This document shows, one piece after another, positions 1 to 64,000 of a stretch of DNA of 64,000 nt. The position numbers and the translations under genes are program-made. The notes beneath the pieces were generated by a model that did no database searches, was not told where the DNA came from, and worked only from the letters and a program-made list of their open reading frames with translations. Position 1 is the first letter of the stretch; every line of letters begins with the position of its first letter. The DNA comes from an uncultured Gammaproteobacteria bacterium (GTDB lineage Bacteria > Pseudomonadota > Gammaproteobacteria > JAGOUU01). The stretch covers positions 352 through 64,351 of the forward strand of contig CAZSRF010000002.1 in the NCBI GenBank assembly GCA_964609155.1. The letters run 5' to 3'.

Positions 1-215
1 ATGGTGCTATTTTTGGTGTGGCTGCAAACCGTTGGATGCATCGATATGGTGAATTTACACCCAAAACTGCAGTAGAAGCGTTTAGCGTAGGTAAGTATGC
101 TTCAACAGCTTCAATCGCAATGGAGTCTGTACATAAGAATATTTTTAATAATAGCTCAGCTATGGAAGTTAAGAATATTCATAATACAGTTAAAGGTCGA
201 ATAGACAGAAGATAG
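1..215 (+). CDS. 3' end of a gene that enters from upstream of the window (frame 3: ...GAIFGVAANRWMHRYGEFTPKTAVEAF...); product not recognised
   Basis: Frame is open from position 3 to the stop at 213-215. The ATG at 18 is internal. No motif recognised. Confidence 0.35.
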   Translation, partial: GAIFGVAANRWMHRYGEFTPKTAVEAFSVGKYASTASIAMESVHKNIFNNSSAMEVKNIHNTVKGRIDRR

Positions 216-242
216 AGATAAAATAAAAATAAAGGAAAGGAT

Positions 243-1040
243 ATGAGGCCAGGTACGCATATATTTTTAGTAATTTTAGCTCTTCCAATATTTTCAATAT
301 TTTTTTACATAAATTGTATAAAATACTTGTCTTCCAAGAAAGCACTAATCGTATCAGTGAGTATTTTTCTTTTGATCCTCAATTATTTTTTAATGGTGTA
401 TTTAAGTTATTTATTACCAGAGAATTTAACATTATTAGAAAGTTTTTTTTATATAGCTCTTTTATACTTGGGTTTTTTTATTGGCACATACCCCTGGTTA
501 GAGCATAGTTTCAAAAAAGCCTACTATCATGATAAAAAACCAAACCCTAACATCTGCCAGGATTGCAGTGACGTTGCAGGATATCTCATGGAACCAAAAA
601 AAGCTAAATGGGTAGCATATGCTCATAGATATTCTATGTATGGTTCTGGTTTATCATTAGGAATAATCTTTATTTGCAGGAAATTCTATGGAATAGGGAT
701 GAATAATGAAGCCTATGGATGGATATACTATATTTTATGCATATTCCCAGCTTTATTTTTGTTTTGTATGGCATTCTTACGTTCAGTGGTTAAATGCCCT
801 AATTGCGAGTGTAGTTTATTTCCAATAACAGCAGAAGGAGATGCTTTTTTTACTATACCAAAACGTGTTATTAAAGATAAAGCTATAGACTGCATGATAT
901 GCAGTGCTACATATGCATTAGATCAAAGCATAGATTTGGATGAATTACGTCGTGATAAGAAAAAACGGATAGAAGATGGTAAGTTTATTAGTATAGGTCC
1001 TGATGGTAGAAAGAGAACGCAGGAGATTAATAATTCTTAA
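243..1040 (+). CDS. hypothetical membrane protein with C-terminal Cys-rich zinc-ribbon-like motifs (CQDC...CPNCEC...CMIC)
   Basis: Long ORF with several hydrophobic helices in both halves and paired CxxC motifs. No recognisable family. Confidence 0.45.
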   Translation: MRPGTHIFLVILALPIFSIFFYINCIKYLSSKKALIVSVSIFLLILNYFLMVYLSYLLPENLTLLESFFYIALLYLGFFIGTYPWLEHSFKKAYYHDKKPNPNICQDCSDVAGYLMEPKKAKWVAYAHRYSMYGSGLSLGIIFICRKFYGIGMNNEAYGWIYYILCIFPALFLFCMAFLRSVVKCPNCECSLFPITAEGDAFFTIPKRVIKDKAIDCMICSATYALDQSIDLDELRRDKKKRIEDGKFISIGPDGRKRTQEINNS

Positions 1041-1084
1041 GAATGCCAGCGCTAAGATAGTTAATGTGTGATAGCATAAATAGA

Positions 1085-2266
1085 TCAAGGTAAATATTTC
1101 ACGAGGAGTTTAAGTAAATTATAGGCAATTATGCTTTTTGTGTTTCGTTGGAGAATATAATGTTGGTGATCTTTTAATATCACGTGTAGCTGATTAAAGT
1201 CCAAACCAAAAACCTTGCCATCTGAAACATCGTTAATTGCTATCATATCTAGATTCTTCTCTTTAATTTTAGAGATACCATATTTTTCATGATCACTAGT
1301 TTCGGCAGCAAATCCTAAGCAAAATATATGAGGATATAAAGATTTTATGTGGCTAATGATATCTGTATTTTTAATTAGACGTAACGTAAAGTTTTCTTTT
1401 TTCTTTTTTATTTTATGGCTAGAGTAATTTTCTGGTCGGTAATCGGCAACAGCGGCACAGCCTATAAAAACATCAGCATCTTTAATGACTTTAATCGCTG
1501 CTGTCAGCATTTCTTCACTACTTTCTACTTCAACTATATTAACATGGGGAGGTTTGACAAGAGCTGTTGGCCCGCTAATTAATACTACTTCAGCACCCAT
1601 AGCATGGGCAGATTCAGCAAGTGCGTAACCCATTTTTCCAGAACTGTAATTACTTAAAAATCTTACAGGATCAATTTTTTCTCTCGTTGGGCCAGCAGTA
1701 ATGATAACTTTTTTGCCTTGTAATAACTGTGGCTGGATAGAATCTTGGCAAAACTTAACAATATCTTCTGGGTCAATCATCCGGCCCAGTCCAAAATCAC
1801 CACAAGCTTGCTGGCCATAAACAGGGCCTAATATTTGTATTCCGAACTCTTTCAGTATATTTATATTTTTTTGGACTATATTATTACCCCACATAACTTT
1901 ATTCATTGCGGGAGCAACTATTATTTTAGATTCTGTCGCAATACAAATTGTTGAAAGCAAACAATCAGCATTAGCATGAGCTAATTTTGCTATAAAATTA
2001 GCAGAGGCAGGAGCAATAACAATTAAATCTGCTGCTTTAGCAAGGCTAATGTGTAACATTTGGTCATTGGAATCTAAAATATCAGTATCACAAAATACTT
2101 TATTTGGAAAAATAGATCTTAAAGTTAAAACTGAAATAAATTGAGGCGCCGACTTAGATAAAACAATTGTGACATCGTAGCCTGGCTGAATAAAGGTTTT
2201 CGCCAAGTCGATGATTTTATATGCTGCTATACTTCCTGTAACACCTAGCAATATTTTATAACTCAT
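1085..2266 (-). CDS. coaBC: bifunctional phosphopantothenoylcysteine decarboxylase / phosphopantothenate-cysteine ligase (CoaBC/Dfp)
   Basis: About 393 aa. N-terminal flavoprotein motif KILLGVTGSIAAYK and PAMNKVMW. The C-terminal CoaB-like domain has the GKMG motif. The length is typical. Confidence 0.9.
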   Translation of the reverse strand: MSYKILLGVTGSIAAYKIIDLAKTFIQPGYDVTIVLSKSAPQFISVLTLRSIFPNKVFCDTDILDSNDQMLHISLAKAADLIVIAPASANFIAKLAHANADCLLSTICIATESKIIVAPAMNKVMWGNNIVQKNINILKEFGIQILGPVYGQQACGDFGLGRMIDPEDIVKFCQDSIQPQLLQGKKVIITAGPTREKIDPVRFLSNYSSGKMGYALAESAHAMGAEVVLISGPTALVKPPHVNIVEVESSEEMLTAAIKVIKDADVFIGCAAVADYRPENYSSHKIKKKKENFTLRLIKNTDIISHIKSLYPHIFCLGFAAETSDHEKYGISKIKEKNLDMIAINDVSDGKVFGLDFNQLHVILKDHQHYILQRNTKSIIAYNLLKLLVKYLP

Positions 2267-2479
2267 GTAGAACCCTATAACTAATTATCAATAGGTTATA
2301 ACATACCTAATTTAAGATTATACCATTTATAAGCTGAATAACAATAAGAGATAATTTCTTGCTAGAATATGGTTGTAATATTACTGAAATATTAATAGGG
2401 CTGTTTTATGTGTATTAGTTTCGTTAGTTTATTAAAAAAATCTGTACAGATTCTATTATTTTTTTAAAATCGCTGGGCA

Positions 2480-2851
2480 TTATGATTCCATACTAAAACC
2501 AGCCTGTTGCCACCCAGTAGATCCTGTCTCTAAAGAGGAGACATTTTTATAACCCATTTTTTGTAAGGTTTCTGCAACCAAAGCACATCTAAAACCTCCA
2601 CTACAGTAGACGACTATTTCTGTATTAACATCAGAAATAAGTTTTTCTATGTCTCTTTCAATTATACCTTTGCAAAGATGAATAGCCGAAGGAATATGAC
2701 CTGTTTGCCATTCTGATTCTTCTCTTATGTCTATTAATTTAAATTGTTCTTGTTGATCAAGTTTGTTTTTTAATGTTTTGGGTGAGATTTCTTTAATATT
2801 TTTTTTAGACTCAGTAACAAGAGTAAGAAACCTTGAAGAGTGATTTTTCAT
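2480..2851 (-). CDS. rhodanese-domain sulfurtransferase
   Basis: 123 aa. Active-site loop CSGGFR fits the rhodanese Cx4R catalytic motif. Confidence 0.7.
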   Translation of the reverse strand: MKNHSSRFLTLVTESKKNIKEISPKTLKNKLDQQEQFKLIDIREESEWQTGHIPSAIHLCKGIIERDIEKLISDVNTEIVVYCSGGFRCALVAETLQKMGYKNVSSLETGSTGWQQAGFSMES

Positions 2852-2855
2852 TTAG

Positions 2856-4832
2856 TTAGCCTCCGCTGCTAGTATTATTATAATCAATAGTTATAGGGAT
2901 CAATTCCCCTAAAATTGCAGGTGTTTTACCTAAGCGACTGCGATAAATTGCAGTATTTGTTAAGACGCGTTTAATATAATCTCTGGTTTCATAAAATGGT
3001 ACTAATTCAATCCAAATATCAGTCGCAATTGGTTTGCTATCTTTTAACCATTTTTTTACTCGTGTAGGTCCAGCGTTGTATGCTGCGGTTGCAAGGACAG
3101 CATTACCTTTATTATTTTCGAGCATTTTTTGTAGATATACTGATCCTAATCGGATATTAGTTGATTCATTAAGTAGACTGTTTTGATTAGAGTAGGGTAT
3201 TTTGTTTGCTTTTGCCAGCTTTTTTGCTGTTGTTGGCATCAATTGCATTAAACCTAAAGCTCCAGCTCGAGATTTAGCATCAACAATAAATGCACTTTCT
3301 TGTCGACTGATCGCAAAAACCCATGCAGGATCTAAATTATATTTTTTAGCAAATTTTAAAATAGGTTCTTGATACCCTAATGGGTATCTTAAATGCAAAA
3401 ATGCATTAGGTTTATCTTGGGAATTGTTTGAGTATTCTGGTTTGCCAAAATTAACAATATTACGATCATGCCAGTTTAATTCGCTTGCGATATTACCAGC
3501 TATGTATTGCTGCTTTTCATTAAGATTTTTTATAACACTATTCCATTCAAGTCTTGCTAACATGTAACGTTTTAGTTTATATAATTCAATAGCGCGATTA
3601 ATACCGGGATTACTTAGTAATTTTATCTTATCAGATTTATAAGGGGAGGTAATGGCAAATTCTATAGGGCACGGTTGTTTTAAATTACTACAGGCTAATA
3701 AACCATAGTAATTAGTTTTATTATAAATTAGTGAGTATAACTTTTTTGCCTCATTGTGTTGTTTGGTTTCATCGTAGGCACGTGCTAGCCAATAAATCCA
3801 AATGTCTTCTTTTTGTTCTTCTGTGGGAAGTTGTTTAATACGTTTTATCACATTGAACCAATTAGCATTTTTTAAAGCGCTTTTGATTGCTACAGTATGT
3901 AGTTGTGAGTTATAAAATTCTATGGGAATATCATTTAATAAAACCTCAGTTTTTTCATGATCTTGCATAAACATTCTTATAGTGGTAAATCTATAATAGT
4001 CATATTTGTCTTCATCATTAAACTGAAATCTTAAGTTGAGTTCGCGATAATTGCGTAGAGATTGTTCTATATTTTTAGTAGCTATTTTTTTTAAGCTATA
4101 GATGAGTATCTTATGATGAAAATTGTTACTACTATCAAAAAGTTTTACATGATTAATTAAATTAATATTATGATTAACTCGAACCCATAGTTTAATATCT
4201 TCATTCTCTTCATTTGGAAGATATTTCCCTAGTGCTTGTACCAATTCAATGTTATTAGTTTCTATAGCTTGATAGATACGTTTCCATATTAGATCAGAAT
4301 CAATAGTATTGTTAGAAATCCATTTATTAAATAAAAAATTACATTCTTTTGGCCGTGAATCACCTGATAACCAAAGTTCTTGAATGTTATTTGCTGTAAT
4401 TTTTTCGGGACTCGTATTTTCTAGTGCAGTAAAATATAAACATTTTAAACTGGTTAACGTATTTGGTTGGTAATATTTAATAATATCTGACCATCTTGAT
4501 TGTTTTGCAAGATAGTTTATCCAATAATAATTTAAAGTTTTGCTAACAGGAGAATCCTGGTAAATATTGTAGAAATTAGTGATTTTATCAACGGGGTTAT
4601 CGCGTACTTGATCTTTTAATAGCTCCAATTGTAAATAAGGGTAGAGGCTGTAGTTTTTTAAACGTGGATGAATTTTATCTTCAGAACGAATTTTACCGGT
4701 TTCGATTAATTTTTCTGTTTTAAGAAATTCCTGACGCAAAGATTGTATGTTAGCTAATAAAGTGCAAGGTAGGCTTAAGAAAGAAAGCAAAATAACAACA
4801 GTGTATTTTTTAATAACTGAATTAGTTACCAT
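2856..4832 (-). CDS. slt: soluble lytic murein transglycosylase (Slt70 family)
   Basis: 658 aa with a signal peptide and a superhelical N-terminal region. C-terminal SLT-domain signature ESAFIVDAKSRAGALGLMQLMPTTA. Confidence 0.85.
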   Translation of the reverse strand: MVTNSVIKKYTVVILLSFLSLPCTLLANIQSLRQEFLKTEKLIETGKIRSEDKIHPRLKNYSLYPYLQLELLKDQVRDNPVDKITNFYNIYQDSPVSKTLNYYWINYLAKQSRWSDIIKYYQPNTLTSLKCLYFTALENTSPEKITANNIQELWLSGDSRPKECNFLFNKWISNNTIDSDLIWKRIYQAIETNNIELVQALGKYLPNEENEDIKLWVRVNHNINLINHVKLFDSSNNFHHKILIYSLKKIATKNIEQSLRNYRELNLRFQFNDEDKYDYYRFTTIRMFMQDHEKTEVLLNDIPIEFYNSQLHTVAIKSALKNANWFNVIKRIKQLPTEEQKEDIWIYWLARAYDETKQHNEAKKLYSLIYNKTNYYGLLACSNLKQPCPIEFAITSPYKSDKIKLLSNPGINRAIELYKLKRYMLARLEWNSVIKNLNEKQQYIAGNIASELNWHDRNIVNFGKPEYSNNSQDKPNAFLHLRYPLGYQEPILKFAKKYNLDPAWVFAISRQESAFIVDAKSRAGALGLMQLMPTTAKKLAKANKIPYSNQNSLLNESTNIRLGSVYLQKMLENNKGNAVLATAAYNAGPTRVKKWLKDSKPIATDIWIELVPFYETRDYIKRVLTNTAIYRSRLGKTPAILGELIPITIDYNNTSSGG

Positions 4833-4983
4833 AACGGTTGTAAAATCTTAATTATATTATTATTCTTATTATACCAGTATAAAGTGAAAAAACAGAGGAA
4901 GTTTTACTTTCTAATTTGCGATTATTGCAACTCTGTGTCTATACTGTTTTTGTATATGCATATTAAAAAATGGAGAATATCTA

Positions 4984-5145
4984 ATGAAGAAAAAATTAAG
5001 CTTAGTGTCAATAATCTTAGCTAGTTTGGCTCTAGGTGCATGCGCGCCTTATATGAACAGACAGTTGGTAGAAGAAGTGCCTAGAAAACTAGACGCTCCT
5101 TGTGTTCCAACTAAAGACGGTATGTGTGCTGGTTGGTCTAAATAG
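4984..5145 (+). CDS. small predicted lipoprotein (53 aa; MKKKLSLVSIILASLALGAC...)
   Basis: Not in the ORF track because it is under 60 aa. ATG at 4984, stop at 5143-5145. Signal peptide with lipobox LALGAC. Lies in an otherwise empty intergenic gap. Confidence 0.4.
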   Translation: MKKKLSLVSIILASLALGACAPYMNRQLVEEVPRKLDAPCVPTKDGMCAGWSK

Positions 5146-5162
5146 TAGTCAAGTTAAATTAG

Positions 5163-6113
5163 TTAAAGTGAAGAATTAACATATTTAACACTTCCGATAG
5201 GAACTGGAATACCAAGAAACTCATTAGCTACTGAGTCAGTGGTGTTCCAGTCTACTTTGTAATTCATGTTCAAACCTAATAATTTATCTTTGATTAAGTC
5301 TTTCTTGTAAGAAAAACTTTCACTATCTTCTGATAAAGGCTTATGTGCTTCTAAATAGATATTTTCACCATCAGATCCTACTTTGTAGGGTTCGTTTATT
5401 ATTTTAACAGGAGTACCTACAGGCACAATATTAAATAAGTTTTTAATATCCGGGTTAAATAATCTGATACATCCATGGCTCACTCTAAGGCCAACTCCTA
5501 TTTCCACATTTGAGCCATGCAGTAAATAACCCGGAGCACTTAAGCGCAATACGTGTTTCCCTAGTGGGTTATCAGGACCTGCTGGAATAGAATTAGCAAT
5601 TTTTTCACCTCGTTTTCTATATTCTTCTTTAATGGATTCTGGAACCGTCCAAGTTGGGTTCTGTACTTTACCAGTTACAGTTGCATTAACAACAGGAGTT
5701 CCCCAATCTTTTTTACCAATGCCCACAGGGTAAGTTATTACTTGACCAGTACCTTCAGGAAAATAATAAAGCCTTAATTCAGCAAGATTTATCACAATAC
5801 CTTTACGAGTTTTTGGAAGAACATATCGTTGTGGTATTATAAGATCGCCATAGCTTGGGGACCATGGGTTGTAGCCAGGGTTAGCTTCCTCAAGCTCATG
5901 AAAACCTACACCATAACGTTCTGAAATAGTTAAAAAATTATCCTCTGGTTTTAGTTGATCAGGAGATAATCTAACAATATTGCCTACGATATCTCCATGA
6001 GCAGGTAAATTAAAAGTTTTAGCATATAAAGCTTGCGAGCCTATCAAAGAGCAAGCACTCAATACAGCAATTTTAAAAGCGATTATTTGAGATGACATTG
6101 ATTTATAAGCCAT
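5163..6113 (-). CDS. L,D-transpeptidase with N-terminal LysM domain (YkuD family)
   Basis: Catalytic motif SHGCIRL, an N-terminal LysM-like segment and a signal peptide. Confidence 0.85.
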   Translation of the reverse strand: MAYKSMSSQIIAFKIAVLSACSLIGSQALYAKTFNLPAHGDIVGNIVRLSPDQLKPEDNFLTISERYGVGFHELEEANPGYNPWSPSYGDLIIPQRYVLPKTRKGIVINLAELRLYYFPEGTGQVITYPVGIGKKDWGTPVVNATVTGKVQNPTWTVPESIKEEYRKRGEKIANSIPAGPDNPLGKHVLRLSAPGYLLHGSNVEIGVGLRVSHGCIRLFNPDIKNLFNIVPVGTPVKIINEPYKVGSDGENIYLEAHKPLSEDSESFSYKKDLIKDKLLGLNMNYKVDWNTTDSVANEFLGIPVPIGSVKYVNSSL

Positions 6114-6325
6114 AACACACCACCAGTTGTTTATAATTATTGTTTAGTTGTTCTTCTTATAACTAAATGTTAGGTGAGCAAATTACAGATGTCAATAGTT
6201 ATTTAGCTTGTTTTGTAGAGTTGGTCAAAAAGTTCCAATTTCAGATGTAATTTTTTTTGTTTTTTGCTAGGATGCATTAATTAACACAAAATAAAATAAA
6301 TTTATAACCTTTAAATAATACATTT

Positions 6326-7201
6326 ATGGAATCTGCTGGAAAAAGTCTTCGTCAGGCATTATTAATAGAAGCTCCTTTGCAAATAATAGGCGTTATTAAT
6401 CCTTATTGCGCATTATTAGCTAAACAATCTGGATTTAATGCACTATACCTATCTGGCGCTGGAATAGCTAATGCGCAATATGGTTTACCTGATTTAGGTA
6501 TGGTTACATTAACTGAGGTAGTTCAAGAGGTGAGAAAAATTTGTCGGGTTACAGATCTACCTTTATTAGTAGATGCTGACACAGGGTTTGGTGATATCTT
6601 AAATGTTGAACGTACAGTCATCGAAATAGAGCAAGCGGGAGCTGCTGGCATACACCTAGAAGATCAGATTACATCAAAACGTTGTGGTCATCGAGATAAT
6701 AAAAAAATTGTCAGCACCGCGCAGATGGTTGATAAGATTAAGATAGCTGTAGCTAGTAAAAAAAATCAAGATTTTGTAATAATGGCTAGATCTGATGCTG
6801 TAGCAGTAGAAGGGCTCGAAGAAGCAATAAAAAGAATGCAAGCTTATGTAATAGCTGGAGCAGATATGATATTTGCTGAGGCTGTCTATAGTCTAGCTGA
6901 TTATAAAAAAATAACTGATAGTATAAACGTGCCAGTTTTAGCTAATATAACAGAGTTTGGTAAAACCCCAATGTTTACCGTAGAAGAATTATCTTCTGCG
7001 GGTATAAGATTAGTTTTGTACCCTTTAAGCGCTTTTAGAGCAATGAGCAAGGCAGCTATTGAAACTTACAAAGTTATTCGTCAAGAAAAAACACAAAAAG
7101 CATGTTTAGATAAAATGCAAACACGAGAAGAATTATACACTACTTTAGGTTATTATAACTTTGAAGATAAACTAGAAACATTTTTGAATAATAACAAATA
7201 A
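6326..7201 (+). CDS. prpB: 2-methylisocitrate lyase
   Basis: Isocitrate-lyase-family signature KRCGH. The length and operon context with prpC and prpD fit. Confidence 0.9.
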   Translation: MESAGKSLRQALLIEAPLQIIGVINPYCALLAKQSGFNALYLSGAGIANAQYGLPDLGMVTLTEVVQEVRKICRVTDLPLLVDADTGFGDILNVERTVIEIEQAGAAGIHLEDQITSKRCGHRDNKKIVSTAQMVDKIKIAVASKKNQDFVIMARSDAVAVEGLEEAIKRMQAYVIAGADMIFAEAVYSLADYKKITDSINVPVLANITEFGKTPMFTVEELSSAGIRLVLYPLSAFRAMSKAAIETYKVIRQEKTQKACLDKMQTREELYTTLGYYNFEDKLETFLNNNK

Positions 7202-7224
7202 AAAATATGTAGATAGAGGTTAAA

Positions 7225-8367
7225 ATGTCGCAAGCAACTGTAAGAAAACTAAATGGAGAAGGCTTGGCTGGAGTAACTGCGGGTAAAACTGCTATATCAA
7301 CAGTGGGTAAAGAAGGGATGGGGTTAACATACAGAGGGTACTCAATCGAAGATTTAGCATCTAGAGCTTATTTTGAAGAAATTGCTTACTTATTAATTTA
7401 TGGACGACTTCCAACAACTAGCGAATTTAATAAATATAAAAATAAATTACAATCTCTAAGAACAGTGCCAGAAAAATTACAAAAGGTTTTAGAGCTTATT
7501 CCTGCTAACGCTCATCCTATGGATGTTTTGAGAACAGCTTGTTCCTATCTTGGCACGATAGAGCCAGAAGATAACAAAAATACACCAGCTAATGTGGCAG
7601 ATAGGTTAATGGCCATCTATCCTGGTGCTTTATTGTACTGGTATCATTTTACTAAAAACAATAAAAAAATAGTTACATCTACTAATCAAGATTCTATCGC
7701 AGGCCATTTTTTAGAGTTATTACATCAAAAAGAACCAGATTCATTATGGGTGGAAGCTGTTGATTCGTCTTTGACTTTATATGCAGAACATGAGTTTAAC
7801 GCTTCAACATTTGCAGCAAGAGTTTGTACATCAACCTTGGCGGATGTATACTCAGCAATGACTGCAGCAATTGGCACATTACGTGGTAATCTTCATGGTG
7901 GTGCAAATGAAGCAGCGATGGAATTAATTGAACAATATGATTCGGTTGAAACTGCAAAAGAAGATATTAAAGAAAAACTAGCAGCTAAATACAAGATTAT
8001 GGGATTTGGGCATAGGGTATATACAACTTGTGATCCACGTTCAGATATTATTAAAAAATGGTCTAAAAAATTATCTGAGAATAGTAATAACAAAAAAAAT
8101 CATATACTTTATGCTGTATCAGAATGCATTGAGCAAATGATGTGGAGTGAGAAAAAGTTATTCCCTAATTTGGATTTTTTTAGTGCTTCTGCGTATCACT
8201 TTTGTGGAATTCCAACGGCAATGTTCACGCCTTTATTTGTTATAGCAAGAACATCTGGATGGGCGGCTCATATTATAGAACAACGAGCTGATAATAGAAT
8301 TATAAGACCAATGGCTGATTATATCGGACCTGATGAGCAGGAATTTGTAGAATTAAGCGAAAGATAA
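7225..8367 (+). CDS. prpC: 2-methylcitrate synthase
   Basis: Citrate-synthase-family motifs including GFGHRVY. About 380 aa. Confidence 0.9.
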
Positions 8368-8400
8368 TTGTTGTAATTAGTTAGGAGTTGTGTATCTAAT

Positions 8401-9858
8401 ATGTCTAATTTAAGCAGTGCGGATGTTAATATTAAACAAAATTTCGATCAAGAACTTATTGATATTGCTCAATATGTTGATCAATATCAAATAACAAATC
8501 AATTAGCTTATGATACTGCTTATTACTGTCTCATGGATTCAATAGCTTGCGCTATTCAAGCTTTAGATTTTCCAGAGTGCACTAAGCATCTTGGTCCTTA
8601 TATACCAGGCACTATAGTACCTAATGGGGCTCGTGTATTAGGCACTTCTTATGTGCTAGATCCAGTAAAAGCAGCTTATGATAATGGTGTGCTTATAAGA
8701 TGGTTGGACTATAATGATACCTGGCTTGCCCAAGAGTGGGGGCATCCATCAGATAATTTAGGTGGTATTTTAGCTGTGGCGGATTTTTTGTCAAGACAAC
8801 AATTAGCTAATAACAAGTCTTGCCTAACCGTTAAAGATATTTTAACGTATTCTATTAAGGCACATGAAGTACAAGGTGGCACAGCTTTGGAAAATTGCTT
8901 TAACAAAGTAGGGTTGGATCATGTTGTTTTAGTAAAGTTAGCCTCAACCGCAGTGATTACCAAAATGCTAGGTGGAACGTTAAAAGATATAATTAGCGCA
9001 ATATCGCAAGTTTGGGTGGATGGACAAAGTTTACGTACGTACCGTCATGCACCTAACACAGGATCTAGAAAATCATGGGCTGCTGGAGATGCAACCTCTC
9101 GTGCGGTAAAGCTAGCAATGCTTACATTAAAAGGTGAAACAGGTTATCCAAGTGCTTTAAGTGCTAAAAATTGGGGATTTTATGATGTTTGTTTCAAACA
9201 AAATAAATTGAAGTATCCTGATTATTTTAAATTTTCTAGTTATGTTATGGAAAATATTTTATTTAAAATTTCTTTTCCAGCTGAATTTCATGCGCAGACT
9301 GCAGCTGAAGCTGCAATAAAGCTTCATTCTGCAGTTAAAAATAAGTTGTCAGATATTTCTAAGATATTATTAACAACACAAGAACCAGCTATAAGAATTA
9401 TTAGTAAAAATGGTCCATTACATAATCCTGCTGATAGAGATCATTGTTTGCAATATATTGTTGCAGTTGGTTTATTATATGGTGATCTTACAGCAAGACA
9501 TTATGAAGACTCTGTAGCTAATGATCATCGTATAGATGCTTTACGTGAATGTATGATAGTTTCAGAAGATAAACAATTGACTGCCGATTACTATGATCCA
9601 AACAAACGTGCTATTGGCAACAGTGTACAAGTATATTTTAATGATGGCAGTTGTACTGAAAAGGTTTCAATTGATTATCCGGTTGGTCATAAAAATAGAC
9701 GACAAGAAGGGTTACCTTTGTTAGACGAGAAGTTTAGAGCAAGTATAAGCAACTACTATAGTAAACGTCAGTCTACTCGTATCATTGATTTATTTAGTAA
9801 TAAAGAGCAGTTATTAAAAATGCCTGTGTATGAGCTTATGGATAATTTAATAATATAG
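8401..9858 (+). CDS. prpD: 2-methylcitrate dehydratase
   Basis: About 485 aa MmgE/PrpD-like protein. Third gene of the prpBCD arrangement. Confidence 0.85.
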   Translation: MSNLSSADVNIKQNFDQELIDIAQYVDQYQITNQLAYDTAYYCLMDSIACAIQALDFPECTKHLGPYIPGTIVPNGARVLGTSYVLDPVKAAYDNGVLIRWLDYNDTWLAQEWGHPSDNLGGILAVADFLSRQQLANNKSCLTVKDILTYSIKAHEVQGGTALENCFNKVGLDHVVLVKLASTAVITKMLGGTLKDIISAISQVWVDGQSLRTYRHAPNTGSRKSWAAGDATSRAVKLAMLTLKGETGYPSALSAKNWGFYDVCFKQNKLKYPDYFKFSSYVMENILFKISFPAEFHAQTAAEAAIKLHSAVKNKLSDISKILLTTQEPAIRIISKNGPLHNPADRDHCLQYIVAVGLLYGDLTARHYEDSVANDHRIDALRECMIVSEDKQLTADYYDPNKRAIGNSVQVYFNDGSCTEKVSIDYPVGHKNRRQEGLPLLDEKFRASISNYYSKRQSTRIIDLFSNKEQLLKMPVYELMDNLII

Positions 9859-10003
9859 AATATTCAAAAATAATTATTGCTTTCTAGAGTAACAAGAACT
9901 TAGGTAGCAGCAAGCCTCTTATACCTATTAACGAGCAGATATCTTGCACAGAAGCTCTGGGTTAGTTAACAGCTAGTTGAAACTTAATTATACTTGTGTA
10001 TAA

Positions 10004-10636
10004 TTGGTTATTATGAATAAGTTGTACACAATAAGCCAAGCAGCAACCCATTATGGTGTCTCATCCTCTACTTTAAGAAGATGGGAGCGTGAAGGCAAGC
10101 TAATACCAGATAGGACAAAGGGAAAACAACGAAGATATAAACTAGTAGACGAATGTGAATCTAAACTCCAAGTAGCACCAGATAAAAAAGTTACTGTAGC
10201 CTACGCTAGAGTTAGTAGTCACGATCAAAAAGCAGATTTAGAGCGTCAAAAGCAATTACTAGAAATGTATTGTGCTTCGCAAGGTTGGCAATTTAAAGTT
10301 ATTTCCGATCTTGGTAGTGGCATGAACTACAATAAACGTGGCCTAAAAGAGTTGTTGTCGGTAATTTTAAACGGCGACATAAGTCGTTTAGTATTAACAC
10401 ATAAAGATAGATTATTAAGATTTGGTGCTGAGTTAATATTTTCACTATGTGAACGTCGAGGTGTAGAAGTAGTTATTATTAATAAAGGCGATGAACCTAG
10501 TTTCGAAGAAGATTTAGCAAAAGACGTATTGGAAATAATCACAGTGTTTTCAGCTAGATTATATGGTTCAAGAAGTAAGAAAAATAAAAAGCTATTAGAA
10601 AATCTCAAGGAAGCGGCAAGTGTTGTTGGTTCATAA
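10004..10636 (+). CDS. tnpA: IS607-family transposase TnpA (MerR-like HTH fused to serine-recombinase/resolvase catalytic domain)
   Basis: N-terminal HTH (YTISQAATHYGVSSSTLRRWEREGKL). Resolvase catalytic region VAYARVSSHDQKADLERQ with the catalytic Ser. Confidence 0.85.
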   Translation: MVIMNKLYTISQAATHYGVSSSTLRRWEREGKLIPDRTKGKQRRYKLVDECESKLQVAPDKKVTVAYARVSSHDQKADLERQKQLLEMYCASQGWQFKVISDLGSGMNYNKRGLKELLSVILNGDISRLVLTHKDRLLRFGAELIFSLCERRGVEVVIINKGDEPSFEEDLAKDVLEIITVFSARLYGSRSKKNKKLLENLKEAASVVGS

Positions 10637-11801
10637 AATTGAGCTTAAAGTCAATAATAAACAAGCAAATTATTTTGCTAAAGCTTGTGGTGTAGCGAGA
10701 TTTGCCTATAACTGGGCGTTAGATGAATGGCAAAAGCAGTACAAAGCTGGTCAAAAACCTAATGAGATTAATCTGCGGAAATATCTAAATTCTATAAAAA
10801 ACGAACAATTTCCATGGATGTTAGAAGTCACCAAAGTAGCCCCGCAGCAGGCAATCAAGAATTTAGGCACAGCATTTCAAAGATTTTTTAATCATCAGGG
10901 CAAGTACCCAAAATTTAAGAAAAAGGGAATTCACGATTCTTTTCGAGCTGACAATGGCCCAGCTAAGGTTGGGGCGGATGCTGTACAGATTCTTGATAAA
11001 AAGATTAATTTACCAAGAATTGGTTGGGTAAGATTAAAAGAAAGATTGCGATTTACTGGTCAAATAAAATCAGTGGTAATTTCAAGACGCGCAAACCGCT
11101 GGTATGCGGCAATAAGTGTAGATATCACAGAGCTAAACCAAGTGCACAAAAACCAAGGCATTGTTGGTGTAGATTTAGGTATTAAGACACTGGCCACATT
11201 ATCAACAGGTGAGCCAATAGTGGGGCCACGGGCGCACAAACAGTTGTTAACAAGAGTGAGAAAATATTCTAAAAAGTTATCCAGATGTAGAAAAGGCAGC
11301 AAGAATTATAAAAAAGCGAGACTCAAACTTAGTAAAACTCATGCCAAGATACGAGATATTAGAATAGATAATCTACATAAATTAACTACTGATTTAGCAC
11401 TGAAGTTCAATACAATAGGCATAGAAGATTTAAATATAAGCGGCATGGTTAGAAATAAGAAACTAGCTAGGCATATTATGGATGGGTCATTCTATGAATT
11501 TCGACGTCAGCTTGAGTATAAAGCTAAATGGTATGGTTCAACAGTAGTGGTTGTCGGTAGATTTTATCCATCGAGTAAGCTGTGCCATTGTTGTAATACT
11601 ATAAATCAAGAGCTGACACTTAGCGATAGGCAGTGGCAATGCAATAATTGTAATAAGCTACATGATAGAGATATCAATGCAGCTATAAATATCGCCAACT
11701 ATGCAAGGCATGCCAATATGATTGTTAGTACACAGAGCTCCTGTGGAATTTACGCTTGCGGAGAGAAAAGCGCTGGCGCAGCAGTTAACACTGCTGCGTG
11801 A
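10620..11801 (+). CDS. tnpB: TnpB (OrfB) RuvC-like RNA-guided endonuclease with C-terminal zinc finger
   Basis: N-terminus MLLVHKIELKVNNKQANYF is typical of TnpB. It has a RuvC-like split domain and a CxxC...CxxC zinc finger (CHCCN...CNNCNKLHDRDINAAINIA). It overlaps tnpA by 17 nt. Confidence 0.85.
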   Translation: MLLVHKIELKVNNKQANYFAKACGVARFAYNWALDEWQKQYKAGQKPNEINLRKYLNSIKNEQFPWMLEVTKVAPQQAIKNLGTAFQRFFNHQGKYPKFKKKGIHDSFRADNGPAKVGADAVQILDKKINLPRIGWVRLKERLRFTGQIKSVVISRRANRWYAAISVDITELNQVHKNQGIVGVDLGIKTLATLSTGEPIVGPRAHKQLLTRVRKYSKKLSRCRKGSKNYKKARLKLSKTHAKIRDIRIDNLHKLTTDLALKFNTIGIEDLNISGMVRNKKLARHIMDGSFYEFRRQLEYKAKWYGSTVVVVGRFYPSSKLCHCCNTINQELTLSDRQWQCNNCNKLHDRDINAAINIANYARHANMIVSTQSSCGIYACGEKSAGAAVNTAA

Positions 11802-12075
11802 AACTATGTCTCGTTGAAACAAGAATTTAACACTAAATTTGATCACTCTGAACAAGTATGATAAGGTTTAGATAAGTTTGAAAGAGCGGTTATGAGTCCT
11901 TTCTTCGCATTTGAGCGATAAGTACTGACTGAATATTTGCCTGTTGATAATCTAACATCTTGTTTTGTTATCAATCTATATGTTATGTTGATTAATAAAT
12001 ATATTTTTAGTATTTACTATTTTAATCGATTACTGTAAACTACAAAATATAACATGCAGCTATTCAACTAGGTAT

Positions 12076-12930
12076 ATGAGTATATTATCTGAGCATTTTT
12101 CTTTTATAAAACATCTTTGTAATCCAGATAAAAGTTTAGAGCAGGCAGCTTCTGACTTTCAAAATTTTATCATAAAGCATATATATGACGAGAATGAGCC
12201 ATACTCTCTGGATGAGTGTTACTTTTGTATTATAGATATTTTTATTGCAGAGCTATACAGTGAAATAATCCAGTCATTACAACCGTTATCTAAAGAAGAT
12301 CAAAAAAAATTTATAGAAGAATTAAGAGATAGACGTTTAAAAATTGCAGCCCCTGATAAAGAAGTTAGACTTATCTCGAGTATTGCTATACTAAAGTTGT
12401 ATTTCCATGATCATCTTGAAAAGAAACAATACATTGAGAATGTGCAAAAACAAATAGATATTTATATCGAAAATTTTGTAAAAAATGAAACTAAACGATA
12501 TTGTGCACTTTTTAGCACATCTGATTATATTTTTACTGAAGATACTCAAAGGGATCTAGAGCTTGAGATAAGCATGGGGCTTGAACTTGAGAGGTATAGA
12601 GATATATGGGTATTATTATCAGAACGTCGAAGATTTATTTTAATTGAGAATTGGCGGTATTTAATTCAAGAAAGAATACTTGGACATATTGATGCTATTT
12701 CAGCAGGTGATACTCTAAAATTAGAACCCTTAATTGCTACCATGGGCTCTTGTTTTACGGGCAGAAAAAAAATAGAATCAGTTAGCACTTGTGAGAGCGC
12801 TGTTGTTTCTGCAGCAAGAGCATTAGCTATATGTAGAGCAAGGAAGACCAGCAGTTTGTGCGGGCAATTGCCAATGGTGACACAAACAATGATATCAACT
12901 TCAACACAAAGATATTTCAAAATAAGTTAA
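12076..12930 (+). CDS. hypothetical protein with a Cys-rich C-terminus; no recognisable family
   Basis: 284-aa ORF. It is convergent with the HTTM gene, with only 3 bp between the stop codons. Confidence 0.45.
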   Translation: MSILSEHFSFIKHLCNPDKSLEQAASDFQNFIIKHIYDENEPYSLDECYFCIIDIFIAELYSEIIQSLQPLSKEDQKKFIEELRDRRLKIAAPDKEVRLISSIAILKLYFHDHLEKKQYIENVQKQIDIYIENFVKNETKRYCALFSTSDYIFTEDTQRDLELEISMGLELERYRDIWVLLSERRRFILIENWRYLIQERILGHIDAISAGDTLKLEPLIATMGSCFTGRKKIESVSTCESAVVSAARALAICRARKTSSLCGQLPMVTQTMISTSTQRYFKIS

Positions 12931-12933
12931 TGC

Positions 12934-14592
12934 TCATGTTCGCTCGTTAGGGCAGTATTGTATATAATACCAACCGTTAACTTGCCCATAGGGAGTGCCT
13001 TTTGTGGAGTCTTGATTGTAAAGTTGTGGGTACCAGTTATATAATATTTTTATTCTCTTTAGTGGTGGAGTATCGTTCTTTCGGTTTTCTCTTTTGCATA
13101 ATGCCCGAATTAGACAGTTTTCTTTGAAGTAATTATAATTTTTATTTGGGATATTGTAAGAAATAAAATATTTCCACCACCAATTATTTTTAATGGCATA
13201 AAAGTATTCTCGTATGTCTGTGGTTACGACAGGCCTGTAGCCATCAATTGGCCATAATGGCCTTTCATTGCCTGATTCATCTATACCGTAAAATCTTAGC
13301 ATGTGACTAATTGTAGCTGTACGGTTAAAAAACCCCCAGTATTGATCTAGGCCAAAAACTTCTGAATATTCATGAATAATAGGTAATTTGTATTTATATT
13401 TTTCATTATAAGTAACATAATTTATAGCAACTACTACGGCTAAAGATATAGATATAAAAATCTTTGATATTAAAGATAAATGTAATTCAATTTTAATTAA
13501 TTTATTATTAATAAGTTTATTATTGATAAGTTTGTTTTTTAGATTAGTATAGTTATTAAGTTTATTAATATTATATCTAAAATAATTTTTCTGGATATTT
13601 TTCTGGATATTGTCCCAGAATTCTTCAGGTAAGATGATAATTATTGCTACAACACTAATCAATAAAAAAGGGCCAATATATAAAAATGTCCTAAATAACA
13701 GATGTAATCCCAGTAGAACTATAAACCAAAATACTCTTAGATTGTCTCTGATTTTTTTGATAGGAAAAAATAGTACTAAAGGGGTTAAGATCTCTATAAA
13801 TAGTACAGATATAGTTACTAACTGCAATAGTTTGTTTGAAAAAATATCATGAATCAAAAAACCAAAAGGTGTTAAGTAAAGATAATTATGGATAATGTAA
13901 TTCAGTGCTGTATGGTGTACCCACCATTTGTCATCTATATCTTTAAGTAGTGCGCTTAATAAATATAGTAATGCAATCTGTATTAAAATTGCAAAAGTAG
14001 CTACTGAAAAATATTTATTTTTAAAAATTTGTTGATTACTAAGGCTATCAAAAGATAATTTGGCATTTAATGGTAAAAAAAATCCCCAAAATAATAATAA
14101 TCTTAAATAAAGATCGAATCCTGACATAATATAAAGATTGCGATTCTGTAAAGATAGCAGCAAAAACCAACTAATAAAACAATTGAGCTTGGTTTTATAA
14201 CCAATCATAAGAAAAGTTGCTGAAATAAACTGAATAATAAATAAAATATAAAAATATATTTTATTTCCATTTAAGAGATAAACTGAATGTCGCCAGTTAA
14301 GTGGCCATGCAGAATAAAGTTGAATAAGTTCTACTCGGCTAAGCAAACCTTCATCAGTAAAAAACATGGTGATATCTTGGCTGAGATTAAATAAAAAAAA
14401 TAATAAAGTTAATCCTAAACCAATACGAAATAAAGCAAGAGCTCGTAAATCTATGCTAAAAGCATCTTTAATATAATTTTGAAAAATTAATATTATTTTA
14501 TATAAGGAATTTTTTTTATATATAACCAAAGGTACCTTCCAGATCTTAAAATAGGATATAATACTTTTGCAACCAGCTGATTTCTGAAACAA
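12934..14592 (-). CDS. HTTM-domain (vitamin K-dependent gamma-carboxylase-like) polytopic membrane protein; start uncertain
   Basis: N-terminal DLRALALFRIGLGL motif and a multi-helix membrane core typical of HTTM, followed by about 170 aa of soluble C-terminal domain. The annotated ATG overlaps the upstream DCC ORF by 100 nt. Confidence 0.65.
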   Translation of the reverse strand: MFQKSAGCKSIISYFKIWKVPLVIYKKNSLYKIILIFQNYIKDAFSIDLRALALFRIGLGLTLLFFLFNLSQDITMFFTDEGLLSRVELIQLYSAWPLNWRHSVYLLNGNKIYFYILFIIQFISATFLMIGYKTKLNCFISWFLLLSLQNRNLYIMSGFDLYLRLLLFWGFFLPLNAKLSFDSLSNQQIFKNKYFSVATFAILIQIALLYLLSALLKDIDDKWWVHHTALNYIIHNYLYLTPFGFLIHDIFSNKLLQLVTISVLFIEILTPLVLFFPIKKIRDNLRVFWFIVLLGLHLLFRTFLYIGPFLLISVVAIIIILPEEFWDNIQKNIQKNYFRYNINKLNNYTNLKNKLINNKLINNKLIKIELHLSLISKIFISISLAVVVAINYVTYNEKYKYKLPIIHEYSEVFGLDQYWGFFNRTATISHMLRFYGIDESGNERPLWPIDGYRPVVTTDIREYFYAIKNNWWWKYFISYNIPNKNYNYFKENCLIRALCKRENRKNDTPPLKRIKILYNWYPQLYNQDSTKGTPYGQVNGWYYIQYCPNERT

Positions 14593-14897
14593 ATATATAT
14601 TATTTTATTGAAAAAATTGTTTTTTTCAATCAGTTGGGAAAGTTTATGAATACATTTATCGCCATAGAAGATCTGTTCTTTGTAGATTAAAACCATCCCT
14701 TTGTTCAAGTCATAATCATTACTATAAAGGGCATTGGTTAATTGATTATCTATACGAGCATTGTGTAATATTAATAAGGGCATGGCATGTTTTAACTGCA
14801 TTAATTCAACAAATTTATCGCAAAAAGGGCATTCGCCATCATAGATCAAATGATTGTTATACTTTTTGATAACGTCTGTTATGGTTAGACAATCCAT
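14493..14897 (-). CDS. DCC-family thiol-disulfide oxidoreductase (DUF393)
   Basis: 134 aa with a CPFC redox motif near the N-terminus (YDGECPFCDKFV). It sits immediately upstream of an HTTM gene, a known pairing. Confidence 0.7.
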   Translation of the reverse strand: MDCLTITDVIKKYNNHLIYDGECPFCDKFVELMQLKHAMPLLILHNARIDNQLTNALYSNDYDLNKGMVLIYKEQIFYGDKCIHKLSQLIEKNNFFNKIIYICFRNQLVAKVLYPILRSGRYLWLYIKKIPYIK

Positions 14898-14918
14898 ATT
14901 TATCTTTATGATTTATAA

Positions 14919-15758
14919 TTATGTTATTAATTTATTAATATTTTTATTAGAAATAATATGAGCAGTGATTTCTTCTATAGAATGTGTCGTTGTATATAAA
15001 AAAGAAACATTTTCTTTTTTAAAAAGTTCCTCAGCTAGTTTAACCTCTAATGTGCACTGTTTTAAATCAGCATAATTACTGTTTGGACGACGTTTTTGTC
15101 TAATGCTTTGTAGTCTCCTAGGGTCAATACTAAGTCCATAAATTTTATTTTTATATGGTTTTAAAAAGGCTGGAAGTTCGTGTTTCTCTAAATCATCAAT
15201 CACCAAAGGGTAATTAGCTGCTTTAATACCATATTGGATGGCCATATAAAGACAAGTTGGAGTTTTGCCACATCGGGATACACCAATAATGATAATCTCT
15301 GCCTCATCATATTTTTTAGTAGCTAAGCCATCATCAGTGTTTAAAGAAAAATTGATAGCTTCCATTCGAGCATCATATTGAAACAGATTATCTAAGCTAT
15401 GTGTTTTACCCACTGTATGATCAGATTTATAACCAAGCTCTTTTTCTAATGGGCTAATATATTGTTCAAAAAAATCCAAAACTAAAGCATTTGATGTTTT
15501 AATAGCTTCTCTGATAGCACTTGAAACCAAAGTGCTTATAATAATAGGACGGAAGCCACTTTGCAGAGATTCTTTGTTGATGGATTCTGCGACTTTTTTT
15601 GCTTTTTCTACTGTATTAATATAAGGAATTTTTTGAGGGGTGTATTGTAACTTGCTGAACTGAGTAAGTAAGCTTTGACCAAGAGTCTCCACTGTAATTC
15701 CAGTTCCATCTGAAATAAAGTAAATTTGCCTTTTTTTTATATGCTGCACAATTGTCAT
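14919..15758 (-). CDS. ppsR: PEP synthetase regulatory protein (bifunctional kinase/pyrophosphorylase, DUF299)
   Basis: P-loop GVSRCGKTPTCLYMA. It is divergent from ppsA, the conserved arrangement. Confidence 0.85.
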   Translation of the reverse strand: MTIVQHIKKRQIYFISDGTGITVETLGQSLLTQFSKLQYTPQKIPYINTVEKAKKVAESINKESLQSGFRPIIISTLVSSAIREAIKTSNALVLDFFEQYISPLEKELGYKSDHTVGKTHSLDNLFQYDARMEAINFSLNTDDGLATKKYDEAEIIIIGVSRCGKTPTCLYMAIQYGIKAANYPLVIDDLEKHELPAFLKPYKNKIYGLSIDPRRLQSIRQKRRPNSNYADLKQCTLEVKLAEELFKKENVSFLYTTTHSIEEITAHIISNKNINKLIT

Positions 15759-15883
15759 TATTTATAGTTTATTGTGTATGTTTATAATATATTACAGAGT
15801 TTAAGATTAAAATGTCTTTGAATTAATGATACAATTTTCAGTTATTAAATGATAGATTAAACACAAATAGATAAGGTACAGAT
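15759..15883. promoter_or_regulatory. divergent ppsR/ppsA promoter region
   Basis: 125-bp AT-rich intergenic spacer between divergently transcribed genes. Individual promoter boxes were not assigned. Confidence 0.4.
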
Positions 15884-18256
15884 ATGACAGCAGCATTTGT
15901 CAAATGGTTTAGTCAGCTTGGGATGAAAGATTTACCATCTGTGGGTGGTAAAAACGCTTCTTTAGGAGAAATGATTGGTAGCTTAACTAATCTTGGAGTA
16001 AAAGTTCCTAACGGTTTTGCGACTACAGCAGAAGCCTATCGAGAATTTTTAGTTCAAAATAATTTAGCTAATAGAATAAATAGTAAACTATCTGATTTAG
16101 ATATCAATAATGTCTCGAAATTAGCGCAAGTAGGTGCTGAAATCAGGCAAGATATATTAGATACACCATTAATGCCTAGACTTGAGGCTGAAATTAGAGA
16201 GTACTATCAAACTCTTGTTGGTAATCTTCAATCTTCGGTAGCAATACGATCTTCTGCAACTGCAGAAGATCTACCTGATGCATCTTTTGCTGGTCAACAA
16301 GAAACATATTTGAATATCTTAGGCATAGATAATGTTTTATTAGCCATTAAGCAAGTTTTTGCTAGTTTATTTAACGACCGTGCAATAGCTTATCGAGTAC
16401 ATAAAGGGTTTTCTCATTCTGAGGTTGCATTATCTGCCGGTATTCAGCAGATGGTTAGAAGTGATCTTGGTGCAAGTGGAGTAATGTTTACTTTAGATAC
16501 GGAAACAGGCTTTGAAGACGTTGTATTTATTACATCATCCTATGGACTGGGAGAAGCTGTTGTACAGGGTATAGTTAATCCTGATGAGTTTTATGTTTAC
16601 AAAGATTCTGTACGACATAATAAAGAGGCAGTTATTAATCGTCGTTTGGGAAGTAAATCAGTTGCTATGATTTATACAAGTGATCACCGAGCAGGATACT
16701 CAGTAGAAACTATAGAGGTTGCCTCAGATAAGAAAAATAAGTTTTCTATTTCAGATAATGACTTATTAATTTTAGCTAAACATGCAATGACTATTGAACA
16801 GCATTATGGCTGTCATATGGACATTGAATGGGCTAAAGATGGGTTGAGTGGTGAGATATTTATTCTTCAAGCAAGACCTGAGACGGTTAATAGCCAGATA
16901 AAGAATAAAATTATTACTAAATTTGAATTTACTGATAAATTATATAATACACTGCCTTTGGTTAGTGGTCGTGCTATTGGGCAAAAAATTGGTATTGGTA
17001 AAGTTAAAATTCTCAATACACATAAAGAAATGCAAGATTTTTCTCAGGGTGATGTATTGGTAGCCGATATGACAGATCCTGATTGGGAACCAATCATGGC
17101 AAAAGCTAGTGCTATAGTTACTAATCGAGGTGGTAGAACATGTCATGCTGCGATTATTGCCCGAGAGTTAGGTATCCCTGCCGTTGTGGGTTGCGGTGAT
17201 GCTACAGATAAATTACAAAGTGGCAATTTAATTACTGTGTCTTGTTGTGAAGGAGAAACTGGCTATATTTATAGCGGCCATAGAGACTTTAATGTTGATG
17301 CTATAAATGTTGATAATATGCCAGAAATTCCGTGTAAAATTATGATGAATATTGGTAATCCAGAAAAAGCATTTACTTTTCAAAATTTACCGAATGCAGG
17401 TGTTGGCTTAGCAAGATTAGAATTTATTATCAGTCATATGATAGGAGTGCATCCAAGAGCGTTGTTAGATTTTGATGTCTTAGATAGAGAATTAAAGCAA
17501 GAAGTTTCCGATAAGATTAGTGGCTATAAATCTCCGGTGGATTTTTATATTAATAAATTAGCGGAAGGAATCGCCATGCTTGCAGTGGCCTTTAAAAATA
17601 AACCAGTTATAGTGCGATTGTCTGATTTTAAATCTAACGAATATGCTAATTTATGCGGAGGAGTTAACTACGAACCACGCGAAGAAAACCCTATGATTGG
17701 CTATAGAGGTGCTGCTAGGTATATTGATAAAAATTTTAAATATTGCTTTGAACTGGAATGTTTGGCAATTAAAAAAGTTCGTCAAGATATGGGGTTAAAA
17801 AATATTCAGATCATGATCCCATTTGTTAGAACATTAGAGCAAGCAAAAAAAGTTATTGCTACTTTAGAGGATTTTGGATTATCTCGAAATAAGGATGACT
17901 TAAAAATAATTATGATGTGTGAAGTACCATCTAATGTTATTCTTGCGGAAGAGTTCTTAGAATATTTTGATGGTTTTTCTATCGGTTCTAATGATCTCAC
18001 TCAGTTAACTTTAGGTATAGATCGAGATTCCGGAATTGTTGCGGATAGTTTTGATGAACGTGATCCTGCAGTAATGAAATTATTAGAGCAGGTAATAAAA
18101 ATATGTAAACAAAAAAGTAAATACATAGGAATATGCGGCCAAGGACCTTCAGATCATCCAGATTTTGCAAGTTGGCTTCTTGCTCAGGGGATTGATTCTT
18201 TATCTCTTAATCCTGATACTGTATTACAAACATGGTTATATTTAGCTAAGTCTTGA
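15884..18256 (+). CDS. ppsA: phosphoenolpyruvate synthase
   Basis: 790 aa. PEP-utilising enzyme motifs, including the phosphohistidine region GGRTCHAAIIARELGIPAVVG. Confidence 0.92.
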   Translation: MTAAFVKWFSQLGMKDLPSVGGKNASLGEMIGSLTNLGVKVPNGFATTAEAYREFLVQNNLANRINSKLSDLDINNVSKLAQVGAEIRQDILDTPLMPRLEAEIREYYQTLVGNLQSSVAIRSSATAEDLPDASFAGQQETYLNILGIDNVLLAIKQVFASLFNDRAIAYRVHKGFSHSEVALSAGIQQMVRSDLGASGVMFTLDTETGFEDVVFITSSYGLGEAVVQGIVNPDEFYVYKDSVRHNKEAVINRRLGSKSVAMIYTSDHRAGYSVETIEVASDKKNKFSISDNDLLILAKHAMTIEQHYGCHMDIEWAKDGLSGEIFILQARPETVNSQIKNKIITKFEFTDKLYNTLPLVSGRAIGQKIGIGKVKILNTHKEMQDFSQGDVLVADMTDPDWEPIMAKASAIVTNRGGRTCHAAIIARELGIPAVVGCGDATDKLQSGNLITVSCCEGETGYIYSGHRDFNVDAINVDNMPEIPCKIMMNIGNPEKAFTFQNLPNAGVGLARLEFIISHMIGVHPRALLDFDVLDRELKQEVSDKISGYKSPVDFYINKLAEGIAMLAVAFKNKPVIVRLSDFKSNEYANLCGGVNYEPREENPMIGYRGAARYIDKNFKYCFELECLAIKKVRQDMGLKNIQIMIPFVRTLEQAKKVIATLEDFGLSRNKDDLKIIMMCEVPSNVILAEEFLEYFDGFSIGSNDLTQLTLGIDRDSGIVADSFDERDPAVMKLLEQVIKICKQKSKYIGICGQGPSDHPDFASWLLAQGIDSLSLNPDTVLQTWLYLAKS

Positions 18257-18278
18257 TCAGGAGTTAAGCAGAGATTCT

Positions 18279-18603
18279 GTCATACCGCAGGGCTGTCCAG
18301 CGAATAGTTGTAAACTTAAATATAATTACCGGGGATAGCGTCATCCTACAATTTTTCTGTTCGAAATATTGAAAAGAAGTAATAACTTTCACAGAAAAAT
18401 TTTAGGATCCAGAGGCGATCTTGCTTATTGGTGCCAATAAGGTAGATTTTTCCTGGATCCTTGAATTTTTTTGCGAATTTTTAGTGTTCTTTTCAAGCTC
18501 TCGAGCAAAAAAATCCAAGGATGACGTCGTTGAGGGTATGTTATTTAATCTTCCAACTATTCATCGGACAGCCCTGTGTCATACCGGCCGAGGAGCCGGT
18601 GTC
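18279..18603. repeat. About 325-bp MITE-like element with roughly 28-bp terminal inverted repeats
   Basis: Left end GTCATACCGCAGGGCTGTCCAGCGAATA. Right end TATTCATCGGACAGCCCTGTGTCATACC, which is its reverse complement with a few mismatches. It contains an internal inverted repeat GGATCC...TTATTGGTGCCAATAA...GGATCC at 18405-18460 and the hairpin module CCGGCCGAGGAGCCGG at 18585-18600. Confidence 0.6.
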
Positions 18604-18617
18604 TTGTGGTATAAATC

Positions 18618-19934
18618 TTAACCATCCCAAACTTGGTTAGTAGCAATAAACAATGCAGCTCCAATCGTCCAGTCTATATCGTGCTTAGGAATTAAAAAGT
18701 TATGGTAATCATCTGGCATGTTATAACCATTATTTAATAGTATTTTTAAATAAGTAGCGTCAAAACAAGCCTCATTAAGTTCTGCTTTGCTAATATTGGG
18801 GAATTTACTTTTAAATGCTTCATGGTTTGCATGGCAACTATCAGGAATATTTTTAATTAGATCGACAGGAAGCTTAGAATTAAAAAAATTAAAATTATAA
18901 TAATATCCAGAAGCAGCAACAAATTTCATATTGCTTTTTAATGCGGACTTGATAGCTTTAGCAATTGTTAGGTGTTCTTTTTTATTTTGCAAATAAATTT
19001 TAATAAGATCGCCGCATCTAAAATAATTAAAATTATTTGTTTTATTTATCTCATGGGGTGTGTTGACACCTGTTTCTGGGATGCTGCATTCTTTGTTGGC
19101 TTGTTTAGAATCATAAGTAGCAATATTCTTTTTAGTTTGTACTAACCCATAACCTAAAATACTATTGCTATAAATAGTGTATTCTGAGCTATCAAATTTT
19201 AGTTTAAATAAATTTTTTTTAAGATCCGAGTTTTTTTTATTCTTCTTTTCATTATATTCCATAGCAACTTGAGTAGAGGCTCCACCCATATCTAGAGCAG
19301 CTATGGTAGGTTTATTAAGTTGAATGGTTTGAAGTTTATAATTAATACTTAGCCAATCAAAAATTCCTTCCAATTCTCCTGGTATAGTCTTTGCTATTAT
19401 CATGTCAGGGTTATGGCCTGAATTAATAATAACCTGTTTGATTTTTTTATAAAGTTCGTATTGTTGTTTGGCGTGATGTAATCGCATGCCGGCAGTGGCG
19501 TAAAAATATATTGGTATCTCTTTTATTTCAATATGTAGGTTTTTTAATTGACCATCTAACTTTTTATATAGAGGTAAAATATGCTCGGAAATATTTTGAT
19601 TTTGATGGTCGTGACAGTAATCAGCGATTGCATGTTTATCATTGCTTTTAGCTATGGCAATTTCAGTAAGCTTTGGAATGGCGTTAGGAGACTCTTTATT
19701 TTTATCTCTTTGCACATGATAGGCATGCATCCTTGAGCCAGTGCTTCCTAGATCAACGATAATAATATTTTTATGTGGATTTTTCTTGATAGATAAATCA
19801 TCAGGAGATACACAGTAATTAGGTTGACTTTCTTTTGGTTTGGAAAGATAGTCTTTTAAATTAAACCCGGCGAGCAGTGTTTCCGCACCAAGAGAAGAAA
19901 GCAATAAAAACAGACAGATACAAATCTTTCGCAT
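18618..19934 (-). CDS. secreted ecto-NTPDase / apyrase (GDA1/CD39 family)
   Basis: Signal peptide, then apyrase conserved region 1 (IIIVDLGSTGSRMHAYH) and later ACR-like blocks (ALDMGGASTQVA). A eukaryote-type enzyme known in Legionella. Confidence 0.8.
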   Translation of the reverse strand: MRKICICLFLLLSSLGAETLLAGFNLKDYLSKPKESQPNYCVSPDDLSIKKNPHKNIIIVDLGSTGSRMHAYHVQRDKNKESPNAIPKLTEIAIAKSNDKHAIADYCHDHQNQNISEHILPLYKKLDGQLKNLHIEIKEIPIYFYATAGMRLHHAKQQYELYKKIKQVIINSGHNPDMIIAKTIPGELEGIFDWLSINYKLQTIQLNKPTIAALDMGGASTQVAMEYNEKKNKKNSDLKKNLFKLKFDSSEYTIYSNSILGYGLVQTKKNIATYDSKQANKECSIPETGVNTPHEINKTNNFNYFRCGDLIKIYLQNKKEHLTIAKAIKSALKSNMKFVAASGYYYNFNFFNSKLPVDLIKNIPDSCHANHEAFKSKFPNISKAELNEACFDATYLKILLNNGYNMPDDYHNFLIPKHDIDWTIGAALFIATNQVWDG

Positions 19935-20179
19935 GGTTGATTTATAAAGTTGATTTATAAAGCTGAAAAACTGAGTTGATTATAATGGATTTAATGTTAA
20001 ATTGTCAAAATAACACGGATTAAATCTTTTTAAAGATGGTAAAATGATTAAAGATTCATTTGAGGTTAATTTTATTACTCTATAATGACTAGGGTAATAA
20101 CTAGGTTAATCATCTTATATTATTGAGCTAATTAACTTTTGCAGCGTATTTAACCTGTCTACTATGAGGGCTGTGGTGC

Positions 20180-20860
20180 ATGTTCAACCAAATTAAAAAA
20201 GTTTTTAGTAAAATTAGACGTCTATTTGGATGGATTTTAGGGGCCTTAGTAGTAGGGCCTATTGTAGGGATAATAACTAGTATTATGTATGATCCTACTA
20301 TGCCCATTCCAGTTAATTTAGTATTCTTAACAGCCGTAGTTTTTGCAACAGTATTAGGATTAGTAGGATTCCCATGGAGTTTAGCAGCTATTTTTTGTGG
20401 TATTGGTGGGCTTGCTGGTCTTTTTCTATACCATAGAGAATGTGCTGATAGAAACGCTCAACAATTGGAAAATAAGATTGCAGCGTATGAAGTAAAACCC
20501 GCTGCTACTGCTGAGAATCCAAATCCTGTTGCGCCCAGGGCGACTAAAGAACAAGTAGAAGCGTTTATCGATCAGATTATTTCTCCTCAGCCAGAAGCTC
20601 CTGAACAGCATACACCCATAGGAACGGGGTTGTTTTTTGGTTTTAGAGCAGCAAATTTTGTGTCACAACTTATTGCTGGAAAAGATGCTGATCATCCTGA
20701 TGATCTTACGTGTGGTAGAATCTATAATCTTTCAAGTAGAAGTCTCACTCAAACTGTTATAAGAGGGGCTGATGGTTATCTCAATAACCGTCCTGATCTT
20801 CCTATTGAAGCTCATGGGAGTCCCGCCCCGGTTGCTCCTGTTGCTCCTACCCATCGCTAG
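20180..20860 (+). CDS. hypothetical membrane protein with Pro/Ala-rich C-terminal half
   Basis: Two or three N-terminal TM helices and a proline-rich tail (PVAPRA...PAPVAPVAPTHR). GC appears higher than in the surroundings. Confidence 0.45.
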   Translation: MFNQIKKVFSKIRRLFGWILGALVVGPIVGIITSIMYDPTMPIPVNLVFLTAVVFATVLGLVGFPWSLAAIFCGIGGLAGLFLYHRECADRNAQQLENKIAAYEVKPAATAENPNPVAPRATKEQVEAFIDQIISPQPEAPEQHTPIGTGLFFGFRAANFVSQLIAGKDADHPDDLTCGRIYNLSSRSLTQTVIRGADGYLNNRPDLPIEAHGSPAPVAPVAPTHR

Positions 20861-20937
20861 ATTAGGTGCAGTGATCTGTTACTGGTTGAAAAAAGTCTTA
20901 TATAATATATAGTTAAACTATTGAATATAAGATAACC

Positions 20938-21726
20938 ATGATGATTAAAATTAATGTAAATATTGATTACTATGCACAGTGGCTTAGCAGCTGCTATGGC
21001 AGAGCTGTTTATGATACTGAAATAAGGTTATTAAAAAATTATTTAACCAATATTTTTGGTTTTCATATTATACAAATAGGCACAAGCTGTTTGGATTATT
21101 TGAATCCATTATCTGATAAAATAAAAATTAATCATAAGTTAGTACTGTCTGAACAGTCCGATATCCAAAATTTTTACCAGAATAAAAGTTCTTTATTAAA
21201 TTGCAAGGACAATGCTATCCCTCTTGAGTCAAATAGCATTGATGCTGTAATGATTACACATGGCTTGGAGTTTAGTCTAGATCCTCACGGATTATTACGT
21301 GAAGTTGACAGAATTTTGTTACCAGAAGGGCATTTAGTGATATTATGTTTTAACCCTAGAAGTTTATGGGGTATAAGGAAATTTTTTGCCTTAAGAACTA
21401 AAGAAAATACAATATATCCTTGGTCCGGCAAATGGATAACTTGTAGTAGAGTAATGGATTGGTTAGGTTTATTAAATTATAATATTGACTTTAAGAAACA
21501 TTATTTTTTTCGTCCTTGTATAAATAATAAAAATATTTTAGATTATACTCATTGTTTTGACAAAGTAGGAAAAATAATTCCACTAGGATCTGCAGGTTAC
21601 TGTATAATAGCAACTAAAAGACAAGAGGCTTTTGATTTTATACGGCCTAATTGGTCTAATAAAACAAATTTTGTGAACAAGCCGAATTACGAGCCATCTT
21701 GCTACATAAAAGCAGATAAAAAATAA
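20938..21726 (+). CDS. class I SAM-dependent methyltransferase (YafS-like)
   Basis: Methyltransferase-domain region (LPLESNSIDAVMITHGLEFSLDPHGLLREVDRILLPEGHLVI). It sits upstream of rnhA as yafS does in enterics. Confidence 0.6.
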   Translation: MMIKINVNIDYYAQWLSSCYGRAVYDTEIRLLKNYLTNIFGFHIIQIGTSCLDYLNPLSDKIKINHKLVLSEQSDIQNFYQNKSSLLNCKDNAIPLESNSIDAVMITHGLEFSLDPHGLLREVDRILLPEGHLVILCFNPRSLWGIRKFFALRTKENTIYPWSGKWITCSRVMDWLGLLNYNIDFKKHYFFRPCINNKNILDYTHCFDKVGKIIPLGSAGYCIIATKRQEAFDFIRPNWSNKTNFVNKPNYEPSCYIKADKK

Positions 21727-21746
21727 TATAAATATAACAAAATATA

Positions 21747-22175
21747 ATGAGTAAAGTTGTACATATCTACACTGATGGTGCATGCAGTGGAAATCCAGGG
21801 CCTGGGGGCTGGGCAGCCTTGTTGCGCTATGGAGAAACAGAAAAACTTATTTCAGGATATGTTAATAATACTACTAATAATAGAATGGAATTAAGTGCGG
21901 CAATAGAAGCATTAAAGTTATTAACCAGAAGGTCGACAGTTACATTAGTTACGGATTCAATATATGTCTTAAAAGGCATTACTATTTGGATAAAAAGCTG
22001 GAAAAAAAAAGGTATATTGTCTAGCAAAATAAATGCTGACTTGTGGATTCAATTAGATGAATTGAATTCTAGGCATGATATTACTTGGCAATGGATTAAA
22101 GGTCACAGTGGTCATGCTGAAAATGAAATAGTGGATGAAGCGGCAAGAGCTGAAATAAAAAAACACCTATGCTAA
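21747..22175 (+). CDS. rnhA: ribonuclease HI
   Basis: 142 aa. YTDGACSGNPGPGGWAA and HSGHAENEIVDEAAR motifs. Confidence 0.92.
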   Translation: MSKVVHIYTDGACSGNPGPGGWAALLRYGETEKLISGYVNNTTNNRMELSAAIEALKLLTRRSTVTLVTDSIYVLKGITIWIKSWKKKGILSSKINADLWIQLDELNSRHDITWQWIKGHSGHAENEIVDEAARAEIKKHLC

Positions 22176-22930
22176 CACGACAAATTATATTAGATACAGA
22201 AACCACAGGATTAAATCCTAAAGATGGGCACCGTATTATTGAAATCGGTTGTGTTGAGCTTATTAATAGAAGATTAACTGGTAATAATTTTCATTACTAC
22301 TTGAATCCTAATAGAGAGATTGATGCAGAAGCAGTAAAAGTTCATGGAATAACCAATGCTTTTTTAATTAATAAACCTAATTTTTACAATATAGCAGAAG
22401 AATTCTTAGATTATATAAAAAACGCAGAGATTGTAGCACATAATGCACGCTTCGATATTGGTTTTATCAACCATGAACTACAGCTAGCATTAGATGTTAT
22501 AAAAAAAACAGTTCAAATTGATAAAATTAATAAGATAATTGATACTCTTGAATTAGCTAAAAAACTACACCCTGGACAAAAAAATTCGTTAGATGCTCTT
22601 TGCCGTAGGTATAATATTGATAACACACAAAGAGAATTACATGGTGCATTGCTGGATGCTAAAATATTAGCCGATGTTTATCTTGCGATGACTGGTGGGC
22701 AATGTAAGCTTGAGTTTGATGAGCATACATTTTCTCCAGAATTAGGTTATACTCATCGTTCAGGTTTAGTGTTGAATAAAAGTCTTCCGGAAGAGAGTAC
22801 AGAAGAACCAGTTGGACAAATGAATATATCCGTTGTTAAAGCTGATGAAATAGAAATGGAATTGCATAATAAATTCGTAGAAAAAATAAGAAAAGCTTCA
22901 ATGAATAATTGTGTTTGGGATTTGGTATAA
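22169..22930 (+). CDS. dnaQ: DNA polymerase III epsilon subunit (3'-5' proofreading exonuclease)
   Basis: Exo I motif ILDTETTGL, plus Exo II and Exo III. It overlaps the rnhA stop. Confidence 0.9.
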   Translation: MLTRQIILDTETTGLNPKDGHRIIEIGCVELINRRLTGNNFHYYLNPNREIDAEAVKVHGITNAFLINKPNFYNIAEEFLDYIKNAEIVAHNARFDIGFINHELQLALDVIKKTVQIDKINKIIDTLELAKKLHPGQKNSLDALCRRYNIDNTQRELHGALLDAKILADVYLAMTGGQCKLEFDEHTFSPELGYTHRSGLVLNKSLPEESTEEPVGQMNISVVKADEIEMELHNKFVEKIRKASMNNCVWDLV

Positions 22931-22944
22931 ATTAAGGAGTTAAA

Positions 22945-24195
22945 ATGCCTCTACAGTTAGTTTTAGGGTTATTGTTAACTATTACGGCAATGGCCGGCTT
23001 TATAAACTATAAGTTTATCAAATTACCTAACTCGATAGGGCTTACTTTAGTGACTTTGCTTTTATCAGTGGCATTATTGATTCTAGGCAAATTTGGTCTT
23101 GCTTTAGATCTGGTTTTTGCAAATTTTCTTCATGAAGTCGACTTTAAACGCACAGTTATGGATTTCATGTTGAGTTTTATCTTATTTGCAGGTTCTTTGC
23201 ATATTAATGTTAATCATATGTACCATTTTCGTTGGGTTATTGCTCAGCTTGCTACAATTGGGGTGATGATTTCAACGTTATTAATTGGAGGGTTGGTTTA
23301 TTATATAAGCTATGTATTCCAACTTGATTTACCAATAATTTTTTGTTTTTTATTTGGTGCTTTAATATCTCCTACAGATCCAATAGCTGTTTTAGGTGTT
23401 TTAAAGCGTATTGATGCGCCAAAGAGTTTGGAAATAAAGATTGCTGGTGAGGCATTATTTAATGACGGTGTTGGTATAGTTATGTTTACAATGTTATTGA
23501 ATATAGCTATTGGCACCAATAGTGAATTTTCATTGACACACATTGCTAGTGATTTTGCAAGAGAAGTTATCGGTGGTATTGTTGTAGGGTTTTTTCTGGG
23601 GAGATTAGCCAAATTTTTTATTAAGAGAGTTGGCAATTTTGATACAGTATTATCTTTAACTTTAGCATTGGTTACTGGTGGATACGGTTTAGCGAATGAT
23701 GTGTTGCATGTATCTGGTGCCATTGCCATGGCAGTTGCAGGACTTGTAATAGGGCGTGCTTGCCGAGAGGGTAAGATGCCGAAACATATTGTTACTCAAT
23801 TAGAGCATTTTTGGCAATGGGTAGATGAATTGCTCAATGCCATTTTATTTGTTCTTATAGGGTTTGTTGTATTATTCTTACTCTATGATTTAAAACTTAT
23901 TATTGTATCTATTTTAGTTATTCCAGCAGTTCTAATAGCAAGGTATCTTAGTGTTATTCTTCCTGTCCTTAGTTCGTATCAATTTAGAACTTTTAGTCAC
24001 AAAACAGTCACTCTTATGACGTGGGGTGGTTTACGTGGAGGTGTTTCTATTGCTCTTGCTTTATCAATTCCACCAGAATTACTTGGAAGGAATATTGTTA
24101 TTACCATGACATATCTTGTAGTCATGTTTTCAATTATTGTGCAAGGTATTACTATTGGGCCGCTAATTAAGAGATTTATGGCTAGTGGTACCTAA
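22945..24195 (+). CDS. Na+(K+)/H+ antiporter, CPA1 (NhaP-type)
   Basis: About 12 TM helices and the LFNDGVGIV motif typical of NhaP exchangers. Confidence 0.75.
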   Translation: MPLQLVLGLLLTITAMAGFINYKFIKLPNSIGLTLVTLLLSVALLILGKFGLALDLVFANFLHEVDFKRTVMDFMLSFILFAGSLHINVNHMYHFRWVIAQLATIGVMISTLLIGGLVYYISYVFQLDLPIIFCFLFGALISPTDPIAVLGVLKRIDAPKSLEIKIAGEALFNDGVGIVMFTMLLNIAIGTNSEFSLTHIASDFAREVIGGIVVGFFLGRLAKFFIKRVGNFDTVLSLTLALVTGGYGLANDVLHVSGAIAMAVAGLVIGRACREGKMPKHIVTQLEHFWQWVDELLNAILFVLIGFVVLFLLYDLKLIIVSILVIPAVLIARYLSVILPVLSSYQFRTFSHKTVTLMTWGGLRGGVSIALALSIPPELLGRNIVITMTYLVVMFSIIVQGITIGPLIKRFMASGT

Positions 24196-26887
24196 TTTTG
24201 ATTTATGTAAATATCAACAAGGGTTAAATAATAATAGTGTATTATTAGTTCCTAACCAAAGGCTTGCTCGTAAATTGATAAGCTACACTTTTGAACAGCA
24301 ATGTATTGCTAAGTCTATTGAGGTTATAACAGGCTTTAGTATATATTCTCTAAGTGATTTTGTTGATTATATTTATAATATTATCTACGAATCTGGACGT
24401 ATTGAGGATTCAAAGTATCTTTTAAATGCATGGCAAAGAGAAGTAATATTTAAAAATATTATTGAAAATTATGTTCGTGAAGATAATAAGTTTAGTCATG
24501 TTGTGTCTCCATCAATTTATAAAAAAGTACTATCGGCATGGCAAATTCAAAAACAGTGGAATGTTCCTCATGATTTTCTAACCACACCAAGTCCAGAAAT
24601 AGAGCTGTTTAACATTTGGACAAAAGAATATAAAGATATATTAAATCAATCACAATACAGTGATCCGGATGATAAAATTGTTCTAACTGTTTCTGCTTTA
24701 AATAAAGATCTATTGAGACTGTTAAATATTGATAATATTGATCTCTATGGGTTTGATGATTTATCGCCTGTTTATAGAAACTTCTTTGATAAACTAGAGC
24801 AGGATTCTGTTCATATTAGATATATTGATAATATAAATATTAATTCTGATCTAAAATCTAATTTCAAATTGCATGAAGCACATGATATTGAAGATGAGTT
24901 TGATAAACTTTCTGATTGGGCTTTACACCATTATGAACAAGGTACTAATGACGTAGGTATCATTGTTCCAAATTTAACTCAGCATCGCCAGTTAATTAGC
25001 AGAAAATTTAGCGAGAAATTCATTTGTCGTGATGCTTGGAACATATCTGGTGGTGAGCCTTTGTTAGATATACCTGTAATAAAAGTAGCAATATTATTAT
25101 TAGATATTCTTAATTACGCAAGCAGTTTGTATGTAGAAAAATTGAATTCAACAATTAAAATTCAAAGTGTAATTTATTTATTACAATCTAGTTATTACTT
25201 GAAAAATGCCCAGAATAAATCAGCAGTTAATATTAAATCTCAAGTTCATGATTTAATTTTTTTGCTGCAAAGAGATGGCTATAAAGAGTTAACAATCAAA
25301 GACTTTATTTATCACATTGGAAAAATAAATAAATCGTTTATTGATAATATTATTCATCAAAAAATACAAGCATTGCAATTACCTAGTGCTTGGGCTAAAA
25401 ATATTTGGGTTCTACTAGCTAATCTCGGTTGGCCAGTTGGTGAAGCTAATAAGATAAATAGCCTAGAATATCAAGCTATTATGCAGTTGCAAAAATGTTG
25501 TTATAGACTGTCTGAGCTTGATAAACTTCTTGGTTCTGTAAGCTTTAATAAAATATGCGTTGAATTAAAAAATCTTTTACAAGACGTACCATTCCAAATA
25601 GAGACTAACAAAAATTCAATAGATATATTAGGCATGCTAGAAGGTGCTGGTTTATTTTATAATAAACTATGGATTGCTAATTTAACAAGTGATATATGGC
25701 CAATGCCACCAGATCCCAATCCATTTATAGCGATTGATTTGCAAAGAAAATATAATCTACCTCATTCAACTGTTGAACGTGAGTTTGAGTATGCAAAAAA
25801 ATTGACTCGTAGATATCTCACAAGTTCTAAAGATATTATTATTAGCTATAATAAATTTGATGGTGAAAAAGAAAATAATTTTAGCTTTTTATTGGATTCC
25901 GAGCAATCTTTAAAGCTGGAAATTGAACTAGAGAATAAAGATAAAAATTATCTACCTGATCTAAAAATAAATATTAATCAAGATTTTTCGGGTCCAGCAA
26001 TTGAAAATAGTCACATAAAAAACGGCGTAAAAGCTTTATCGTTACAGATTACATGTCCATTTAGAGCTTTTGCTGAAATACGATTAAATGCAGTAAGTAT
26101 AAAAAACTTAGATATAGGTCCTGCGGCTTGGTTACGTGGGCAGGTGATCCATGACGTATTGCAATATTTTTATATTGACTATAATACTAAATCAAAAATT
26201 GTAAATTTATATGCTGATCAAGAAAATTATAAAAGCTATCTTAATGATTTGATTTTAAAATCCTTAATGAAATACAGGATTAAATATTTTAATATTTATA
26301 AATTAGGTATTGTAAAATTAGAACAAGAGGTTATTTATAATATAATCAATCCTTTTATTGCGTTAGATATTCAGCGCCAAGAGTTTACAGTTATTAGTGT
26401 TGAAGAAAACTGTTTTTTTAAGTTAGATAGTGTTCAATTTAATGTAAGAGTAGATAGAATAGACAGAATAGATAGAGTAGTTAAAATAGATAATATAAAT
26501 AATAGAGAACAAGAGAATCAAATAGTTATTATAGACTACAAAACATCAACTCAGAATATTAACAATTTATTTAAAGAAGAACTAACAGAGCCGCAATTGC
26601 CGATTTATCTGTTTTTAGATAAGCACACAGATACGCAAGCAGTAATATTTGCAGAATTATTATATCAACACGCTAGTTATAAAGGCATTGGTAGTGATAA
26701 AATATTTGACGGATGTGTTAAGATAGACGAGTGGGATAAATTAAAAAATAAATGGTATGATCTTCTAAAGACATCAGCTTTAAGTTTTGCTAATGGTGAA
26801 GCAAAAAGACAGCCTTTGAATCTTGAAGCCACATGTCGCACATGCCATTTATCTGGGCTTTGCCGTAAGGATGAGGTATGGCATTAA
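24185..26887 (+). CDS. addB: AddB-type helicase-nuclease subunit (inactive helicase-like N-terminus, C-terminal PD-(D/E)XK nuclease with Fe-S staple)
   Basis: No Walker A. C-terminal nuclease region IIDYKTS. Cys pattern C...CRTCHLSGLC (CxxCx5C) matches the AddB iron-staple. The stop overlaps the addA start by 10 bp. Confidence 0.7.
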   Translation: MVPNFDLCKYQQGLNNNSVLLVPNQRLARKLISYTFEQQCIAKSIEVITGFSIYSLSDFVDYIYNIIYESGRIEDSKYLLNAWQREVIFKNIIENYVREDNKFSHVVSPSIYKKVLSAWQIQKQWNVPHDFLTTPSPEIELFNIWTKEYKDILNQSQYSDPDDKIVLTVSALNKDLLRLLNIDNIDLYGFDDLSPVYRNFFDKLEQDSVHIRYIDNININSDLKSNFKLHEAHDIEDEFDKLSDWALHHYEQGTNDVGIIVPNLTQHRQLISRKFSEKFICRDAWNISGGEPLLDIPVIKVAILLLDILNYASSLYVEKLNSTIKIQSVIYLLQSSYYLKNAQNKSAVNIKSQVHDLIFLLQRDGYKELTIKDFIYHIGKINKSFIDNIIHQKIQALQLPSAWAKNIWVLLANLGWPVGEANKINSLEYQAIMQLQKCCYRLSELDKLLGSVSFNKICVELKNLLQDVPFQIETNKNSIDILGMLEGAGLFYNKLWIANLTSDIWPMPPDPNPFIAIDLQRKYNLPHSTVEREFEYAKKLTRRYLTSSKDIIISYNKFDGEKENNFSFLLDSEQSLKLEIELENKDKNYLPDLKININQDFSGPAIENSHIKNGVKALSLQITCPFRAFAEIRLNAVSIKNLDIGPAAWLRGQVIHDVLQYFYIDYNTKSKIVNLYADQENYKSYLNDLILKSLMKYRIKYFNIYKLGIVKLEQEVIYNIINPFIALDIQRQEFTVISVEENCFFKLDSVQFNVRVDRIDRIDRVVKIDNINNREQENQIVIIDYKTSTQNINNLFKEELTEPQLPIYLFLDKHTDTQAVIFAELLYQHASYKGIGSDKIFDGCVKIDEWDKLKNKWYDLLKTSALSFANGEAKRQPLNLEATCRTCHLSGLCRKDEVWH

Positions 26888-29800
26888 ATAAAGTTAGTGA
26901 TGAAGAATCTCGTACAAAAGCCCTTAATCCAATCAAATCATATATAGTCCAAGCTCCAGCAGGTTCTGGGAAAACTGAGCTTTTAACACAACGGGTCTTG
27001 CATCTTTTAGCAACCGTAAATAAACCAGAGGAAATTGTTGCATTAACATTTACTAAAAAAGCCGCCTCTGAAATGAAATCTCGTATTATCGATGCGCTGC
27101 TAACAGGCAATAGTTCAGTTGTTCAAAAAATAATAAATCGTGACAAAAGTCTGGGATGGAATTTATTAAAAAACCCTAATAGACTAAATATAATGACCAT
27201 TGATGCATTATGTGCAAAAATAGTGCATAAAATGCCAGTGTTGTCAAAGATTGGAACTAGTGTTTCTATTTGTGATAACCCTGATGTTTATTATAAGCAG
27301 GCCGTGTATGAATTATTTAAATTAGTTAATACCAATATTGAGCTTGATACACAAAAAGATTGGATAAATAATTTAAAAATTTTATTCAAGCATTTTGGTG
27401 GTAGTTACACTAAGTTGCAAAATTTTTTGTTATCAATGTTGTATAAGCGCGATCAATGGTTACCTTATTTATCTTATTTAAAAGATAAAGATGATTATGC
27501 AAAATATGAATATATTAGTGCGGCATTTGACAAATTAGCCAGCGATGTAATTCTTAATATAGAAAATAAAATTCCTCTAGATATTAAAACAGAACTAGGG
27601 GATATATTAAATTATGCTTCTGATAATTTGATTCAATCATTAGATAATCACGGTATTAATCAACAGTGTATTATTGATTTTCATTCAAGTAATACTGCCT
27701 ATTGGCAGGCGGTGGCCATCTTATTGTTTACACAAGATGAGTCACTTAGTTTTAGAAAAACCATTGATAAGAGATTAGGATTTATTGCTAAAGGTTCAGA
27801 GAAAAAAAAGTTATTGGATATTATTTCTGACTTAAATAGAAATCATGATTTAGATGATTTGCTTGATAGCTTTGCTTTATTAAAAAAACTTCCGAAGTCA
27901 ACTTATAGCCTGGAGAACTGGGAGCTTTTAGTTACGCTTGCTAATGTCTTAATATTATTAGAAGCGGAATTAAGAATTATATTTAGAAAAAATAATACTA
28001 CTGATTTTCAAGGTGTGAGCCAAGGTGCCATTTATGCCTTAGGTGATATAGGTGGTGATACAGATGGTATAACTGATATAGGTTTATGGCTGGATTATAA
28101 AATCAAACATATCTTGGTTGATGAGTTTCAAGATACTTCTTATATTCAATATCAATTGCTTTGCAAATTAACAGCTGGATGGGATGGTTCGGAAGATAGA
28201 ACATTATTTTTAGTAGGCGATCCTATGCAATCTATTTATAAATTTCGTCAAGCTGATGTAAGTTTATTTTTACGAGTTATTCACAATGGAGTTGGGGACG
28301 TACAATTAGAATATTTACGATTGTCTAAAAATTTTAGATCAGAACAACAGATTGTAAATTGGGTAAATACAAAATTTATTCATATCTTACCTAAAGGTTC
28401 TAATATGATTTTTGGTGCCATAAAATATAGCTCTTCAGAACCAACTAGAGAGTTGAATCAGGAGTTTTCACCGAAGTTATATGTTTTTGATCGTAATGAT
28501 GAGCAATCTGAAAATAATTTCATTATTGAACATGTTAAACGCATTATTAGTTTAAATCAAAAAGATGCACCAAGTATAGCAATATTAGTGCGTAACAGAA
28601 CAAGAGTAATTGAGCTTATCCGTGCATTTAAAAATAATAGGTTAAAATTTAATGCGATAGATATTGAATTATTATCTGATAAAATGGTAATACAGGATCT
28701 ATTATCTTTAACATGTGCTATCTTAAATTTTTCAGATCGTACAGCGTGGTATAGCGTATTGCGAGCTCCATGGTGTGGCCTTAGTTTAAAAGATTTGTAT
28801 TTATTGCATTTTGGGAACAGTAATAAAAATATTATTGAAATTTTACATGAAGATTTTCATGATTGTGGTTTAAGTGATTATTCGAAAAAAAAACTAAATA
28901 ATCTTTTGTTTGTGTTGCGTAACGTACAAAGAAATTTATATAAAATTAATTTTTATAAGATAATTGAACAAGCTTGGTACTCTCTAGGGGGCAATCTTAT
29001 ATATAATTCTGAGCAGGATATTTTAGATGCTAAGCAGTATTTTGATCTTTTATTTAGGCTCGAAGAGTCGAACTATATTACAGATATCAATCAGTTGTTG
29101 GTTGAAGTTTCTCGATTGTACTCAGGAAGTAAAATACGATCAGAGCATGAGGGTTCAGTTTATAATATAGAAATCATGACGATACATAAATCAAAAGGTT
29201 TACAGTTTGATTATGTTATATTACCTTATTTGGATCAATCCGCAAAGATTAGCGAGCATGAAATGTTAGCCTGGCAGACTTATCATGCTGATAATTTCGA
29301 TGGTATTATGCTTGCACCATATTATATAAAAGATCATGAACAGGCTGAATTTTATCAAACTTTACGTTACATAGAAAAGCAGAAAGAAAGTTATGAATTA
29401 GCCAGGCTGTTATATGTAGCGGTAACCCGAGCAAAAAAAAGCTGCATTTTTACTGCAAGTTGTGATTTAGACAAGGGTAAATCGGTTGAAGACATAAAAG
29501 CTACAAGCACCTCAATGTTATGTAAAATTCTTGATAAACTTAACTTTGAGGAAGTTGTTTTTTCAGATATAACCAAAGCAGATAATACTAATATTAAATA
29601 TGATGCTGATAATATAAATAATAACCAGTTGTATAAATATATAGATCCTAGTACATATTCTTCCGAGGCAATAATAAATAGCAATTCTAAAGAGCTGTAC
29701 TCTGAGTATTTACGAGTTAAAACTCGTGATATGTTTCCTCGAGAATTGCCAAATGATAATCCCACTACTTATGAGTTAAAAGATGATTCCCAGAGGTTAA

Positions 29801-30300
29801 TCGGGGTGTTTGTTCACAAAATGCTATATAACATAGTAAAAAAATATATTAATATTAATGTACCTGATTGGTTAGATAAAAAAATTTTAACTGTTTGGCG
29901 TAATAGTTTATTAAACATGGGAATGCCTTTGAATAATCTTAATAAGGCTCTCGATATAATTGTTCAAGCAATTAATAATGTTGTAGATGATGGTGTTGGT
30001 CAATGGATTATCAGTGATTATCAAACCAGCTTTGCTGAAAAAGATTTTTTTTATTACCACAAGCAAGAACTCAAAAAGTCAGTTATTGATAGATTATTTA
30101 TTGATAAGAAAATTATTTGGATAATTGATTATAAGCTTGGTAATACAGATGAAGACTTTAAGAGACAGTTGAGTCATTATGAGTATTTAGTTAAAAGTTA
30201 TTTTAAAGACATTATTTGTACTCAAAACTTAACGGTAAAATCTGCATTATATTATCCATTAACTAAAGAATTTGTTTGTGATATAAAATGTCCAGTATAA
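26878..30300 (+). CDS. addA: AddA-type UvrD-family helicase with C-terminal RecB-like nuclease domain
   Basis: Walker A QAPAGSGKTELLTQRVLHL. UvrD motifs (VDEFQDTS, LSKNFRS). The C-terminal IIDYKLGNT is a PD-(D/E)XK motif. Confidence 0.8.
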   Translation: MALNKVSDEESRTKALNPIKSYIVQAPAGSGKTELLTQRVLHLLATVNKPEEIVALTFTKKAASEMKSRIIDALLTGNSSVVQKIINRDKSLGWNLLKNPNRLNIMTIDALCAKIVHKMPVLSKIGTSVSICDNPDVYYKQAVYELFKLVNTNIELDTQKDWINNLKILFKHFGGSYTKLQNFLLSMLYKRDQWLPYLSYLKDKDDYAKYEYISAAFDKLASDVILNIENKIPLDIKTELGDILNYASDNLIQSLDNHGINQQCIIDFHSSNTAYWQAVAILLFTQDESLSFRKTIDKRLGFIAKGSEKKKLLDIISDLNRNHDLDDLLDSFALLKKLPKSTYSLENWELLVTLANVLILLEAELRIIFRKNNTTDFQGVSQGAIYALGDIGGDTDGITDIGLWLDYKIKHILVDEFQDTSYIQYQLLCKLTAGWDGSEDRTLFLVGDPMQSIYKFRQADVSLFLRVIHNGVGDVQLEYLRLSKNFRSEQQIVNWVNTKFIHILPKGSNMIFGAIKYSSSEPTRELNQEFSPKLYVFDRNDEQSENNFIIEHVKRIISLNQKDAPSIAILVRNRTRVIELIRAFKNNRLKFNAIDIELLSDKMVIQDLLSLTCAILNFSDRTAWYSVLRAPWCGLSLKDLYLLHFGNSNKNIIEILHEDFHDCGLSDYSKKKLNNLLFVLRNVQRNLYKINFYKIIEQAWYSLGGNLIYNSEQDILDAKQYFDLLFRLEESNYITDINQLLVEVSRLYSGSKIRSEHEGSVYNIEIMTIHKSKGLQFDYVILPYLDQSAKISEHEMLAWQTYHADNFDGIMLAPYYIKDHEQAEFYQTLRYIEKQKESYELARLLYVAVTRAKKSCIFTASCDLDKGKSVEDIKATSTSMLCKILDKLNFEEVVFSDITKADNTNIKYDADNINNNQLYKYIDPSTYSSEAIINSNSKELYSEYLRVKTRDMFPRELPNDNPTTYELKDDSQRLIGVFVHKMLYNIVKKYININVPDWLDKKILTVWRNSLLNMGMPLNNLNKALDIIVQAINNVVDDGVGQWIISDYQTSFAEKDFFYYHKQELKKSVIDRLFIDKKIIWIIDYKLGNTDEDFKRQLSHYEYLVKSYFKDIICTQNLTVKSALYYPLTKEFVCDIKCPV

Positions 30301-30429
30301 TTATTTGTGATAAGTTGGTTGGTTTAATTTACCAAATAATAATATTTTTGATAAGAATTGTACTAAAAAATGATTTTTTAGTATGGTTTACTATACTTTA
30401 AAAAAAGTAATATAAAGGATAGTTAAAGT

Positions 30430-31413
30430 ATGCGAAACCTAACCAGCTTATCAACTAGTAATATACATAGCACTTTTAATTTAGCAGGTGTTCTTTCATT
30501 CATTTCTATTATTCTTACACTTGTAATTATTTACTTAAGTATTAACAAAGTATGGATACGCAAACATGAACAGGAAGTGGCGGATTCAGTCTCCATATTT
30601 GCTACTTTACTAGCTTTATTTCAGTCTGTTATTGGATTGGTGGTTGCCTTGCTTAATTATAGTTATGATGATAGCTTGTTGGGAATGATTTGGATAATTG
30701 TAGGTATTGCCTATTTGTTTATAGCACTTGGTCTATGGGTAAATAATGGACTTACTTTTAGGCATAAGGTGATGCGGGCATTAAAAATGGAAAAAAGTGA
30801 ATCTTCAGCAATGCTAAAAAATCTTATACAGAATGTCAGCATTGAAAAGGTATTCAGAATTATCTGTACATTAGCATTAGCTGATCGAGAGCTACAAAAG
30901 GAAGAAGTAAAGTTATTAAAAGAATTTGCAAATAATTACAACGTAGATTATGAAAATATTATTAATAGTATTTCTAAAGATATTGAAAAGGAAAGCACTA
31001 CGGATATTATTAATAATTTAAAAAATGATATTCAGAGTTATATTAATACTTCACCACCAAAGCATGTAGTTGTCTGGTTGCATGATCTTATTGAAAAAAT
31101 TGTAAAAGCTGACGGGCGTGTAAGTGAAGAGGAATCAGTAGTCTCAGAAGAAATTGCTGGTACTATAACGACTTATTTGTCGGACGGTAAAATTAAACCT
31201 CCAAAATATTATTTAATTTTATTACCACAGGATAAACTCGATGAAGAGTCTATTCTTAGAGTTAATCAGAACTTGGTTAAGTCCGAAGAATCAATTTTTG
31301 GTAGTAAAATGGCGTATATTATAGATAGCTTTTATTCGCAAAAGTTTGCTGAAATTATTCGTGAGGACTATGTAAGATTATATAAATGCGCAGTTACTAT
31401 TGAAAAATTTTAA
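30430..31413 (+). CDS. membrane protein with cytoplasmic TerB-like (tellurite-resistance/DjlA-N-like) domain
   Basis: Three N-terminal TM helices, then ALADRELQKEEVKLLKEFANNY and KADGRVSEEE segments resembling TerB repeats. Confidence 0.45.
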   Translation: MRNLTSLSTSNIHSTFNLAGVLSFISIILTLVIIYLSINKVWIRKHEQEVADSVSIFATLLALFQSVIGLVVALLNYSYDDSLLGMIWIIVGIAYLFIALGLWVNNGLTFRHKVMRALKMEKSESSAMLKNLIQNVSIEKVFRIICTLALADRELQKEEVKLLKEFANNYNVDYENIINSISKDIEKESTTDIINNLKNDIQSYINTSPPKHVVVWLHDLIEKIVKADGRVSEEESVVSEEIAGTITTYLSDGKIKPPKYYLILLPQDKLDEESILRVNQNLVKSEESIFGSKMAYIIDSFYSQKFAEIIREDYVRLYKCAVTIEKF

Positions 31414-31428
31414 GTTAAAGATTCGCTC

Positions 31429-31475
31429 AAACCCAAATATTATCATTGCAAATTGCAATGACAATATTTTGGTTT
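31429..31475. terminator. bidirectional hairpin terminator between convergent genes
   Basis: Perfect palindrome TCATTGCAAATTGCAATGA (31443-31461) nested in AAACCCAAATATT...AATATTTTGGTTT, with a T-run on the + strand. Confidence 0.5.
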
Positions 31476-31521
31476 CAATCCTGACTGTTTATGTAGCTGA
31501 TGACAGCATGGAGTTTGTTGA

Positions 31522-32130
31522 TTAACGCAAATAAACGTTAAATACATCTGTATCACAGCGCGTTAATTCTTCATCTTCTCTTTCATCAGAATCACACGGA
31601 CCATGAGCTGTTGCACCACCACCAATTCCTTCATAAAGATTTACTGAATGTACTGAATGCGTAGTAGACCCATATAATCTATCACAGCTACTTGGTTCTA
31701 AAGGTACAGCTGATGCGTCTGCAGCTACAGCTGAAGTATGTGAACGTGGTCTTGCATATGCTATCCGCGTTGCCACAGGTAATGCGAATTTTCTAGATTC
31801 TGTGTTATTCCATGAAAGGGATGCTTTATATTTATTAATGACCAACTCTACCATATAGGGGGGGATTAATGGTATTGCATCTAATTTTGCTATATTCTTT
31901 AAGCTATGTGTCTGTGCCAATAATAGTGTTTCAAAATGAACGAAATGCAGGTGTAAACATTCTTTCCATAGGTCATATAATGGTTTAAATCTAAGAAGAT
32001 CTGTTTTATCTGTTGCTTCTAAGCTAGAAAAAAGCTCGTCGTAAGTTATTTCTGTTTTGCTAGGAAATACTTCATCCAGAATGGGGGTTGCTATTTCTAG
32101 AGTAAAACCGTCGTGGAATTGTAACTTCAT
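31522..32130 (-). CDS. hypothetical protein (202 aa); acidic, Cys/Asp-rich C-terminus; no recognisable family
   Basis: ORF with composition less AT-rich than the background. Effector-like orphan. Confidence 0.4.
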   Translation of the reverse strand: MKLQFHDGFTLEIATPILDEVFPSKTEITYDELFSSLEATDKTDLLRFKPLYDLWKECLHLHFVHFETLLLAQTHSLKNIAKLDAIPLIPPYMVELVINKYKASLSWNNTESRKFALPVATRIAYARPRSHTSAVAADASAVPLEPSSCDRLYGSTTHSVHSVNLYEGIGGGATAHGPCDSDEREDEELTRCDTDVFNVYLR

Positions 32131-32552
32131 AATTGCTCCATGTTAATTAAAGGTTTTTTGACCTGTTAAATTCTACCGGAATAATCAGAATATACAAATA
32201 GGACTTTTGTTTAGGGGCTACACGCGCGGGAAAGCTGTTGATAATTCCCCAAGAAAATTAGGCATCTTCAGGAGAATTGCAGGTGAGCGGAGTTAGATCT
32301 TAGTCAACTCTTACATAGTATAGAGGTAGTAAATTGCACTAGCGACAGCAATAAGCAAAAGAGCTGTTATAGTTACTCCATCAGAGAAATCATTGGGTCT
32401 ATTACCGTGTTCATCAAAGTGTTCTTGATTGTTCATAGATTAAGCTTAAAACAGTTTAAAATTAACTGCTATTGTATCAAATAATTTATATTTAGCATTT
32501 ATTTTAAAAAAATATTTATCCAGTTGATTTAAAGCCTATCAGAACTATTAGA

Positions 32553-32663
32553 ACTTACGCAAAAGCTTGTCGTACCGGCCAAAGAGCCAGATCTTGCAGA
32601 AAAGATCTCAGTTCTGCGCACTCGCTTGACCGAGACGACAACTTACAGTTATTCTGCGTAAAT
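32553..32663. repeat. About 110-bp MITE/REP-like element, copy C (TIRs ACTTACGCA...TGCGTAA)
   Basis: In reverse-complement orientation it aligns with the copies at 41056-41170 and 62144-62245: shared core GTCRTCTCGGTCAAGCG...GCAAGAT...GGCCGGTAYGACA. Confidence 0.6.
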
Positions 32664-32838
32664 CTTGCCTATAGAGGCCTATCACAAACTTTAAAGAATC
32701 ACCGGGAGATCAATGGCAGATTAGTGGGAGATTATTGTAAAAAATGGTTCTACTATGCTAATATAATCAGTATGTTAATTTGATAATTCTGATTTAATAT
32801 TTCAAGATATAGGCTTAATTCATAAGCTTAAGAGATAT

Positions 32839-34317
32839 ATGCAGTCTTTAAATAAGGGAATATTTATGCTAAAAGAACATAATAAACTAGTCTACAAAAT
32901 AACTGTTTTTTTTCTCTGCAATTTTTTATTTTCTTATGGACTCTTTTCCTATGGTGCGACGGCACCTCTACCAGAGTGGACCGATATAATCGAAAAAAAC
33001 GCTCCTGCGGTGGTTAATATTAGTACTTCTCATAACTACAATAATTTCAAGAAGCTTATAAAATTACCACCTGAGCTTGAAGGTACACCCCAGGGGGAAA
33101 TGTTAAAAAAATTCTTTGAAGAGCAAGATGGATCACAAAATCGTGATGAAACCTTGTCACTAGGTTCTGGGACTGTTTTATCAAAAGATGGTTATATAGT
33201 CACTAATCAACATGTTGTTAATAATGCAGATAAAATAATTGTTAAGTTATCTGATAAACGAGAATACCCAGCTAAGTTAATTGGTTCAGACAATAGTACT
33301 GATTTAGCGTTAATAAAAATAAATGCTAATGATTTGCCTTATGTAACTTTAGGCGACTCGGATAAACTCAAAGTAGGTGAATGGGTGGTTGCTATTGGTT
33401 CGCCTTTTGGTTTTGAGCATTCAGCTACAGCAGGTATAGTCAGTGGCAAGGCTCGTAGCATAGGCAAAGAACGTTTTGTTCCATTTATACAAACAGATGC
33501 AGCTATTAATCCTGGCAATTCAGGAGGCCCCTTGTTTGATATGAATGGCAATGTAGTTGGGATAAATTCACAAATTTTGAGCAAATCAGGGGGTTACCAA
33601 GGACTATCTTTTGCGATTCCATCTAATGTATTAAGAAACGTAGTTAGCCAATTAAAAGACATAGGTTATGTCTCTCATGGTTGGCTTGGTGTTGCTTTTC
33701 AAGAAATGAACTCTGAACTTGCTAAGTCTTTTGGGTTGGATAGAGCTTATGGAGCTCTAATTGCCAGTATCGTTGATGATTCTCCAGCGACCCGCGCCGG
33801 GCTTGTTGTAGGTGATATTATCTTAAAATTTAATGATGAGACAATATTAAATGCAACTCAACTCCCTGCCATTGTGGGGAATACAAAACCCGGTATTCAG
33901 GCTAAATTATTAGTATTTAGACAAGGCAAACAGATTGAAATGATGATAGTGATTGGTCAACTTGAACAAGATGAGCTAAAGAAAGCTGAAAATTACAAAG
34001 ATAAAAACTCAAAAAATAATGAAATTAAATATGATCGCCTAGGTTTAAGAGTTAGGGAGTTAACAGAATCTGAGCGTACAAAGTTTGGGGTTGTCAAAGG
34101 TGGGGTATTTATAACTAAAGTTGACGAAGATGGTTTGGCAGAAAACTTAGGTTTAACCGAAGGCTTGGTTATTTTAGCATTAAATATGCAGGACATAGCT
34201 GATAGTAAAAGTTACGATAATATTGTAAAAAGTCTTATTGCGGATAAATGGATTTCTATCTTGGTTAAAAATGATTCTGGCAGTAAGCGTTATTTTGCCT
34301 TCAAAATAACTAAATAA
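32839..34317 (+). CDS. degP: periplasmic serine endoprotease DegP/DegQ (HtrA family, two PDZ domains)
   Basis: Signal peptide. Catalytic His (TNQHVV), Asp (DLALIKI) and Ser (GNSGGPL). Two C-terminal PDZ-like segments. Confidence 0.9.
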   Translation: MQSLNKGIFMLKEHNKLVYKITVFFLCNFLFSYGLFSYGATAPLPEWTDIIEKNAPAVVNISTSHNYNNFKKLIKLPPELEGTPQGEMLKKFFEEQDGSQNRDETLSLGSGTVLSKDGYIVTNQHVVNNADKIIVKLSDKREYPAKLIGSDNSTDLALIKINANDLPYVTLGDSDKLKVGEWVVAIGSPFGFEHSATAGIVSGKARSIGKERFVPFIQTDAAINPGNSGGPLFDMNGNVVGINSQILSKSGGYQGLSFAIPSNVLRNVVSQLKDIGYVSHGWLGVAFQEMNSELAKSFGLDRAYGALIASIVDDSPATRAGLVVGDIILKFNDETILNATQLPAIVGNTKPGIQAKLLVFRQGKQIEMMIVIGQLEQDELKKAENYKDKNSKNNEIKYDRLGLRVRELTESERTKFGVVKGGVFITKVDEDGLAENLGLTEGLVILALNMQDIADSKSYDNIVKSLIADKWISILVKNDSGSKRYFAFKITK

Positions 34318-34366
34318 CGTGTTATGCTGAGCAAAATTGTAATGACTATAGATGTGATCGTAACTA

Positions 34367-36166
34367 ATGCAAATGCAAAATATAAGAAATTTTTCCATCA
34401 TCGCGCATATCGATCATGGTAAGTCTACGTTGTCTGATAGATTAATCCAATACTGTGGTGGTTTAACCTCAAGGGAAATGTCTGAGCAAGTCCTAGATTC
34501 TATGGACTTAGAACGTGAACGCGGTATCACTATTAAGGCACAAAGTGTTAGCTTAAATTATAAAGCTGATAATGGTGAGGTTTATCAACTAAACTTTATT
34601 GATACTCCTGGACATGTTGATTTCTCATATGAAGTATCACGTTCTCTTTCTGCGTGTGAGGGGGCTTTGTTAGTTGTTGATGCTGGGCAAGGAGTAGAAG
34701 CTCAAACTGTAGCTAATTGCTACACGGCAATTGACCAAGATCTTGAAGTAGTACCAGTTTTAAATAAAATAGATTTGCCTCAGGCTGATCCATTAAGAGT
34801 TGCACAAGAAATAGAAGATATTATAGGTATTGATGCAACAGATGCTAGACAAGTAAGCGCTAAAACAGGTATTGGGATTAAAGAATTGCTTGATGACATT
34901 ATTGTTAAGATTCCAGCACCCAAAGGTAACCCAGCGTCACCTTTACAAGCTTTAATTATTGATTCATGGTTTGATAGTTATTTAGGTGTAGTGTCTTTAG
35001 TACGAGTTAAAAATGGTGTTTTGTCAAAAGGCGATAAAATACAAGTTATGTCAACTGGTAGAACTTATTTTGCTGATAGCCTAGGGATATTTACACCAAA
35101 ACGGCTAGAGACAAAAGAACTTAAAACAGGCCAGGTTGGTTTTATTGTCGCTGGTATAAAAGATATTCATGGTGCTCCTGTTGGTGATACGATAACTTTA
35201 TTTAAAAATCCAGCTGTGCAACCGCTGCCAGGTTTTAAAACGATTAAACCTCAGGTATATGCCGGTATGTTTCCAGTATCATCTGATGATTATGAAAGTT
35301 TCCGTGATGCCTTAGAAAAACTTAAACTTAATGATGCTTCTTTATTTTTTGAACCAGAAAACTCACAAGCATTAGGATTTGGTTTTCGTTGCGGTTTTTT
35401 AGGGCTTTTACATATGGAAATTGTTCAAGAAAGATTAGAAAGAGAATATGATTTAGATTTAATTACAACAGCTCCAACGGTGGTATATAAAATTATTACA
35501 ACAAAAGGTGAAGAGTTGCTAATAGACAATCCTTCTAAATTACCTGCACAAAACTATATACAAGAAATGCAAGAACCTATTGCAGACGTTAATATATTAG
35601 TACCGCAGCAATACCTGGGCGTTGTAATTACCCTTTGTATTGAACGTAGGGGTGTGCAAGTAAAAATGGATTATGTAGGTCGACAAGTTGCATTAACATA
35701 TGAAGTCCCTATGGCAGAAGTGGTATTAGACTTTTTTGATCGTCTAAAGTCAGTAAGTCGTGGATATGCATCTTTGGATTATCATTTTAAAAGATTCAGC
35801 ACAGCACCATTAGAAAAGCTTGATGTATTGATTAATGGTGAAAAGGTTGATGCTTTGGCTTTAATTGCCCATAAGCAACAATCACAATACCGTGGTAGAC
35901 AACTGGCAGATAAATTGCGGGAGCTTATTCCTAGGCAAATGTTTGATGTTGCTATTCAAGCAGCGGTTGGCAACAATATTATCGCCAGAACCACAGTGAA
36001 AGCTTTGAGAAAGAATGTTACCGCTAAATGTTACGGCGGTGATATAACTCGTAAACGCAAATTGTTAGAGAAACAGAAAAAAGGTAAAAAAAGAATGAAA
36101 CAAGTAGGTAGTGTAGAGATACCACAAGAAGCTTTTTTAGCTGTTTTAAAAGTAGACAAAGATTAA
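34367..36166 (+). CDS. lepA: elongation factor 4 (LepA)
   Basis: G1 motif AHIDHGKST. Conserved C-terminal LepA domain. 599 aa. Confidence 0.95.
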
Positions 36167-36191
36167 ACTAATTATTGATGATTAATTATTA

Positions 36192-36884
36192 ATGAGACAG
36201 CATCAAAGATATTTAGAGCAAAAGATTTCTTATAATTTCAAAGATGCAAAATTATTAACTCAAGCTATAACTCATAGAAGCTATAGCAATAAGAATAATG
36301 AGCGTTTTGAATTCTTAGGAGATGCTATATTGAGTGCGATAATAGGAAGTGAGCTTTATACAAAGTTTCCAAAAGCAACAGAAGGTGAGTTATCTAGACT
36401 CCGTGCAAGTCTGGTTAATGGTGAGACTCTGTCAAGTATTGCAGCAGATATGCAAATAAATAAATATATACTGCTTGGGGACGGAGAGTTAAAAAGTGGC
36501 GGATTGCAAAGACAATCCATTTTAGCTGATTGTGTAGAGGCAATTTTGGCAGCTATTTATTTAGATAGTAATTTTGATGTATGCAAAAAAGCTGTGCTTT
36601 TATGGTATAAAGATAAGCTTAATGTTACTGATAATAAAATATTTGATAAAGATTCAAAAACAGTCTTGCAAGAATGGCTACAGGCAAAGCAGTATGGGTT
36701 ACCTGAGTATGCTATTATTTCTCAAACAGGCACAGATCATGAACAGACTTTCACTGTTAGGTGCTTTATTAAAGAATTAGATATCATTACACAAGGGGTT
36801 GCAAAGGCAAGGCGCAAAGCGGAGCAATTAGCTGCACAAAAAGCACTAGATCTCATTGATTTTAATAAAACTAATAAAAAATAA
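36192..36884 (+). CDS. rnc: ribonuclease III
   Basis: Signature ERFEFLGDAIL and a C-terminal dsRBD. Confidence 0.92.
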   Translation: MRQHQRYLEQKISYNFKDAKLLTQAITHRSYSNKNNERFEFLGDAILSAIIGSELYTKFPKATEGELSRLRASLVNGETLSSIAADMQINKYILLGDGELKSGGLQRQSILADCVEAILAAIYLDSNFDVCKKAVLLWYKDKLNVTDNKIFDKDSKTVLQEWLQAKQYGLPEYAIISQTGTDHEQTFTVRCFIKELDIITQGVAKARRKAEQLAAQKALDLIDFNKTNKK

Positions 36885-36893
36885 TATATCAAA

Positions 36894-37847
36894 ATGAAAA
36901 ATGTTAATCATTGTGGTTATGTGGCTATAGTGGGTAAACCCAATGTAGGTAAATCAAGTATTTTAAACCAAATCTTAAGTAAAAAGATCAGCATAACTTC
37001 TGATAAACCTGAAACTACTCAAAGACAGATCTTAGGTATAAAGACGTGTGAAAATTACCAAATAGTTTTTGTTGATACTCCTGGGTTACATGAAAATCTT
37101 TATAAAAAACAAAAAAATGTTTTAAATAGATATATGGGTAAATCTATTCATAATGCATTATTGGATGTAAATATAATCCTGTTTGTGTTAGGTGGTAACC
37201 GTTGGCAAGAAGATGATCAATTAGTTTTGGATACTATTATTAACAGCAATAAAAATAAAGATACTCCCGTCGTATTGGTTATTAATAAGGTAGATCTAAT
37301 CAAAAATAAAGACGATCTTTTGCCATTTATAAATCGCATTAAAGATAAATATAATTTTTCAGAGATATTCTATACGTCAGCTATAAAGAAAAATGGATTG
37401 GACGAATTAGAGAAAACTATTGTGTCCTATCTGCCTGAGGTTGAGAGTAAAGATTATTTTTATTTTGAACCGGATAGAGTAACTGATCAAAACAATAGGA
37501 CTCAAACAGCTGAGATTATACGTGAGAAAGTCATACGGTTTTTCGGTGCTGAAATCCCATATTGCATAGCAATTGAAATAGCTTCATTAAGCTATACAAA
37601 AACCCAAGACAATTTAAATTTAACTAAGATAAGCGCAGTGATATGGGTAGAAAAACCAGGCCAAAAAACGATTATTATTGGAACTAATGGCGAAAAAATT
37701 AAAGAAGTTGGCAGAAGTGCACGTATAGATTTAGAAAAGTTATTTAAAACTAAAGTTTTTTTACAGTTATGGGTGAAAATAAAAACTAATTGGTCTGATA
37801 ATGAGCGTGCTTTGAAAAGCTTGGGATTTAATTCTTATGAAGGATAA
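36894..37847 (+). CDS. era: GTPase Era
   Basis: G1 motif GKPNVGKSS, DTPG, NKVD and a C-terminal KH domain. Confidence 0.92.
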   Translation: MKNVNHCGYVAIVGKPNVGKSSILNQILSKKISITSDKPETTQRQILGIKTCENYQIVFVDTPGLHENLYKKQKNVLNRYMGKSIHNALLDVNIILFVLGGNRWQEDDQLVLDTIINSNKNKDTPVVLVINKVDLIKNKDDLLPFINRIKDKYNFSEIFYTSAIKKNGLDELEKTIVSYLPEVESKDYFYFEPDRVTDQNNRTQTAEIIREKVIRFFGAEIPYCIAIEIASLSYTKTQDNLNLTKISAVIWVEKPGQKTIIIGTNGEKIKEVGRSARIDLEKLFKTKVFLQLWVKIKTNWSDNERALKSLGFNSYEG

Positions 37848-37868
37848 TAAATAATATACTAATTATTA

Positions 37869-38570
37869 ATGCGTAATTTAACTCCAGCTTATCTAATACA
37901 TGCTAGAAGCTTTAGAGAAACAAGTCTGCTTTTGGATTTTTTTACACAAGAACATGGCTTTATAAAAGCTGTAGCACAGGGTGTTAAGTCAGCGAAAAAT
38001 AATAAACGTGGATTATTGCAGCCATTTAATAAATTACTAATTAATTGGCGCGGACGTTCGGAGCTAGTGACGCTAAATAATGTTGAATCTTTAGATGTGT
38101 ATACTAGTTTTCAGGGGAATAAATTAGCAGTTGGGTTATATATTAATGAGTTATTGTATAATTTGTGCGGTAAAACACCCGGGGTTCAATATGAAAATTT
38201 ATTTTTTTATTTAGAAGCATTATTAAAAAAACTATCGGAATTTAACTTAACCCAAGCCAGTATTCAAAAGTTTGAGTGTGATTTACGTGAGTTTGAGCTA
38301 GAACTTTTGTCTGCTATTGGCTATGGCATTGAGTTTAATGATATAGATAAAAATAATATATATGGCTACGATTTAGTTAGTGGTTTTTTTATTGCAAGCA
38401 ATGAATACCAAGCCAAAAGACTTATACTTTCTGGAAATGTATTAATTAAAATAGCAAAGAAAACATGGGATTCTGATAGTTTATTGGCAGCAAAAAAATT
38501 ACTAAGAGAAATACTGCAATATCATTTAGGAAAAAAAGAGTTACAAAGTCGTAAATTATTGGTTTTTTAG
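37869..38570 (+). CDS. recO: DNA repair protein RecO
   Basis: 233 aa. The N-terminal OB-fold region resembles RecO. Its position after era is conserved. Confidence 0.8.
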   Translation: MRNLTPAYLIHARSFRETSLLLDFFTQEHGFIKAVAQGVKSAKNNKRGLLQPFNKLLINWRGRSELVTLNNVESLDVYTSFQGNKLAVGLYINELLYNLCGKTPGVQYENLFFYLEALLKKLSEFNLTQASIQKFECDLREFELELLSAIGYGIEFNDIDKNNIYGYDLVSGFFIASNEYQAKRLILSGNVLIKIAKKTWDSDSLLAAKKLLREILQYHLGKKELQSRKLLVF

Positions 38571-38599
38571 AAATCAAAATAGCAAATAAAAGTAAGGTT

Positions 38600-39001
38600 A
38601 TGATATACGGTATAGGCACTGATCTTGTTGAAATTAATAGAATAAATAAAATATATCATATTTTTTATAAAAGGTTTTTAAATAAAGTATTATCTGCTAG
38701 TGAAATTACAAAGTTTAACAATATAAAAAACATAGAAAAACAAGTAAAATTTTTAGCTACGCGTTGGGCTGCAAAGGAAGCATTAGTCAAAGCATTAGGT
38801 GTTGGTTTCCGAGGCGGTATTTATCTATCAGAATTAGCAATTTCTAATAATGAACTAGGTCAACCACAAGTTATTTTATCTATAAATGCTCACAAAGCTA
38901 TCAGTAATCTGCTTCTAAATCAAAAATTCAAAACTCATGTAAGCTTATCCGACGAAAATAATTATGCAATTGCTTACGTAATTATTGAATTAATCTCATA
39001 A
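38600..39001 (+). CDS. acpS: holo-[acyl-carrier-protein] synthase
   Basis: 133 aa. N-terminal GIGTDLVEINRI is typical of AcpS. It follows recO as in the enteric rnc-era-recO-(pdxJ)-acpS operon. Confidence 0.8.
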   Translation: MIYGIGTDLVEINRINKIYHIFYKRFLNKVLSASEITKFNNIKNIEKQVKFLATRWAAKEALVKALGVGFRGGIYLSELAISNNELGQPQVILSINAHKAISNLLLNQKFKTHVSLSDENNYAIAYVIIELIS

Positions 39002-39144
39002 TTTCGATTAGCTACACTCTGGTATATTAAAAATTCACTTCTATACTTACAGTTGAATAGATTAATAATTAATCAACTAACTTTATTAGTTTGGAAGGTA
39101 TTTAATCTCTTCAAATCTACATTATTTTTTTTTGAGGGTTAAAT

Positions 39145-41055
39145 ATGAGTAATAAAAATAAAATAATACTAGGAGTTAGTTTAACTTTTTTAGTAGTAAA
39201 CTTTGCTAATGCCGCTGATAAAATTTCACTTAACACTAACAGCTTGATTACTAAAAATAATAATACTACTTTAATTAAACAATTGGGTAATTCTTATAAA
39301 TTCAAACAAATTAAAAAAGTTGAGCTACCCAATGGTAAATTTAGATATAAATTTACACAATACTATAATGATATTCCAATATGGGATAGTGGAGTTGTAA
39401 GTAATAAAGAAAATATTAGTGATGTAAATAGCAATGATGTTTTACATGGCAGCTTATTGATTAATCTGGAAAAAGATATCTCTTTAGGTAAAGCTGGTTT
39501 AACTGAAAGCCAAGCGCAAGAAATTGCGATTAAAGCAGCTGGCGTTAAAGATAGTTCTACTGTAAAACATATGAACAATGTACAGTATATCAAAAATTAT
39601 GCTGATATGGCAAAAACAGTGTATGTTATAGATTTTATTATAGAAGCAGATAATACTATTAAAAGTCGTCCATTTTTTATTATTGACGCCAATACAGGTG
39701 AGGTCTTGGAAAAATGGGAAGGTTTAAATACAGCTAATTATGGTAAGGGTACAGGGCCTGGGGGCAATGTCAAATCAGGTAAATATTATTACGGCAAAGA
39801 CTATGGTAATCTTGTAGTAGATGTTAATGGTACATCTTGTACAATGAGTAGCCCTAATGTTGATACTTATGACATGAAGCAAAAGACTACAGGAACAGGG
39901 ACTTTACATCAATTTACTTGTTATGAGAATGCTTATAAAGAAATAAATGGTGGATATAGTCCGATAAATGATGCTCACTATTTTGGAAATGTTGTGTATG
40001 ACATGTATAAAGAATGGTATAAAACGGCACCATTAACTTTTAAATTAAAAATGCGTGTTCATTATGGTAATAATTATGATAATGCCATGTGGGATGGTCA
40101 GCAAATGAGCTTTGGTGATGGTGGTGCTACTTTCTACCCATTAGTTTCACAGGATGTTGTGGGGCATGAGGTAAGCCATGGTTTTACTCAGCAAAACTCA
40201 AATCTTGTTTATGAGAAACAACCTGGTGGTATAAATGAAGCTTTTTCTGATATGGCTGGCGAAGCTTCTGAATACTACTTTAATAAAAATAAAACAGAGG
40301 AAGCTAAGGTAGATTGGTTAGTTGGTGAATCCATTATGAAGGGTGCTAAAGGTAAAGCGTTAAGATACTTTTCGGAACCAACCAAAGATGGCAGTTCTAT
40401 CAGCAATGCAAAAGATTATAGTGATAGCTTAGATGTACACCAAACGAGTGGTGTTTATAATAAAGCATTCTATACTCTATCTAATATGACAAACTGGGAT
40501 CTTAAGAAAGCGTTTGATGCTTTTGTCTTAGCTAATCAAGTATATTGGACACAAAATACTGGTTATGATCAAGGTGCATGTGGTGTTAAAAATGCTGCAG
40601 CTGATTTAGGTTATGCAGCAGCTGATGTTATTAGTGCATTTAAAGTTGTTGGTGTAAATGCAAGTTGTAGCAATGATCCAACAGATCCGACAGATCCGAC
40701 AGATCCAACCGATCCTACTCCAGCGCCTGAGGCTATTGAGTTACAAAAAGCAGTTCCTGTGTATAGCCTTTCTGGAAATGCTGGAAGTAAAAAACTTTAC
40801 TATATGGACGTAGCTGGATCTAGAATTGGTGTCTTAAGTTTGTGGAATTTTGGTGGTGTAGGGGCCCCTTCTATGCAGGTGGCTTTAAATCGTATGCCAA
40901 CCAATGCTGACTATGATTGTACCTCTAGTTCTGATTTGGAATTAGGTAATTATAGATCGTGCTTAATATTCACACCAAAAGCGGGTAGATATTTTATAAC
41001 TGTCAATGGTGACAATGCTTATCAAGATGTTACTTTATGGGGCAGTTATCAATAG
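39145..41055 (+). CDS. secreted M4 (thermolysin/vibriolysin-like) zinc metalloprotease with C-terminal PT-repeat linker and PPC-like domain
   Basis: Signal peptide. HEXXH motif VVGHEVSHGF and a downstream GINEAFSD glutamate. DPTDPTDPTDPTDPT linker followed by about 110 aa of C-terminal domain. Confidence 0.85.
   Translation: MSNKNKIILGVSLTFLVVNFANAADKISLNTNSLITKNNNTTLIKQLGNSYKFKQIKKVELPNGKFRYKFTQYYNDIPIWDSGVVSNKENISDVNSNDVLHGSLLINLEKDISLGKAGLTESQAQEIAIKAAGVKDSSTVKHMNNVQYIKNYADMAKTVYVIDFIIEADNTIKSRPFFIIDANTGEVLEKWEGLNTANYGKGTGPGGNVKSGKYYYGKDYGNLVVDVNGTSCTMSSPNVDTYDMKQKTTGTGTLHQFTCYENAYKEINGGYSPINDAHYFGNVVYDMYKEWYKTAPLTFKLKMRVHYGNNYDNAMWDGQQMSFGDGGATFYPLVSQDVVGHEVSHGFTQQNSNLVYEKQPGGINEAFSDMAGEASEYYFNKNKTEEAKVDWLVGESIMKGAKGKALRYFSEPTKDGSSISNAKDYSDSLDVHQTSGVYNKAFYTLSNMTNWDLKKAFDAFVLANQVYWTQNTGYDQGACGVKNAAADLGYAAADVISAFKVVGVNASCSNDPTDPTDPTDPTDPTPAPEAIELQKAVPVYSLSGNAGSKKLYYMDVAGSRIGVLSLWNFGGVGAPSMQVALNRMPTNADYDCTSSSDLELGNYRSCLIFTPKAGRYFITVNGDNAYQDVTLWGSYQ
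40675..40719 (+). repeat. 5 x 9-bp tandem repeat (GATCCRACA) encoding (DPT)5 linker
   Basis: Direct imperfect tandem copies seen in the sequence, inside the protease ORF. Confidence 0.8.
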
Positions 41056-41170
41056 ACTTACGCAGAATGATTCTAGCTTGTCATCTCGGTCAAGCACGAA
41101 GTGCATAGAACCATGATCTTTTTTGCAAGATACCGGCTCCTCGGCCGGTATGACAGGTTTTTATGTAGCT
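41056..41170. repeat. About 110-bp MITE/REP-like element, copy A, with GC-rich hairpin TACCGGCTCCTCGGCCGGTA
   Basis: Lies exactly between the protease stop (41053-41055) and the convergent sensor-kinase stop (41161-41163). It aligns with copies B and C. Confidence 0.6.
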
Positions 41171-44109
41171 GCTGTCATTTCTTCATTTTCACCATAGCAA
41201 ACAATAACAGCTTCTATATTCATATATAATTGTTGAAGATCTTCTATATAATCTTCAAAATCTTTTGATGATTTAATTTTTGATTCAAGATTAAAACAAG
41301 AATTTTTAAGATACGGTACGCCACAATAACAGCATGAACCGTGTAGTTTGTGGACATGATGGTAAAGGTTTTCATGATCTTTTGCTATATAGGCATTTTT
41401 AATTTCAGCCATAGTATTTGGTAAATCACATACTAGCATTTCTAGTAGCTCTTTAGCTAGATCAATATTGTAATTAGCGTGTTTTAATGAAAGTTCCCAG
41501 TTAATAGCATTAATAATTGGATTGAGTTTCGAATTAAAGTTAGCACTATCTTTATTTAACCATCTTTTCAAAATAATTATTAGTTCATTTTCATTTATAG
41601 GTTTAGATAAATAATCTTGTAGCCCTTGTCTAATAAGTTTTTCATGTTCACCTAAGATTGCATGAGCAGTAACAGCAATAATGGGAATGGCTTTTATATT
41701 ACGTGATCGGTAGTAGTTGTTAATCCTTCTGGCTGTTTCTATGCCATCAATATTGGGCATTTGTATATCCATTAAGATTAGATCAAATTTATTTTTTTTC
41801 ACAATCTCTATAGCATTGAGCCCGCTGCTTGCTGTTGTAACATTTATATTGAGTGATTTTAGTAGAGTTTCTATTAGTTTAAGATTTGCAAAGTTATCAT
41901 CTACTGCCAATACATTAGTTTTTTTAAACAACGCTTGGTGATCAATTTTATTCTCTTGGTGTTGCTGTATACCAAGATTTGGTGATGTTAATTTATCAAC
42001 AATGGATAATTTATCTGCATTTAAGGGTGGGTTTGAGGTTTTAATTAATTCATAATTAGTATTATTTTCTGTTTTTTTAATAGAATGATTTTCAAAACAT
42101 TGAATAATATTTTCATGTAATTTTTTATGTAATACTGGTTTTCCTATACAAAAGACTGTGCCGAAACTTTTTATATCTTCATGGATAAACTGATCGCTGG
42201 TGTTGACTAAAACAGCCAGCATGGGTGTCGAGTCAAGTTTTCTGGAATCTAATTCTGTAAGCAGGGATCTTACTTCATCACTGTAGTTGTGTAGGTTATT
42301 CATCCCATAAATAATTAAATCAATTTTTTCAATATGGTTAGGGATTGTCCTGATGTTTGGGATATCAATGGTATCAACTCCCCAATTTTTAAATAAATAC
42401 TTTATACTCAATCTTGTAATAGGATGCTGTTCGCAGATAACAATAGTCTTGTTGCAAATATCATCGGGTAATAGTAGTTTATTGCTTTCAAGATTTTCAC
42501 CAATTTTAGCTTTAAATGTAAACCAAAAAACAGATCCTTCACCACTGGCGGTGTCAAAACCTATTTTACCATCCATTTTATGTACTAATTTTTTCGAAAT
42601 AGCCAAGCCCAGGCCTGTCCCTCCAAATTTTCTAGCAGTTGTTGTGTCAGCTTGCGAGAAGGCTTTAAATAATTTATTTTTTTCATGATCATTTAAGCCG
42701 ATACCTGTGTCGGTTACGGTCACTTTTATTTTAACATTTTTATTTTGTTTAAATATCTGATTAGATAAATTTGGTCTATCTGGATCCAGCATAATTCTAA
42801 TAACCACCGAGCCTGTATCAGTAAATTTGATAGCATTATTAGCAAGATTGGTTATTATTTGTTTTAAACGTAAAGAATCCGTGATAATCATTCTAGGAAC
42901 ATCAGAATAGATGATAGGTACTAACTCAAGATTTTTATGGTGGGCAAATGGAGCTAAAATTGATATCGATTCCTCTAGGCAGTTTAGTAAATCAAACTGA
43001 CGTATGTCCAACTCTAATTTTCCAGCTTCTATTTTAGAAAAATCCAGAATATCGTTAATTATTTGTAATAAACTATGGGCAGATTGATTTATGATAGCAA
43101 CATAATCTAATTGCTGACTGGTTAAATGGGATTTTGTTAATAACTGAGTAAACCCTAGTATTCCATTCATGGGAGTCCTGATTTCATGACTCATATTAGC
43201 TAGAAATTCTGATTTAACTCTACTTGCAGCTAGAGCTTCTTTACGTGCTATATCTAATTCAGCGTTTTGAATCTCTATAGTCTCTAGTGTTTGTCTTAAC
43301 TCTCTCGTTGCTTCATCGACATTGTTTTGCATTTCATTGTGGGCAACCTTTAATGAATTTGCCATGCTATTTATTCCTGATTCAAGAATTTTTAATTCAC
43401 TGCTTGCTCCAGTGTAGACTCTTGTGGAAAACTCGCCATCTTTGATCTTTTCAACAGCTGTAGTTAATTTTAAAATAGGGTATGTTACATCACGCCCAAG
43501 CCTTTTGGCGAATAAACCGGATACTAAAAGCCCAAATAATAAGATACAACCACTTGTAAATAGTGTTTGATACTGCTTTATGATAGTTTTAGTTTTACTA
43601 AGCTCTATATTTACCCATCCTATAACTTTTTGATTAATGGATGATTGAGTTACATCTCTATTGGGTGAATTAAGGTTATCAGAAAAATCTTCTATGATAA
43701 CATCTCGTAACATTATAGGAGCAACAAAAATAAAAGACTTCTTGTTTTCATTGTTAATAATAGTCAATGGTGATTTATCACGATTAGCATTGTATTTAAT
43801 ATCTATTTTTGAGCCTATATGACTAAGTTCTCTGCCTGTTTTATCGTAAATGCTTATAGCAGAAACTTCCGGATCTTCAGCTGCATTTTCTAAAATCTTG
43901 CGTAATATTTTTTTGTTATTGGCGAATACGGCATATTCACTACTGGAGGTTAATTGAATAGTTAAAGCAGTACCATGATCTTTTAAAGCTTGTTCTAGAT
44001 CAGTTAATCTTGTACTAGTAAAGTACACTCCGAGTAAGGCGGCTATAATCATTGTGGGTAATAAAGCAACAATGAGCACTCTATTTTTTATGCCCCATTC
44101 TTCTAACAT
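41161..44109 (-). CDS. tripartite hybrid sensor histidine kinase, BarA/GacS/LetS-like (TM-periplasmic-TM-HAMP-HisKA-HATPase-REC-HPt)
   Basis: HisKA H-box MSHEIRTPMNGILG. HATPase G-boxes (DTGIGL, GGTGLGLAISKKLV). Receiver VLAVDDN...LILMDIQMP. C-terminal HPt HKLHGSCCYCG. About 160 extra aa between the HATPase and REC domains. Confidence 0.8.
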   Translation of the reverse strand: MLEEWGIKNRVLIVALLPTMIIAALLGVYFTSTRLTDLEQALKDHGTALTIQLTSSSEYAVFANNKKILRKILENAAEDPEVSAISIYDKTGRELSHIGSKIDIKYNANRDKSPLTIINNENKKSFIFVAPIMLRDVIIEDFSDNLNSPNRDVTQSSINQKVIGWVNIELSKTKTIIKQYQTLFTSGCILLFGLLVSGLFAKRLGRDVTYPILKLTTAVEKIKDGEFSTRVYTGASSELKILESGINSMANSLKVAHNEMQNNVDEATRELRQTLETIEIQNAELDIARKEALAASRVKSEFLANMSHEIRTPMNGILGFTQLLTKSHLTSQQLDYVAIINQSAHSLLQIINDILDFSKIEAGKLELDIRQFDLLNCLEESISILAPFAHHKNLELVPIIYSDVPRMIITDSLRLKQIITNLANNAIKFTDTGSVVIRIMLDPDRPNLSNQIFKQNKNVKIKVTVTDTGIGLNDHEKNKLFKAFSQADTTTARKFGGTGLGLAISKKLVHKMDGKIGFDTASGEGSVFWFTFKAKIGENLESNKLLLPDDICNKTIVICEQHPITRLSIKYLFKNWGVDTIDIPNIRTIPNHIEKIDLIIYGMNNLHNYSDEVRSLLTELDSRKLDSTPMLAVLVNTSDQFIHEDIKSFGTVFCIGKPVLHKKLHENIIQCFENHSIKKTENNTNYELIKTSNPPLNADKLSIVDKLTSPNLGIQQHQENKIDHQALFKKTNVLAVDDNFANLKLIETLLKSLNINVTTASSGLNAIEIVKKNKFDLILMDIQMPNIDGIETARRINNYYRSRNIKAIPIIAVTAHAILGEHEKLIRQGLQDYLSKPINENELIIILKRWLNKDSANFNSKLNPIINAINWELSLKHANYNIDLAKELLEMLVCDLPNTMAEIKNAYIAKDHENLYHHVHKLHGSCCYCGVPYLKNSCFNLESKIKSSKDFEDYIEDLQQLYMNIEAVIVCYGENEEMTAAT

Positions 44110-44134
44110 ATGTAGTCCTTATATTTATGCCTGC

Positions 44135-45088
44135 CTATGGCCGATGGGGATCTCTTCTCAAGGCGGCTAGATTTTTTTTATACTGAGCAGATAATTTTTG
44201 TAAAATTTCTTGATTTTGTGCTATAGCGTACTGAGTAGGATAGCTTGGTGGAGGTAAAATATTTTTTGAGAAATAAGTATTTGTTATAAAGGCTGCCTGT
44301 TCTGCAATCTGAGCTGATTTGCTATAAATTGCAGCTACAGCTCCTGCATCAACATACGTTTTAGAATACCCTATAATAGGAATGCCTCTTCTAAAGCTTG
44401 TGACCAAAATACCCTTTGAAGTATATGGATTGTAAATTTCTGGATCAGGCAATGCTAACAACACATCACAGTTAGATAGTACATGGCGTAATGAGTCAAT
44501 CAGGTTCTCTCTTTTTTTATTTTCTGTAATAATAAGATTTAATTTAGTTTTAGCTATACTTTGTTTTAATTCATCAATACTGGAGGAATCATACATTGAT
44601 GTTAAGACACCTATAGTTTTAACATTGGGTAATAAAGTTTCAATTAGTTTTAACTGCCTATCTACCGGCTGTTCTCTGTATATAGCAGTAATTTTACGTA
44701 AAGTATCTTTATTATTTTTTATATTATTTGATATATTGTTGTACATCCTGTGAGGTATAAGAACAGCTAATTGAGGAGCAGCATTTGACGTATTAGATAA
44801 ATAATCGTTAGTTCTTAATGTTGCTTCTCTGCCTATGGTAATAATTAAATCAATGCTATCATCAATTTTTGCTATAGATTCTTCTTTTTTTAAATAATTT
44901 ATATTTATATTGTATTTTTTTTCAGAGAGGTTTTTAATCAAAGAATCAACAATTTTAGTATAATTTGGTCCTGAGATGATCAGTATTTCTGGTTTTTCTT
45001 TGTAGTCTTTGTAGTTAAAGTTAGCAGATATATCAAGAGATAGAAGAAGAAAAAATAATAAGCTTATTATGCGAAGGTAAATTTTCAT
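44135..45088 (-). CDS. ABC-type uncharacterised transport system, periplasmic substrate-binding component (COG2984-like)
   Basis: Signal peptide and a periplasmic-binding-protein fold pattern. Weak family assignment. Confidence 0.5.
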   Translation of the reverse strand: MKIYLRIISLLFFLLLSLDISANFNYKDYKEKPEILIISGPNYTKIVDSLIKNLSEKKYNININYLKKEESIAKIDDSIDLIITIGREATLRTNDYLSNTSNAAPQLAVLIPHRMYNNISNNIKNNKDTLRKITAIYREQPVDRQLKLIETLLPNVKTIGVLTSMYDSSSIDELKQSIAKTKLNLIITENKKRENLIDSLRHVLSNCDVLLALPDPEIYNPYTSKGILVTSFRRGIPIIGYSKTYVDAGAVAAIYSKSAQIAEQAAFITNTYFSKNILPPPSYPTQYAIAQNQEILQKLSAQYKKNLAALRRDPHRP

Positions 45089-45371
45089 TTATATATCTTT
45101 AGTTTCAAAAATATAATCTAGTATAATCTTGCCAATTTTAACTGTAATTAAATCAAAAGGGTAGAGAATACTGAAGCTCTCTGAAATTCTTTATTATGGG
45201 AATTATTGGGGATTCATATGGCGTTCAGCTAACATATGTAAAATATAACTGAGGAATTATGCCAGTGTGATTAGTACTATTAAAAGTCGGCAAAAAATGT
45301 TGTGACATTGATACAAAGTATGTTATGTTAATTATTGAATTGTTATTAAGTTGTTAACAAAAGGGGGCAAA

Positions 45372-47408
45372 ATGGCCAATTTATTTAGCCGTATGGCTAA
45401 TTCCATTCAAGAGAGTTGGGATAATTTCACTTTAGGTTCAGATAGGGCAAAAGTTGCAGCAATTAATAGAGCTATTGCTTATGTAAAGTCAGAGGGTAAA
45501 ACCAGTCTAGGTTCAAGCAAGGTTGAGCAAATAGTTAAATTTCTAGTATCTAGACGTAGGGTAGAGGCTGCTAATAAACTAGTTGATGCCTATGAAACCC
45601 GAAGAACTGTCGTTGTAAGAGGAATGCAAGATTACCCATACGATATAAATGTTTTTTTAGATATGCTATGCAGTGTAGTCGCTCCAGAAGTTTACAAAAT
45701 CCCAGTTCCACAAGAAGGGGTTAAAGCTGAAGAGTTATATAAAGATCTTGGTATCGTTGGACAAGTAGCCATCATGAGAGAGTTTAAAAATCTCTTAAAC
45801 CAAGCTGTTATTGAAATGACAGATGGCAAAAGACGTTTAACATCTACTCAATTAGATTTACCTCAGGGATTACATCTAAGTCCAGATAGCGAAGACTTTT
45901 CTAAGCTCTTAAACGCAAAAGCGGATGCAGCTCGAACTGAAGGTAGTAGTTTTTTTAGCTTGTATGAATCAAGTGTTAATTGGTCATCTAAAAAAGAAGA
46001 TATAAAGAAAAATTCTCGTGTACGTACAGTTAAAAACGTTTTGTTTTACACTTTGATGGTTATTTGTACACTTATAGGTATTGGTGAGGGATCTGCACCA
46101 GCGTCTTTTTACTTAACAAAAATGGGGCTTGCTGGTTTAACTGGTCCTTTTGCAATGACAATAGCAGCTGTAGTCTTTGTTGCTGCTGCATCAGTAAATA
46201 CGTTATTGTTCCATGGTGACAGCTATTCGACCTTTAAGGATTTATTTATTAAAAATAGATTTTTGTTTGGTTCTAATGGTAAAAGATTGCCTTGGTATTT
46301 GATTTTACGTAACTGCACTGCATTAGTATTAGCTTTTTTCTCCGGGTTAACAATTGCTGGGTTGTCTTTTTACTTCTCTCTTTTCCCTGCGGTGGCTTTA
46401 TATATTTCAGCGATGACATTAATAGGCTATACAGGTGTCTTAACTTATGGAGTGATGCAAATTCTAGATGTAAGCTCTGTATTTAAATTTGGAAACTATT
46501 TGCATGGTTTATTAGTAAAACCTATGCAAACAACTGGTAAAGATGCTAATGGCGCAACTAAAGCAAAAGCTATAGGATTAACTATTGTTAATGCCTTTGC
46601 TGTAACTGCAATGTTTACGCTTTCTGCAACAGTTGTAGTAGCTACATTTTTAATGTTTAATAGTGCGCTATTGGGAATACCTTTTTTTGCTGCTAACTTT
46701 GGTACAGCTGGTGTTCTTGCCATAGTTGCAGTTGCGGAAGTGGCTTTAGGAACTTTCTTCTCTAGGAATGTTTTTAGATGCCTTGAAGCTATTCGTGGCA
46801 TGGTAACGGATATTTTTGGTTTAAACACAAAAATAACCACAAGTGAACAAGCTGCTGTTATTTTAAAAGCCCAGGAGGATATAGCTAAAAATGATCATCC
46901 TGTGCGTAACGGCTTAGTGTTAACAAGTAAAATCCTATTAGCTGTTTTTGTTGGATTTGCATTGATTAATGCTAGTGGTTTTGCTCTAGGTTACATAGCA
47001 TTGGGTATGACAACGGGAGCTGCAATATTTCCAAAAAGCTTTGCTGATCTAGTAAATAGGGCTTTAGTATTTGCGAAAACATCTTTTGAAAGCGTTGTTG
47101 GTTATCTCTTCGGTACTGCTTATGTTGGTGCTTCTACAGGCGGTAACGTTGGCGCTGCAGCAAAAGCTGTTGCAGTGCCTGAGGCTTTGTTAGTCTATCC
47201 GGTGCGTTCTTTAGAAACAACAAAAGTCTTTAGGGATCCAAAAGTAGTTGAGTTTGATCATGTCAAAAAGGGTGTAAGGGTCCTTAGGCAGGCTGATGGT
47301 ACAAAGTGCTTTATAGCAAAAGACCCAGCTCCTACAGATGATAATGCCTTTGTAGAGAGTTTATTTGACGGGCAACCAGGTGCCTCTAGTGCTACACTAG
47401 TGCCATAG
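45372..47408 (+). CDS. hypothetical large polytopic membrane protein (about 230-aa soluble N-domain + Gly/Ala-rich multi-TM region)
   Basis: Preferred start is MANLF at 45372, preceded by the SD-like AAGGGGG. The ORF track starts at 45351. At least 10 predicted TM helices. No recognised family. Confidence 0.5.
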   Translation: MANLFSRMANSIQESWDNFTLGSDRAKVAAINRAIAYVKSEGKTSLGSSKVEQIVKFLVSRRRVEAANKLVDAYETRRTVVVRGMQDYPYDINVFLDMLCSVVAPEVYKIPVPQEGVKAEELYKDLGIVGQVAIMREFKNLLNQAVIEMTDGKRRLTSTQLDLPQGLHLSPDSEDFSKLLNAKADAARTEGSSFFSLYESSVNWSSKKEDIKKNSRVRTVKNVLFYTLMVICTLIGIGEGSAPASFYLTKMGLAGLTGPFAMTIAAVVFVAAASVNTLLFHGDSYSTFKDLFIKNRFLFGSNGKRLPWYLILRNCTALVLAFFSGLTIAGLSFYFSLFPAVALYISAMTLIGYTGVLTYGVMQILDVSSVFKFGNYLHGLLVKPMQTTGKDANGATKAKAIGLTIVNAFAVTAMFTLSATVVVATFLMFNSALLGIPFFAANFGTAGVLAIVAVAEVALGTFFSRNVFRCLEAIRGMVTDIFGLNTKITTSEQAAVILKAQEDIAKNDHPVRNGLVLTSKILLAVFVGFALINASGFALGYIALGMTTGAAIFPKSFADLVNRALVFAKTSFESVVGYLFGTAYVGASTGGNVGAAAKAVAVPEALLVYPVRSLETTKVFRDPKVVEFDHVKKGVRVLRQADGTKCFIAKDPAPTDDNAFVESLFDGQPGASSATLVP

Positions 47409-47437
47409 TGCTTTAGTAGACCTAAATCTTAGATTTG

Positions 47438-47465
47438 TACAAGGGCGAATTTATTCGCCCTTGTA
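47438..47465 (+). terminator. stem-loop (12-bp stem TACAAGGGCGAA/TTCGCCCTTGTA) downstream of the membrane-protein gene
   Basis: Perfect inverted repeat 30 bp after the stop. There is no strong T-tract. Confidence 0.4.
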
Positions 47466-47587
47466 TGGGGATTAAATAATCTTTAATTAACTTTCGACTC
47501 TGTATATAATAACACTAAATTCAAATTTAAATGTAAGTCTCACATATTAACATTTCACTCAAGACTTTTAATCGCAATAAGAATATT

Positions 47588-48289
47588 ATGCTAGCACTAT
47601 CTTCAGTGATGCTTAGCCTTATTTATTTTTATAATACATTGTCACTTTATAATAAAAATCTAACCTTATTGAAACCTGCTAGTATTATAGTATTAGCTAT
47701 CTTAACTTGCAGATGGATTTGGAAGCGTGGTTATTTATCTGATAGAAAGCACAAAATTTTTTATATTTTTTTAGTGCTTGGCTTATTGTTTCATAGCATA
47801 GGTGATACTATTATCGAATATACTAATTATATTCTTTATCCTATCCCATTTTTTCTTTTTGGACATCTATTATATAGCATTGTAATTAGTAAGGATCTAA
47901 TGGTATTTAATAACCATAAAGTCCCTGCATGGAAGTATATTGTCATTGTATTTTTGTTGCTTAAGGCAGTTGCATTTGGCTATTTTTTCTTAAGTAATGT
48001 TTCCGGGCCGCTTTATGTGGGTATTCTGATCTATATCATAGTATTAAATATCCTTGCCATAGTTAGTTTGTTGCACCCGGCAGGGTTAAAATTTTTATTT
48101 ATAGGTGTTATGTTGTATGTAATATCTGATATTATAATTGCTTATGATACTTTAATAACAAAAATTGCTTTAAAAACATATTTATCTTGGCCTCTATATT
48201 ACATAGCTCAATTGTTGATAGTTTACAGCCTGTTAAACTATCACAAATCGTTACAGCCTCATCAACCACTTCAGGCTAATTTGTTATAA
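47588..48289 (+). CDS. YhhN-family (lysoplasmalogenase/TMEM86-like) integral membrane protein
   Basis: 233 aa and about 7 TM helices. Family assignment rests on size, topology and weak motif resemblance. Confidence 0.45.
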   Translation: MLALSSVMLSLIYFYNTLSLYNKNLTLLKPASIIVLAILTCRWIWKRGYLSDRKHKIFYIFLVLGLLFHSIGDTIIEYTNYILYPIPFFLFGHLLYSIVISKDLMVFNNHKVPAWKYIVIVFLLLKAVAFGYFFLSNVSGPLYVGILIYIIVLNILAIVSLLHPAGLKFLFIGVMLYVISDIIIAYDTLITKIALKTYLSWPLYYIAQLLIVYSLLNYHKSLQPHQPLQANLL

Positions 48290-48319
48290 TAAATCAGCAA
48301 ATCGTTATTAGATATCGCA

Positions 48320-58245: not shown

Positions 58246-59019
58246 TTAAAGATTAGACATAAGTTTATGCTCTTCCTCTGTCATTTCGATTGCGCCACGC
58301 TTTAGATAAAAATTATTTATTGTGGCGACTATCTCTTTGGAGTTATCAATAAAAGAAACTAGTTCCAGATCTTTAACATCAATCATGCCTTGTTTTACTA
58401 ATGTATTACTCAGCCAATCAAATAACCCCTGCCAAAAAGGTTTATCGACTAATATAATAGGAATACGACGAGACTTACCTGTCTGAATTAAAGTTACTAT
58501 TTCAGCGAATTCATCTAATGTTCCAAAACCTCCTGGTAGGCAAATATAAGCAGAGGCATATTTGACAAACATGACCTTACGTGAAAAAAAATGCCTGAAC
58601 CTTAAGGAGATGTCTTGGTAAGGGTTAGATACTTCCTCTTGTGGAAGTTGAATATTAAGGCCTACAGTAGGTGCAGGGCCCTTAGAAGCCCCTTTATTAG
58701 CAGCTTCCATAACTCCAGGCCCGCCACCGGTTACAACTGCAAAACCAGCCTCTGAAAGTGTAAAAGCAATCTCTTCGGCTTGTTTATAATACTGACTATC
58801 TGGCGCAACGCGAGCTGAGCCGAAAATGCTTACTGTCTTTTGTAAATGTGCAAGACGTTCGAAGCCTTCGACGAATTCTGACATTATTTGGAACATCTTC
58901 CAAGATTCTTTGGTAAACAGCTGATCTTTAAAATGGGGTGATGGTGGTAATTGTTTATCCCGGCCTATATTCATATTTAATGCTCCATTTATCTCTATAA
59001 TTTTAAGTGTAACATACAA
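58246..59019 (-). CDS. LOG-family cytokinin-riboside-5'-monophosphate phosphoribohydrolase-like (TIGR00730) protein
   Basis: Motifs TGGGPGVMEAANKGA and PGGFGTLDEFAE. Confidence 0.8.
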   Translation of the reverse strand: MYVTLKIIEINGALNMNIGRDKQLPPSPHFKDQLFTKESWKMFQIMSEFVEGFERLAHLQKTVSIFGSARVAPDSQYYKQAEEIAFTLSEAGFAVVTGGGPGVMEAANKGASKGPAPTVGLNIQLPQEEVSNPYQDISLRFRHFFSRKVMFVKYASAYICLPGGFGTLDEFAEIVTLIQTGKSRRIPIILVDKPFWQGLFDWLSNTLVKQGMIDVKDLELVSFIDNSKEIVATINNFYLKRGAIEMTEEEHKLMSNL

Positions 59020-59145
59020 TTAAAACTACACTAGTTTACTGTGCTAACCCATTATAAATTAGTTAATCAGATAAAGTAAAATGGGTGTATTAAACTCATA
59101 AAAAAATGATTATAATGAACAAATAAAATATATAAATTAAGGTCA

Positions 59146-59832
59146 TTGTTTATGAGAATAATTTTACTTGGCCCACCAGGTGCTGGTAAAGGTACGCAAG
59201 CTGATTTGTTATGCAGTTATTTTAAGATCCCAAAGATCTCTACCGGTGATATGTTACGTACGGCTATTCTAAACAAAACTCCTTTAGGATTAAAAGCAAA
59301 GGATGTAATAGAACGAGGAGCGTTAGTCTCAGATGATATCATTATAGATTTAATCAAAGAGCGAATTGTGCAGCCCGACTGCGCCAAAGGGTATTTATTT
59401 GATGGAGTGCCAAGAACAATTCCCCAAGCTAAAACTTTGGAATCTCAGCACATTCATTTTGATTTTGTTGTTGAGATAAAAGTTGCTGATAGCAAAATAT
59501 TACAGCGATTAACAGGGCGTCGAGTTCATTCTGAATCAGGGCGTACATATCATGTAGTATTTAACCCTCCTCAAGTAGCGAATAAAGATGATATAACGGG
59601 TGAAGAACTCAGTATTCGCCCCGATGATAATGAAAACACTGTGAAACAACGCTTGGCTGTTTATCATTCTCAAACAGCGCCACTAGTCAAATTTTACAAA
59701 AATTTTGAAGCTATGGGCCGATATGGAGCTCCTAGATTTGTAGAAGTTAATGGTGATGATAATGTTTTAAATGTGCAACAGGCTTTAATAACAATTTTGG
59801 AGTCTAAAAGTAAAAGTACTCAACAGCAATAG
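59146..59832 (+). CDS. adk: adenylate kinase
   Basis: P-loop LLGPPGAGKGTQA. LID and NMP-binding motifs. The true start is likely MRIILLG at 59152. Confidence 0.93.
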   Translation: MFMRIILLGPPGAGKGTQADLLCSYFKIPKISTGDMLRTAILNKTPLGLKAKDVIERGALVSDDIIIDLIKERIVQPDCAKGYLFDGVPRTIPQAKTLESQHIHFDFVVEIKVADSKILQRLTGRRVHSESGRTYHVVFNPPQVANKDDITGEELSIRPDDNENTVKQRLAVYHSQTAPLVKFYKNFEAMGRYGAPRFVEVNGDDNVLNVQQALITILESKSKSTQQQ

Positions 59833-59839
59833 CAATAAC

Positions 59840-61036
59840 ATGGGAATTATAACGTCTTTATTAGATACAGATCTATATAAGTTAACCATGATGCAATGTG
59901 TATTGCATCAGTTTCCAGCTGCTATGGTAGAGTATAAGTTTCAGTGTCGAAGCAATATATTGTTGGGTGAGTATATCAATGAGATTCAACAAGAGATTTG
60001 TGAATTTTGCCAGCTAAGGTTTTCTAATAGTGAATTAGAATATCTAACCAAACTTGATTATCTTAAAACAGATTTTATAGAGTTTTTGAGGATATTCAAA
60101 CTTAACTATAATTTTATTAATATAAGTCAAGACAAAGAGAAGCAACTGGAAATTACTATAAAGGGTCCTTGGCTGCATACTATTTTATTTGAAGTCCCTG
60201 TATTGGCAATAATTAATGAAGTATACTTTCGTAATCAAATAATTAAGCAAGACTTGTCATATGGGAATATTTTAGATCAAGGCGAAAAGCTATTAAATGA
60301 TAAAATAGAACTAGTAATTAATAGTAGTGTAGGCGGCTTCAAGTTTTCTGATTTTGGCACTAGACGACGTTTTTCTAAAGATTGGCAGGAGAGGATTGTC
60401 TCTACTTTACAGAAGGCTTTGCCGCATAATTTTGTAGGAACCAGTAATGTTTATTTGGCTGCAAAATATAATTTATTGCCGGTAGGAACAATGGCGCATG
60501 AGTTCTTGCAGGCTTGTCAAGCATTAGGGCCGCGATTAGTGGATAGCCAAAAATATGCATTAGAGGCATGGACTAAAGAATACCGTGGTCGTTTAGGAAT
60601 AGCATTAACAGATGTGGTAGGAATGGACGCTTTTTTAAATGACTTTGATCTATTTTTTGCAAAATTATTTGATGGATTACGACACGATTCTGGCGATCCT
60701 ATTATTTGGGGAGAAAAGGCGATTGCGCATTATAAAAAATTAAAAATCCATCCTATGTCAAAACGTTTAATTTTTAGTGATAATTTGACTATAGGTTCTG
60801 CTATAAAAATTTATAAACACTTTTTGGGTCGTGCAAAAACATCTTATGGTATTGGTACTAATTTGACTAATGACGTTGGCTTAGAACCGATACAAATTGT
60901 TATCAAAATGATTAGATGTAATAATCAATCTGTCGCTAAAATATCAGACAGCCCTGGGAAAACTATTTGCTTAGATATAAATTATATTGAATATTTAAAA
61001 CAAGTTTTCTCTGTTAATCAGGCTGGCAACGAATAA
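59840..61036 (+). CDS. pncB: nicotinate phosphoribosyltransferase
   Basis: 398 aa. N-terminus SLLDTDLYKLTMMQ matches PncB-family NAPRTase. Confidence 0.85.
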   Translation: MGIITSLLDTDLYKLTMMQCVLHQFPAAMVEYKFQCRSNILLGEYINEIQQEICEFCQLRFSNSELEYLTKLDYLKTDFIEFLRIFKLNYNFINISQDKEKQLEITIKGPWLHTILFEVPVLAIINEVYFRNQIIKQDLSYGNILDQGEKLLNDKIELVINSSVGGFKFSDFGTRRRFSKDWQERIVSTLQKALPHNFVGTSNVYLAAKYNLLPVGTMAHEFLQACQALGPRLVDSQKYALEAWTKEYRGRLGIALTDVVGMDAFLNDFDLFFAKLFDGLRHDSGDPIIWGEKAIAHYKKLKIHPMSKRLIFSDNLTIGSAIKIYKHFLGRAKTSYGIGTNLTNDVGLEPIQIVIKMIRCNNQSVAKISDSPGKTICLDINYIEYLKQVFSVNQAGNE

Positions 61037-61049
61037 AATGCTTATATAA

Positions 61050-61343
61050 TTACGGACGAGGTCTTTGCATTTCTTGTTCTTCAGAAACGACCTGTTGTTC
61101 TAGCCTATCAACTAGAGGGTCATCTCCTAAAATAGTTTTATGGGCTTTAATAAGCTGCGTTAAATTTTCAATACCGGTTTGTGCATCTTCTAAAATTTCA
61201 GTTTTTAGTTCTTTTACTTCTGTTTTCCACTCGTGCTCATCATGACGTAACTTATCATCTTTTAAAACCAAAAGCTGAAGGTGTTTATCTTTAAGATTAT
61301 TGATTAATTGTTGATATTGATCGTGAATATTATTTTTATTCAT
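61050..61343 (-). CDS. hypothetical 97-aa coiled-coil protein
   Basis: ORF with a charged, heptad-like composition. No family recognised. Confidence 0.4.
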   Translation of the reverse strand: MNKNNIHDQYQQLINNLKDKHLQLLVLKDDKLRHDEHEWKTEVKELKTEILEDAQTGIENLTQLIKAHKTILGDDPLVDRLEQQVVSEEQEMQRPRP

Positions 61344-61349
61344 ATAGTA

Positions 61350-61907
61350 TTAGTATTCCTGATCGACTAGTATTAAATTTATTGTATTTAACTGATTTAA
61401 TAATTCAGTTTCTCTTGTTTCAAATGGTGTCCATTTAGAAAAATCAATATTATTTCTTGGTTCTAGTGGAGAAAAATTTTTCCAGAAAATCTTATGTTTA
61501 TCTTCTAAAATATGTTCCATATCAGGTTTTACCGATCTGGCTAAGTAAGAATTATGAGATGGTTTTTTTATATGCAGTGCTGTTAATAGTTCATTCATTG
61601 ATACTAATGATGAATAGCTATAGATTTTAACAGACTGTTTTTTTTCAACTCTACCTTGTGCGAATAATCCTAAGTTTTTATCAGAAGTGACTTTTTTTTG
61701 AGAAAGATTTAACAGCTCTTCAGTCTCTTTTTTAGAAATGCCATATGATACGATATCAACAGGCTTATTGATTTTTAAATCAGAAGCATGATGTTCAAAA
61801 TAAATTTGTGCTTTTATTTCAGGTAAAGCGCAATCAAAAGTTTGTTCGCTAATAAGAAGAAACTCATTTTTTTTGTAATCTTGACATACATGCAAATATA
61901 AGGCCAT
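61350..61907 (-). CDS. hypothetical 185-aa protein
   Basis: ORF tightly packed with the downstream 97-aa gene (6-bp gap). No family recognised. Confidence 0.4.
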   Translation of the reverse strand: MALYLHVCQDYKKNEFLLISEQTFDCALPEIKAQIYFEHHASDLKINKPVDIVSYGISKKETEELLNLSQKKVTSDKNLGLFAQGRVEKKQSVKIYSYSSLVSMNELLTALHIKKPSHNSYLARSVKPDMEHILEDKHKIFWKNFSPLEPRNNIDFSKWTPFETRETELLNQLNTINLILVDQEY

Positions 61908-62143
61908 TTTATCCTCTTTTAGTTTAATGCATATAATTAATGCACTTAGTATAATTTTAGTTAATAATTTAGGCTTGACTTATAATTTTGTATTTATTTT
62001 TGCTGACCAAGCCTAAATTACATTTCTAATACCTTGTAATTTACTTGGATTATAAAGAAGCAAACTTAACACTAACTGAATCTAATTTTTTTAATCTAGA
62101 TATTCAATTTAACTATTTAGCAGTGAAATTAAAGAAATTCAGG

Positions 62144-62245
62144 ACTTATGAACAATGATTGTAAACTGCCATCTCGGTCAAGCGCAGTGCGCTGAACCAA
62201 GATTCTCAGCTGCAAGATACGGCTGTATAACAAGCTTTTGCTAGC
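62144..62245. repeat. About 100-bp MITE/REP-like element, copy B (hairpin module deleted)
   Basis: ACTTATGAACAATGATTGTAAACTGCCATCTCGGTCAAGCGCAGTGCGCTGAACCAAGATTCTCAGCTGCAAGATACGGCTG...ACAAGCTTTTGCTA aligns with copies A and C. The pnuC stop codon lies at its right end. Confidence 0.55.
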
Positions 62246-62876
62246 CTGTAGTGTGGGATATCAGGATGTCAGATGATTCCATAGATAATTGGGATAATTG
62301 TCGTGATTGGTTGTTTTTGTACCAAATTTTATACCAGGTAGTGAAGCCATATATTGCCACAAAAAGATAACAAATATTTAATACAAAATGCCCTGTTAAG
62401 GTTTTATGGTAAAACATGCTGATCATGAGTAAATCAGTGATAAACCAAATAATCCAGTTTTCTATATACCGTCTAGCTGTTAACCATTGGCCAATTAGGC
62501 TTAATGCCATTGTCATAGCATCAAGGTGAGGGATAGTAGAATTAGTATATTGGGTTAAAATAAAATAAGTTGTAATATACCCAAACGTTAAACATACTAA
62601 CAATTTGACAATGGTATTTGTATCTAAAAAGATAATATCAGCAGGTTTAGAATGAGCACCACCATAGGTCCAATGGAATAATCCATATAGAGCCAGAGAG
62701 ATATAAATAATTTCAAGAAATGCTTCACCGTAGATACCAGTAGTATAATAAAGATAAAGACTAATTAAATTTGATATGATGCACAACGGCCAACCCCAAA
62801 TATTATTTCGAGCATAGAGTACCGTAATACTAAAAGAAAGTAGGGCGCCAAAGTAATCTGCAAAAAAAATACTCAT
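62241..62876 (-). CDS. pnuC: nicotinamide riboside transporter PnuC
   Basis: About 210 aa and 7 TM. Conserved QWLTARRYIENWIIWFITD segment resembles the PnuC signature. It is adjacent to pncB. Start preferred at MSIFF; the ORF track starts at 62909. Confidence 0.6.
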   Translation of the reverse strand: MSIFFADYFGALLSFSITVLYARNNIWGWPLCIISNLISLYLYYTTGIYGEAFLEIIYISLALYGLFHWTYGGAHSKPADIIFLDTNTIVKLLVCLTFGYITTYFILTQYTNSTIPHLDAMTMALSLIGQWLTARRYIENWIIWFITDLLMISMFYHKTLTGHFVLNICYLFVAIYGFTTWYKIWYKNNQSRQLSQLSMESSDILISHTTG

Positions 62877-62881
62877 AGATA

Positions 62882-63988
62882 TTAGGTGATAACTCCTCCA
62901 CCTAGGCAAACATTGCTATCATTATAGTCATAAAACACCATTGTTTGTCCAGGAGTAATAGCTCTTTGCGGTTTATCAAATTTAACAATGAGCTGCTTAG
63001 AGTCACTAATATTAATATAAGCTAATTGATCTGGTTGGCGATATCTTGATTTTATGTAAACAGGGGTACTTTCAGTCAAGTCATTTACAATTGAAATGAA
63101 ATTGTAATTAGTTACAGTGGCTTCTGAGCGATATAACAAAGGATGATTAGAGCCTTGTACTACTAAAAGTGTATTGTTGTCTAGATTTTTTTGAGCTACA
63201 TACCATGGAAGCTCAGAATAGTTTTTAAGGCCACCCAAATTAAGTCCTTGGCGCTGTCCTAGTGTATAATACATAAGGCCATCATGGCGGCCGATAATAT
63301 TATTGTTAACATCTATAATATTTCCAGGGTTAGCTGGTAAGTATTTACTTAGAAAATTTTTAAATTTTACCTCACCTATAAAACAGATACCTGTACTATC
63401 TTTTTTATCATGAGTAACAAGATCAAGCTCTTTTGCTATAGCACGTATCTCAGGCTTGGTTAATTCTCCAATAGGAAATAGACTTCTTGATAATTGTGTT
63501 TGATTTAAAGCACAAAGAAAATAACTTTGATCTTTATTAGTATCAATGGCTTTTAGAAGCTGGTATGTATTATTATTTTTACAAATTCTTGCATAATGTC
63601 CAGTGGCTATATAGTCTGCATTGAGATTATTACAAGCATAATCTAAAAAAGCTTTGAATTTTACTTCTTTATTACATAAAATATCAGGGTTAGGGGTTCT
63701 TCCTAATTTATATTCTTGAATAAAATACTCAAAAACATGATTCCAATATTCAGCAGAAAAATTACAATTATGTAATTTTACATTTAATTTTTCGCAAACT
63801 GCCTCTGCGTCTTTTAGATCTGCAGCTGCGCTACAATACGTATCTGTATCATCTTCCTCCCAGTTTTTCATAAACAAAGCTTCTACTTGATAACCTTGTT
63901 TTTTTAAAAGATAGACGGCTACAGACGAATCAACCCCTCCAGACAGGCCGACAATAACTTTTATAGGGCGTTTAGACGTTATGTGCAT
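62882..63988 (-). CDS. mnmA: tRNA-specific 2-thiouridylase MnmA
   Basis: PP-loop GLSGGVDSSV. Catalytic Cys residues. 368 aa. Confidence 0.92.
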   Translation of the reverse strand: MHITSKRPIKVIVGLSGGVDSSVAVYLLKKQGYQVEALFMKNWEEDDTDTYCSAAADLKDAEAVCEKLNVKLHNCNFSAEYWNHVFEYFIQEYKLGRTPNPDILCNKEVKFKAFLDYACNNLNADYIATGHYARICKNNNTYQLLKAIDTNKDQSYFLCALNQTQLSRSLFPIGELTKPEIRAIAKELDLVTHDKKDSTGICFIGEVKFKNFLSKYLPANPGNIIDVNNNIIGRHDGLMYYTLGQRQGLNLGGLKNYSELPWYVAQKNLDNNTLLVVQGSNHPLLYRSEATVTNYNFISIVNDLTESTPVYIKSRYRQPDQLAYINISDSKQLIVKFDKPQRAITPGQTMVFYDYNDSNVCLGGGVIT

Positions 63989-64000
63989 TATTCTGTGTTA

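Follow-up and report, generated by a model that had tools for sequence, protein, structure and literature searches.

The stretch of DNA that was analysed (64,000 nucleotides, hereafter the window) carries, on the reading of its sequence, an intact insertion sequence of the IS607 family, which spans positions 9962-11889 and is 1928 bp long. It belongs to a well-studied kind of element, in a sense that it is an ordinary but complete representative and no new kind. Judged by analogy with its characterized relatives, it is probably functional, i.e., mobilized by its own TnpA, producing an omega-RNA at its right end and maintained by a homing TnpB. The gene identities, their intactness, the exact ends, the junction motifs, the RNA structure with its covariation and the membership in an RNA family all come from the present analysis. 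An earlier note on this DNA had placed such an element at 9960-11900, just downstream of prpD. That span proved right to within about 10 bp; prpC (7225-8367) and prpD (8401-9858) lie directly upstream, and the insertion is found about 100 bp past prpD. The coordinates of the features are collected in Table 1.

Table 1. Features of the IS607-family element and its junctions (positions in the window)
Feature	Position	Strand	Remarks
Left-end motif 5'-TGGG-3'	9958..9961	+	Predicted TnpA target site and TnpB TAM
Probable crossover core dinucleotide GG	9960-9961	+	Last two G of TGGG
Left end	9962..10012	+	51 bp, non-coding; 94.4% identity to L082 over 9959-10012
Motif GTTGAAAC, in both ends	9976 and 11813		
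Promoter TTGAAA-16-TATAAT	9977-10004	+	Near-consensus, 11 of 12 positions match
Motif TTGAAACTTAA	9977-9987		Inverted relative to 11872-11882
Motif ATACTTGT	9990		Inverted relative to 11852
tnpA	10013..10636	+	207-aa serine recombinase; N-terminal MerR-type HTH, C-terminal catalytic domain
tnpB	10620..11801	+	393 aa, predicted RNA-guided endonuclease; overlaps tnpA by 17 nt
Omega-RNA (reRNA) scaffold	11729..11889	+	161 nt, six nested helices; RNAalifold, covariance model
Omega-RNA helix 1	11731-35/11741-45		
Pseudoknot 5' arm GCUC	11737..11740	+	Apical loop of helix 1; pairs with 11884-11887
Omega-RNA helix 2	11755-59/11819-23		
Omega-RNA helix 3	11763-66/11809-12		
Omega-RNA helix 4	11776-85/11790-99		
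Omega-RNA helix 5	11826-30/11878-82		
Omega-RNA helix 6	11833-45/11859-71		
Pseudoknot 3' arm GAGC	11884..11887	+	Scaffold tail just 5' of the guide
Right-end terminal GCGG	11886..11889	+	Its GG repeats the core dinucleotide of the left junction
Predicted guide (16-20 nt) TTATGAGTCCTTTCTTCGCA	11890..11909	+	Host flank, 3' end of the omega-RNA

The suggestion that the ends could be defined by aligning other copies proved fruitful, and the comparison that fixes them is with a copy carried by a sister organism at another locus (L082), next to a phosphodiesterase gene and downstream of a suf cluster. The two copies are 91.4% identical over 1934 ungapped bp (9959-11892) in unrelated genomic contexts and, since the context differs, the ends of the element are settled: TGGG directly precedes the left end, with ...GAGCGG closing the right one. 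The bounds were then set by the published convention from this ungapped similarity. A related element occupies three different sites (L085, L086 and L087) and, together with the L082 copy, these sites with their unrelated flanks identify a discrete mobile unit. The left junction is NGGG in all seven relatives (7/7), with the similarity to L082 beginning at 9959, and of the 28 covariance-model hits inspected, 24 finish in GA(G/A)CGG at the right end before running into unrelated sequence (20/24 of the first round plus four annotated elements); from the other four, two end in GAACAG and two are low-scoring and probably misaligned. Here the junctions read CTCTGGG/TTAG... on the left and ...GAGCGG/TTAT on the right, with GG at both, and the combination GG+TTA is present at both junctions in both known copies. 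Comparison of the junctions revealed no target-site duplication beyond the shared GG core dinucleotide, and the element has no long terminal inverted repeats, only short and imperfect subterminal ones. The motifs repeated between the left and right ends are probable TnpA-binding sites, a role that we infer. Within the window the element is present in a single copy, as neither blastn nor tblastn found a second one. Its left end, which comprises only 51 bp before tnpA, gave no match to an Rfam intron, so that a group I intron is absent from it and a reading as an IStron was rejected. The close relatives were supplied by a protein search and contig look-ups; pattern scans with single proteins over contigs from genomes and metagenomes mostly returned relatives of 35-44% identity and few close ones.

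The grounds on which the earlier note would have had its reading abandoned were an ORF without homology to TnpB, or conserved host sequence running continuously through 9960-11900 in related genomes. Homology to TnpB is strong, and two genomes with similar PrpD proteins, that of the sister organism (L165, 96% identical) and a MAG (L166, 83%), are without the element downstream of prpD. A clean empty-site allele was found neither in L165 nor in the MAG contigs (L166-L169), whose intergenic sequences cannot be aligned over the insertion point; in the sister organism the region downstream of prpD diverges about 70 bp before that point, and the segment between prpD and an HTTM-domain gene varies between relatives. 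The host itself is a low-GC (AT-rich) uncultured gammaproteobacterium, and exact-protein look-ups of PrpD and of the downstream 284-aa ORF returned no record.

The two overlapping ORFs had been read as a MerR-HTH serine recombinase and a TnpB with a RuvC-like domain and a C-terminal zinc finger, neither with a frameshift, and Pfam, NCBIfam and PDB comparisons agree with this on all counts, at the positions noted and without internal stops. The tnpA ORF, which contains VAYARVSSHDQ, starts at a TTG (10004) or, more likely, at an ATG (10013). Its product has a MerR domain (E 7.5e-12, residues 9-45) and a Resolvase domain (E 4.2e-22, residues 65-195), exceeds the cutoff of the IS607 family transposase equivalog NF033518 (212.7 bits, cutoff 110), matches solved catalytic domains of IS607-family TnpA proteins (PDB 6DGC, 6DGB, 3ILX and 3LHK) and retains the serine predicted to be the nucleophile (S68, in YARVSS). 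For TnpA, the exact-protein look-up led to nothing but a 1.5-kb contig (L081, 100% identical) that covers this same locus and is uninformative on the element ends. The tnpB gene starts with GTG, preceded by an AAGGA ribosome-binding site, and an exact look-up of its product gave no record. TnpB matches the Pfam families HTH_OrfB_IS605, OrfB_IS605 and Cas12f1-like_TNB (E 4e-14 to 8e-26) and the general family NF040570 (327 bits, cutoff 100), and it aligns end to end, with conserved motifs, to ISDra2 TnpB (PDB 8EXA/8H1J, E 6.5e-62), which is surpassed in score by a single structure, that of an AI-designed nuclease (PDB 9YYG). In the ISDra2 alignment the RuvC triad (D185/E269/D351) and the CxxC..CxxC zinc finger (C322, C325, C341 and C344) are intact. 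Since it falls below the cutoffs of both the IS607-type model (NF038280, 280.1 bits vs 350) and the IS200/IS605-type model (NF038281, 345.3 bits vs 425), scoring higher on the latter, TnpB can be filed only under the general TnpB family. The dN/dS values against L082, 0.068 for tnpA and 0.110 for tnpB, argue for functional genes under purifying selection.

The expectation of an omega-RNA at the right end was confirmed by a structured RNA with strong covariation, followed by variable flank. It lies inside the region that had been proposed (roughly 11650-11950), which was too wide; the RNA takes in the final 73 nt of tnpB and extends 88 nt past the stop instead of the 100-150 nt that had been supposed. 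By analogy with the 144-nt scaffold of ISXfa1, its start may lie about 5 nt earlier than tabulated. Its 41 base pairs are 95.1% paired in the alignment, against 31-46% with slid partners, and 38/41 show two-sided compensatory changes, with 0/500 shuffles as good, counts that are inflated for four of the six helices by the alignment having been fitted to the model; the other two helices were absent from the model that built it. When unpaired columns were scanned blindly for covariation, the output was very noisy; from it, only two series of adjacent antiparallel pairs were retained, each of which was then retested. Furthermore, the overlapped tail of tnpB has no synonymous change relative to L082 (P about 0.006). 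The minimum-free-energy fold of the window RNA alone has a modest z-score (-2.2) and is partly unlike the structure supported by covariation, and for this reason the comparative evidence was relied upon. The pseudoknot arms are 94% paired in alignment A3, and at one of the pairs 15 sequences have U:A where 4 have C:G, which amounts to one variable pair and possibly to a single evolutionary event. This pair corresponds to the experimentally rescued U-130:A-3 pair of ISXfa1, and a natural C:G variant at the position tested there provides independent support for that pseudoknot.

The covariance-model check that had been proposed succeeded with a model built for the purpose, which matches the right end, and not with Rfam, which has no model for it: the scan of 9500-12500 gave no family there at E values up to 10, and nothing reached the gathering score anywhere in the window. 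With the model (R1), matches at the 3' end of tnpB came from about 30 loci, among them the right ends of IS607 elements of X. fastidiosa, Hydrogenophilus, Ca. Bealeia and C. jejuni (ISChh1), with E values from 1e-26 to 2e-19; the X. fastidiosa pXFAS01 element scores 93.7 bits (E 8e-24). The omega-RNA and the right-end RNAs of annotated IS607 elements are members of one family. Three weak Rfam hits (to snoRNA and PYLIS models) were dismissed as chance, and a minus-strand terminator-like hit (11771-11783) lies inside helix 4 and is no more than shuffles predict.

As for the guide, its proposed position and length (16-20 nt just past the right end) stand as a prediction: similarity between copies is lost past GAGCGG, where TTA (11890-11892) happens to occur in L082 too and the rest is unrelated, so the guide would start at 11890, and the sequence TTATGAGTCCTTTCTTCGCA is unique in the window. 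Guides of 17-20 nt are described in the literature (PMC11061315; bioRxiv 10.1101/2023.08.09.552727). The motifs on either side differ, being NGGG at the 7/7 left junctions and NCGG before the guide. In CboIStron the TAM is TGGG and its right-end equivalent TCGG (bioRxiv 10.1101/2023.11.20.567912), and in ISXfa1 the TAM is GGG and the self-mark CGG is left uncleaved (bioRxiv 10.1101/2023.08.09.552727); by analogy, the C at -3 in GCGG is predicted to be the "self" mark that spares the occupied site from TnpB.

Each of these sequence features is matched by the published mechanism of the relatives (CboIStron and ISXfa1), from which transposition chemistry, RNA processing, TAM specificity, cleavage and homing can be read across. 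TnpA would excise the element as a double-stranded circle and integrate it by crossover at the GG core within an NGGG site, so that the left junction would read TGGG and the right end would close with GCGG. The left-end promoter would drive tnpA-tnpB, and the 3' part of the transcript would fold into the six-helix pseudoknotted scaffold, bound by TnpB, with the adjoining 16-20 nt of host flank as guide. After excision, the rejoined donor site, TGGG followed by TTATGAGTCC..., would hold both TAM and target and be cut by TnpB, and recombination with the sister chromosome still holding the element would then restore the copy. The occupied site would be spared, as GCGG and not GGG precedes the guide there. 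RNA-guided cleavage of TAM-flanked targets has been shown for ISXfa1 and CboTnpB (bioRxiv 10.1101/2023.08.09.552727; 10.1101/2023.11.20.567912).

Could the element instead be a genuine IS607 copy that no longer moves, e.g., because it is silenced or carries subtle substitutions in TnpA, TnpB or the RNA? This is unlikely, while keeping a real share of the probability. The single copy in the window would fit it, as would the position in a segment that varies between relatives and the visible decay of some of these, such as Ca. Bealeia, whose tnpB is split into two ORFs, or the X. fastidiosa pXFAS01 copy, which keeps only the C-terminal third of tnpA. Nonetheless, 1934 bp without a single stop, frameshift or indel relative to a copy diverged by 8.6%, the dN/dS of 0.07-0.11, and the intact catalytic residues, promoter, junction motifs and RNA helices all argue against a relic. 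That TnpB has been domesticated for the host, as a TldR-like repressor or a defence factor rather than a nuclease for transposon maintenance, has documented precedents; it is extremely unlikely for a protein with an intact RuvC triad, encoded beside an intact tnpA and between defined transposon ends, whose guide is simply the local flank and whose counterpart in the sister organism is at a different locus.

Two further alternatives concern the RNA. The conservation of the right end might reflect only protein coding and TnpA-binding DNA, without any functional omega-RNA, given that 73 nt of the region are coding, that TnpA must also recognize this end and that motifs are common to both ends. 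However, neither a DNA site nor a protein constraint explains double substitutions that keep the pairing in 38/41 pairs, the codons that overlap the RNA are depleted of synonymous changes, and the homologous region of ISXfa1 has been sequenced as TnpB-bound RNA (bioRxiv 10.1101/2023.08.09.552727), all of which makes this reading very unlikely. The RNA could also be of the RAGATH-18 (reRNA) type, as in the IS607 TnpBs of gut Firmicutes, which are likewise of about 390 aa; the match to a 384-aa "Transposase" (PDB 8IAZ, E 7e-55) would also be in keeping with it. With no RAGATH-18 match in the Rfam scan described above, only 88 nt from the tnpB stop to the last base of the element, where a 187-nt scaffold would have to fit, and NGGG instead of AGGAG at the left junction, this type is effectively refuted and its probability negligible. 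A complete, probably functional element with its own omega-RNA is by far the most probable reading.

Among known systems, ISXfa1 of Xylella fastidiosa (Yoon et al. 2023) resembles this element in its serine-recombinase TnpA and TnpB, in the GGG that flanks the left end, in the CGG that comes last before the guide, and in a right-end RNA that reaches into the 3' end of tnpB and forms the same loop-to-tail pseudoknot; its scaffold is 144 nt long and its pseudoknot has been validated (bioRxiv 10.1101/2023.08.09.552727). The published U-130/A-3 numbering fits the X. fastidiosa pXFAS01 locus exactly, and from the organism and this numbering, not from annotation, that element can be inferred to be ISXfa1. 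Unlike it, the element described here has a TnpB only 51.5% identical, a scaffold of about 161 nt with longer helices 4 and 6, C:G instead of U:A at the variable pseudoknot pair, and a low-GC uncultured host. CboIStron, the IS607 element of Clostridium botulinum (Zedaveinyte et al.), shares the TGGG target site doubling as TAM, the GG core, and the right-end NCGG with the C at -3 as self mark and the guide immediately after, whereas the present element, of 1.9 kb, has no group I intron. The closest natural solved structure is ISDra2 TnpB (IS200/IS605; PDB 8EXA, 8H1J and 8BF8), alike in domain order, RuvC triad and zinc finger and in having an omega-RNA that includes the 3' end of tnpB; ISDra2, however, has a Y1 (HUH) TnpA, single-stranded intermediates and a TTGAT TAM, in place of a serine recombinase and an NGGG junction. 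ISFba1 and the other IS607 TnpBs with RAGATH-18 reRNA (Cell Res 2024, PMC11061315) have the size of about 390 aa and a right-end guide RNA in common with it, and differ in a 187-nt scaffold wholly downstream of tnpB and an AGGAG or GAGGG TAM.

The architecture and the likely homing mechanism are as shown for ISXfa1 and CboIStron and, in that sense, there is little new biology. The gain is rather in annotation, as a vague "IS607-like" call gives way to an element defined to the base, with its predicted TAM, ends, scaffold, pseudoknot and guide, and in a covariance model by which the right-end RNA can be found in IS607 elements of several phyla, for which Rfam has no such family. A wider reading is offered only tentatively and, as a whole, is improbable: that this RNA represents a broad omega-RNA family without an Rfam model, spread across IS607 elements of Gammaproteobacteria, Alphaproteobacteria, Hydrogenophilia and Campylobacterota (including ISXfa1 and ISChh1) and many metagenomic elements, that the copy described here encodes an active, compact, ISDra2-like TnpB of 393 aa with a short G-rich NGGG TAM, and that TnpA may prefer sites similar to the start of the left end (GG+TTA). 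If TnpA had that preference, target choice would extend beyond the GG core. With its predicted NGGG TAM and its origin in an AT-rich host, the apparently intact TnpB of 393 aa is, as a practical matter, a candidate compact editor.

Judged from its sequence, the element downstream of prpD belongs to the IS607 family (ISXfa1/IS607 type) and carries a homing module of TnpB and omega-RNA, which supports the interpretation of the earlier note. The two overlapping ORFs that it had described are confirmed where it placed them, with Pfam matches to MerR and Resolvase in the tnpA product and to HTH_OrfB_IS605, OrfB_IS605 and Cas12f1-like_TNB in the tnpB product. TnpA passes NF033518, the NCBI equivalog for IS607 transposases (212.7 bits against a cutoff of 110), resembles IS607-family TnpAs whose catalytic domains have solved structures (6DGC, 6DGB, 3ILX, 3LHK) and contains the YARVSS nucleophile motif, S68 being its serine. 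The alignment of TnpB to its ISDra2 counterpart (8EXA/8H1J; E 6.5e-62) spans the whole protein, and the motifs GVD(185)LG, IGIE(269)DL and HDRD(351) and the CxxC...CxxC zinc finger are kept, which bears out the RuvC-like domain and zinc finger that had been read from it. The protein passes the cutoff of NF040570, the general model for RNA-guided TnpBs, and falls below those of both specific NCBIfam models; because the IS200/IS605-type model (345 bits) scores above the IS607-type (280 bits), these scores identify it as an ISDra2-like TnpB paired with a serine recombinase. ISDra2 TnpB is also the best natural PDB match of this recombinase-linked protein, and match and model scores together fit a history in which the two transposon families have swapped TnpB lineages.

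The ends could be placed, as had been proposed, by alignment to other copies. A protein search led to P0001, a TnpB 93% identical to that of the window, encoded on a 39-kb contig (L082), where a suf cluster and, directly before the copy, a phosphodiesterase gene lie upstream, a context unrelated to that of the window. Window positions 9959-11892 align with this copy gap-free at 91.4% identity, and the flanks cannot be aligned. The left junction is NGGG in all relatives with a left end at hand (TGGG, GGGG, AGGG, AGGG, GGGG, GGGG, AGGG), and one element occupies three different sites in the loci L085, L086 and L087. At the right end, conservation ceases directly after GA(G/A)CGG, which terminates all four annotated IS607-family elements and 20 of the 24 first-round matches of R1, the covariance model built here from the right-end omega-RNA; two others finish in GAACAG, and the remaining two (L092 and L106) have low scores and probably misaligned 3' ends. 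In the IS607 element of C. botulinum, TnpA inserts the element at 5'-TGGG-3', where the GG core is strictly required, the TAM of TnpB is TGGG, and the right end is TCGG, whose C at -3 tells self from the excised donor joint (bioRxiv 10.1101/2023.11.20.567912); ISXfa1 TnpB, in turn, cuts GGG targets and spares CGG targets, CGG flanking its guide (bioRxiv 10.1101/2023.08.09.552727). The window junctions share this layout, and the published convention gives the boundaries, predicted TAM and predicted guide start listed in the table.

Features of the window element, its surroundings and its relatives (window coordinates unless a locus is named; a slash marks the element boundary)
Feature	Coordinates	Strand	Remarks
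Element	9962-11889		1928 bp
Predicted TAM	9958-9961
Predicted guide	from 11890
Left junction			CTCTGGG/TTAGTTAAC...
Right junction			...GAAAGAGCGG/TTATGAG
Left junction, L082			AAAGGGGG/TTAGTTAAC...
Right junction, L082			...GAGCGG/TTAGATT
Shared junction bases	9959-9966; 11888-11893		GG+TTA
Shared junction bases, L082	5340-5347; 7269-7275		GG+TTAG
tnpA	10013-10636	+	ATG; in-frame TTG upstream at 10004
tnpB	10620-11801	+	GTG, 393 aa; AAGGA ribosome-binding site before start; 17-nt overlap with tnpA
TnpB C-terminal tail	11727-11798		SS.G..ACGE.S.G
Omega-RNA scaffold	11729-11889
Pseudoknot strands	11737-11740; 11884-11887		GCUC (helix-1 loop); GAGC (tail)
Variable segment	about 9892-12949		prpD to HTTM-domain gene
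ORF, 284 aa	12076-12930
Membrane protein, 552 aa	12934-14897	-	overlaps 134-aa ORF
L170 (X. fastidiosa pXFAS01)	1256-2725		inferred ISXfa1
L171 (Ca. Bealeia paramacronuclearis pBealeia3)	1029-2265
L138, expected R1 match	3610-3769
L138, extra R1 match	2351-2440		35 bits, E 3e-7

In both copies the right flank past the GG core repeats the first bases of the left end, a likeness exceeding the core requirement, and only GG or GGC is common to more distant relatives; the shared TTA may reflect chance in an AT-rich genome (window GC 32.6%) or a target preference reaching 3' of the core. No second copy of the element was found in the 64-kb window.

The omega-RNA expected at the right end is present there. 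When the right ends of six relatives are aligned, a conserved block begins about 73 nt ahead of the tnpB stop, and RNAalifold predicts four helices with compensatory changes in 18 of 31 pairs. R1 has significant matches in about 25 more loci, whose TnpBs are just 38-44% identical, nearly all at or overlapping the 3' end of tnpB and on its strand. Over 24 aligned sequences, 95.7% of cells are paired (26-46% with slid partners), and a scan of the unpaired columns yielded two more nested helices, both covarying, which the model fit could not have favoured since they are absent from R1. The resulting six-helix structure comprises 41 pairs, 95.1% paired, with two-sided changes in 38, and its covariation score of 0.475 compares with 0.045-0.086 for slid controls and was equalled by none of 500 shuffles. 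Between window and L082, the tnpB codons overlapping the RNA have no synonymous change (dS 0.32 elsewhere in tnpB; P about 0.006), in keeping with a further constraint placed on them by the RNA. The C-terminal tail of TnpB is kept among relatives, probably because the same codons encode RNA helices 1-4, and the peptide itself may have been conserved only incidentally, through selection on the RNA. Rfam 15 holds no family matching this RNA, the scan giving no match to RAGATH-18 as a candidate type. What the analysis adds is the layout of the element to the base and a covariance model for this RNA, whose family Rfam lacks; the element's biology is as expected from known IS607 systems.

R1 also ties the window RNA to CHARACTERISED elements, with matches at the tnpB 3' end of annotated IS607-family members from X. 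fastidiosa pXFAS01 (93.7 bits), Hydrogenophilus (104.4), Ca. Bealeia (96.2) and C. jejuni ISChh1 (77.2). For ISXfa1, the reported scaffold is 144 nt long and the guide 17 nt, and U-130A/A-3U rescue established a pseudoknot (bioRxiv 10.1101/2023.08.09.552727). Pairing between the helix-1 loop and the tail is possible in the window, and the four-pair helix so formed is 94% paired over the alignment, with one variable pair (U:A, n=15; C:G, n=4). A single register of the Xylella locus puts A at -3 and U at -130, precisely the two nucleotides of the variable pair, and on this register the pair that was tested by experiment in ISXfa1 occurs in the window as a naturally compensated C:G variant. The C:G state probably arose in one evolutionary event, since its four sequences form one clade.

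Among these relatives, the pXFAS01 copy looks non-autonomous: its tnpB and omega-RNA are intact, but the only part of tnpA found ahead of them is the C-terminal third (residues 125-188). The closest annotated relative is that of pBealeia3 (TnpB 60% identical), whose tnpB is probably frameshifted, as it is divided between ORFs annotated 'transposase' and 'zinc ribbon domain-containing protein'; its omega-RNA still scores 96 bits and ends in GAGCGG. The extra, shorter match in the metagenomic locus L138, upstream of tnpB, may represent either a right end on its own or the leftover of a neighbouring element.

That the element is intact, as the earlier note had judged, is borne out by the comparison with L082, with zero indels over 1934 bp at 8.6% divergence. 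Together with low dN/dS (tnpA 0.068, tnpB 0.110) and a near-consensus promoter at the left end (TTGAAA-16-TATAAT), this argues for genes maintained by selection.

In the host, an uncultured gammaproteobacterium, prpC and prpD lie directly upstream of the element. The nearest named PrpD (83% identical) belongs to a 'Gammaproteobacteria bacterium' MAG, followed by Kangiellaceae at about 62%, and the sister organism with the L082 copy has a PrpD 96% identical (L165). The element is absent from the prpD-downstream locus of L165, which departs from the window about 33 nt past the prpD stop and has no element left end in the 143 nt available, and from that of L166, the 83% relative, where a different 1-kb segment separates prpD from the HTTM-domain gene; a clean empty site is not reconstructable from these two. 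The whole segment between both genes is variable among relatives, holding in the window the element and a 284-aa ORF that matches neither Pfam nor NCBIfam and has no identical protein on record, and in L166 ORFs of 110 and 62 aa. The 552-aa membrane protein beyond it has a weak HTTM-domain match (E 1.4e-4); the syntenic counterparts in L166 are a 538-aa protein without Pfam match and a DCC1-like protein, and the 552-aa/134-aa gene pair is kept beside the prp operon there.

What the first reader, a model, noticed from the sequence alone, without database searches (positions are those of the whole stretch)
12076..14897. HTTM (vitamin-K-carboxylase-like) + DCC thiol-disulfide oxidoreductase module with a convergent Cys-rich orphan protein
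The minus strand carries a DCC/DUF393 protein (CPFC motif) directly upstream of a 552-aa HTTM-domain membrane protein. The HTTM N-terminus reads DLRALALFRIGLGL, and the protein has a 170-aa soluble C-terminal domain. HTTM/DCC pairs are widespread in bacteria but their function and substrate are unknown. The HTTM gene also has a low-complexity NKLINNKLINNKLI repeat, encoded by 15-bp DNA repeats near 13500-13545. It converges on a 284-aa Cys-rich orphan ORF (12076-12930) with only 3 bp between stop codons, so the two transcripts must overlap at their 3' ends. That orphan is a candidate partner or substrate, but this is speculation.
Basis: partly seen in the sequence, partly recalled or inferred. 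Interest (0 to 1): 0.55.

Follow-up and report, generated by a model that had tools for sequence, protein, structure and literature searches.

The report
Bacterial GGCX-like membrane enzyme with DCC partner
The region holds a real two-gene unit, a small CxxC redox protein plus a membrane enzyme distantly related to the human vitamin-K-dependent carboxylase; this pairing is already known and uncharacterised, and the neighbouring 284-aa "orphan" gene is a lineage-specific bystander, not a partner.

Summary
The minus strand carries ppsR, then a 134-aa DCC1-like protein (DGECPFC), then an overlapping HTTM membrane protein. A 284-aa ORF converges on it with 3 bp between the stop codons. The HTTM protein is 520-531 aa, not 552. 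Its ancestral ATG is ATA here. The orphan is not Cys-rich (8 Cys, 2.8%).

In 26 of 76 family members the DCC domain is inserted in the cytoplasmic loop before the last membrane helix. That is exactly where this protein has its K/N-rich repeat linker. DCC is therefore most likely a detached cytoplasmic subunit.

The orphan is a real gene (dN/dS 0.29). It exists only in this species and one sister lineage, has no signal peptide, and is replaced by unrelated genes in other relatives. It is not a partner or substrate.

Verdict: a divergent new member of a known, functionally unsolved module. Interest is modest.

The parts
14493..14897 (-). DCC1-like (DUF393) thioredoxin-fold protein, 134 aa, no signal peptide or membrane helix
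   Evidence: Pfam PF04134 scores 34.7 bits against a cut-off of 27.8. Orthologues in L001, L004 and L008 are 84, 56 and 41% identical, with invariant YDGxCPxC. dN/dS is 0.113.
14820..14840 (-). DxxCxxC redox motif (D20 G E C23 P F C26)
   Evidence: Read directly from the sequence. It is invariant in the four orthologues.
12934..14496 (-). GGCX-like HTTM membrane protein. It is 520 codons if counted from the ATA that replaces the ancestral ATG, and 531 aa if it starts at TTG 14529.
14494..14496 (-). ATA codon at the position of the ancestral ATG start (ATGA overlap with the DCC stop in the sister lineage)
   Evidence: Alignment of the window, L006 and L001-L003. The ATA is reproduced in an independent assembly, L006.
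14527..14529 (-). In-frame TTG, the nearest canonical alternative start, with a 37-nt overlap with DCC. GGAAGG lies 5 nt upstream.
   Evidence: Sequence. A gene caller chose this start in L006.
13942..13944 (-). Lys185, equivalent of the GGCX catalytic base Lys218
   Evidence: HMM alignment to GGCX. The residue is conserved in at least 90% of the 76 homologues and invariant in the close clade. The role of K218 is taken from PMC12647623 and PMC13486548.
13792..13794 (-). Glu235, equivalent of GGCX Asp263 (partner of the catalytic Lys)
   Evidence: HMM alignment. The residue is conserved in at least 90% of the family. D263E keeps 25% of activity in GGCX according to PMC13486548.
13474..13626 (-). 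K/N-rich low-complexity cytoplasmic linker (residues 291-341) between membrane helices 8 and 9. It contains the 15-bp repeat (13493-13533) and the 12-bp repeat (13585-13611). Fused relatives carry the DCC domain at this position.
   Evidence: Tandem repeats. Model pLDDT is 55-68 here. About 10 Lys+Arg against 3 Asp+Glu in the stretch (sequence and loop counts). Position of the DCC insertion in the fusions.
13408..13473 (-). Last membrane helix (residues 342-363), leading to the C-terminal domain
   Evidence: AF2 secondary structure and hydropathy.
12937..13407 (-). C-terminal alpha/beta domain (residues 364-520), predicted periplasmic. It carries the family motif LDQxW (13336-13350) and two Cys conserved in the clade (C467, C515).
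   Evidence: AF2 model. Q385 and W387 are conserved in at least 90% of the 76 homologues; in the 20-sequence C-terminal-domain alignment the corresponding columns (Q48, W50 in that numbering) are invariant. There is no sequence match to GGCX or to any PDB chain.
14919..15758 (-). ppsR (PEP synthase regulatory kinase/pyrophosphorylase), 21 bp upstream of DCC; probably the first gene of the same transcript
   Evidence: Pfam PF03618, E=1.5e-76. The order ppsR, (DCC), HTTM is conserved in L001, L004, L010 and L011.
12076..12930 (+). Convergent 284-aa lineage-specific ORF. It is a real gene but not part of the module.
   Evidence: No Pfam, NCBIfam or PHROGs hit. The only homologue is the 286-aa sister orthologue, 68% identical. 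dN/dS is 0.285. AF2 gives pLDDT 55, a helical N-terminal 210 aa and a disordered tail. No fold match.

Best explanation
SHOWN.
- The minus strand at 12934-14897 carries a two-gene unit. It lies 21 bp downstream of ppsR and is probably co-transcribed with it.
- The first gene encodes a 134-aa DCC1-like thioredoxin-fold protein with a DGECPFC motif.
- The second gene overlaps the end of the first. It encodes a membrane protein of about 520-531 aa with about nine membrane helices. [quoted passage not shown]
- Its layout is an HTTM core, a K/N-rich loop, a last membrane helix and a 157-aa C-terminal domain.
- It keeps the equivalents of the GGCX residues that deprotonate the hydroquinone and stack on CO2: K185=K218, E235=D263, W191=W223, F277=F299.
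- It lacks the Asn159/His160 pair that holds the substrate glutamate.
- In many relatives the DCC domain is inserted in the loop between the HTTM core and the last helix. This is exactly where the window protein has its repeat linker.

INFERRED.
- That loop is cytoplasmic, so the free-standing DCC protein is a detached cytoplasmic subunit that docks on that face.
- The membrane protein is a quinol- and O2-dependent oxygenase of the epoxidase, 'strong-base-generating' type. It acts on a periplasmic or membrane substrate that is still unknown and is not a GGCX-type Glu peptide.
- DCC serves as its thiol redox partner. The most economical role is to return the oxidised quinone (epoxide or quinone) to a usable state.

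The convergent 284-aa ORF is a real, fast-evolving, lineage-specific cytoplasmic protein, typical of effector-like orphans in amoeba-associated bacteria. It merely abuts the module.
For: Identity:
- DCC passes Pfam's cut-off.
- The HTTM family profile hits GGCX at E=1.3e-14 and aligns K185 to K218, E235 to D263, H265 to H287, G275/F277 to G297/F299 and W191 to W223 (conservation).
- The AF2 model has pLDDT 92 and pTM 0.92.
- Foldseek against the PDB returns only GGCX entries, with E from 2.6e-7 to 1.7e-4 for 15 entries and 2.8e-2 for a 16th (apo 9bum_A). TM-score is 0.42-0.49 for the 15 entries (0.33 for 9bum_A), over about 510-560 alignment columns.
- The roles of the GGCX residues are taken from PMC12647623 and PMC13486548.

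Partnership:
- 26 of 76 homologues carry both Pfam domains.
- In the fusions where the motifs were found, DxxCxxC lies at about residue 287-342. That is after the HTTM core motif FLP (mostly about residue 118-165) and before the C-terminal QxW motif (about 457-522).
- The DCC and HTTM orthologues diverge in step: 84/56/41% against 89/64/45% identity.
- They remain adjacent even where the arrangement changed. In L008 the two genes are convergent with a 5-bp gap.
- Both are under purifying selection, with dN/dS 0.11 and 0.10.

Topology:
- The linker has about 10 Lys+Arg against 3 Asp+Glu.
- It corresponds to the loop before TM9 in GGCX, whose following region is lumenal (LL9).

Orphan excluded.
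Against: - No activity, substrate or expression data exist for this protein or for any close relative.
- The single-sequence Pfam HTTM score is below the curated cut-off.
- The C-terminal domain has no detectable sequence similarity to GGCX. Whether it supplies the Tyr395/Met401-type active-site elements is therefore untested.
- Asn159, His160 and Asn290 of GGCX are not conserved.
- Two related lineages (L010, L011/L012) have ppsR followed directly by HTTM, with no adjacent DCC. DCC may therefore be dispensable or encoded elsewhere.
- The proposed DCC role requires a cytoplasmic CxxC to act on a quinone whose head group, in GGCX, sits towards the other face of the membrane.
- The ancestral ATG start is lost in the window.
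- The organism's quinone type is unknown.
Confidence: 0.6

Rival explanations
1. The HTTM protein is not an oxygenase. It is an LMF1/SdpB-type maturation factor: a membrane scaffold or thiol-disulfide relay that, together with DCC, helps to fold or process exported proteins.
For: 9 of 76 family members give weak hits to Pfam LMF1 (best E=7e-5). DCC is a CxxC thioredoxin-fold protein. Two Cys in the predicted periplasmic domain are conserved in the clade. From my own knowledge, B. subtilis SdpB is an HTTM protein needed for toxin maturation, and LMF1 affects redox balance in the ER.
Against: The residues that carry out quinol deprotonation and CO2 stacking in GGCX are conserved in at least 90% of the family, which a pure scaffold would not require. 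The window protein itself hits neither LMF1 nor any NCBIfam model, including any SdpB model that library may hold. DCC is on the cytoplasmic side, which is the wrong compartment for oxidising exported proteins.
Confidence: 0.22
2. The convergent 284-aa ORF is the partner or substrate of the HTTM/DCC module.
For: The stop codons are only 3 bp apart in the window and 2 bp apart in the sister lineage L001. The ORF is a real gene under purifying selection. It contains 8 Cys.
Against: It is found only in two closely related lineages. At the same position L004 has only small ORFs, L010 has an unrelated 158-aa ORF, L013 has unrelated ORFs and L008 has DCC itself. It has no signal peptide or membrane helix, so it cannot reach a periplasmic active site. 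Its dN/dS is three times that of the module.
Confidence: 0.04
3. The HTTM gene is being inactivated in this organism. The loss of the ATG start (ATG to ATA) makes it an incipient pseudogene.
For: ATA replaces the ATG that overlaps the DCC stop in the sister lineage, and an independent assembly reproduces it. ATA is a very poor initiator in bacteria (my own knowledge).
Against: The 520-codon frame is intact, with dN/dS 0.098 against the sister lineage. An in-frame TTG with GGAAGG 5 nt upstream lies 33 nt further up. Translational coupling at overlapping stop and start codons tolerates weak start codons (my own knowledge). A very recent loss cannot be excluded by dN/dS.
Confidence: 0.1
4. DCC and HTTM are joined into a single polypeptide by -1 ribosomal frameshifting on the A_AAA_AAA run (14510-14517).
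For: The HTTM frame is -1 relative to DCC. It is open for 36 codons upstream in the window and in L001. The A8 run is conserved between those two lineages.
Against: L004 has no A-run and only 7 open codons upstream. Natural fusions do not place DCC at the N-terminus; they insert it in the loop before the last helix, so a frameshift product would not reproduce a known architecture. No stimulatory structure was identified.
Confidence: 0.03

Closest known systems
[quoted passage not shown]
   Same: It is the only structural relative in the PDB. The overall layout is the same: an HTTM core, a basic cytoplasmic loop, a last membrane helix and an extracytoplasmic C-terminal domain. The equivalents of Lys218, Asp263 (as Glu), Trp223 and Phe299 are conserved.
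   Different: About 15% identity. The C-terminal domain is about 157 aa, against about 380 aa in GGCX, and has no sequence similarity to it. The Glu-binding Asn159/His160 pair and Asn290 are not conserved. There are no known Gla substrates. It has a DCC partner, which GGCX lacks.
HTTM-DCC fusion proteins and the HTTM-DCC / DUF5819 pair (Melghirimyces example, bioRxiv 10.64898/2026.08.19.745780)
   Same: The same three modules are present: an HTTM core, a DCC1-like domain, and a membrane helix followed by an extracytoplasmic domain. 26 of 76 homologues of the window protein are such fusions.
   Different: Here DCC is a separate upstream gene, and the HTTM core stays fused to the helix plus C-terminal domain. 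In the Melghirimyces case HTTM-DCC is a single protein and the helix plus DUF5819 is separate. The window protein gives no Pfam DUF5819 hit; only 2 of 76 relatives do, weakly.
MloH (Streptomyces malonomycin pathway carboxylase)
   Same: It is a bacterial GGCX homologue with the HTTM region fused to a C-terminal region that corresponds structurally to DUF5819. It is cited as the one bacterial member with a demonstrated carboxylation reaction.
   Different: MloH sits in a biosynthetic gene cluster and acts on a PKS-NRPS intermediate. The window locus is flanked by housekeeping genes (ppsA/ppsR, prpBCD) with no biosynthetic genes. I did not compare the sequences directly.
Giant-virus GGCX-like epoxidases next to VKOR (PMC13486548)
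   Same: They keep the catalytic Lys and have Glu in place of Asp263. They replace Asn290 with a hydrophobic residue, as this family does. They are proposed to be epoxidases rather than carboxylases, paired with a thiol-based quinone reductase.
   Different: The viral proteins are truncated (no C-terminal domain), are fused to or adjacent to a desaturase, and are paired with VKOR rather than with a DCC protein.
LMF1 (lipase maturation factor) and B. subtilis SdpB
   Same: Both are members of the same HTTM superfamily. Some relatives of the window protein hit Pfam LMF1 weakly.
   Different: The window protein hits neither LMF1 nor any NCBIfam model. There is no sdpA/sdpC-like context.

Membership tests
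Pfam HTTM (PF05090) | Score at or above the curated gathering cut-off (27.7 bits) | tested here: not met
   22.0-22.3 bits, E=1.1-1.4e-4, covering 252 of 259 model positions. 53 of 76 homologues hit the model at E<=0.01.
HTTM / GGCX superfamily | Significant profile-level sequence similarity to GGCX across the HTTM core | tested here: met
   The profile built from 76 homologues hits human GGCX at E=1.3e-14, with profile positions 83-346 aligned to GGCX residues 116-371.
HTTM / GGCX superfamily | GGCX-like three-dimensional fold | tested here: met
GGCX (vitamin-K-dependent carboxylase) | Catalytic base Lys218 with its partners Asp263 and Trp223 | tested here: met
   K185, E235 (a conservative Asp-to-Glu change) and W191 align to these residues and are conserved in at least 90% of the family.
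GGCX (vitamin-K-dependent carboxylase) | CO2-stacking Phe299 | tested here: met
   G275/F277 align with G297/F299 and are conserved in at least 90% of the family.
GGCX (vitamin-K-dependent carboxylase) | Glutamate-binding Asn159/His160 | tested here: not met
   The aligned residues are G126/F127. The nearest conserved residue is D128.
GGCX (vitamin-K-dependent carboxylase) | The conserved lumenal segment of about residues 374-418 (Tyr395, Met401, Arg406), needed for carboxylation | tested here: inconclusive
   The C-terminal domain profile finds no GGCX match. The family motif LDQxWxMF might correspond to GGCX ...SWDMM..., but I recalled that GGCX sequence from memory and the correspondence is untested.
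GGCX (vitamin-K-dependent carboxylase) | Carboxylase or epoxidase activity with a quinol, and the existence of Gla substrates | not testable with these tools
   Needs biochemistry.
Pfam DCC1-like (PF04134) | Score above the gathering cut-off, and the DxxCxxC motif | tested here: met
   34.7 bits against 27.8, covering 111 of 113 model positions. DGECPFC at residues 20-26, invariant in the orthologues.
HTTM-DCC module | The two domains are fused, or encoded side by side, in relatives | tested here: met
   Fused in 26 of 76 homologues. Adjacent in the window, L001, L004 and L008. Not adjacent in L010 and L011/L012.
SdpB family and other named NCBIfam families | Hit to a curated NCBIfam model | tested here: not met
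   No NCBIfam family at E<=0.1 for any of the three proteins.
Pfam LMF1 (PF06762) / DUF5819 (PF19136) | Pfam hit on the window protein | tested here: not met
   No hit for the window protein. 9 of 76 relatives hit LMF1 and 2 of 76 hit DUF5819, all weakly.

The most novel reading that the evidence does not exclude
The DCC protein is the missing cytoplasmic reductase of a self-contained bacterial 'vitamin-K-like cycle'. The GGCX-like HTTM enzyme oxidises a membrane quinol to an epoxide to generate a strong base for an unknown modification. DCC docks on the helix-8/helix-9 loop, where it is physically inserted in fused relatives, and re-reduces the epoxide or quinone through its CxxC using cytoplasmic thiol reducing power. 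This would replace VKOR. According to the review read, bacterial VKOR homologues generally lack epoxide reductase activity.
Probability: 0.15. Interest if true: 0.7.

Novelty: new member of a known kind. Interest (0 to 1): 0.3.

Why it matters
What bacterial homologues of the vitamin-K-dependent carboxylase do is a long-standing open question, and only MloH has a known reaction.

This locus adds a divergent clade from bacteria that look amoeba-associated and Legionellales-like. The clade keeps the quinol-activating residues but lacks the glutamate-binding residues. That argues for the same chemistry on a different substrate.

The locus also shows that DCC is an interchangeable module of the enzyme. 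It can be inserted in the cytoplasmic loop, or encoded upstream, or encoded downstream. This gives a concrete and testable docking site and a role for the uncharacterised DCC/DUF393 family.

The locus does not by itself reveal the substrate. The organism appears to be known only from assemblies. The practical value is therefore as one more data point, not as a breakthrough.

Tried and rejected
1. Orphan as partner. I ran a word-indexed homologue search and an exhaustive HMMER search of 1.84 billion representatives. They found only the protein itself, the sister orthologue, and two hits that I judge spurious: a repeat-rich surface protein, and a marginal hit at E=9e-4. Pfam, NCBIfam and PHROGs gave nothing. 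The AF2 model was poor (pLDDT 55) and its Foldseek search gave nothing significant (best E=0.45).

2. A frameshift fusion of DCC and HTTM on the A8 run. I considered this because fusions exist. I rejected it after finding that natural fusions insert DCC in the loop before the last helix, not at the N-terminus, and that the A-run and the long open upstream frame are absent in L004.

3. Sequence link between the C-terminal domain and GGCX. A 20-sequence profile of the domain found no GGCX match in the PDB.

4. A PDB relative of DCC. None was found by sequence.

5. Scan of species-representative genomes. The first alignment was too diverse and the call failed with an error. The second found only the MAG already in hand, so the organism could not be named.

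6. An exact look-up of the orphan in the contig index failed, although the protein is in the collection.

7. The afdb50 fold library was unavailable.

8. Rfam found no RNA family in the window.

9. The terminator scan found no site at the convergent junction, and the total count did not exceed shuffled controls (4 against 2.2 +/- 1.5). Overlapping 3' ends are therefore likely but not shown.

10. A homologue search with DCC returned only the protein itself and the sister orthologue, because of the word-index limit. The orthologues were instead taken from the related loci.


Full report
**1. What is in the sequence.**

The window is AT-rich (about 32% GC, and 26-27% across the two genes). The layout, is:

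| Coordinates | Strand | Feature |
|---|---|---|
| 14919-15758 | - | ppsR (Pfam Kinase-PPPase, E=1.5e-76) |
| 14493-14897 | - | 134-aa ORF, 21 bp downstream of ppsR |
| 12934-14592 | - | ORF overlapping the end of the 134-aa ORF |
| 12076-12930 | + | 284-aa ORF, 3 bp from the stop of the ORF above |
| 10004-11801 | + | IS607-type element (serine recombinase plus TnpB) |
| 8401-9858 | + | prpD |

- The 134-aa protein passes the curated Pfam cut-off for DCC1-like (34.7 bits against 27.8). It carries DGECPFC at residues 20-26.
- The 15-bp repeat that encodes NKLINNKLINNKLI is real (13493-13533, 2.7 copies). A second repeat of 12 bp encodes NIQKNIQK.

**2. The length and start of the HTTM gene.**

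- 552 aa is only the maximal ORF.
- In the closest relative (L001-L003, from Logan assemblies; HTTM 89% identical) the gene starts at an ATG that overlaps the DCC stop codon (ATGA). This is the classic arrangement for translational coupling and gives 517 aa.
- In the window that codon is ATA (14496-14494) and the DCC stop is TAA.
- An independent assembly from another run (L006) shows the same base.
- The next canonical in-frame start is TTG 14529, with GGAAGG 5 nt upstream. It would add 11 residues and overlap DCC by 37 nt. A gene caller chose it in L006.
- The gene is otherwise intact and strongly constrained: dN/dS is 0.098 against L001, and 0.113 for DCC.
- I therefore regard it as functional. 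Which start is used cannot be settled from sequence.

**3. Is it really an HTTM/GGCX relative?**

- On its own the protein scores 22 bits against Pfam HTTM, below the 27.7-bit cut-off. No NCBIfam model matches.
- The family evidence is strong. A search of the 5.8-billion-protein collection gave 75 homologues.
- A profile built from them hits human GGCX in the PDB at E=1.3e-14 over the whole HTTM core.
- An AlphaFold2 model built on that alignment has pLDDT 92 and pTM 0.92.
- Foldseek against the PDB returns only GGCX entries as significant hits: 15 entries with E from 2.6e-7 to 1.7e-4 and a 16th (apo 9bum_A) at 2.8e-2, all with probability 1.00 and about 510-560 aligned columns.
- The model has about nine membrane-length helices. 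Residues 291-341 form a lower-confidence segment; the model's 10-residue blocks covering 301-330 average pLDDT 55-68. A last helix follows (342-363), then an alpha/beta domain (364-520).

**4. Active-site comparison.**

The residue roles come from the GGCX structure papers (PMC12647623; PMC13486548). The HMM alignment gives this mapping:

| GGCX residue | Role in GGCX | Window residue | Conserved in the family? |
|---|---|---|---|
| Lys218 | general base that deprotonates the hydroquinone | K185 | yes |
| Asp263 | partner of the base; D263E keeps 25% activity | E235 | yes |
| Trp223 | stacks on the Lys | W191 | yes |
| Gly297 / Phe299 | CO2 stacking | G275 / F277 | yes |
| Asn159 / His160 | hold the substrate glutamate | G126 / F127 | no |
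| Asn290 | hydrogen bond to vitamin K hydroquinone | aligns to a hydrophobic position | no |

- All the residues marked 'yes' are conserved in at least 90% of the 76 homologues and are invariant in the close clade.
- The hydrophobic replacement at the Asn290 position is also seen in the giant-virus epoxidase-like proteins.
- The C-terminal domain has its own conserved motif, LDQxW (Q385 and W387), and two Cys conserved in the clade. Its profile finds no GGCX match by sequence.
- I read this as conserved quinol-activating chemistry with a different substrate. That reading is an inference.

**5. The DCC partnership and a fusion/fission pattern.**

- 26 of the 76 family members contain both Pfam domains.
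- A pairwise alignment with one fusion protein (P0008), followed by motif positions in all of them, shows a consistent order: the HTTM core, then the DCC domain (DxxCxxC at about residue 287-342), then a hydrophobic helix, then the C-terminal domain with its QxW motif (about residue 457-522).
- DCC is therefore inserted exactly where the window protein has its K/N-rich repeat linker.
- That linker has about 10 Lys+Arg and 3 Asp+Glu. It corresponds to the basic loop before TM9 of GGCX, and the region that follows TM9 in GGCX is lumenal (LL9). The loop, and hence DCC, should be cytoplasmic, and the C-terminal domain periplasmic.
- A 2026 preprint describes a third arrangement: an HTTM-DCC fusion with a separate protein made of a membrane helix plus DUF5819. 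An AF3 complex of the two resembles whole GGCX.
- The system therefore consists of three modules in different fusion states. In the window, DCC is the detached one.
- Within the window's own clade the DCC orthologues diverge in step with HTTM (84/56/41% against 89/64/45% identity).
- They stay adjacent even when rearranged. In L008 the two genes converge with a 5-bp gap.
- Two lineages (L010, L011/L012) have ppsR followed directly by HTTM without an adjacent DCC. Adjacency is therefore frequent but not obligatory.

**6. The 284-aa ORF.**

- It is a real gene. The frame is open for 284 codons in AT-rich DNA and is conserved as a 286-aa ORF in L001. Identity there is 68% and dN/dS is 0.285.
- It is not Cys-rich (2.8%).
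- It has no family match.
- Apart from the sister orthologue, it has no credible homologue among 5.8 billion clustered proteins or 1.84 billion representatives searched exhaustively.
- Its model is helical for about 210 residues with a disordered 75-residue tail, at low confidence. No fold match was found.
- At the same position other lineages differ. L004 has only small ORFs. L010 has an unrelated 158-aa ORF. L013 has unrelated ORFs. L008 has DCC.
- The protein has no signal peptide or membrane segment, so it could not reach a periplasm-facing active site.
- The window also holds ankyrin, Sel1 and CD39-NTPDase genes and several large ORFs without family matches. A related locus encodes the Legionella type II secretion substrate NttC.
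- Orphan genes are common in such amoeba-associated genomes. This one is most simply another of them, and its proximity to the HTTM stop codon is incidental.
- The 3' ends of the two transcripts probably overlap, since no terminator-like site lies at the junction. That has not been shown.

**7. Mechanism.**

- Most likely (confidence about 0.6 for the package, lower for the chemistry alone): ppsR-DCC-HTTM is a single transcript.
- The HTTM protein is a quinol- and O2-dependent oxygenase of the GGCX type, acting on a substrate that is not a Glu peptide.
- DCC is its cytoplasmic CxxC subunit.
- The main rival is a non-oxygenase role as an LMF1/SdpB-like maturation factor (about 0.22).
- Incipient pseudogenisation (about 0.1), the orphan as partner (about 0.04) and a frameshift fusion (about 0.03) are minor alternatives.

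**8. Novelty.**

- The HTTM-DCC association is already recorded in domain databases and discussed in the literature. GGCX-like bacterial proteins are also known.
- This is a divergent new member that Pfam's cut-off misses.
- The added points are the insertion site of DCC and the residue-level argument for conserved chemistry with a different substrate.
- Interest is modest (0.3). The most novel reading that remains open is DCC as the reductase of a self-contained quinone epoxide cycle. I give it a probability of about 0.15.

Noticed in passing
window 9893-11962: An IS607-family element is inserted here: a MerR-HTH serine recombinase at 10004-10636 plus a TnpB (OrfB_IS605 / Cas12f-like TNB) at 10620-11801. 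The insertion is about 2.07 kb and is absent from the sister locus L001. It lies between prpD and the orphan gene and ends 113 bp upstream of the orphan ATG. Any TnpB guide RNA at its right end would point towards the orphan.
   Followed up: partly
window 5097-9892 compared with 11963-18265 (against L001): Divergence from the sister lineage is mosaic. The prpBCD side is 97.2% identical at the nucleotide level (prpD dS 0.14). The orphan-HTTM-DCC-ppsR-ppsA block is 88.6% identical (dS 0.59-0.68 for orphan, HTTM and DCC; 0.31 for ppsR). This suggests recombination or different histories on the two sides of the IS insertion point.
   Followed up: partly
window 14494-14496 and 14527-14540: The ancestral ATG start of the HTTM gene is ATA in this organism, confirmed in a second assembly. 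In the same short stretch, a synonymous AGA-to-AGG change in DCC creates GGAAGG 5 nt upstream of the in-frame TTG, where the sister lineage has GGAAGA. This may be a compensatory shift of the start site.
   Followed up: partly
window 18618-19934, 39145-41055, 41161-44109, 45351-47408, 48320-50149, 50199-50879, 55241-56425: The window holds eukaryote-like and virulence-type genes typical of Legionellales-like amoeba-associated bacteria: a GDA1/CD39 NTPDase, an M4 metalloprotease, a LetS/GacS-type hybrid kinase, an ankyrin-repeat protein, a Sel1-repeat protein, and two large ORFs (685 and 609 aa) with no Pfam match.
   Followed up: no
L004 9704-10102: In the related MAG, the space occupied by the orphan in the window holds two tandem copies of a short ORF fragment sharing the peptide IKSFQIRTEIAIDESIIMPNHLHRIVMIHSN. 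This could be a duplicated remnant of a small mobile-element gene.
   Followed up: no
L008 8049-8462: In the most distant clade member, the HTTM/DCC pair sits at a different chromosomal site, next to a homologue of the Legionella type II secretion substrate NttC and next to Hsp33. This supports a Legionellales affiliation for the clade.
   Followed up: no
window 14898-14918; L001, L004, L010, L011: ppsR is followed within 11-25 bp in L001, L004 and L011 (21 bp in the window; at most about 100 bp in L010, where the called start is truncated) by DCC-HTTM, or directly by HTTM, in four related lineages. The module is therefore probably co-transcribed with the PEP synthase regulator. Whether this linkage is functional or only positional is unknown.
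   Followed up: partly

Follow-up and report, generated by a model that had tools for sequence, protein, structure and literature searches.

Within a 64-kb stretch of DNA from an uncultured gammaproteobacterium (64,000 nucleotides, hereafter the window), the phosphoenolpyruvate synthase gene ppsA and a gene encoding a GDA1/CD39-family NTPDase are convergent and are separated by a spacer of 361 bp (Table 1). The organism is AT-rich, and its LepA protein is ~78% identical to those of Aliikangiella and Kangiella. A protein identical to one encoded in the window is present in SRR12404947. The NTPDase, which has a signal-like segment at its N-terminus, has as its best solved relatives the chains 4brk and 3aap, both named ectonucleoside triphosphate diphosphohydrolase I and both from Legionella pneumophila. 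In the 78%-identical relatives L001 and L004, an FtsX-type permease gene or other genes are found 3' of ppsA and the NTPDase gene is absent from that position, which suggests that the NTPDase gene is a lineage-specific acquisition.

The spacer, which extends from the ppsA stop (18256) to the NTPDase stop on the opposite strand (18618), is dominated by one inverted-repeat structure. This had been stated in a preliminary description of the DNA, and the ORF ends and a repeat finder agree with it. The same description had drawn a MITE-like element of 325 bp, which is 36 bp too long, the element that we delimit being 289 bp (18288-18576). It had also assigned to the element terminal inverted repeats (TIRs) of ~28 bp; an inverted repeat does exist, with 35-nt arms that are 83% complementary, but the outer GTCATACC belongs to a 10-bp direct repeat, TGTCATACCG. 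The inverted repeat proper starts with CAGGG at 18288 and ends with CCCTG at 18576, and the inverted-repeat sequence of the element is CAGGGCTGTCCnnnGAATAG. The 20-nt core of the TIR is found at two sites in the window, both at the element ends, where 0 would be expected by chance. Gapped alignment of the two arms of the element gives 71% identity, and the interior is AT-rich. The internal inverted repeat with GGATCC that had been described earlier is present, together with its central palindrome.

The longest ORF lying fully within the 289 bp is 38 aa, no transposase is encoded, and none of the ORFs in the element has a homologue in the protein libraries. A MITE is taken here to be shorter than ~600 bp and to lack a transposase, and at 289 bp the element falls within that definition. 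The 66-aa ORF that runs from the right half of the element across the adjoining hairpin has 0 homologues among 5.8 billion cluster representatives and 0 among 1.84 billion representatives; it had already been dismissed as a gene, and the two protein libraries give no reason to reinstate it.

Table 1. Coordinates in the window of the flanking genes, the 289-bp element and its parts, the flanking direct repeat and the ~110-nt repeat family.
Feature	Position	Strand	Details
ppsA (phosphoenolpyruvate synthase), left flank	15884..18256	+	790-aa ORF; homologues with PPDK_N/PEP-utilizers domains, named phosphoenolpyruvate synthase
Left copy of 10-bp direct repeat TGTCATACCG, read as target-site duplication (TSD)	18278..18287	.	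Perfect direct repeat with 18577-18586; adjoins first TIR base
Non-autonomous transposable element (MITE), 289 bp	18288..18576	.	Imperfect full-length palindrome; ends CAGGGCTGTCC / GGACAGCCCTG
Left TIR, 35 nt	18288..18322	+	83% complementary to 18542-18576; first 11 nt CAGGGCTGTCC identical to ISRm16 ends
Inner palindrome	18339..18526	.	Arms 18339-18431 / 18434-18526, 93 nt, 72%
18-bp hairpins, one per inner-palindrome arm	18343-18360/18391-18408 and 18457-18474/18505-18522	.	Repeat finder
GGATCC, internal, two sites	18405-18410 and 18455-18460	.	Sequence
Central palindrome TTATTGGTGCCAATAA	18425-18440	.	Centre of inner palindrome
66-aa ORF, spurious	18421..18621	+	Spans right half of MITE and hairpin; no homologue; region missing in sister species
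Right TIR, 35 nt	18542..18576	-	83% complementary to 18288-18322
Right copy of 10-bp direct repeat TGTCATACCG, read as TSD	18577..18586	.	Also makes up nt 1-10 of the family-A hairpin module
Target hairpin module of ~110-nt repeat family, outside MITE	18577..18606	+	30 nt, 97% reverse-complement to 41126-41155
GC-rich hairpin ACCGGCCGAGGAGCCGGT	18583-18600	+	Recurs at 41132-41149
NTPDase gene (GDA1/CD39 family), right flank	18618..19934	-	Pfam PF01150, E = 9e-45
Further ~110-nt repeat copies	32553-32665 and 62140-62225
Full ~110-nt repeat copy	41054..41157	-	Uninterrupted target TGTCATACCGGCCGAGGAGCCGGT; paralogous 'empty site'

The direct repeat and the repeat family at the insertion site

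What might explain a perfect 10-bp direct repeat on either side of a palindrome whose own arms have diverged? The two copies of TGTCATACCG match at 10/10 positions and adjoin the TIR ends exactly on both sides. By our own calculation, two 10-nt sequences at positions set by the TIRs would be identical by chance with a probability of ~4^-10, or ~1e-6, and we read the direct repeat as a target-site duplication. Because the duplication is perfect but the arms of the element are only 71% alike, the imperfect palindrome would seem to be older than the insertion, and a palindrome that predated its insertion would have had a source copy elsewhere.

The right copy of the direct repeat forms part of a GC-rich hairpin module that is identical at 29/30 nt between 18577-18606 and 41126-41155, the common module being TGTCATACCGGCCGAGGAGCCGGTATCTTG. 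The preliminary description had placed this hairpin at the right end of the element and had linked it with the repeats at ~41.1 kb; the link with that family is confirmed, but the hairpin is outside the element and is a fragment of the target. Members of the ~110-nt family (family A) consist of ACTTACGCA/TGCGTAAGT-like ends, the GC hairpin module and a TCTCGGTCAAGC module, and at 18.5 kb only the hairpin module is present, the remaining family modules being absent. The left flank, GAGTTAAGCAGAGATTC, was considered as the left end of a family-A copy and rejected, the sister species having native spacer there. The family is also found in the sister species (L068 8279-8350 and L067 ~9780-9830). 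At the sister site orthologous to 41.1 kb the ~110-nt repeat is in the opposite orientation, and at the one orthologous to 32.6 kb only a ~35-nt remnant is present.

If 18288-18576 and one 10-mer are removed from the site at 18.5 kb, what is left is exactly the TGTCATACCGGCCGAGGAGCCGGT of the 41.1 kb copy, which is the hallmark of a transposition event whose cut was staggered by 10 bp. The pre-insertion allele would read GATTCTGTCATACCGGCCGAGGAG, with a single TGTCATACCG. In the mechanism that we propose, a DDE 'cut-and-paste' transposase, which in the IS4 family would have a YREK motif, would have bound the CAGGGCTGTCC... ends and made cuts in the target staggered by 10 bp, and gap repair would then have duplicated TGTCATACCG on both sides. 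The target would have been the flank of the GC-rich hairpin of the ~110-nt repeat family, in the short stretch on which ppsA and the NTPDase gene converge. Of the 5' arm of the hairpin the duplication covers just 4 nt, and it is off the hairpin axis.

The sister-species spacer and the fold of the element

The sister species is represented by Logan contigs that were reached by cluster look-ups, with L063-L066 carrying the spacer hairpin; the sister contigs have 88-92% DNA identity to the window, with ~89% as the figure for the species, and the same gene order. The sister spacer between ppsA and the NTPDase gene is 106 bp and the element is absent from it. Homology between window and sister ends at 18265 and restarts at 18612, and in place of 18266-18611 there are 91 unrelated bases that hold a different hairpin with a 15-bp stem. 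The target hairpin is absent as well. Diverged, with a different hairpin and without the target hairpin, the sister spacer is not a clean empty site. The more distant L001-L005, with 78%-identical ppsA, were tried as an orthologous empty site and are uninformative, since their downstream gene differs and there is no NTPDase gene. Since it is missing in the sister species, the element is not conserved sequence. The preliminary description had held that conservation of the same 325 bp in all relatives would speak against a mobile element, and what the sister species has is a 106-bp spacer without it. The label 'MITE-like' that was given to the element is borne out by the TIRs, the perfect 10-bp duplication, the lack of coding capacity, the uninterrupted paralogous target and the absence in the sister species.

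Several other intergenic differences were observed between the window and its relatives. The sister spacer hairpin, CCTCCCCTATCCTCC ... GGAGGATAGGGGAGG, is located at L063 8955-9045 and is also present in L064, L065 and L066, and each lineage thus has some GC-rich hairpin between ppsA and the NTPDase gene, not the same one. Turnover hot spots between the sister species are found both in the ppsA-NTPDase spacer and at the ~110-nt repeats. A 41-aa ORF with a hydrophobic C-terminal half (~32316-32441, minus strand) is conserved in sister contig L067 (9545-9670) and is annotated as a gene in sister contigs; the ~100 bp upstream of it (32190-32300), which are relatively GC-rich, do not align to L067 ~9490-9545 and are a further intergenic indel or replacement hot spot. 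An IS607-type insertion sequence occupies 9892-11963, with one ORF (10004-10636) for a TnpA with MerR-HTH and serine-resolvase domains and a second (10620-11801) for a TnpB with OrfB_IS605 and a Cas12f1-like TNB domain; sister contig L063 has just 206 bp at this position.

When folded, as the preliminary description had advised, the spacer proved far more stable than shuffled sequence: the RNA fold of the whole 361-nt spacer has z = -11.2 and -13.1 for the two strands, the DNA fold of the 289-bp element has z = -9.5, and no shuffle (0) folds as well as the native spacer or element. The element is predicted to fold almost end to end into a single long hairpin. Could it then be a functional structure that is resident and not mobile and that serves the two convergent genes, for instance a terminator working in both directions, a 3' UTR hairpin processed by RNase III, or a locus for a small RNA? 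Very stable folding on both strands and a location between convergent genes are what such a structure would have, the sister spacer also has a strong, though different, hairpin, and MITE-derived sRNAs are known in Coxiella (PMC5896051). The element itself, however, is not conserved in the sister species. With a GC-rich stem followed by a T-run as the criterion, 0 terminator-like sites were found on both strands of 17900-19000, and a scan found no promoter-like sites within the element. There were 0 Rfam matches in the window at gathering thresholds, and below threshold only generic plant miRNA-precursor hairpins (e.g. 37.7 bits vs 211 needed). A functional structure would also leave the 10-bp direct repeat and the IS-type termini unexplained. 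We therefore consider it very improbable that the element is a resident structure of this sort, and the earlier idea of a terminator or small-RNA locus finds no backing in the terminator and promoter scans, in Rfam or in the sister species. It is possible that a read-through transcript from either gene would hold a hairpin with a ~140-bp stem, with an effect on 3'-end stability; any effect on expression, for example through a long hairpin at the 3' end of both RNAs, would be a by-product.

Terminal sequences and the parent transposase family

The terminal 11 nt of the element, CAGGGCTGTCC, are identical at 11/11 positions to those at both ends of ISRm16, and GAA at positions 15-17 is common to the two as well. 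ISRm16 is an insertion sequence of the IS4 family in Sinorhizobium meliloti, where a copy of 1299 bp is annotated 'IS4-like element ISRm16 family transposase'. Judging by its length and termini, we infer that ISRm16 belongs to the IS4 subgroup IS4Sa, the members of which have ends of the form CA------T and make direct repeats that are 8-10 bp long (PMC2266710, Table 1). The first nine bases of the window element, CAGGGCTGT, fit CA------T at both ends, and its 10-bp repeat is within the 8-10 bp range. Unlike ISRm16, the window element has no transposase gene and is 289 bp; it is palindromic over its full length, and its interior, which is AT-rich, is unrelated. The hosts differ too, one being a rhizobium and the other an uncultured AT-rich gammaproteobacterium.

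An element of the same kind, with a 10-bp duplication, might instead have been mobilized by a transposase of the ISAs1 family. The criteria applied for that family were IRs of 14-22 bp starting CAGGG and direct repeats of 8-10 bp (PMC11946415, PMC6305408), with 10-bp repeats being given for the family in one of these sources (PMC11946415), and the CAGGG ends and 10-bp repeat of the window element agree with them. Indeed, an ISAs1-only attribution was our first idea, and it was downgraded after the results with ISRm16 and L041 (below) and the comparison with the ends of yhhI. ISArsp11, of the ISAs1 family, has the IRL CAGGGCTGATGCAAAGTCG and a 10-bp DR (PMC6305408, Table 3), and its IRL matches the window element at 8/11 of the first nt. 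The E. coli yhhI H-repeat is a bona fide ISAs1 (NF033564, 412 bits), but its ends, CAGGGAAAGAT and CAGGGCAAGAT, match the first 11 nt of the window element at 6 and 7 positions only. Both are weaker end matches than the 11/11 of ISRm16, and neither the window nor the relatives' contigs yielded an ISAs1 transposase. A search of the literature on ISAs1-derived MITEs or ISRm16 found nothing specific. We keep mobilization by an ISAs1-family transposase as a rival explanation, albeit an unlikely one.

Elements with the same ends are found in metagenomes. A paired-end metagenome scan for CAGGGCTGTCC and GGACAGCCCTG separated by 252-282 nt gave 36 loci (L026-L061), which are real elements of 276-302 bp with ISRm16-type ends CAGGGCTGTCCGGGGAA and TIRs of 11-23 nt, and 27 of the 36 have flanking repeats of 8-11 bp (9 bp in 16 and 10 bp in seven). 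They resemble the window element in size, in the terminal 11-mer, in the duplications of 8-11 bp and in their insertion at GC-rich hairpins; only the terminal 11-13 nt are common in sequence, a match imposed by the search pattern. Unlike the window element, most of them are GC-rich and are not full-length palindromes, and most of the contigs in which they lie are GC-rich too. When the empty sites were rebuilt, ~21 of the 27 insertions proved to have the duplication at the apex of a REP-like hairpin, whereas in the window it takes in 4 nt of the 5' arm. In L041 an IS of 1297 bp (69-1365) directly adjoins a MITE (1366-1665) with the same ends. The ORF of that IS encodes an IS4-family transposase (PF01609 and DUF4372; NF033592 at 210 bits vs a cut-off of 115) that is 74% identical to ISRm16 and has no ISAs1 match. 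In the light of the ISRm16 and L041 ends, the fit to IS4Sa and the mismatch of yhhI, we favour an ISRm16-like member of the IS4 family as the parent. Probably, the locus holds a 289-bp non-autonomous DNA transposon (MITE) that derives from an IS4-family element with an ISRm16-like, IS4Sa-type DDE transposase and that was inserted at the flank of a hairpin.

Copy number, hairpin targets and known mobile elements

The window contains one copy of the element, and a second copy was found neither elsewhere in the 64 kb nor in ~100 kb (non-redundant) of the relatives' contigs. A 20-base TIR pattern had 0 matches in 185,579 species-representative genomes (GTDB) and 0 in JGI metagenomes. A 17-base pattern gave 20 singletons in unrelated taxa and one in viral contigs; all of them lacked a partner end, and we read these singletons as chance matches. 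Nor was a resident transposase found: tblastn searches of the window and of the relatives' contigs (~100 kb non-redundant) with IS4 and ISAs1 queries gave no IS4-like or ISAs1-like transposase, and the IS partners that share the terminal 11-mer are in other organisms only. The IS607-type IS, a ~2-kb indel at 9.9-11.9 kb, was considered as a resident source of transposase and is unrelated to the element. Other copies would presumably exist, or would once have existed.

That only one copy is known, and that the whole element is one imperfect palindrome, would also be expected if the palindrome had arisen locally during replication or repair by snap-back duplication, with no transposase involved and with the flanking 10-mer as microhomology. 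Arms of only 71% identity next to a perfect flanking repeat are at odds with this, as is the 11-nt match of the termini, at both ends, to a named IS. Moreover, the repeat length is within the 8-10 bp range of the IS4Sa group (PMC2266710), and the interior of the element has no source elsewhere in the window. We regard a local origin of this kind as highly unlikely, and transposition of a MITE with IS4-type ends as the better explanation of the locus.

The element is reminiscent of other hairpin-forming mobile DNA of bacteria. The Chunjie MITE of Geobacter uraniireducens is likewise AT-rich, with 21-bp TIRs, 9-bp direct repeats and a very stable RNA fold; unlike the window element it is 178-235 bp, multi-copy and recently active (PMC3184786), and the likeness is one of architecture and not of sequence. 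In Coxiella burnetii, QMITE2 is a hairpin-bearing intergenic repeat, often at gene 3' ends, that is a target of IS1111 and the orientation of which varies between strains (PMC5896051). Like QMITE2, the ~110-nt repeat family is a landing site for another mobile element and differs in orientation, although what invades QMITE2 is a complete IS of the IS110 family and not an IS4-type MITE, and the two are likened by behaviour and not by sequence. A further precedent is ISRm22, of the IS4 family, which inserts into REP or GC-rich palindromic repeats exactly at the axis of the palindrome, with 6-bp repeats reported (PMC1525189). The window insertion differs in being off the hairpin axis and in having a 10-bp repeat.

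These comparisons raise the tentative and rather doubtful idea of structure-directed targeting, in which transposases of the ISRm16 type (IS4Sa-like), and with them their MITEs, would seek out extragenic hairpins rich in GC, with the ~110-nt family as a landing pad. If it were true, one repeat would come to lie inside another where convergent genes end, and an RNA hairpin with a ~140-bp stem could be recruited as a 3' end common to both genes or as a site for RNase III. For the metagenomic elements, insertion at hairpin apexes by ISRm16-type MITEs extends the REP targeting already described for ISRm22, and ISRm16-type ends mark out MITE families, widespread in metagenomes but so far without names, whose insertions are at such apexes.

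What the window contains is a real and well-delimited insertion, nested in a repeat, of a non-autonomous element that is probably of IS4 type, and it represents an ordinary kind of bacterial mobile DNA that leaves the current understanding of MITEs unchanged. It matters chiefly to annotators, who can discard the 66-aa ORF as spurious and treat the 361 bp that separate ppsA from the NTPDase gene as mobile DNA lying within another repeat. For the biology of the organism, it indicates that an IS4-type transposon has reached this uncultured, AT-rich lineage of gammaproteobacteria.

Follow-up and report, generated by a model that had tools for sequence, protein, structure and literature searches.

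The window, i.e., the whole 64-kb stretch of DNA that was analysed (positions 1-64000), carries genes for a Legionella-type ProA metalloprotease, a BarA/LetS-type sensor kinase, PpsA, DegP and PnuC, together with effector- or eukaryote-like genes for a GDA1/CD39 NTPDase, an ankyrin-repeat protein, a Sel1-repeat protein and a TPR-methyltransferase (18618-19934, 50199-50879, 55241-56425, 56504-57925). The best named homologues of BarA are those of Candidatus Berkiella, with approx. 46% identity. The eukaryote- and effector-like genes, together with the Legionella-type ProA and the LetS/BarA kinase, point to an intracellular lifestyle. The host is an uncultured low-GC gammaproteobacterium whose gene content resembles that of Legionella and Berkiella, and this content is typical of intracellular, protist-associated kinds. 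The window also holds a group of related short repeats and two other mobile insertions, as follows:

32553-32663, minus strand: copy A, the best-preserved full-length element, with all five helices fully paired
41056-41170, plus strand: copy B, with the best GC hairpin, ATACCGGC-TCCTCG-GCCGGTAT
62144 to approx. 62241, plus strand: copy C, degenerate, with approx. 9-10 nt of the GC hairpin deleted and an inner stem of 4/7
18577-18606, minus strand: solo GC hairpin module of 30 nt, TGTCATACCGGCCGAGGAGCCGGTGTCTTG, 97% complementary to that of copy B (E = 5e-9)
approx. 9897-9967, minus strand: decayed copy, downstream of prpD, nhmmer E of approx. 4e-4 with a profile of copies A, B and C
18289-18576, no strand given: near-palindromic MITE of a second family, 288 bp, nested in the solo hairpin module
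9968-11895 (plus or minus approx. 35 nt), plus strand: IS607-family element, in or beside the decayed copy, at or just inside its edge

A 202-aa ORF and degP/htrA diverge from the intergenic region that contains copy A, while copy B fills the entire gap between the convergent genes for a proA-like M4 protease (stop codon at 41053-41055) and a barA/letS-like kinase (stop codon at 41161-41163). Copy C separates pnuC from the following gene, which is on the same strand as pnuC, and its 3' inverted repeat is truncated at ...CTTTTG beside the pnuC stop codon (62241-62243), and the solo module is located between the convergent ppsA and GDA1/CD39 NTPDase genes. In the decayed copy, segments of the inverted repeat, the hairpin and the centre are still recognisable, and the sequence possibly resumes after the IS607 element at approx. 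11889-11935, although this is uncertain. The orientation of the copies relative to flanking transcription is inconsistent. The first-pass annotation had described all copies as intergenic, which is nearly correct, except that the 3' inverted repeat of B includes the barA-like stop codon and the final two codons (41161-41169), and that C, at its 3' end, touches or overlaps the stop codon of pnuC.

The same sequence of approx. 105-117 nt is present at all three intervals A, B and C. In pairwise blastn inside the window, A and B match with 78% identity over 105 nt (E = 3e-18), A and C with 71-76% (E = 2e-9), and B and C with 75% (E = 2e-8); counted over aligned pairs, the identity equals 79-82%. 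The 12-mer TCTCGGTCAAGC is invariant in the three copies and absent from the rest of the window, while a 35-nt consensus core was matched in 0 of 100 shuffles. Therefore, since the pairwise similarity, the 12-mer and the core all go far beyond shuffled controls, a comparison that the first-pass annotation had named as one that might refute the family, the three intervals are genuine copies of one repeat, well above chance. Three copies sharing a core is also what had first been recognised, and their limits hold, with the end of C placed at approx. 62241; the solo module and the decayed copy come in addition to the at least three copies counted then. The copies were likewise correctly seen as richer in GC than the AT-rich background (A 0.47, B 0.47 and C 0.44, against 0.326 for the window, i.e., 44-47% against 32.6%).

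The copies are 97-117 bp long and noncoding, as is usual for MITEs (below approx. 500 bp). All of their ORFs are of 30 aa or fewer and have no ATG start, shuffles contain stop-free frames just as often, and no frame is conserved across the translations of the three copies. An identity as a coding insertion similar to the Rickettsia palindromic elements was rejected for this absence of a conserved frame, and an integron attC site was rejected by sequence inspection, as RYYYAAC/GTTRRRY ends are missing.

Five helices can be recognised in the element by a structural alignment made by hand and verified against the window sequence; RNAalifold on four sequences gave an uninformative structure. The outer helix H1 is a 12-nt terminal inverted repeat, (AG)ACTTACGCAGAA / TTTTGCGTAAGT, which reads ATTTACGCAGAA / TTTTGCGTAAGT over 12 bp in copy A, and which pairs at 12/12 positions in A, 10/12 in B and 6/12 in C. 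Terminal inverted repeats of the kind that define MITEs are thus present, though intact in A only, and the inverted repeat ACTTACGCA/TGCGTAAGT of the first-pass annotation is borne out in A and falls short in B and C. H2 is a 7-bp inner stem, TTGTCRT / AYGACAA (7/7 in A and in B, 4/7 in C), H5 a left-arm hairpin, GCRC-loop-GYGC, which adjoins the invariant CTCGGTCAAGC, and H4 a small centre hairpin, ATCTT / AAGAT. H3 is the GC-rich hairpin module, ACCGGC-N6-GCCGGT, which is short by approx. 9-10 nt in C and which also occurs alone, as a REP-like unit, at 18577-18606. Copy A contains all of these parts. A missing CCGGCTCCTCGGCCGG hairpin had been attributed to copy B; actually, it is the third copy (62144) that lacks the hairpin, whereas B (41056) has the best version. 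Two of the helices show double (compensatory) changes: in H2, a G-C pair in A against A-T in B and C, and in H5, an A-T pair in B against G-C in A and C. With three full copies only, these changes are anecdotal, i.e., suggestive and not statistical.

Folding, which had been recommended as a check on the elements, set one copy apart from shuffles and not the others. The RNA of copy A folds at -44.8 kcal/mol (z = -3.9), a stability that none of 200 shuffles reached, and its DNA fold gave z = -3.1. In B (z = -1.8) and C (z = -0.9), the folds do not stand out from those of shuffles, in line with the decay of these copies. The weak folding of B and C would also agree with the idea that there is no real family here, and that GC-rich intergenic hairpins resemble each other by chance or represent conserved single-copy regulatory sequence. 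Against this idea stand pairwise E values of 1e-8 to 1e-18 over approx. 100 nt, the invariant 12-mer with a common order of several modules, the presence or absence of the element at orthologous sites, and its absence from other genera (both described below), so that we regard it as refuted, with practically no probability left to it.

Around A, B and C, direct repeats of at least 3 nt are missing, and a target-site duplication was not recognised for any copy; the junction, when compared with an empty site at C, is ambiguous by a few nt. The flanks read YAG|ACTTAC, in which YAG is often a TAG stop codon. An autonomous element with matching ends (AGACTTACGCAGAA) does not occur in the window or in the approx. 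120 kb of the close relative; in the window, the sole transposase genes are those of the IS607 element, whose ends are unrelated. In Pfam searches, neither a RAYT/Y1_Tnp nor a DDE transposase was found among the window ORFs scanned or in approx. 120 kb of the close relative.

These features bear directly on the main rival reading, according to which the family is a REP/REPIN system. The unit would then be a hairpin of approx. 30 nt headed by TTGTCAT, and the 110-bp element an inverted doublet (REPIN) that is mobilised as single-stranded DNA by a RAYT (Y1/HUH) encoded elsewhere. Several observations agree with this: the hairpin module was found alone at 18577-18606, as a single palindromic unit within the 20-40 nt typical of REPs; both arms of the element start with TTGTCAT, followed by NCGGNCAA; a target duplication was not found, in line with HUH enzymes; copy A folds as a whole into a single long hairpin; and the copies lie just downstream of genes, as REPs do. 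However, the conserved GTAG/GGAG head at the hairpins is absent in every copy, the arms diverge strongly past approx. 15 nt, and outside the arms there is a further terminal inverted repeat of 12 nt, for which REPINs have no need. Additionally, neither the window nor the relative's loci contain a Y1_Tnp/RAYT gene, and the copy density here is modest. We consider a REPIN system unlikely, albeit deserving of more attention than the other alternatives discussed here.

The history of the individual sites can be followed in a close relative (approx. 90% protein identity), which was recovered from several SRA assemblies, and whose loci are syntenic with approx. 6-64 kb of the window and reach approx. 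6 kb past its right end. Site C is cleanly empty in three independent samples of the relative, with flanks approx. 90% or more identical and the element of approx. 97 nt absent. With three full and two partial copies in 64 kb and an empty site C in the relative, the family shows both the dispersed copies and the presence/absence polymorphism that are expected of MITEs. The empty site could equally reflect an insertion in the window genome or a precise deletion in the relative. The copies differ by approx. 20% from each other, while the flanks differ by only approx. 7-10% from those of the relative; with copy divergence thus larger than a flank divergence of at most 10%, an old insertion that was lost in the relative is quite possible.

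At site A, the relative carries a remnant of 35-40 nt, which consists of terminal-repeat-like sequence and half of a hairpin. An orientation flip was considered here and is not claimed, as the remnant scores 26 in either orientation. In the same intergenic region, at 32200-32295, some stretches are rich in GC (up to 57% over 40 nt); these are window-specific insertions relative to the approx. 90% relative and unrelated to the family. An ORF of 41 aa at 32311-32436 on the minus strand, with copy A approx. 120 nt upstream of it, ends in a hydrophobic segment at the C-terminal side; since this ORF is much better conserved than the intergenic DNA around it, and is a called gene in the relative, it is probably a real small membrane protein. 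Fragments of the element are also present in the relative within the intergenic region of the decayed copy (L012 15508-15541).

At site B, the relative has the same element in inverted orientation (nhmmer score of 35.4 bits on the opposite strand against 16.7 on the same strand), and the outer boundaries are identical in both genomes. The C-terminus of ProA reads ...LWGSYQ* in both, with the terminal repeat directly after it, and BarA is of equal length in both, with the last three residues being AAT* in one and VLA* in the other; in each orientation these residues lie in sequence derived from the terminal repeat. Taken together, these features of site B make an in-place inversion more likely than independent insertions.

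To hypothesize further, the element could be an actively invertible cassette instead of dead selfish DNA, one that flips within populations through recombination between its inverted repeats. Each orientation would then give the BarA/LetS-like global regulator a different three-residue C-terminus and stop codon, and with each flip, two genes associated with virulence would change in the structure of their 3' end or UTR, or in their antisense transcription. In the relative as assembled from SRR14234075, two contigs end inside the inverted element B (L011 20404-20438; L002 13043-13072) with an overlap of approx. 30 nt (k-1), and a repeat or an orientation polymorphism would produce such a break in a de Bruijn assembly; in SRR13287453, a contig reads through the inverted element. 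We regard active flipping as very improbable.

Beyond the close relative, no copy of the family was found in 46 kb of a relative with 72% identity (MAG GCA_018061105.1) or in 17.5 kb of another with 67%. When GTDB representative genomes, JGI metagenomes and IMG/VR were scanned for the motif, chance matches in unrelated high-GC DNA were all that came up, and blastn against plasmid and phage collections gave no match. Conserved single-copy sequence in other genera had been named in the first-pass annotation as an outcome that would speak against a repeat family, and no true match to such sequence appeared in any collection. Since copies are missing in both distant relatives and true matches in the public collections, the family appears, from these comparisons of sequence, to be confined to a species- or genus-level lineage.

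The 72% relative has a plain bidirectional terminator hairpin at the site where the proA/barA junction of the window carries the element, and this replacement of a canonical terminator raises the question of a regulatory role. According to such a reading, the repeats would be a selected cis-acting RNA or DNA module (a 3'-UTR stabiliser, a terminator or an outward promoter) that spread mainly by recombination. The compensatory changes in two helices are in line with it. Additionally, the reverse complement of the invariant 12-mer, GCTTGACCGAGA, carries a -35-like TTGACC; in copy A, TTGACC-18-TATTCT forms a weak promoter-like site that points at degP, and the putative outward promoter faces the next gene in both A and C. 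On the other hand, simple scans of both strands detected no intrinsic terminator within the three copies or next to them, with the T-run (CTTTTG) placed 8-10 nt past the GC hairpin, and no promoter in the copies except for the weak site in A. The orientation to flanking transcription varies among the copies, the copies are visibly decaying, and Rfam gave no match, neither at gathering thresholds anywhere in the window (positions 1-64000), where tRNA, rRNA and other families likewise failed to reach the gathering score, nor in E-value mode over copy A. Since the close relative has no element at C, a stub at A and an inverted element at B, a cis-regulatory role is unlikely to be the primary explanation, and we give it a low probability. 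An sRNA of the RsmY/RsmZ type under the adjacent LetS/BarA was also considered, and rejected, because GGA is found in only some of the hairpin loops, the orientation is inconsistent and Rfam shows no match.

Taken together, the repeats are in our opinion best explained as a lineage-specific, non-autonomous and noncoding palindromic family of MITE/REP-like kind, previously uncatalogued and now decaying, and we consider this reading likely. The earlier suggestion of small mobile or recombinogenic repeats of the REP/MITE type agrees with it, as the copies are noncoding, structured, dispersed, limited to one lineage and polymorphic at orthologous sites in the close relative. In this MITE/REP-like family, the copies would have been spread in trans by a transposase encoded outside the window, and would have landed right after or onto stop codons at the 3' ends of genes, as well as in intergenic DNA. 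At proA/barA, the element provides the stop codon and the last codons of BarA. The family would since have been mostly decaying, with copies deleted, eroded (to solo hairpins) or inverted in place, and with others serving as landing pads for other mobile elements. Where they lie within transcribed 3' UTRs or intergenic RNA, the copies would form stable stem-loops.

The use as landing pads is suggested by the second-family MITE and the IS607 element, the two other mobile insertions of the window, since each lies within or next to a family member; this is a post hoc observation. REP-like hairpins are known to behave as insertion targets, and both insertions match this behaviour. The 288-bp MITE has terminal inverted repeats of approx. 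23 bp (CAGGGCTGTCC...GAATAGTTG) and is 71% self-complementary. A perfect 10-bp direct repeat, TGTCATACCG, lies on either side of it, and this duplication corresponds to the first 10 nt of the hairpin module, repeated at 18279-18288 as the target-site duplication of the MITE. The MITE is present as a single copy in the window and the relatives' loci compared, and is missing from the approx. 90% relative by alignment. At its own ppsA/NTPDase junction, the relative has an unrelated perfect hairpin of 44 nt, CCTCCCCTATCCTCC...GGAGGATAGGGGAGG (L012, approx. 8950-9054).

The IS607-family element encodes a TnpA serine recombinase (10004-10636; Pfam Resolvase and MerR) and a TnpB (10620-11801; Pfam OrfB_IS605 and a Cas12f1-like TNB). 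GGTTA is present at both candidate junctions, and the element is likewise missing from the approx. 90% relative by alignment. Its 3' approx. 190 nt should, by prediction, encode an omega-RNA. A derivation of the repeat from the ends of IS607/TnpB elements or from the omega-RNA was rejected, as the similarity is no longer than 8-9-mers.

Of the known systems, QMITE2 of Coxiella burnetii is, judged by its described features, the closest functional analogue. As GTDB genomes gave no true match to the motif, a homology of sequence between the two is improbable. QMITE2 elements are 150-190 bp long, with inverted repeats of 17-29 nt, direct repeats of 7-11 nt and an internal GTAG REP (PMC5896051). 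They occur in full-size and REP-only versions (PMC5896051, Wachter et al. 2018), lie in 3' UTRs where they overlap C-termini by a few bp, serve as IS targets and are inverted between strains (PMC5896051). The family described here resembles them as a small structured palindrome of an intracellular gammaproteobacterium, with full and REP-only forms, located mainly in 3' UTRs and intergenic DNA, where it reaches a few bp into the C-terminal ends of genes; another mobile element lands in its hairpin, some copies are inverted, and it looks old and inactive. Unlike QMITE2, the element here is 105-117 bp long, with an inverted repeat of approx. 12 nt and neither 7-11-nt direct repeats nor a GTAG head, and its invaders are a MITE with TIR/TSD and an IS607 element, while those of QMITE2 are IS1111. 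Since the defining features of QMITE2 (size, length of the inverted repeat, direct repeats and GTAG REP) are missing, the family is an analogue of QMITE2 and not a member.

The REPs and REPINs of Pseudomonas and E. coli are similar in being short, GC-rich, imperfect palindromes just past genes, which occur as singlets and as inverted doublets in a long hairpin; REPs and REPINs make no target duplication, and none was found here. The family differs from them in having no GTAG/GGAG head, in arms that are unlike past approx. 15 nt, in its additional outer terminal inverted repeats, and in the absence of a RAYT gene from the DNA examined. The Correia elements (CREE) of Neisseria are MITEs of approx. 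100-150 bp, for which in-place inversion has been reported (PMC10969869); further likenesses are possible outward promoter-like hexamers and a co-transcribed stem-loop. However, the inverted repeats of Correia elements measure 26 bp, and a TA duplication and an IHF site also belong to these elements; none of these were found here: the IHF motif WATCAANNNNTTR is in no copy, TA...TA flanks are absent, and the inverted repeat is 12 nt. Rickettsia palindromic elements (RPEs) are also palindromes of approx. 100-150 bp from an AT-rich intracellular bacterium, and can give codons to host genes. Unlike the present family, they insert in-frame within genes and encode conserved peptides, while here only the last 2-3 codons of barA and its stop are derived from the element; in addition, the lineage differs at the phylum level and the sequence is unrelated.

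The understanding of small bacterial repeats is left unchanged by this family, which adds an uncatalogued one from intracellular, protist-associated gammaproteobacteria of a clade about which little is known. Its value is that one pair of genomes displays the main stages in the life of such an element, i.e., insertion at a stop codon, donation of codons, inversion, erosion to solo hairpins and reuse as a landing pad; of these, the flip of the element in place between proA and barA stands out most, together with the landing of other mobile DNA in the copies. The repeats account for contig breaks and annotation oddities in MAGs of the lineage, and they are potential strain markers.

Two minor observations concern other parts of the window. 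Synteny with the close relative breaks at approx. 45210, beside an ABC substrate-binding gene, where the relative has a giant gene of 3373 aa with DUF3638/OTU domains (L002 1-8900), and the window agrees with the 72% and 67% relatives in having an ORF of approx. 650 aa and YhhN; in the close relative, a terminal-repeat-like fragment, ATCTGCGTAAGT (L002 8870-8882), is found at a distance of 25-40 nt from this break. Finally, an unlisted short ORF at 4985-5146 (MKKKLSLVSIILASLALGAC...), located between Slt-like and YkuD-like genes, has a lipoprotein-type signal peptide and a lipobox.

Follow-up and report, generated by a model that had tools for sequence, protein, structure and literature searches.

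A family of imperfectly palindromic, non-coding repeats at gene 3' ends in an AT-rich gammaproteobacterial genome

A repeat that coincides with the stop codons of the genes beside it may have been drawn to those sites, may have reshaped the proteins encoded there, or may serve as a transcription terminator. This question is raised by a 64-kb stretch of DNA from an uncultured gammaproteobacterium (the window), in which one copy of a dispersed repeat, copy A, occupies the whole 105-nt gap between a convergent protease gene and sensor kinase gene, while another, copy B, lies flush with the 3' end of pnuC. All three roles had been proposed in a preliminary description of the sequence, whose coordinates for the protease, kinase and pnuC agree with the open reading frame (ORF) calls. 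The window is AT-rich (~32% GC) and compact, with 49 ORFs and 91% of its length coding. The kinase is of the BarA/GacS type (domain order sCache_4-HAMP-HisKA-HATPase-REC-Hpt) and finds its nearest relatives among proteins of Berkiella/Legionellales-like metagenome-assembled genomes (MAGs). Additionally, ankyrin, Sel1 and TPR proteins are encoded, a content that in our judgement fits an intracellular lifestyle.

Anatomy and distribution of the repeat family

A 14-mer core, CATCTCGGTCAAGC, occurs three times in the window with two or fewer mismatches, where 0.08 occurrences are expected. An nhmmer profile built from the copies recovered three full copies (E = 1e-33 to 1e-39), together with partial copies at 18577-18619 and 9911-9963. 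The copies are dispersed and non-coding, measure ~96-120 nt and display a mean column identity of 75%; three full and two partial copies are present in the 64 kb, and further copies or remnants of the family were found at orthologous loci in relatives. The features described here are collected in Table 1.

Table 1. Positions of repeat copies, their parts and the adjoining gene ends in the window
Feature	Position	Strand	Remark
Decayed copy, 35 nt downstream of prpD stop	9893-9966	-	Truncated by IS607-family insertion
ppsA stop	18254-18256		
Segment like the right terminal repeat, with first part of solo GC hairpin module	18260-18287	-	3 nt after ppsA stop
Remainder of solo GC hairpin module	18577-18606	-	Ends 11 nt from NTPDase stop
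GDA1/CD39 NTPDase gene stop	18618-18620		
Copy C, 116 nt	32550-32665	-	Free-standing, between divergent genes
M4 thermolysin-type protease ORF	39145-41055	+	TAG at 41053-41055
Copy A, 120 nt	41054-41173	+	Fills convergent protease/kinase gap
Copy A, left terminal repeat AGACTTACGCAGAA	41054-41067		
Copy A, decayed central palindrome	~41082-41118		
Copy A, GC hairpin, arms ATACCGGCU/GGCCGGUAU (ATACCGGC...GCCGGTAT), 9 bp	41130-41151		
Copy A, right terminal repeat GTTTTTATGTAGCTGCT	41157-41173		
Last three kinase codons (A-A-T) and TAA	41161-41173	-	Inside copy A right terminal repeat
BarA/GacS-type hybrid sensor kinase ORF	41161-44109	-	TAA at 41161-41163
Copy B	62142-62239	+	Flush with pnuC 3' end
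Copy B, central hairpin, near-perfect palindrome	62171-62203		-19.7 kcal/mol, z = -4.3 (pnuC-sense strand)
pnuC stop and flanks, GGCTAGC in pnuC sense	62240-62246	-	Host DNA resembling the terminal repeat
pnuC (PnuC)	62241-62909	-	TAG at 62241-62243

The family is bounded by terminal inverted repeats of the form 5'-AGAAYTTACGCARAA...TTTTGCGTAAGTTCT-3', which are best preserved in copy C (AGAACTTACGCAAAA / AGATTTACGCAGAA, ~12/14 by eye) and degenerate in copy A. Inside these outer repeats lies an inner inverted repeat (GCTTGTCRT/AYGACAAGC), whose stem is preserved by one compensatory A-U to G-C change, and innermost are the central palindrome and a second, GC-rich hairpin. The whole can be described as two similar half-units in inverted orientation (terminal inverted repeat, then YTGTCRT, then GC-rich arm), the halves being unequal in that the GC hairpin is missing from the left one. 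Copy B is without the right outer terminal repeat and has lost about half of the GC hairpin. Over its full length the element folds weakly better than shuffled sequences (z = -0.7 to -2.7). No Rfam 15 family was matched in the window at gathering score, and a single 13-bit chance match (ssnA) was returned at E values up to 1. Furthermore, no reading frame is conserved through the element across copies A, B and C; a conserved peptide like that of the Rickettsia palindromic elements was considered and rejected, since each of the three copies has an open frame, yet these frames are not homologous.

Copy C was correctly described as free-standing: its position is within a 708-nt intergenic region between divergent genes, away from any gene end. 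Within 32541-32558, its terminal repeat AGAACTTAC is immediately preceded by AGAACTATT; these 9 nt are missing in the relative and look like a short tandem duplication of the repeat start.

The family was found only in one species-level clade, none of the 67-72% identical relatives examined containing it; for the 67% relative this negative result covers 17.6 kb. Among the matches listed from a core-pattern scan of genome contigs there were chance matches in GC-rich genomes and an unrelated miniature inverted-repeat transposable element (MITE) of ~150 nt, and scans of metagenome and viral sequences with a stricter pattern yielded only chance matches in GC-rich DNA. The ~150-nt MITE (ACCCAATTGTTGCATAGATTCCCGGAATTCTCGGTCAAGC...GGGCGAGAAACCGGGCGCGTCAC) is abundant in two MAGs, one labelled Pseudomonadota and one Wenzhouxiangellaceae (DAITQM01 and JBDIVS01), where it was seen at loci L004, L009, L011, L020 and others. 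It was rejected as a family member, the 17 bases that it has in common with the search pattern (TCTCGGTCAAGC..AGTGC) being apparently coincidental.

Gene ends with and without the repeat

The preliminary description had copy A adjoin the protease stop and its far end supply the stop of the kinase, and both statements were borne out. The refined start of the element, 41054, overlaps the protease TAG, of which the AG constitutes the first two bases of the left terminal repeat. At the opposite end, the kinase gene runs into the right terminal repeat (...GAA ATG AC/A GCA GCT ACA TAA, the slash marking the edge of the repeat), which contributes the last three codons and the stop. This TAA is CAA in better-preserved copies, in which the kinase frame stays open through the whole element; translated without the TAA, the kinase would gain an extension of ~38 residues.

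The same gap holds a 126-nt element in a 90% identical relative (L001/L002). Both halves are right-hand units, the one on the protease side well preserved and flipped in orientation, the one on the kinase side decayed and collinear. As in the window, the protease stop is composed of a T followed by the AG of a terminal repeat, and the kinase gene has its last three codons and its stop in repeat sequence (VLA* vs AAT* in the window). As the element and the C-to-T change that creates the kinase stop are common to both genomes, the gap was occupied before the two lineages split and underwent turnover later. Every close relative found carries the element in the kinase gap. In a 72% identical relative (L003) there is no element and the gap measures 65 nt, the protease stopping at the same codon as in the window and in the element-bearing L002 (tails ...SSYL* vs ...GSYQ* in the element-free comparison). 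At the copy C locus, where the window has a full copy, the 90% relative retains a 35-nt remnant consisting of the terminal repeat and one hairpin arm.

At pnuC, the occupied site could be compared with repeat-free ones, the contigs of relatives being reached through mates in the PnuC cluster. The window was aligned with four contigs (L124-L127) from a relative of 89% identity and with a single contig (L128) from one of 96% identity; all five assemblies are without 85-96 nt of copy B. PnuC ends in ...SHTTS* (TAA or TAG) in these relatives and in ...SHTTG* (TAG) in the window, at the same codon, the serine/glycine difference being a point change outside the insert. The sequence at 62240-62246, GCTAGCC on the forward strand, is similar to the terminal inverted repeat, and it is host DNA because the repeat-free relatives have AGCTAGC or AGCTAAC there. 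The stop and the surrounding GCTAGC are therefore not of repeat origin, and copy B neither supplied the stop nor altered PnuC. Thus, the earlier statement that copy B ends at the pnuC stop holds in so far as the two abut, the T-run of copy B ending at 62239, 1 nt from the TAG, but the TAG itself belongs to the host and not to the copy.

The limits of the insertion can be placed to within ~11 nt at this site, which is the single informative empty-site comparison. When gaps are penalised heavily, TTCAATAGACC of the relatives is placed opposite TTCATAAGTCC, the left terminal repeat of copy B, so that the difference comprises either a gain of 96 nt including that terminal repeat or an 85-nt core gained or lost beside an older TTCAATAGACC remnant. 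Against L124, L126 and L128, no target-site duplication (TSD), whether of TA or of any other direct repeat, was found. The tree ((window, L128), L124), with identities of 95.9%, 89.3% and 89.1%, favours a gain of copy B in the window lineage, although the palindromic core may instead have been lost repeatedly in the relatives. The PnuC tail beyond the conserved AIYG motif (C-terminal region 62241-62350) is ~8-10 residues longer in this clade than in orthologues of 54-64% identity. The last pnuC codons, ACAAGCTAG, match the reverse complement of the copy A inner repeat at 9/9 bases; pnuC may already have ended in a much older remnant of an element, or the match may be due to chance.

It had been suggested that the insertions remodelled the C-termini of the host genes, a suggestion against which unchanged stop positions in repeat-free orthologues would speak. 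Such positions were found for PnuC in the five assemblies and for the protease in L003. The kinase does contain three repeat-derived codons, yet its tail, counted from the CCYCG motif, is 57 aa long, which equals the median of 101 orthologues (range 47-69), and beyond the Hpt domain the kinases share no conserved tail sequence. The alternative suggestion, that the elements target a TTTTTA/TTTGCTA motif, was not upheld either: the T-run, which is absent from the relatives' empty pnuC site, is part of the element and therefore not a target.

In contrast, the proposed location at gene 3' ends was confirmed, as copies abut or overlap stop codons and convergent gaps are especially preferred. Given ~4.9 kb of non-element intergenic DNA in the window, the probability that a random insertion point lies no more than 3 nt downstream of a stop is ~0.04. 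Three of the five loci lie within that distance (P ~6e-4, or ~5e-3 counting both element ends), an estimate that assumes a uniform null, was made post hoc on a small number of loci and ignores selection against insertions into promoters.

Solo units and other mobile DNA

The right-hand unit, consisting of terminal repeat and GC hairpin, also occurs alone between ppsA and an NTPDase gene (18260-18606), the segment at 18577-18606 being 97% identical (~29/30 bases) to the reverse complement of 41126-41155. This solo module is split by a second, unrelated and near-perfectly palindromic MITE of 289 nt (18288-18576), with terminal inverted repeats beginning CAGGGCTGTCC and internal arms of 93 nt, which inserted into the hairpin stem of that module. 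On either side of it stands a perfect 10-bp direct repeat, TGTCATACCG (18278-18287 and 18577-18586), which is a classical TSD. No further copy of the 289-nt MITE was found in the window or in the relatives' loci, and it is absent from the orthologous gap of the relative. That gap is 106 nt long (L131 8949-9054) and contains an unrelated and very stable hairpin, CCTCCCCTATCCTCC...GGGAGGATAGGGGAGG, with a stem of ~18 bp; the gap as a whole folds at -42 kcal/mol (z = -5.2). The CCTCCCCTATCCTCC motif does not occur in the window and possibly represents another palindromic repeat family of the relative. Approximately 20 nt directly 3' of the ppsA stop are common to both genomes.

The region 3' of prpD holds decayed copies of the family in both the window and the relative. 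In the window, an IS607-family insertion (~9967-11957, ORFs 10004-10636 and 10620-11801) has entered one of these copies. It encodes a TnpA with a MerR-type helix-turn-helix and a serine-resolvase domain and a TnpB (OrfB_IS605 / Cas12f1-like TNB); the 90% relative (L131) has no such insertion. The IS607 copy was examined as a possible parent of the repeats and rejected, as the profile matched nothing within it other than the decayed copy at its left edge. It is the only insertion sequence in the window, and no transposase with ends matching those of the repeat was found there.

Two observations concern the neighbourhood of the kinase gene in the 90% relative. A protein of 3373 residues with DUF3638 and weak OTU-deubiquitinase matches is encoded at L001 1-8559, beside ABC-substrate-binding and kinase genes, and we take it to resemble an effector. 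L001 8868-8882 may be another decayed copy of the repeat.

Possible function, mobility and comparable systems

The GC hairpin of copy A had been likened to a bidirectional terminator, and as a GC hairpin in a convergent gap it does resemble such terminators and the SPRITE elements of Streptococcus pneumoniae. Its position is moreover homologous to that of a true bidirectional terminator in L003 (8922-8957), a textbook case with A-tract, GGGCG stem and T-tract (AAAAAAGGGCG...CGCCCTTTTTT) that folds at -18.6 and -19.3 kcal/mol (z about -5). However, the copy A hairpin is without a flanking A-tract or a U-tract within 0-2 nt on either strand and fails the consensus scan, which returned no terminator-like site in 40500-41700 (the copy A gap) or in the L002 gap, while the same scan scores L003 as a positive control. 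None of the terminator sites listed across the window lies on a full copy. Ancestrally, the gap now filled by copy A is likely to have contained the terminator seen in L003. As this terminator is gone from the gap, a role for copy A in 3' RNA structure is suggested, and such a role is possible for the hairpins of the copies in general, although sequence features lend it no support.

A more far-reaching version of this idea is that the elements were exapted, replacing ancestral terminators and now stopping transcription or shielding the upstream mRNA in the manner of REP sequences, so that selection for this function would hold them against stop codons. The L003 terminator lies in exactly the gap of copy A, and canonical terminator-like sites are near chance in the window (38 found vs ~29 expected). 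The GC hairpin of copy A and the central hairpin of copy B are stable (-14 kcal/mol, z = -2.9, on the kinase-sense strand, and -19.7 kcal/mol, z = -4.3), and the end bearing the GC hairpin faces the stop at the kinase, ppsA, prpD and both L002 genes, just as copy B faces pnuC with the same end, its hairpin truncated. Yet no U-tract stands beside any of the hairpins, the folding of the full-length element exceeds that of shuffles weakly, and half of the GC hairpin is lost in copy B. Copy C stands between divergent genes, a setting that calls for no terminator, and close relatives without copy B have no substitute hairpin after pnuC. On balance, we regard exaptation as somewhat unlikely.

Two further explanations concern the manner in which the elements move. 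In one, a core of ~85 nt enters a short motif similar to GC(G)TA[AG]G / CTTA(C)GC, often one bearing a stop codon, without duplication, as with serine, IS110-type or HUH enzymes directed at REP-like palindromes, and the 'outer terminal repeats' would be target or hybrid sequence. That copy B has no TSD agrees with this, as does the register in which host GCTAGC stands with the GCGTAAG of the repeat; the empty sites show TTCAATAGACC or TTCAGAC opposite the TTCATAAGTCC of copy B (8/11, L128), and the segment like the terminal repeat 3' of the ppsA stop is kept though the adjoining hairpin differs. The window also encodes the transposase of the IS607 element, a serine recombinase of a type that produces no TSD. 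This explanation nevertheless seems improbable, since the matches to the motif, short at 6-9 nt, were made post hoc, copies A, B and C are conserved straight across the proposed boundary of core and target, the window has no outer palindrome standing alone, and the IS607 copy has no family match inside it beyond its left edge; it draws on one informative site. The second explanation, which we consider quite improbable, is that inverted pairs of REP-like hairpins (REPINs) are spread by a RAYT, a Y1 HUH transposase, encoded elsewhere. The two inverted and similar half-units, the relative's copy with its likeness to an inverted pair of 'right halves', the lone half-unit at 18260-18606 and the lack of a TSD would all be expected of such elements, and, as in BIMEs, the sites are conserved and their content varies. 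On the other hand, the halves differ and the GC hairpin is missing from the left one, the density is low (~5 loci in 64 kb), and none of the 40 of 49 ORFs scanned against Pfam matched Y1_Tnp or RAYT, the other nine being identified as housekeeping genes from the Pfam annotation of syntenic genes on relatives' contigs. That the family reflects chance resemblance or an assembly artefact is scarcely credible: the source is a metagenome-assembled genome, in which repeats can be mis-joined, but the profile E values are 1e-33 to 1e-39, independent assemblies, made from several sequencing runs, have the family at orthologous loci, and all flanking ORFs are intact.

The best explanation is probably that these are MITE/REP-like elements, non-coding, GC-enriched and imperfectly palindromic, that persist harmlessly at gene 3' ends. 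Like MITEs, they are small (below ~500 bp), have terminal inverted repeats and are polymorphic (copy B is absent from five assemblies, copy C is reduced to a remnant and half of copy A is flipped in a relative), and like REPs they are extragenic, GC-rich imperfect palindromes in inverted pairs. Genomes of 89-96% identity differ in which copies they have and in how these are rearranged. No TSD was found at copy B, which also misses the right outer repeat, and classical DDE-type MITE transposition is therefore only a candidate. The elements would be selfish or near-neutral, mobilised in trans by an enzyme encoded elsewhere. They would survive almost exclusively at harmless positions, immediately downstream of ORFs and most of all between convergent genes, the same sites being occupied repeatedly as turnover hot spots. 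Contact with a stop codon would then arise in either of two ways: an element may lie 0-3 nt from an older stop and leave the protein unchanged, as at pnuC, the protease and ppsA, or the final codons of an ORF may fall within the terminal repeat, which then provides the stop, as in the kinase with its three element-encoded residues and a TAA derived from CAA. Possibly, the hairpins have a modest role as 3'-end RNA structures.

The family is previously undescribed and, compared by description, behaves like QMITE1 and QMITE2 of Coxiella burnetii (Wachter et al. 2018), which overlap gene 3' ends by 1-50 bp, touch functional genes at their 3' ends only and do not significantly change protein size (PMC5896051). 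One gene is extended at its C-terminus there, with the stop at or beside the element, short and full-length forms coexist, and the copies are insertion hot spots for IS1111 (PMC5896051). Both groups are small, palindromic, non-coding repeats of intracellular Legionellales and hot spots of insertion, in the present case for a 289-nt MITE and an IS607 element; unlike the QMITEs, the present family shows no TSD or direct repeats and was found only in one species-level clade. A review covers the nesting of MITEs in clusters, their inversion and their effects at 3' ends, as well as strain-to-strain presence or absence and inversion of Correia and ERIC elements (PMC10969869). The likeness to the REP/BIME and REPIN-RAYT systems of gammaproteobacteria lies in GC-rich imperfect palindromes in inverted pairs at gene 3' ends or convergent gaps, without target duplication, at conserved sites with variable content that are themselves targets of insertion sequences; the absence of a RAYT among the scanned ORFs, the unequal halves and the low copy number set the present family apart. 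REP/BIME sequences have been proposed as stabilisers of mRNA 3' ends. Correia elements (CREE/NEMIS) and enterobacterial ERIC/IRU sequences are 100-150 nt long, with terminal inverted repeats and long hairpins, and lie beside genes; ERIC at gene 3' ends affects transcript stability. The Correia elements of Neisseria duplicate TA on insertion, whereas no TA duplication is evident at copy B, and we know of no sequence likeness between the family and the Correia or ERIC consensus. Rickettsia palindromic elements, palindromic repeats of obligate intracellular bacteria that lie in-frame inside genes and add ~30-50 residues, are likewise able to become part of ORFs, but here three terminal codons of one gene are element-derived and the frames shift between copies.

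A bolder and improbable proposition is that the hairpin cores of ~85 nt are site-specific, duplication-free 3'-end cassettes, inserted beside a stop-containing motif that mimics their own terminal repeat. Were this true, cores would repeatedly replace each other and ancestral intrinsic terminators, and exchangeable mobile hairpins would largely define transcript 3' ends in this intracellular lineage. The favoured explanation, of harmless MITE/REP-like elements at gene 3' ends, reveals no new mechanism. The comparison of occupied sites with empty or rearranged ones does show that elements of this kind may coincide with stop codons and yet leave the proteins unaltered, and calls for caution in the annotation of MAGs where gene 3' ends and apparent 'C-terminal variants' lie beside repeats. 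Furthermore, the family adds another case in which convergent gaps are hot spots of turnover and a canonical terminator has been lost.
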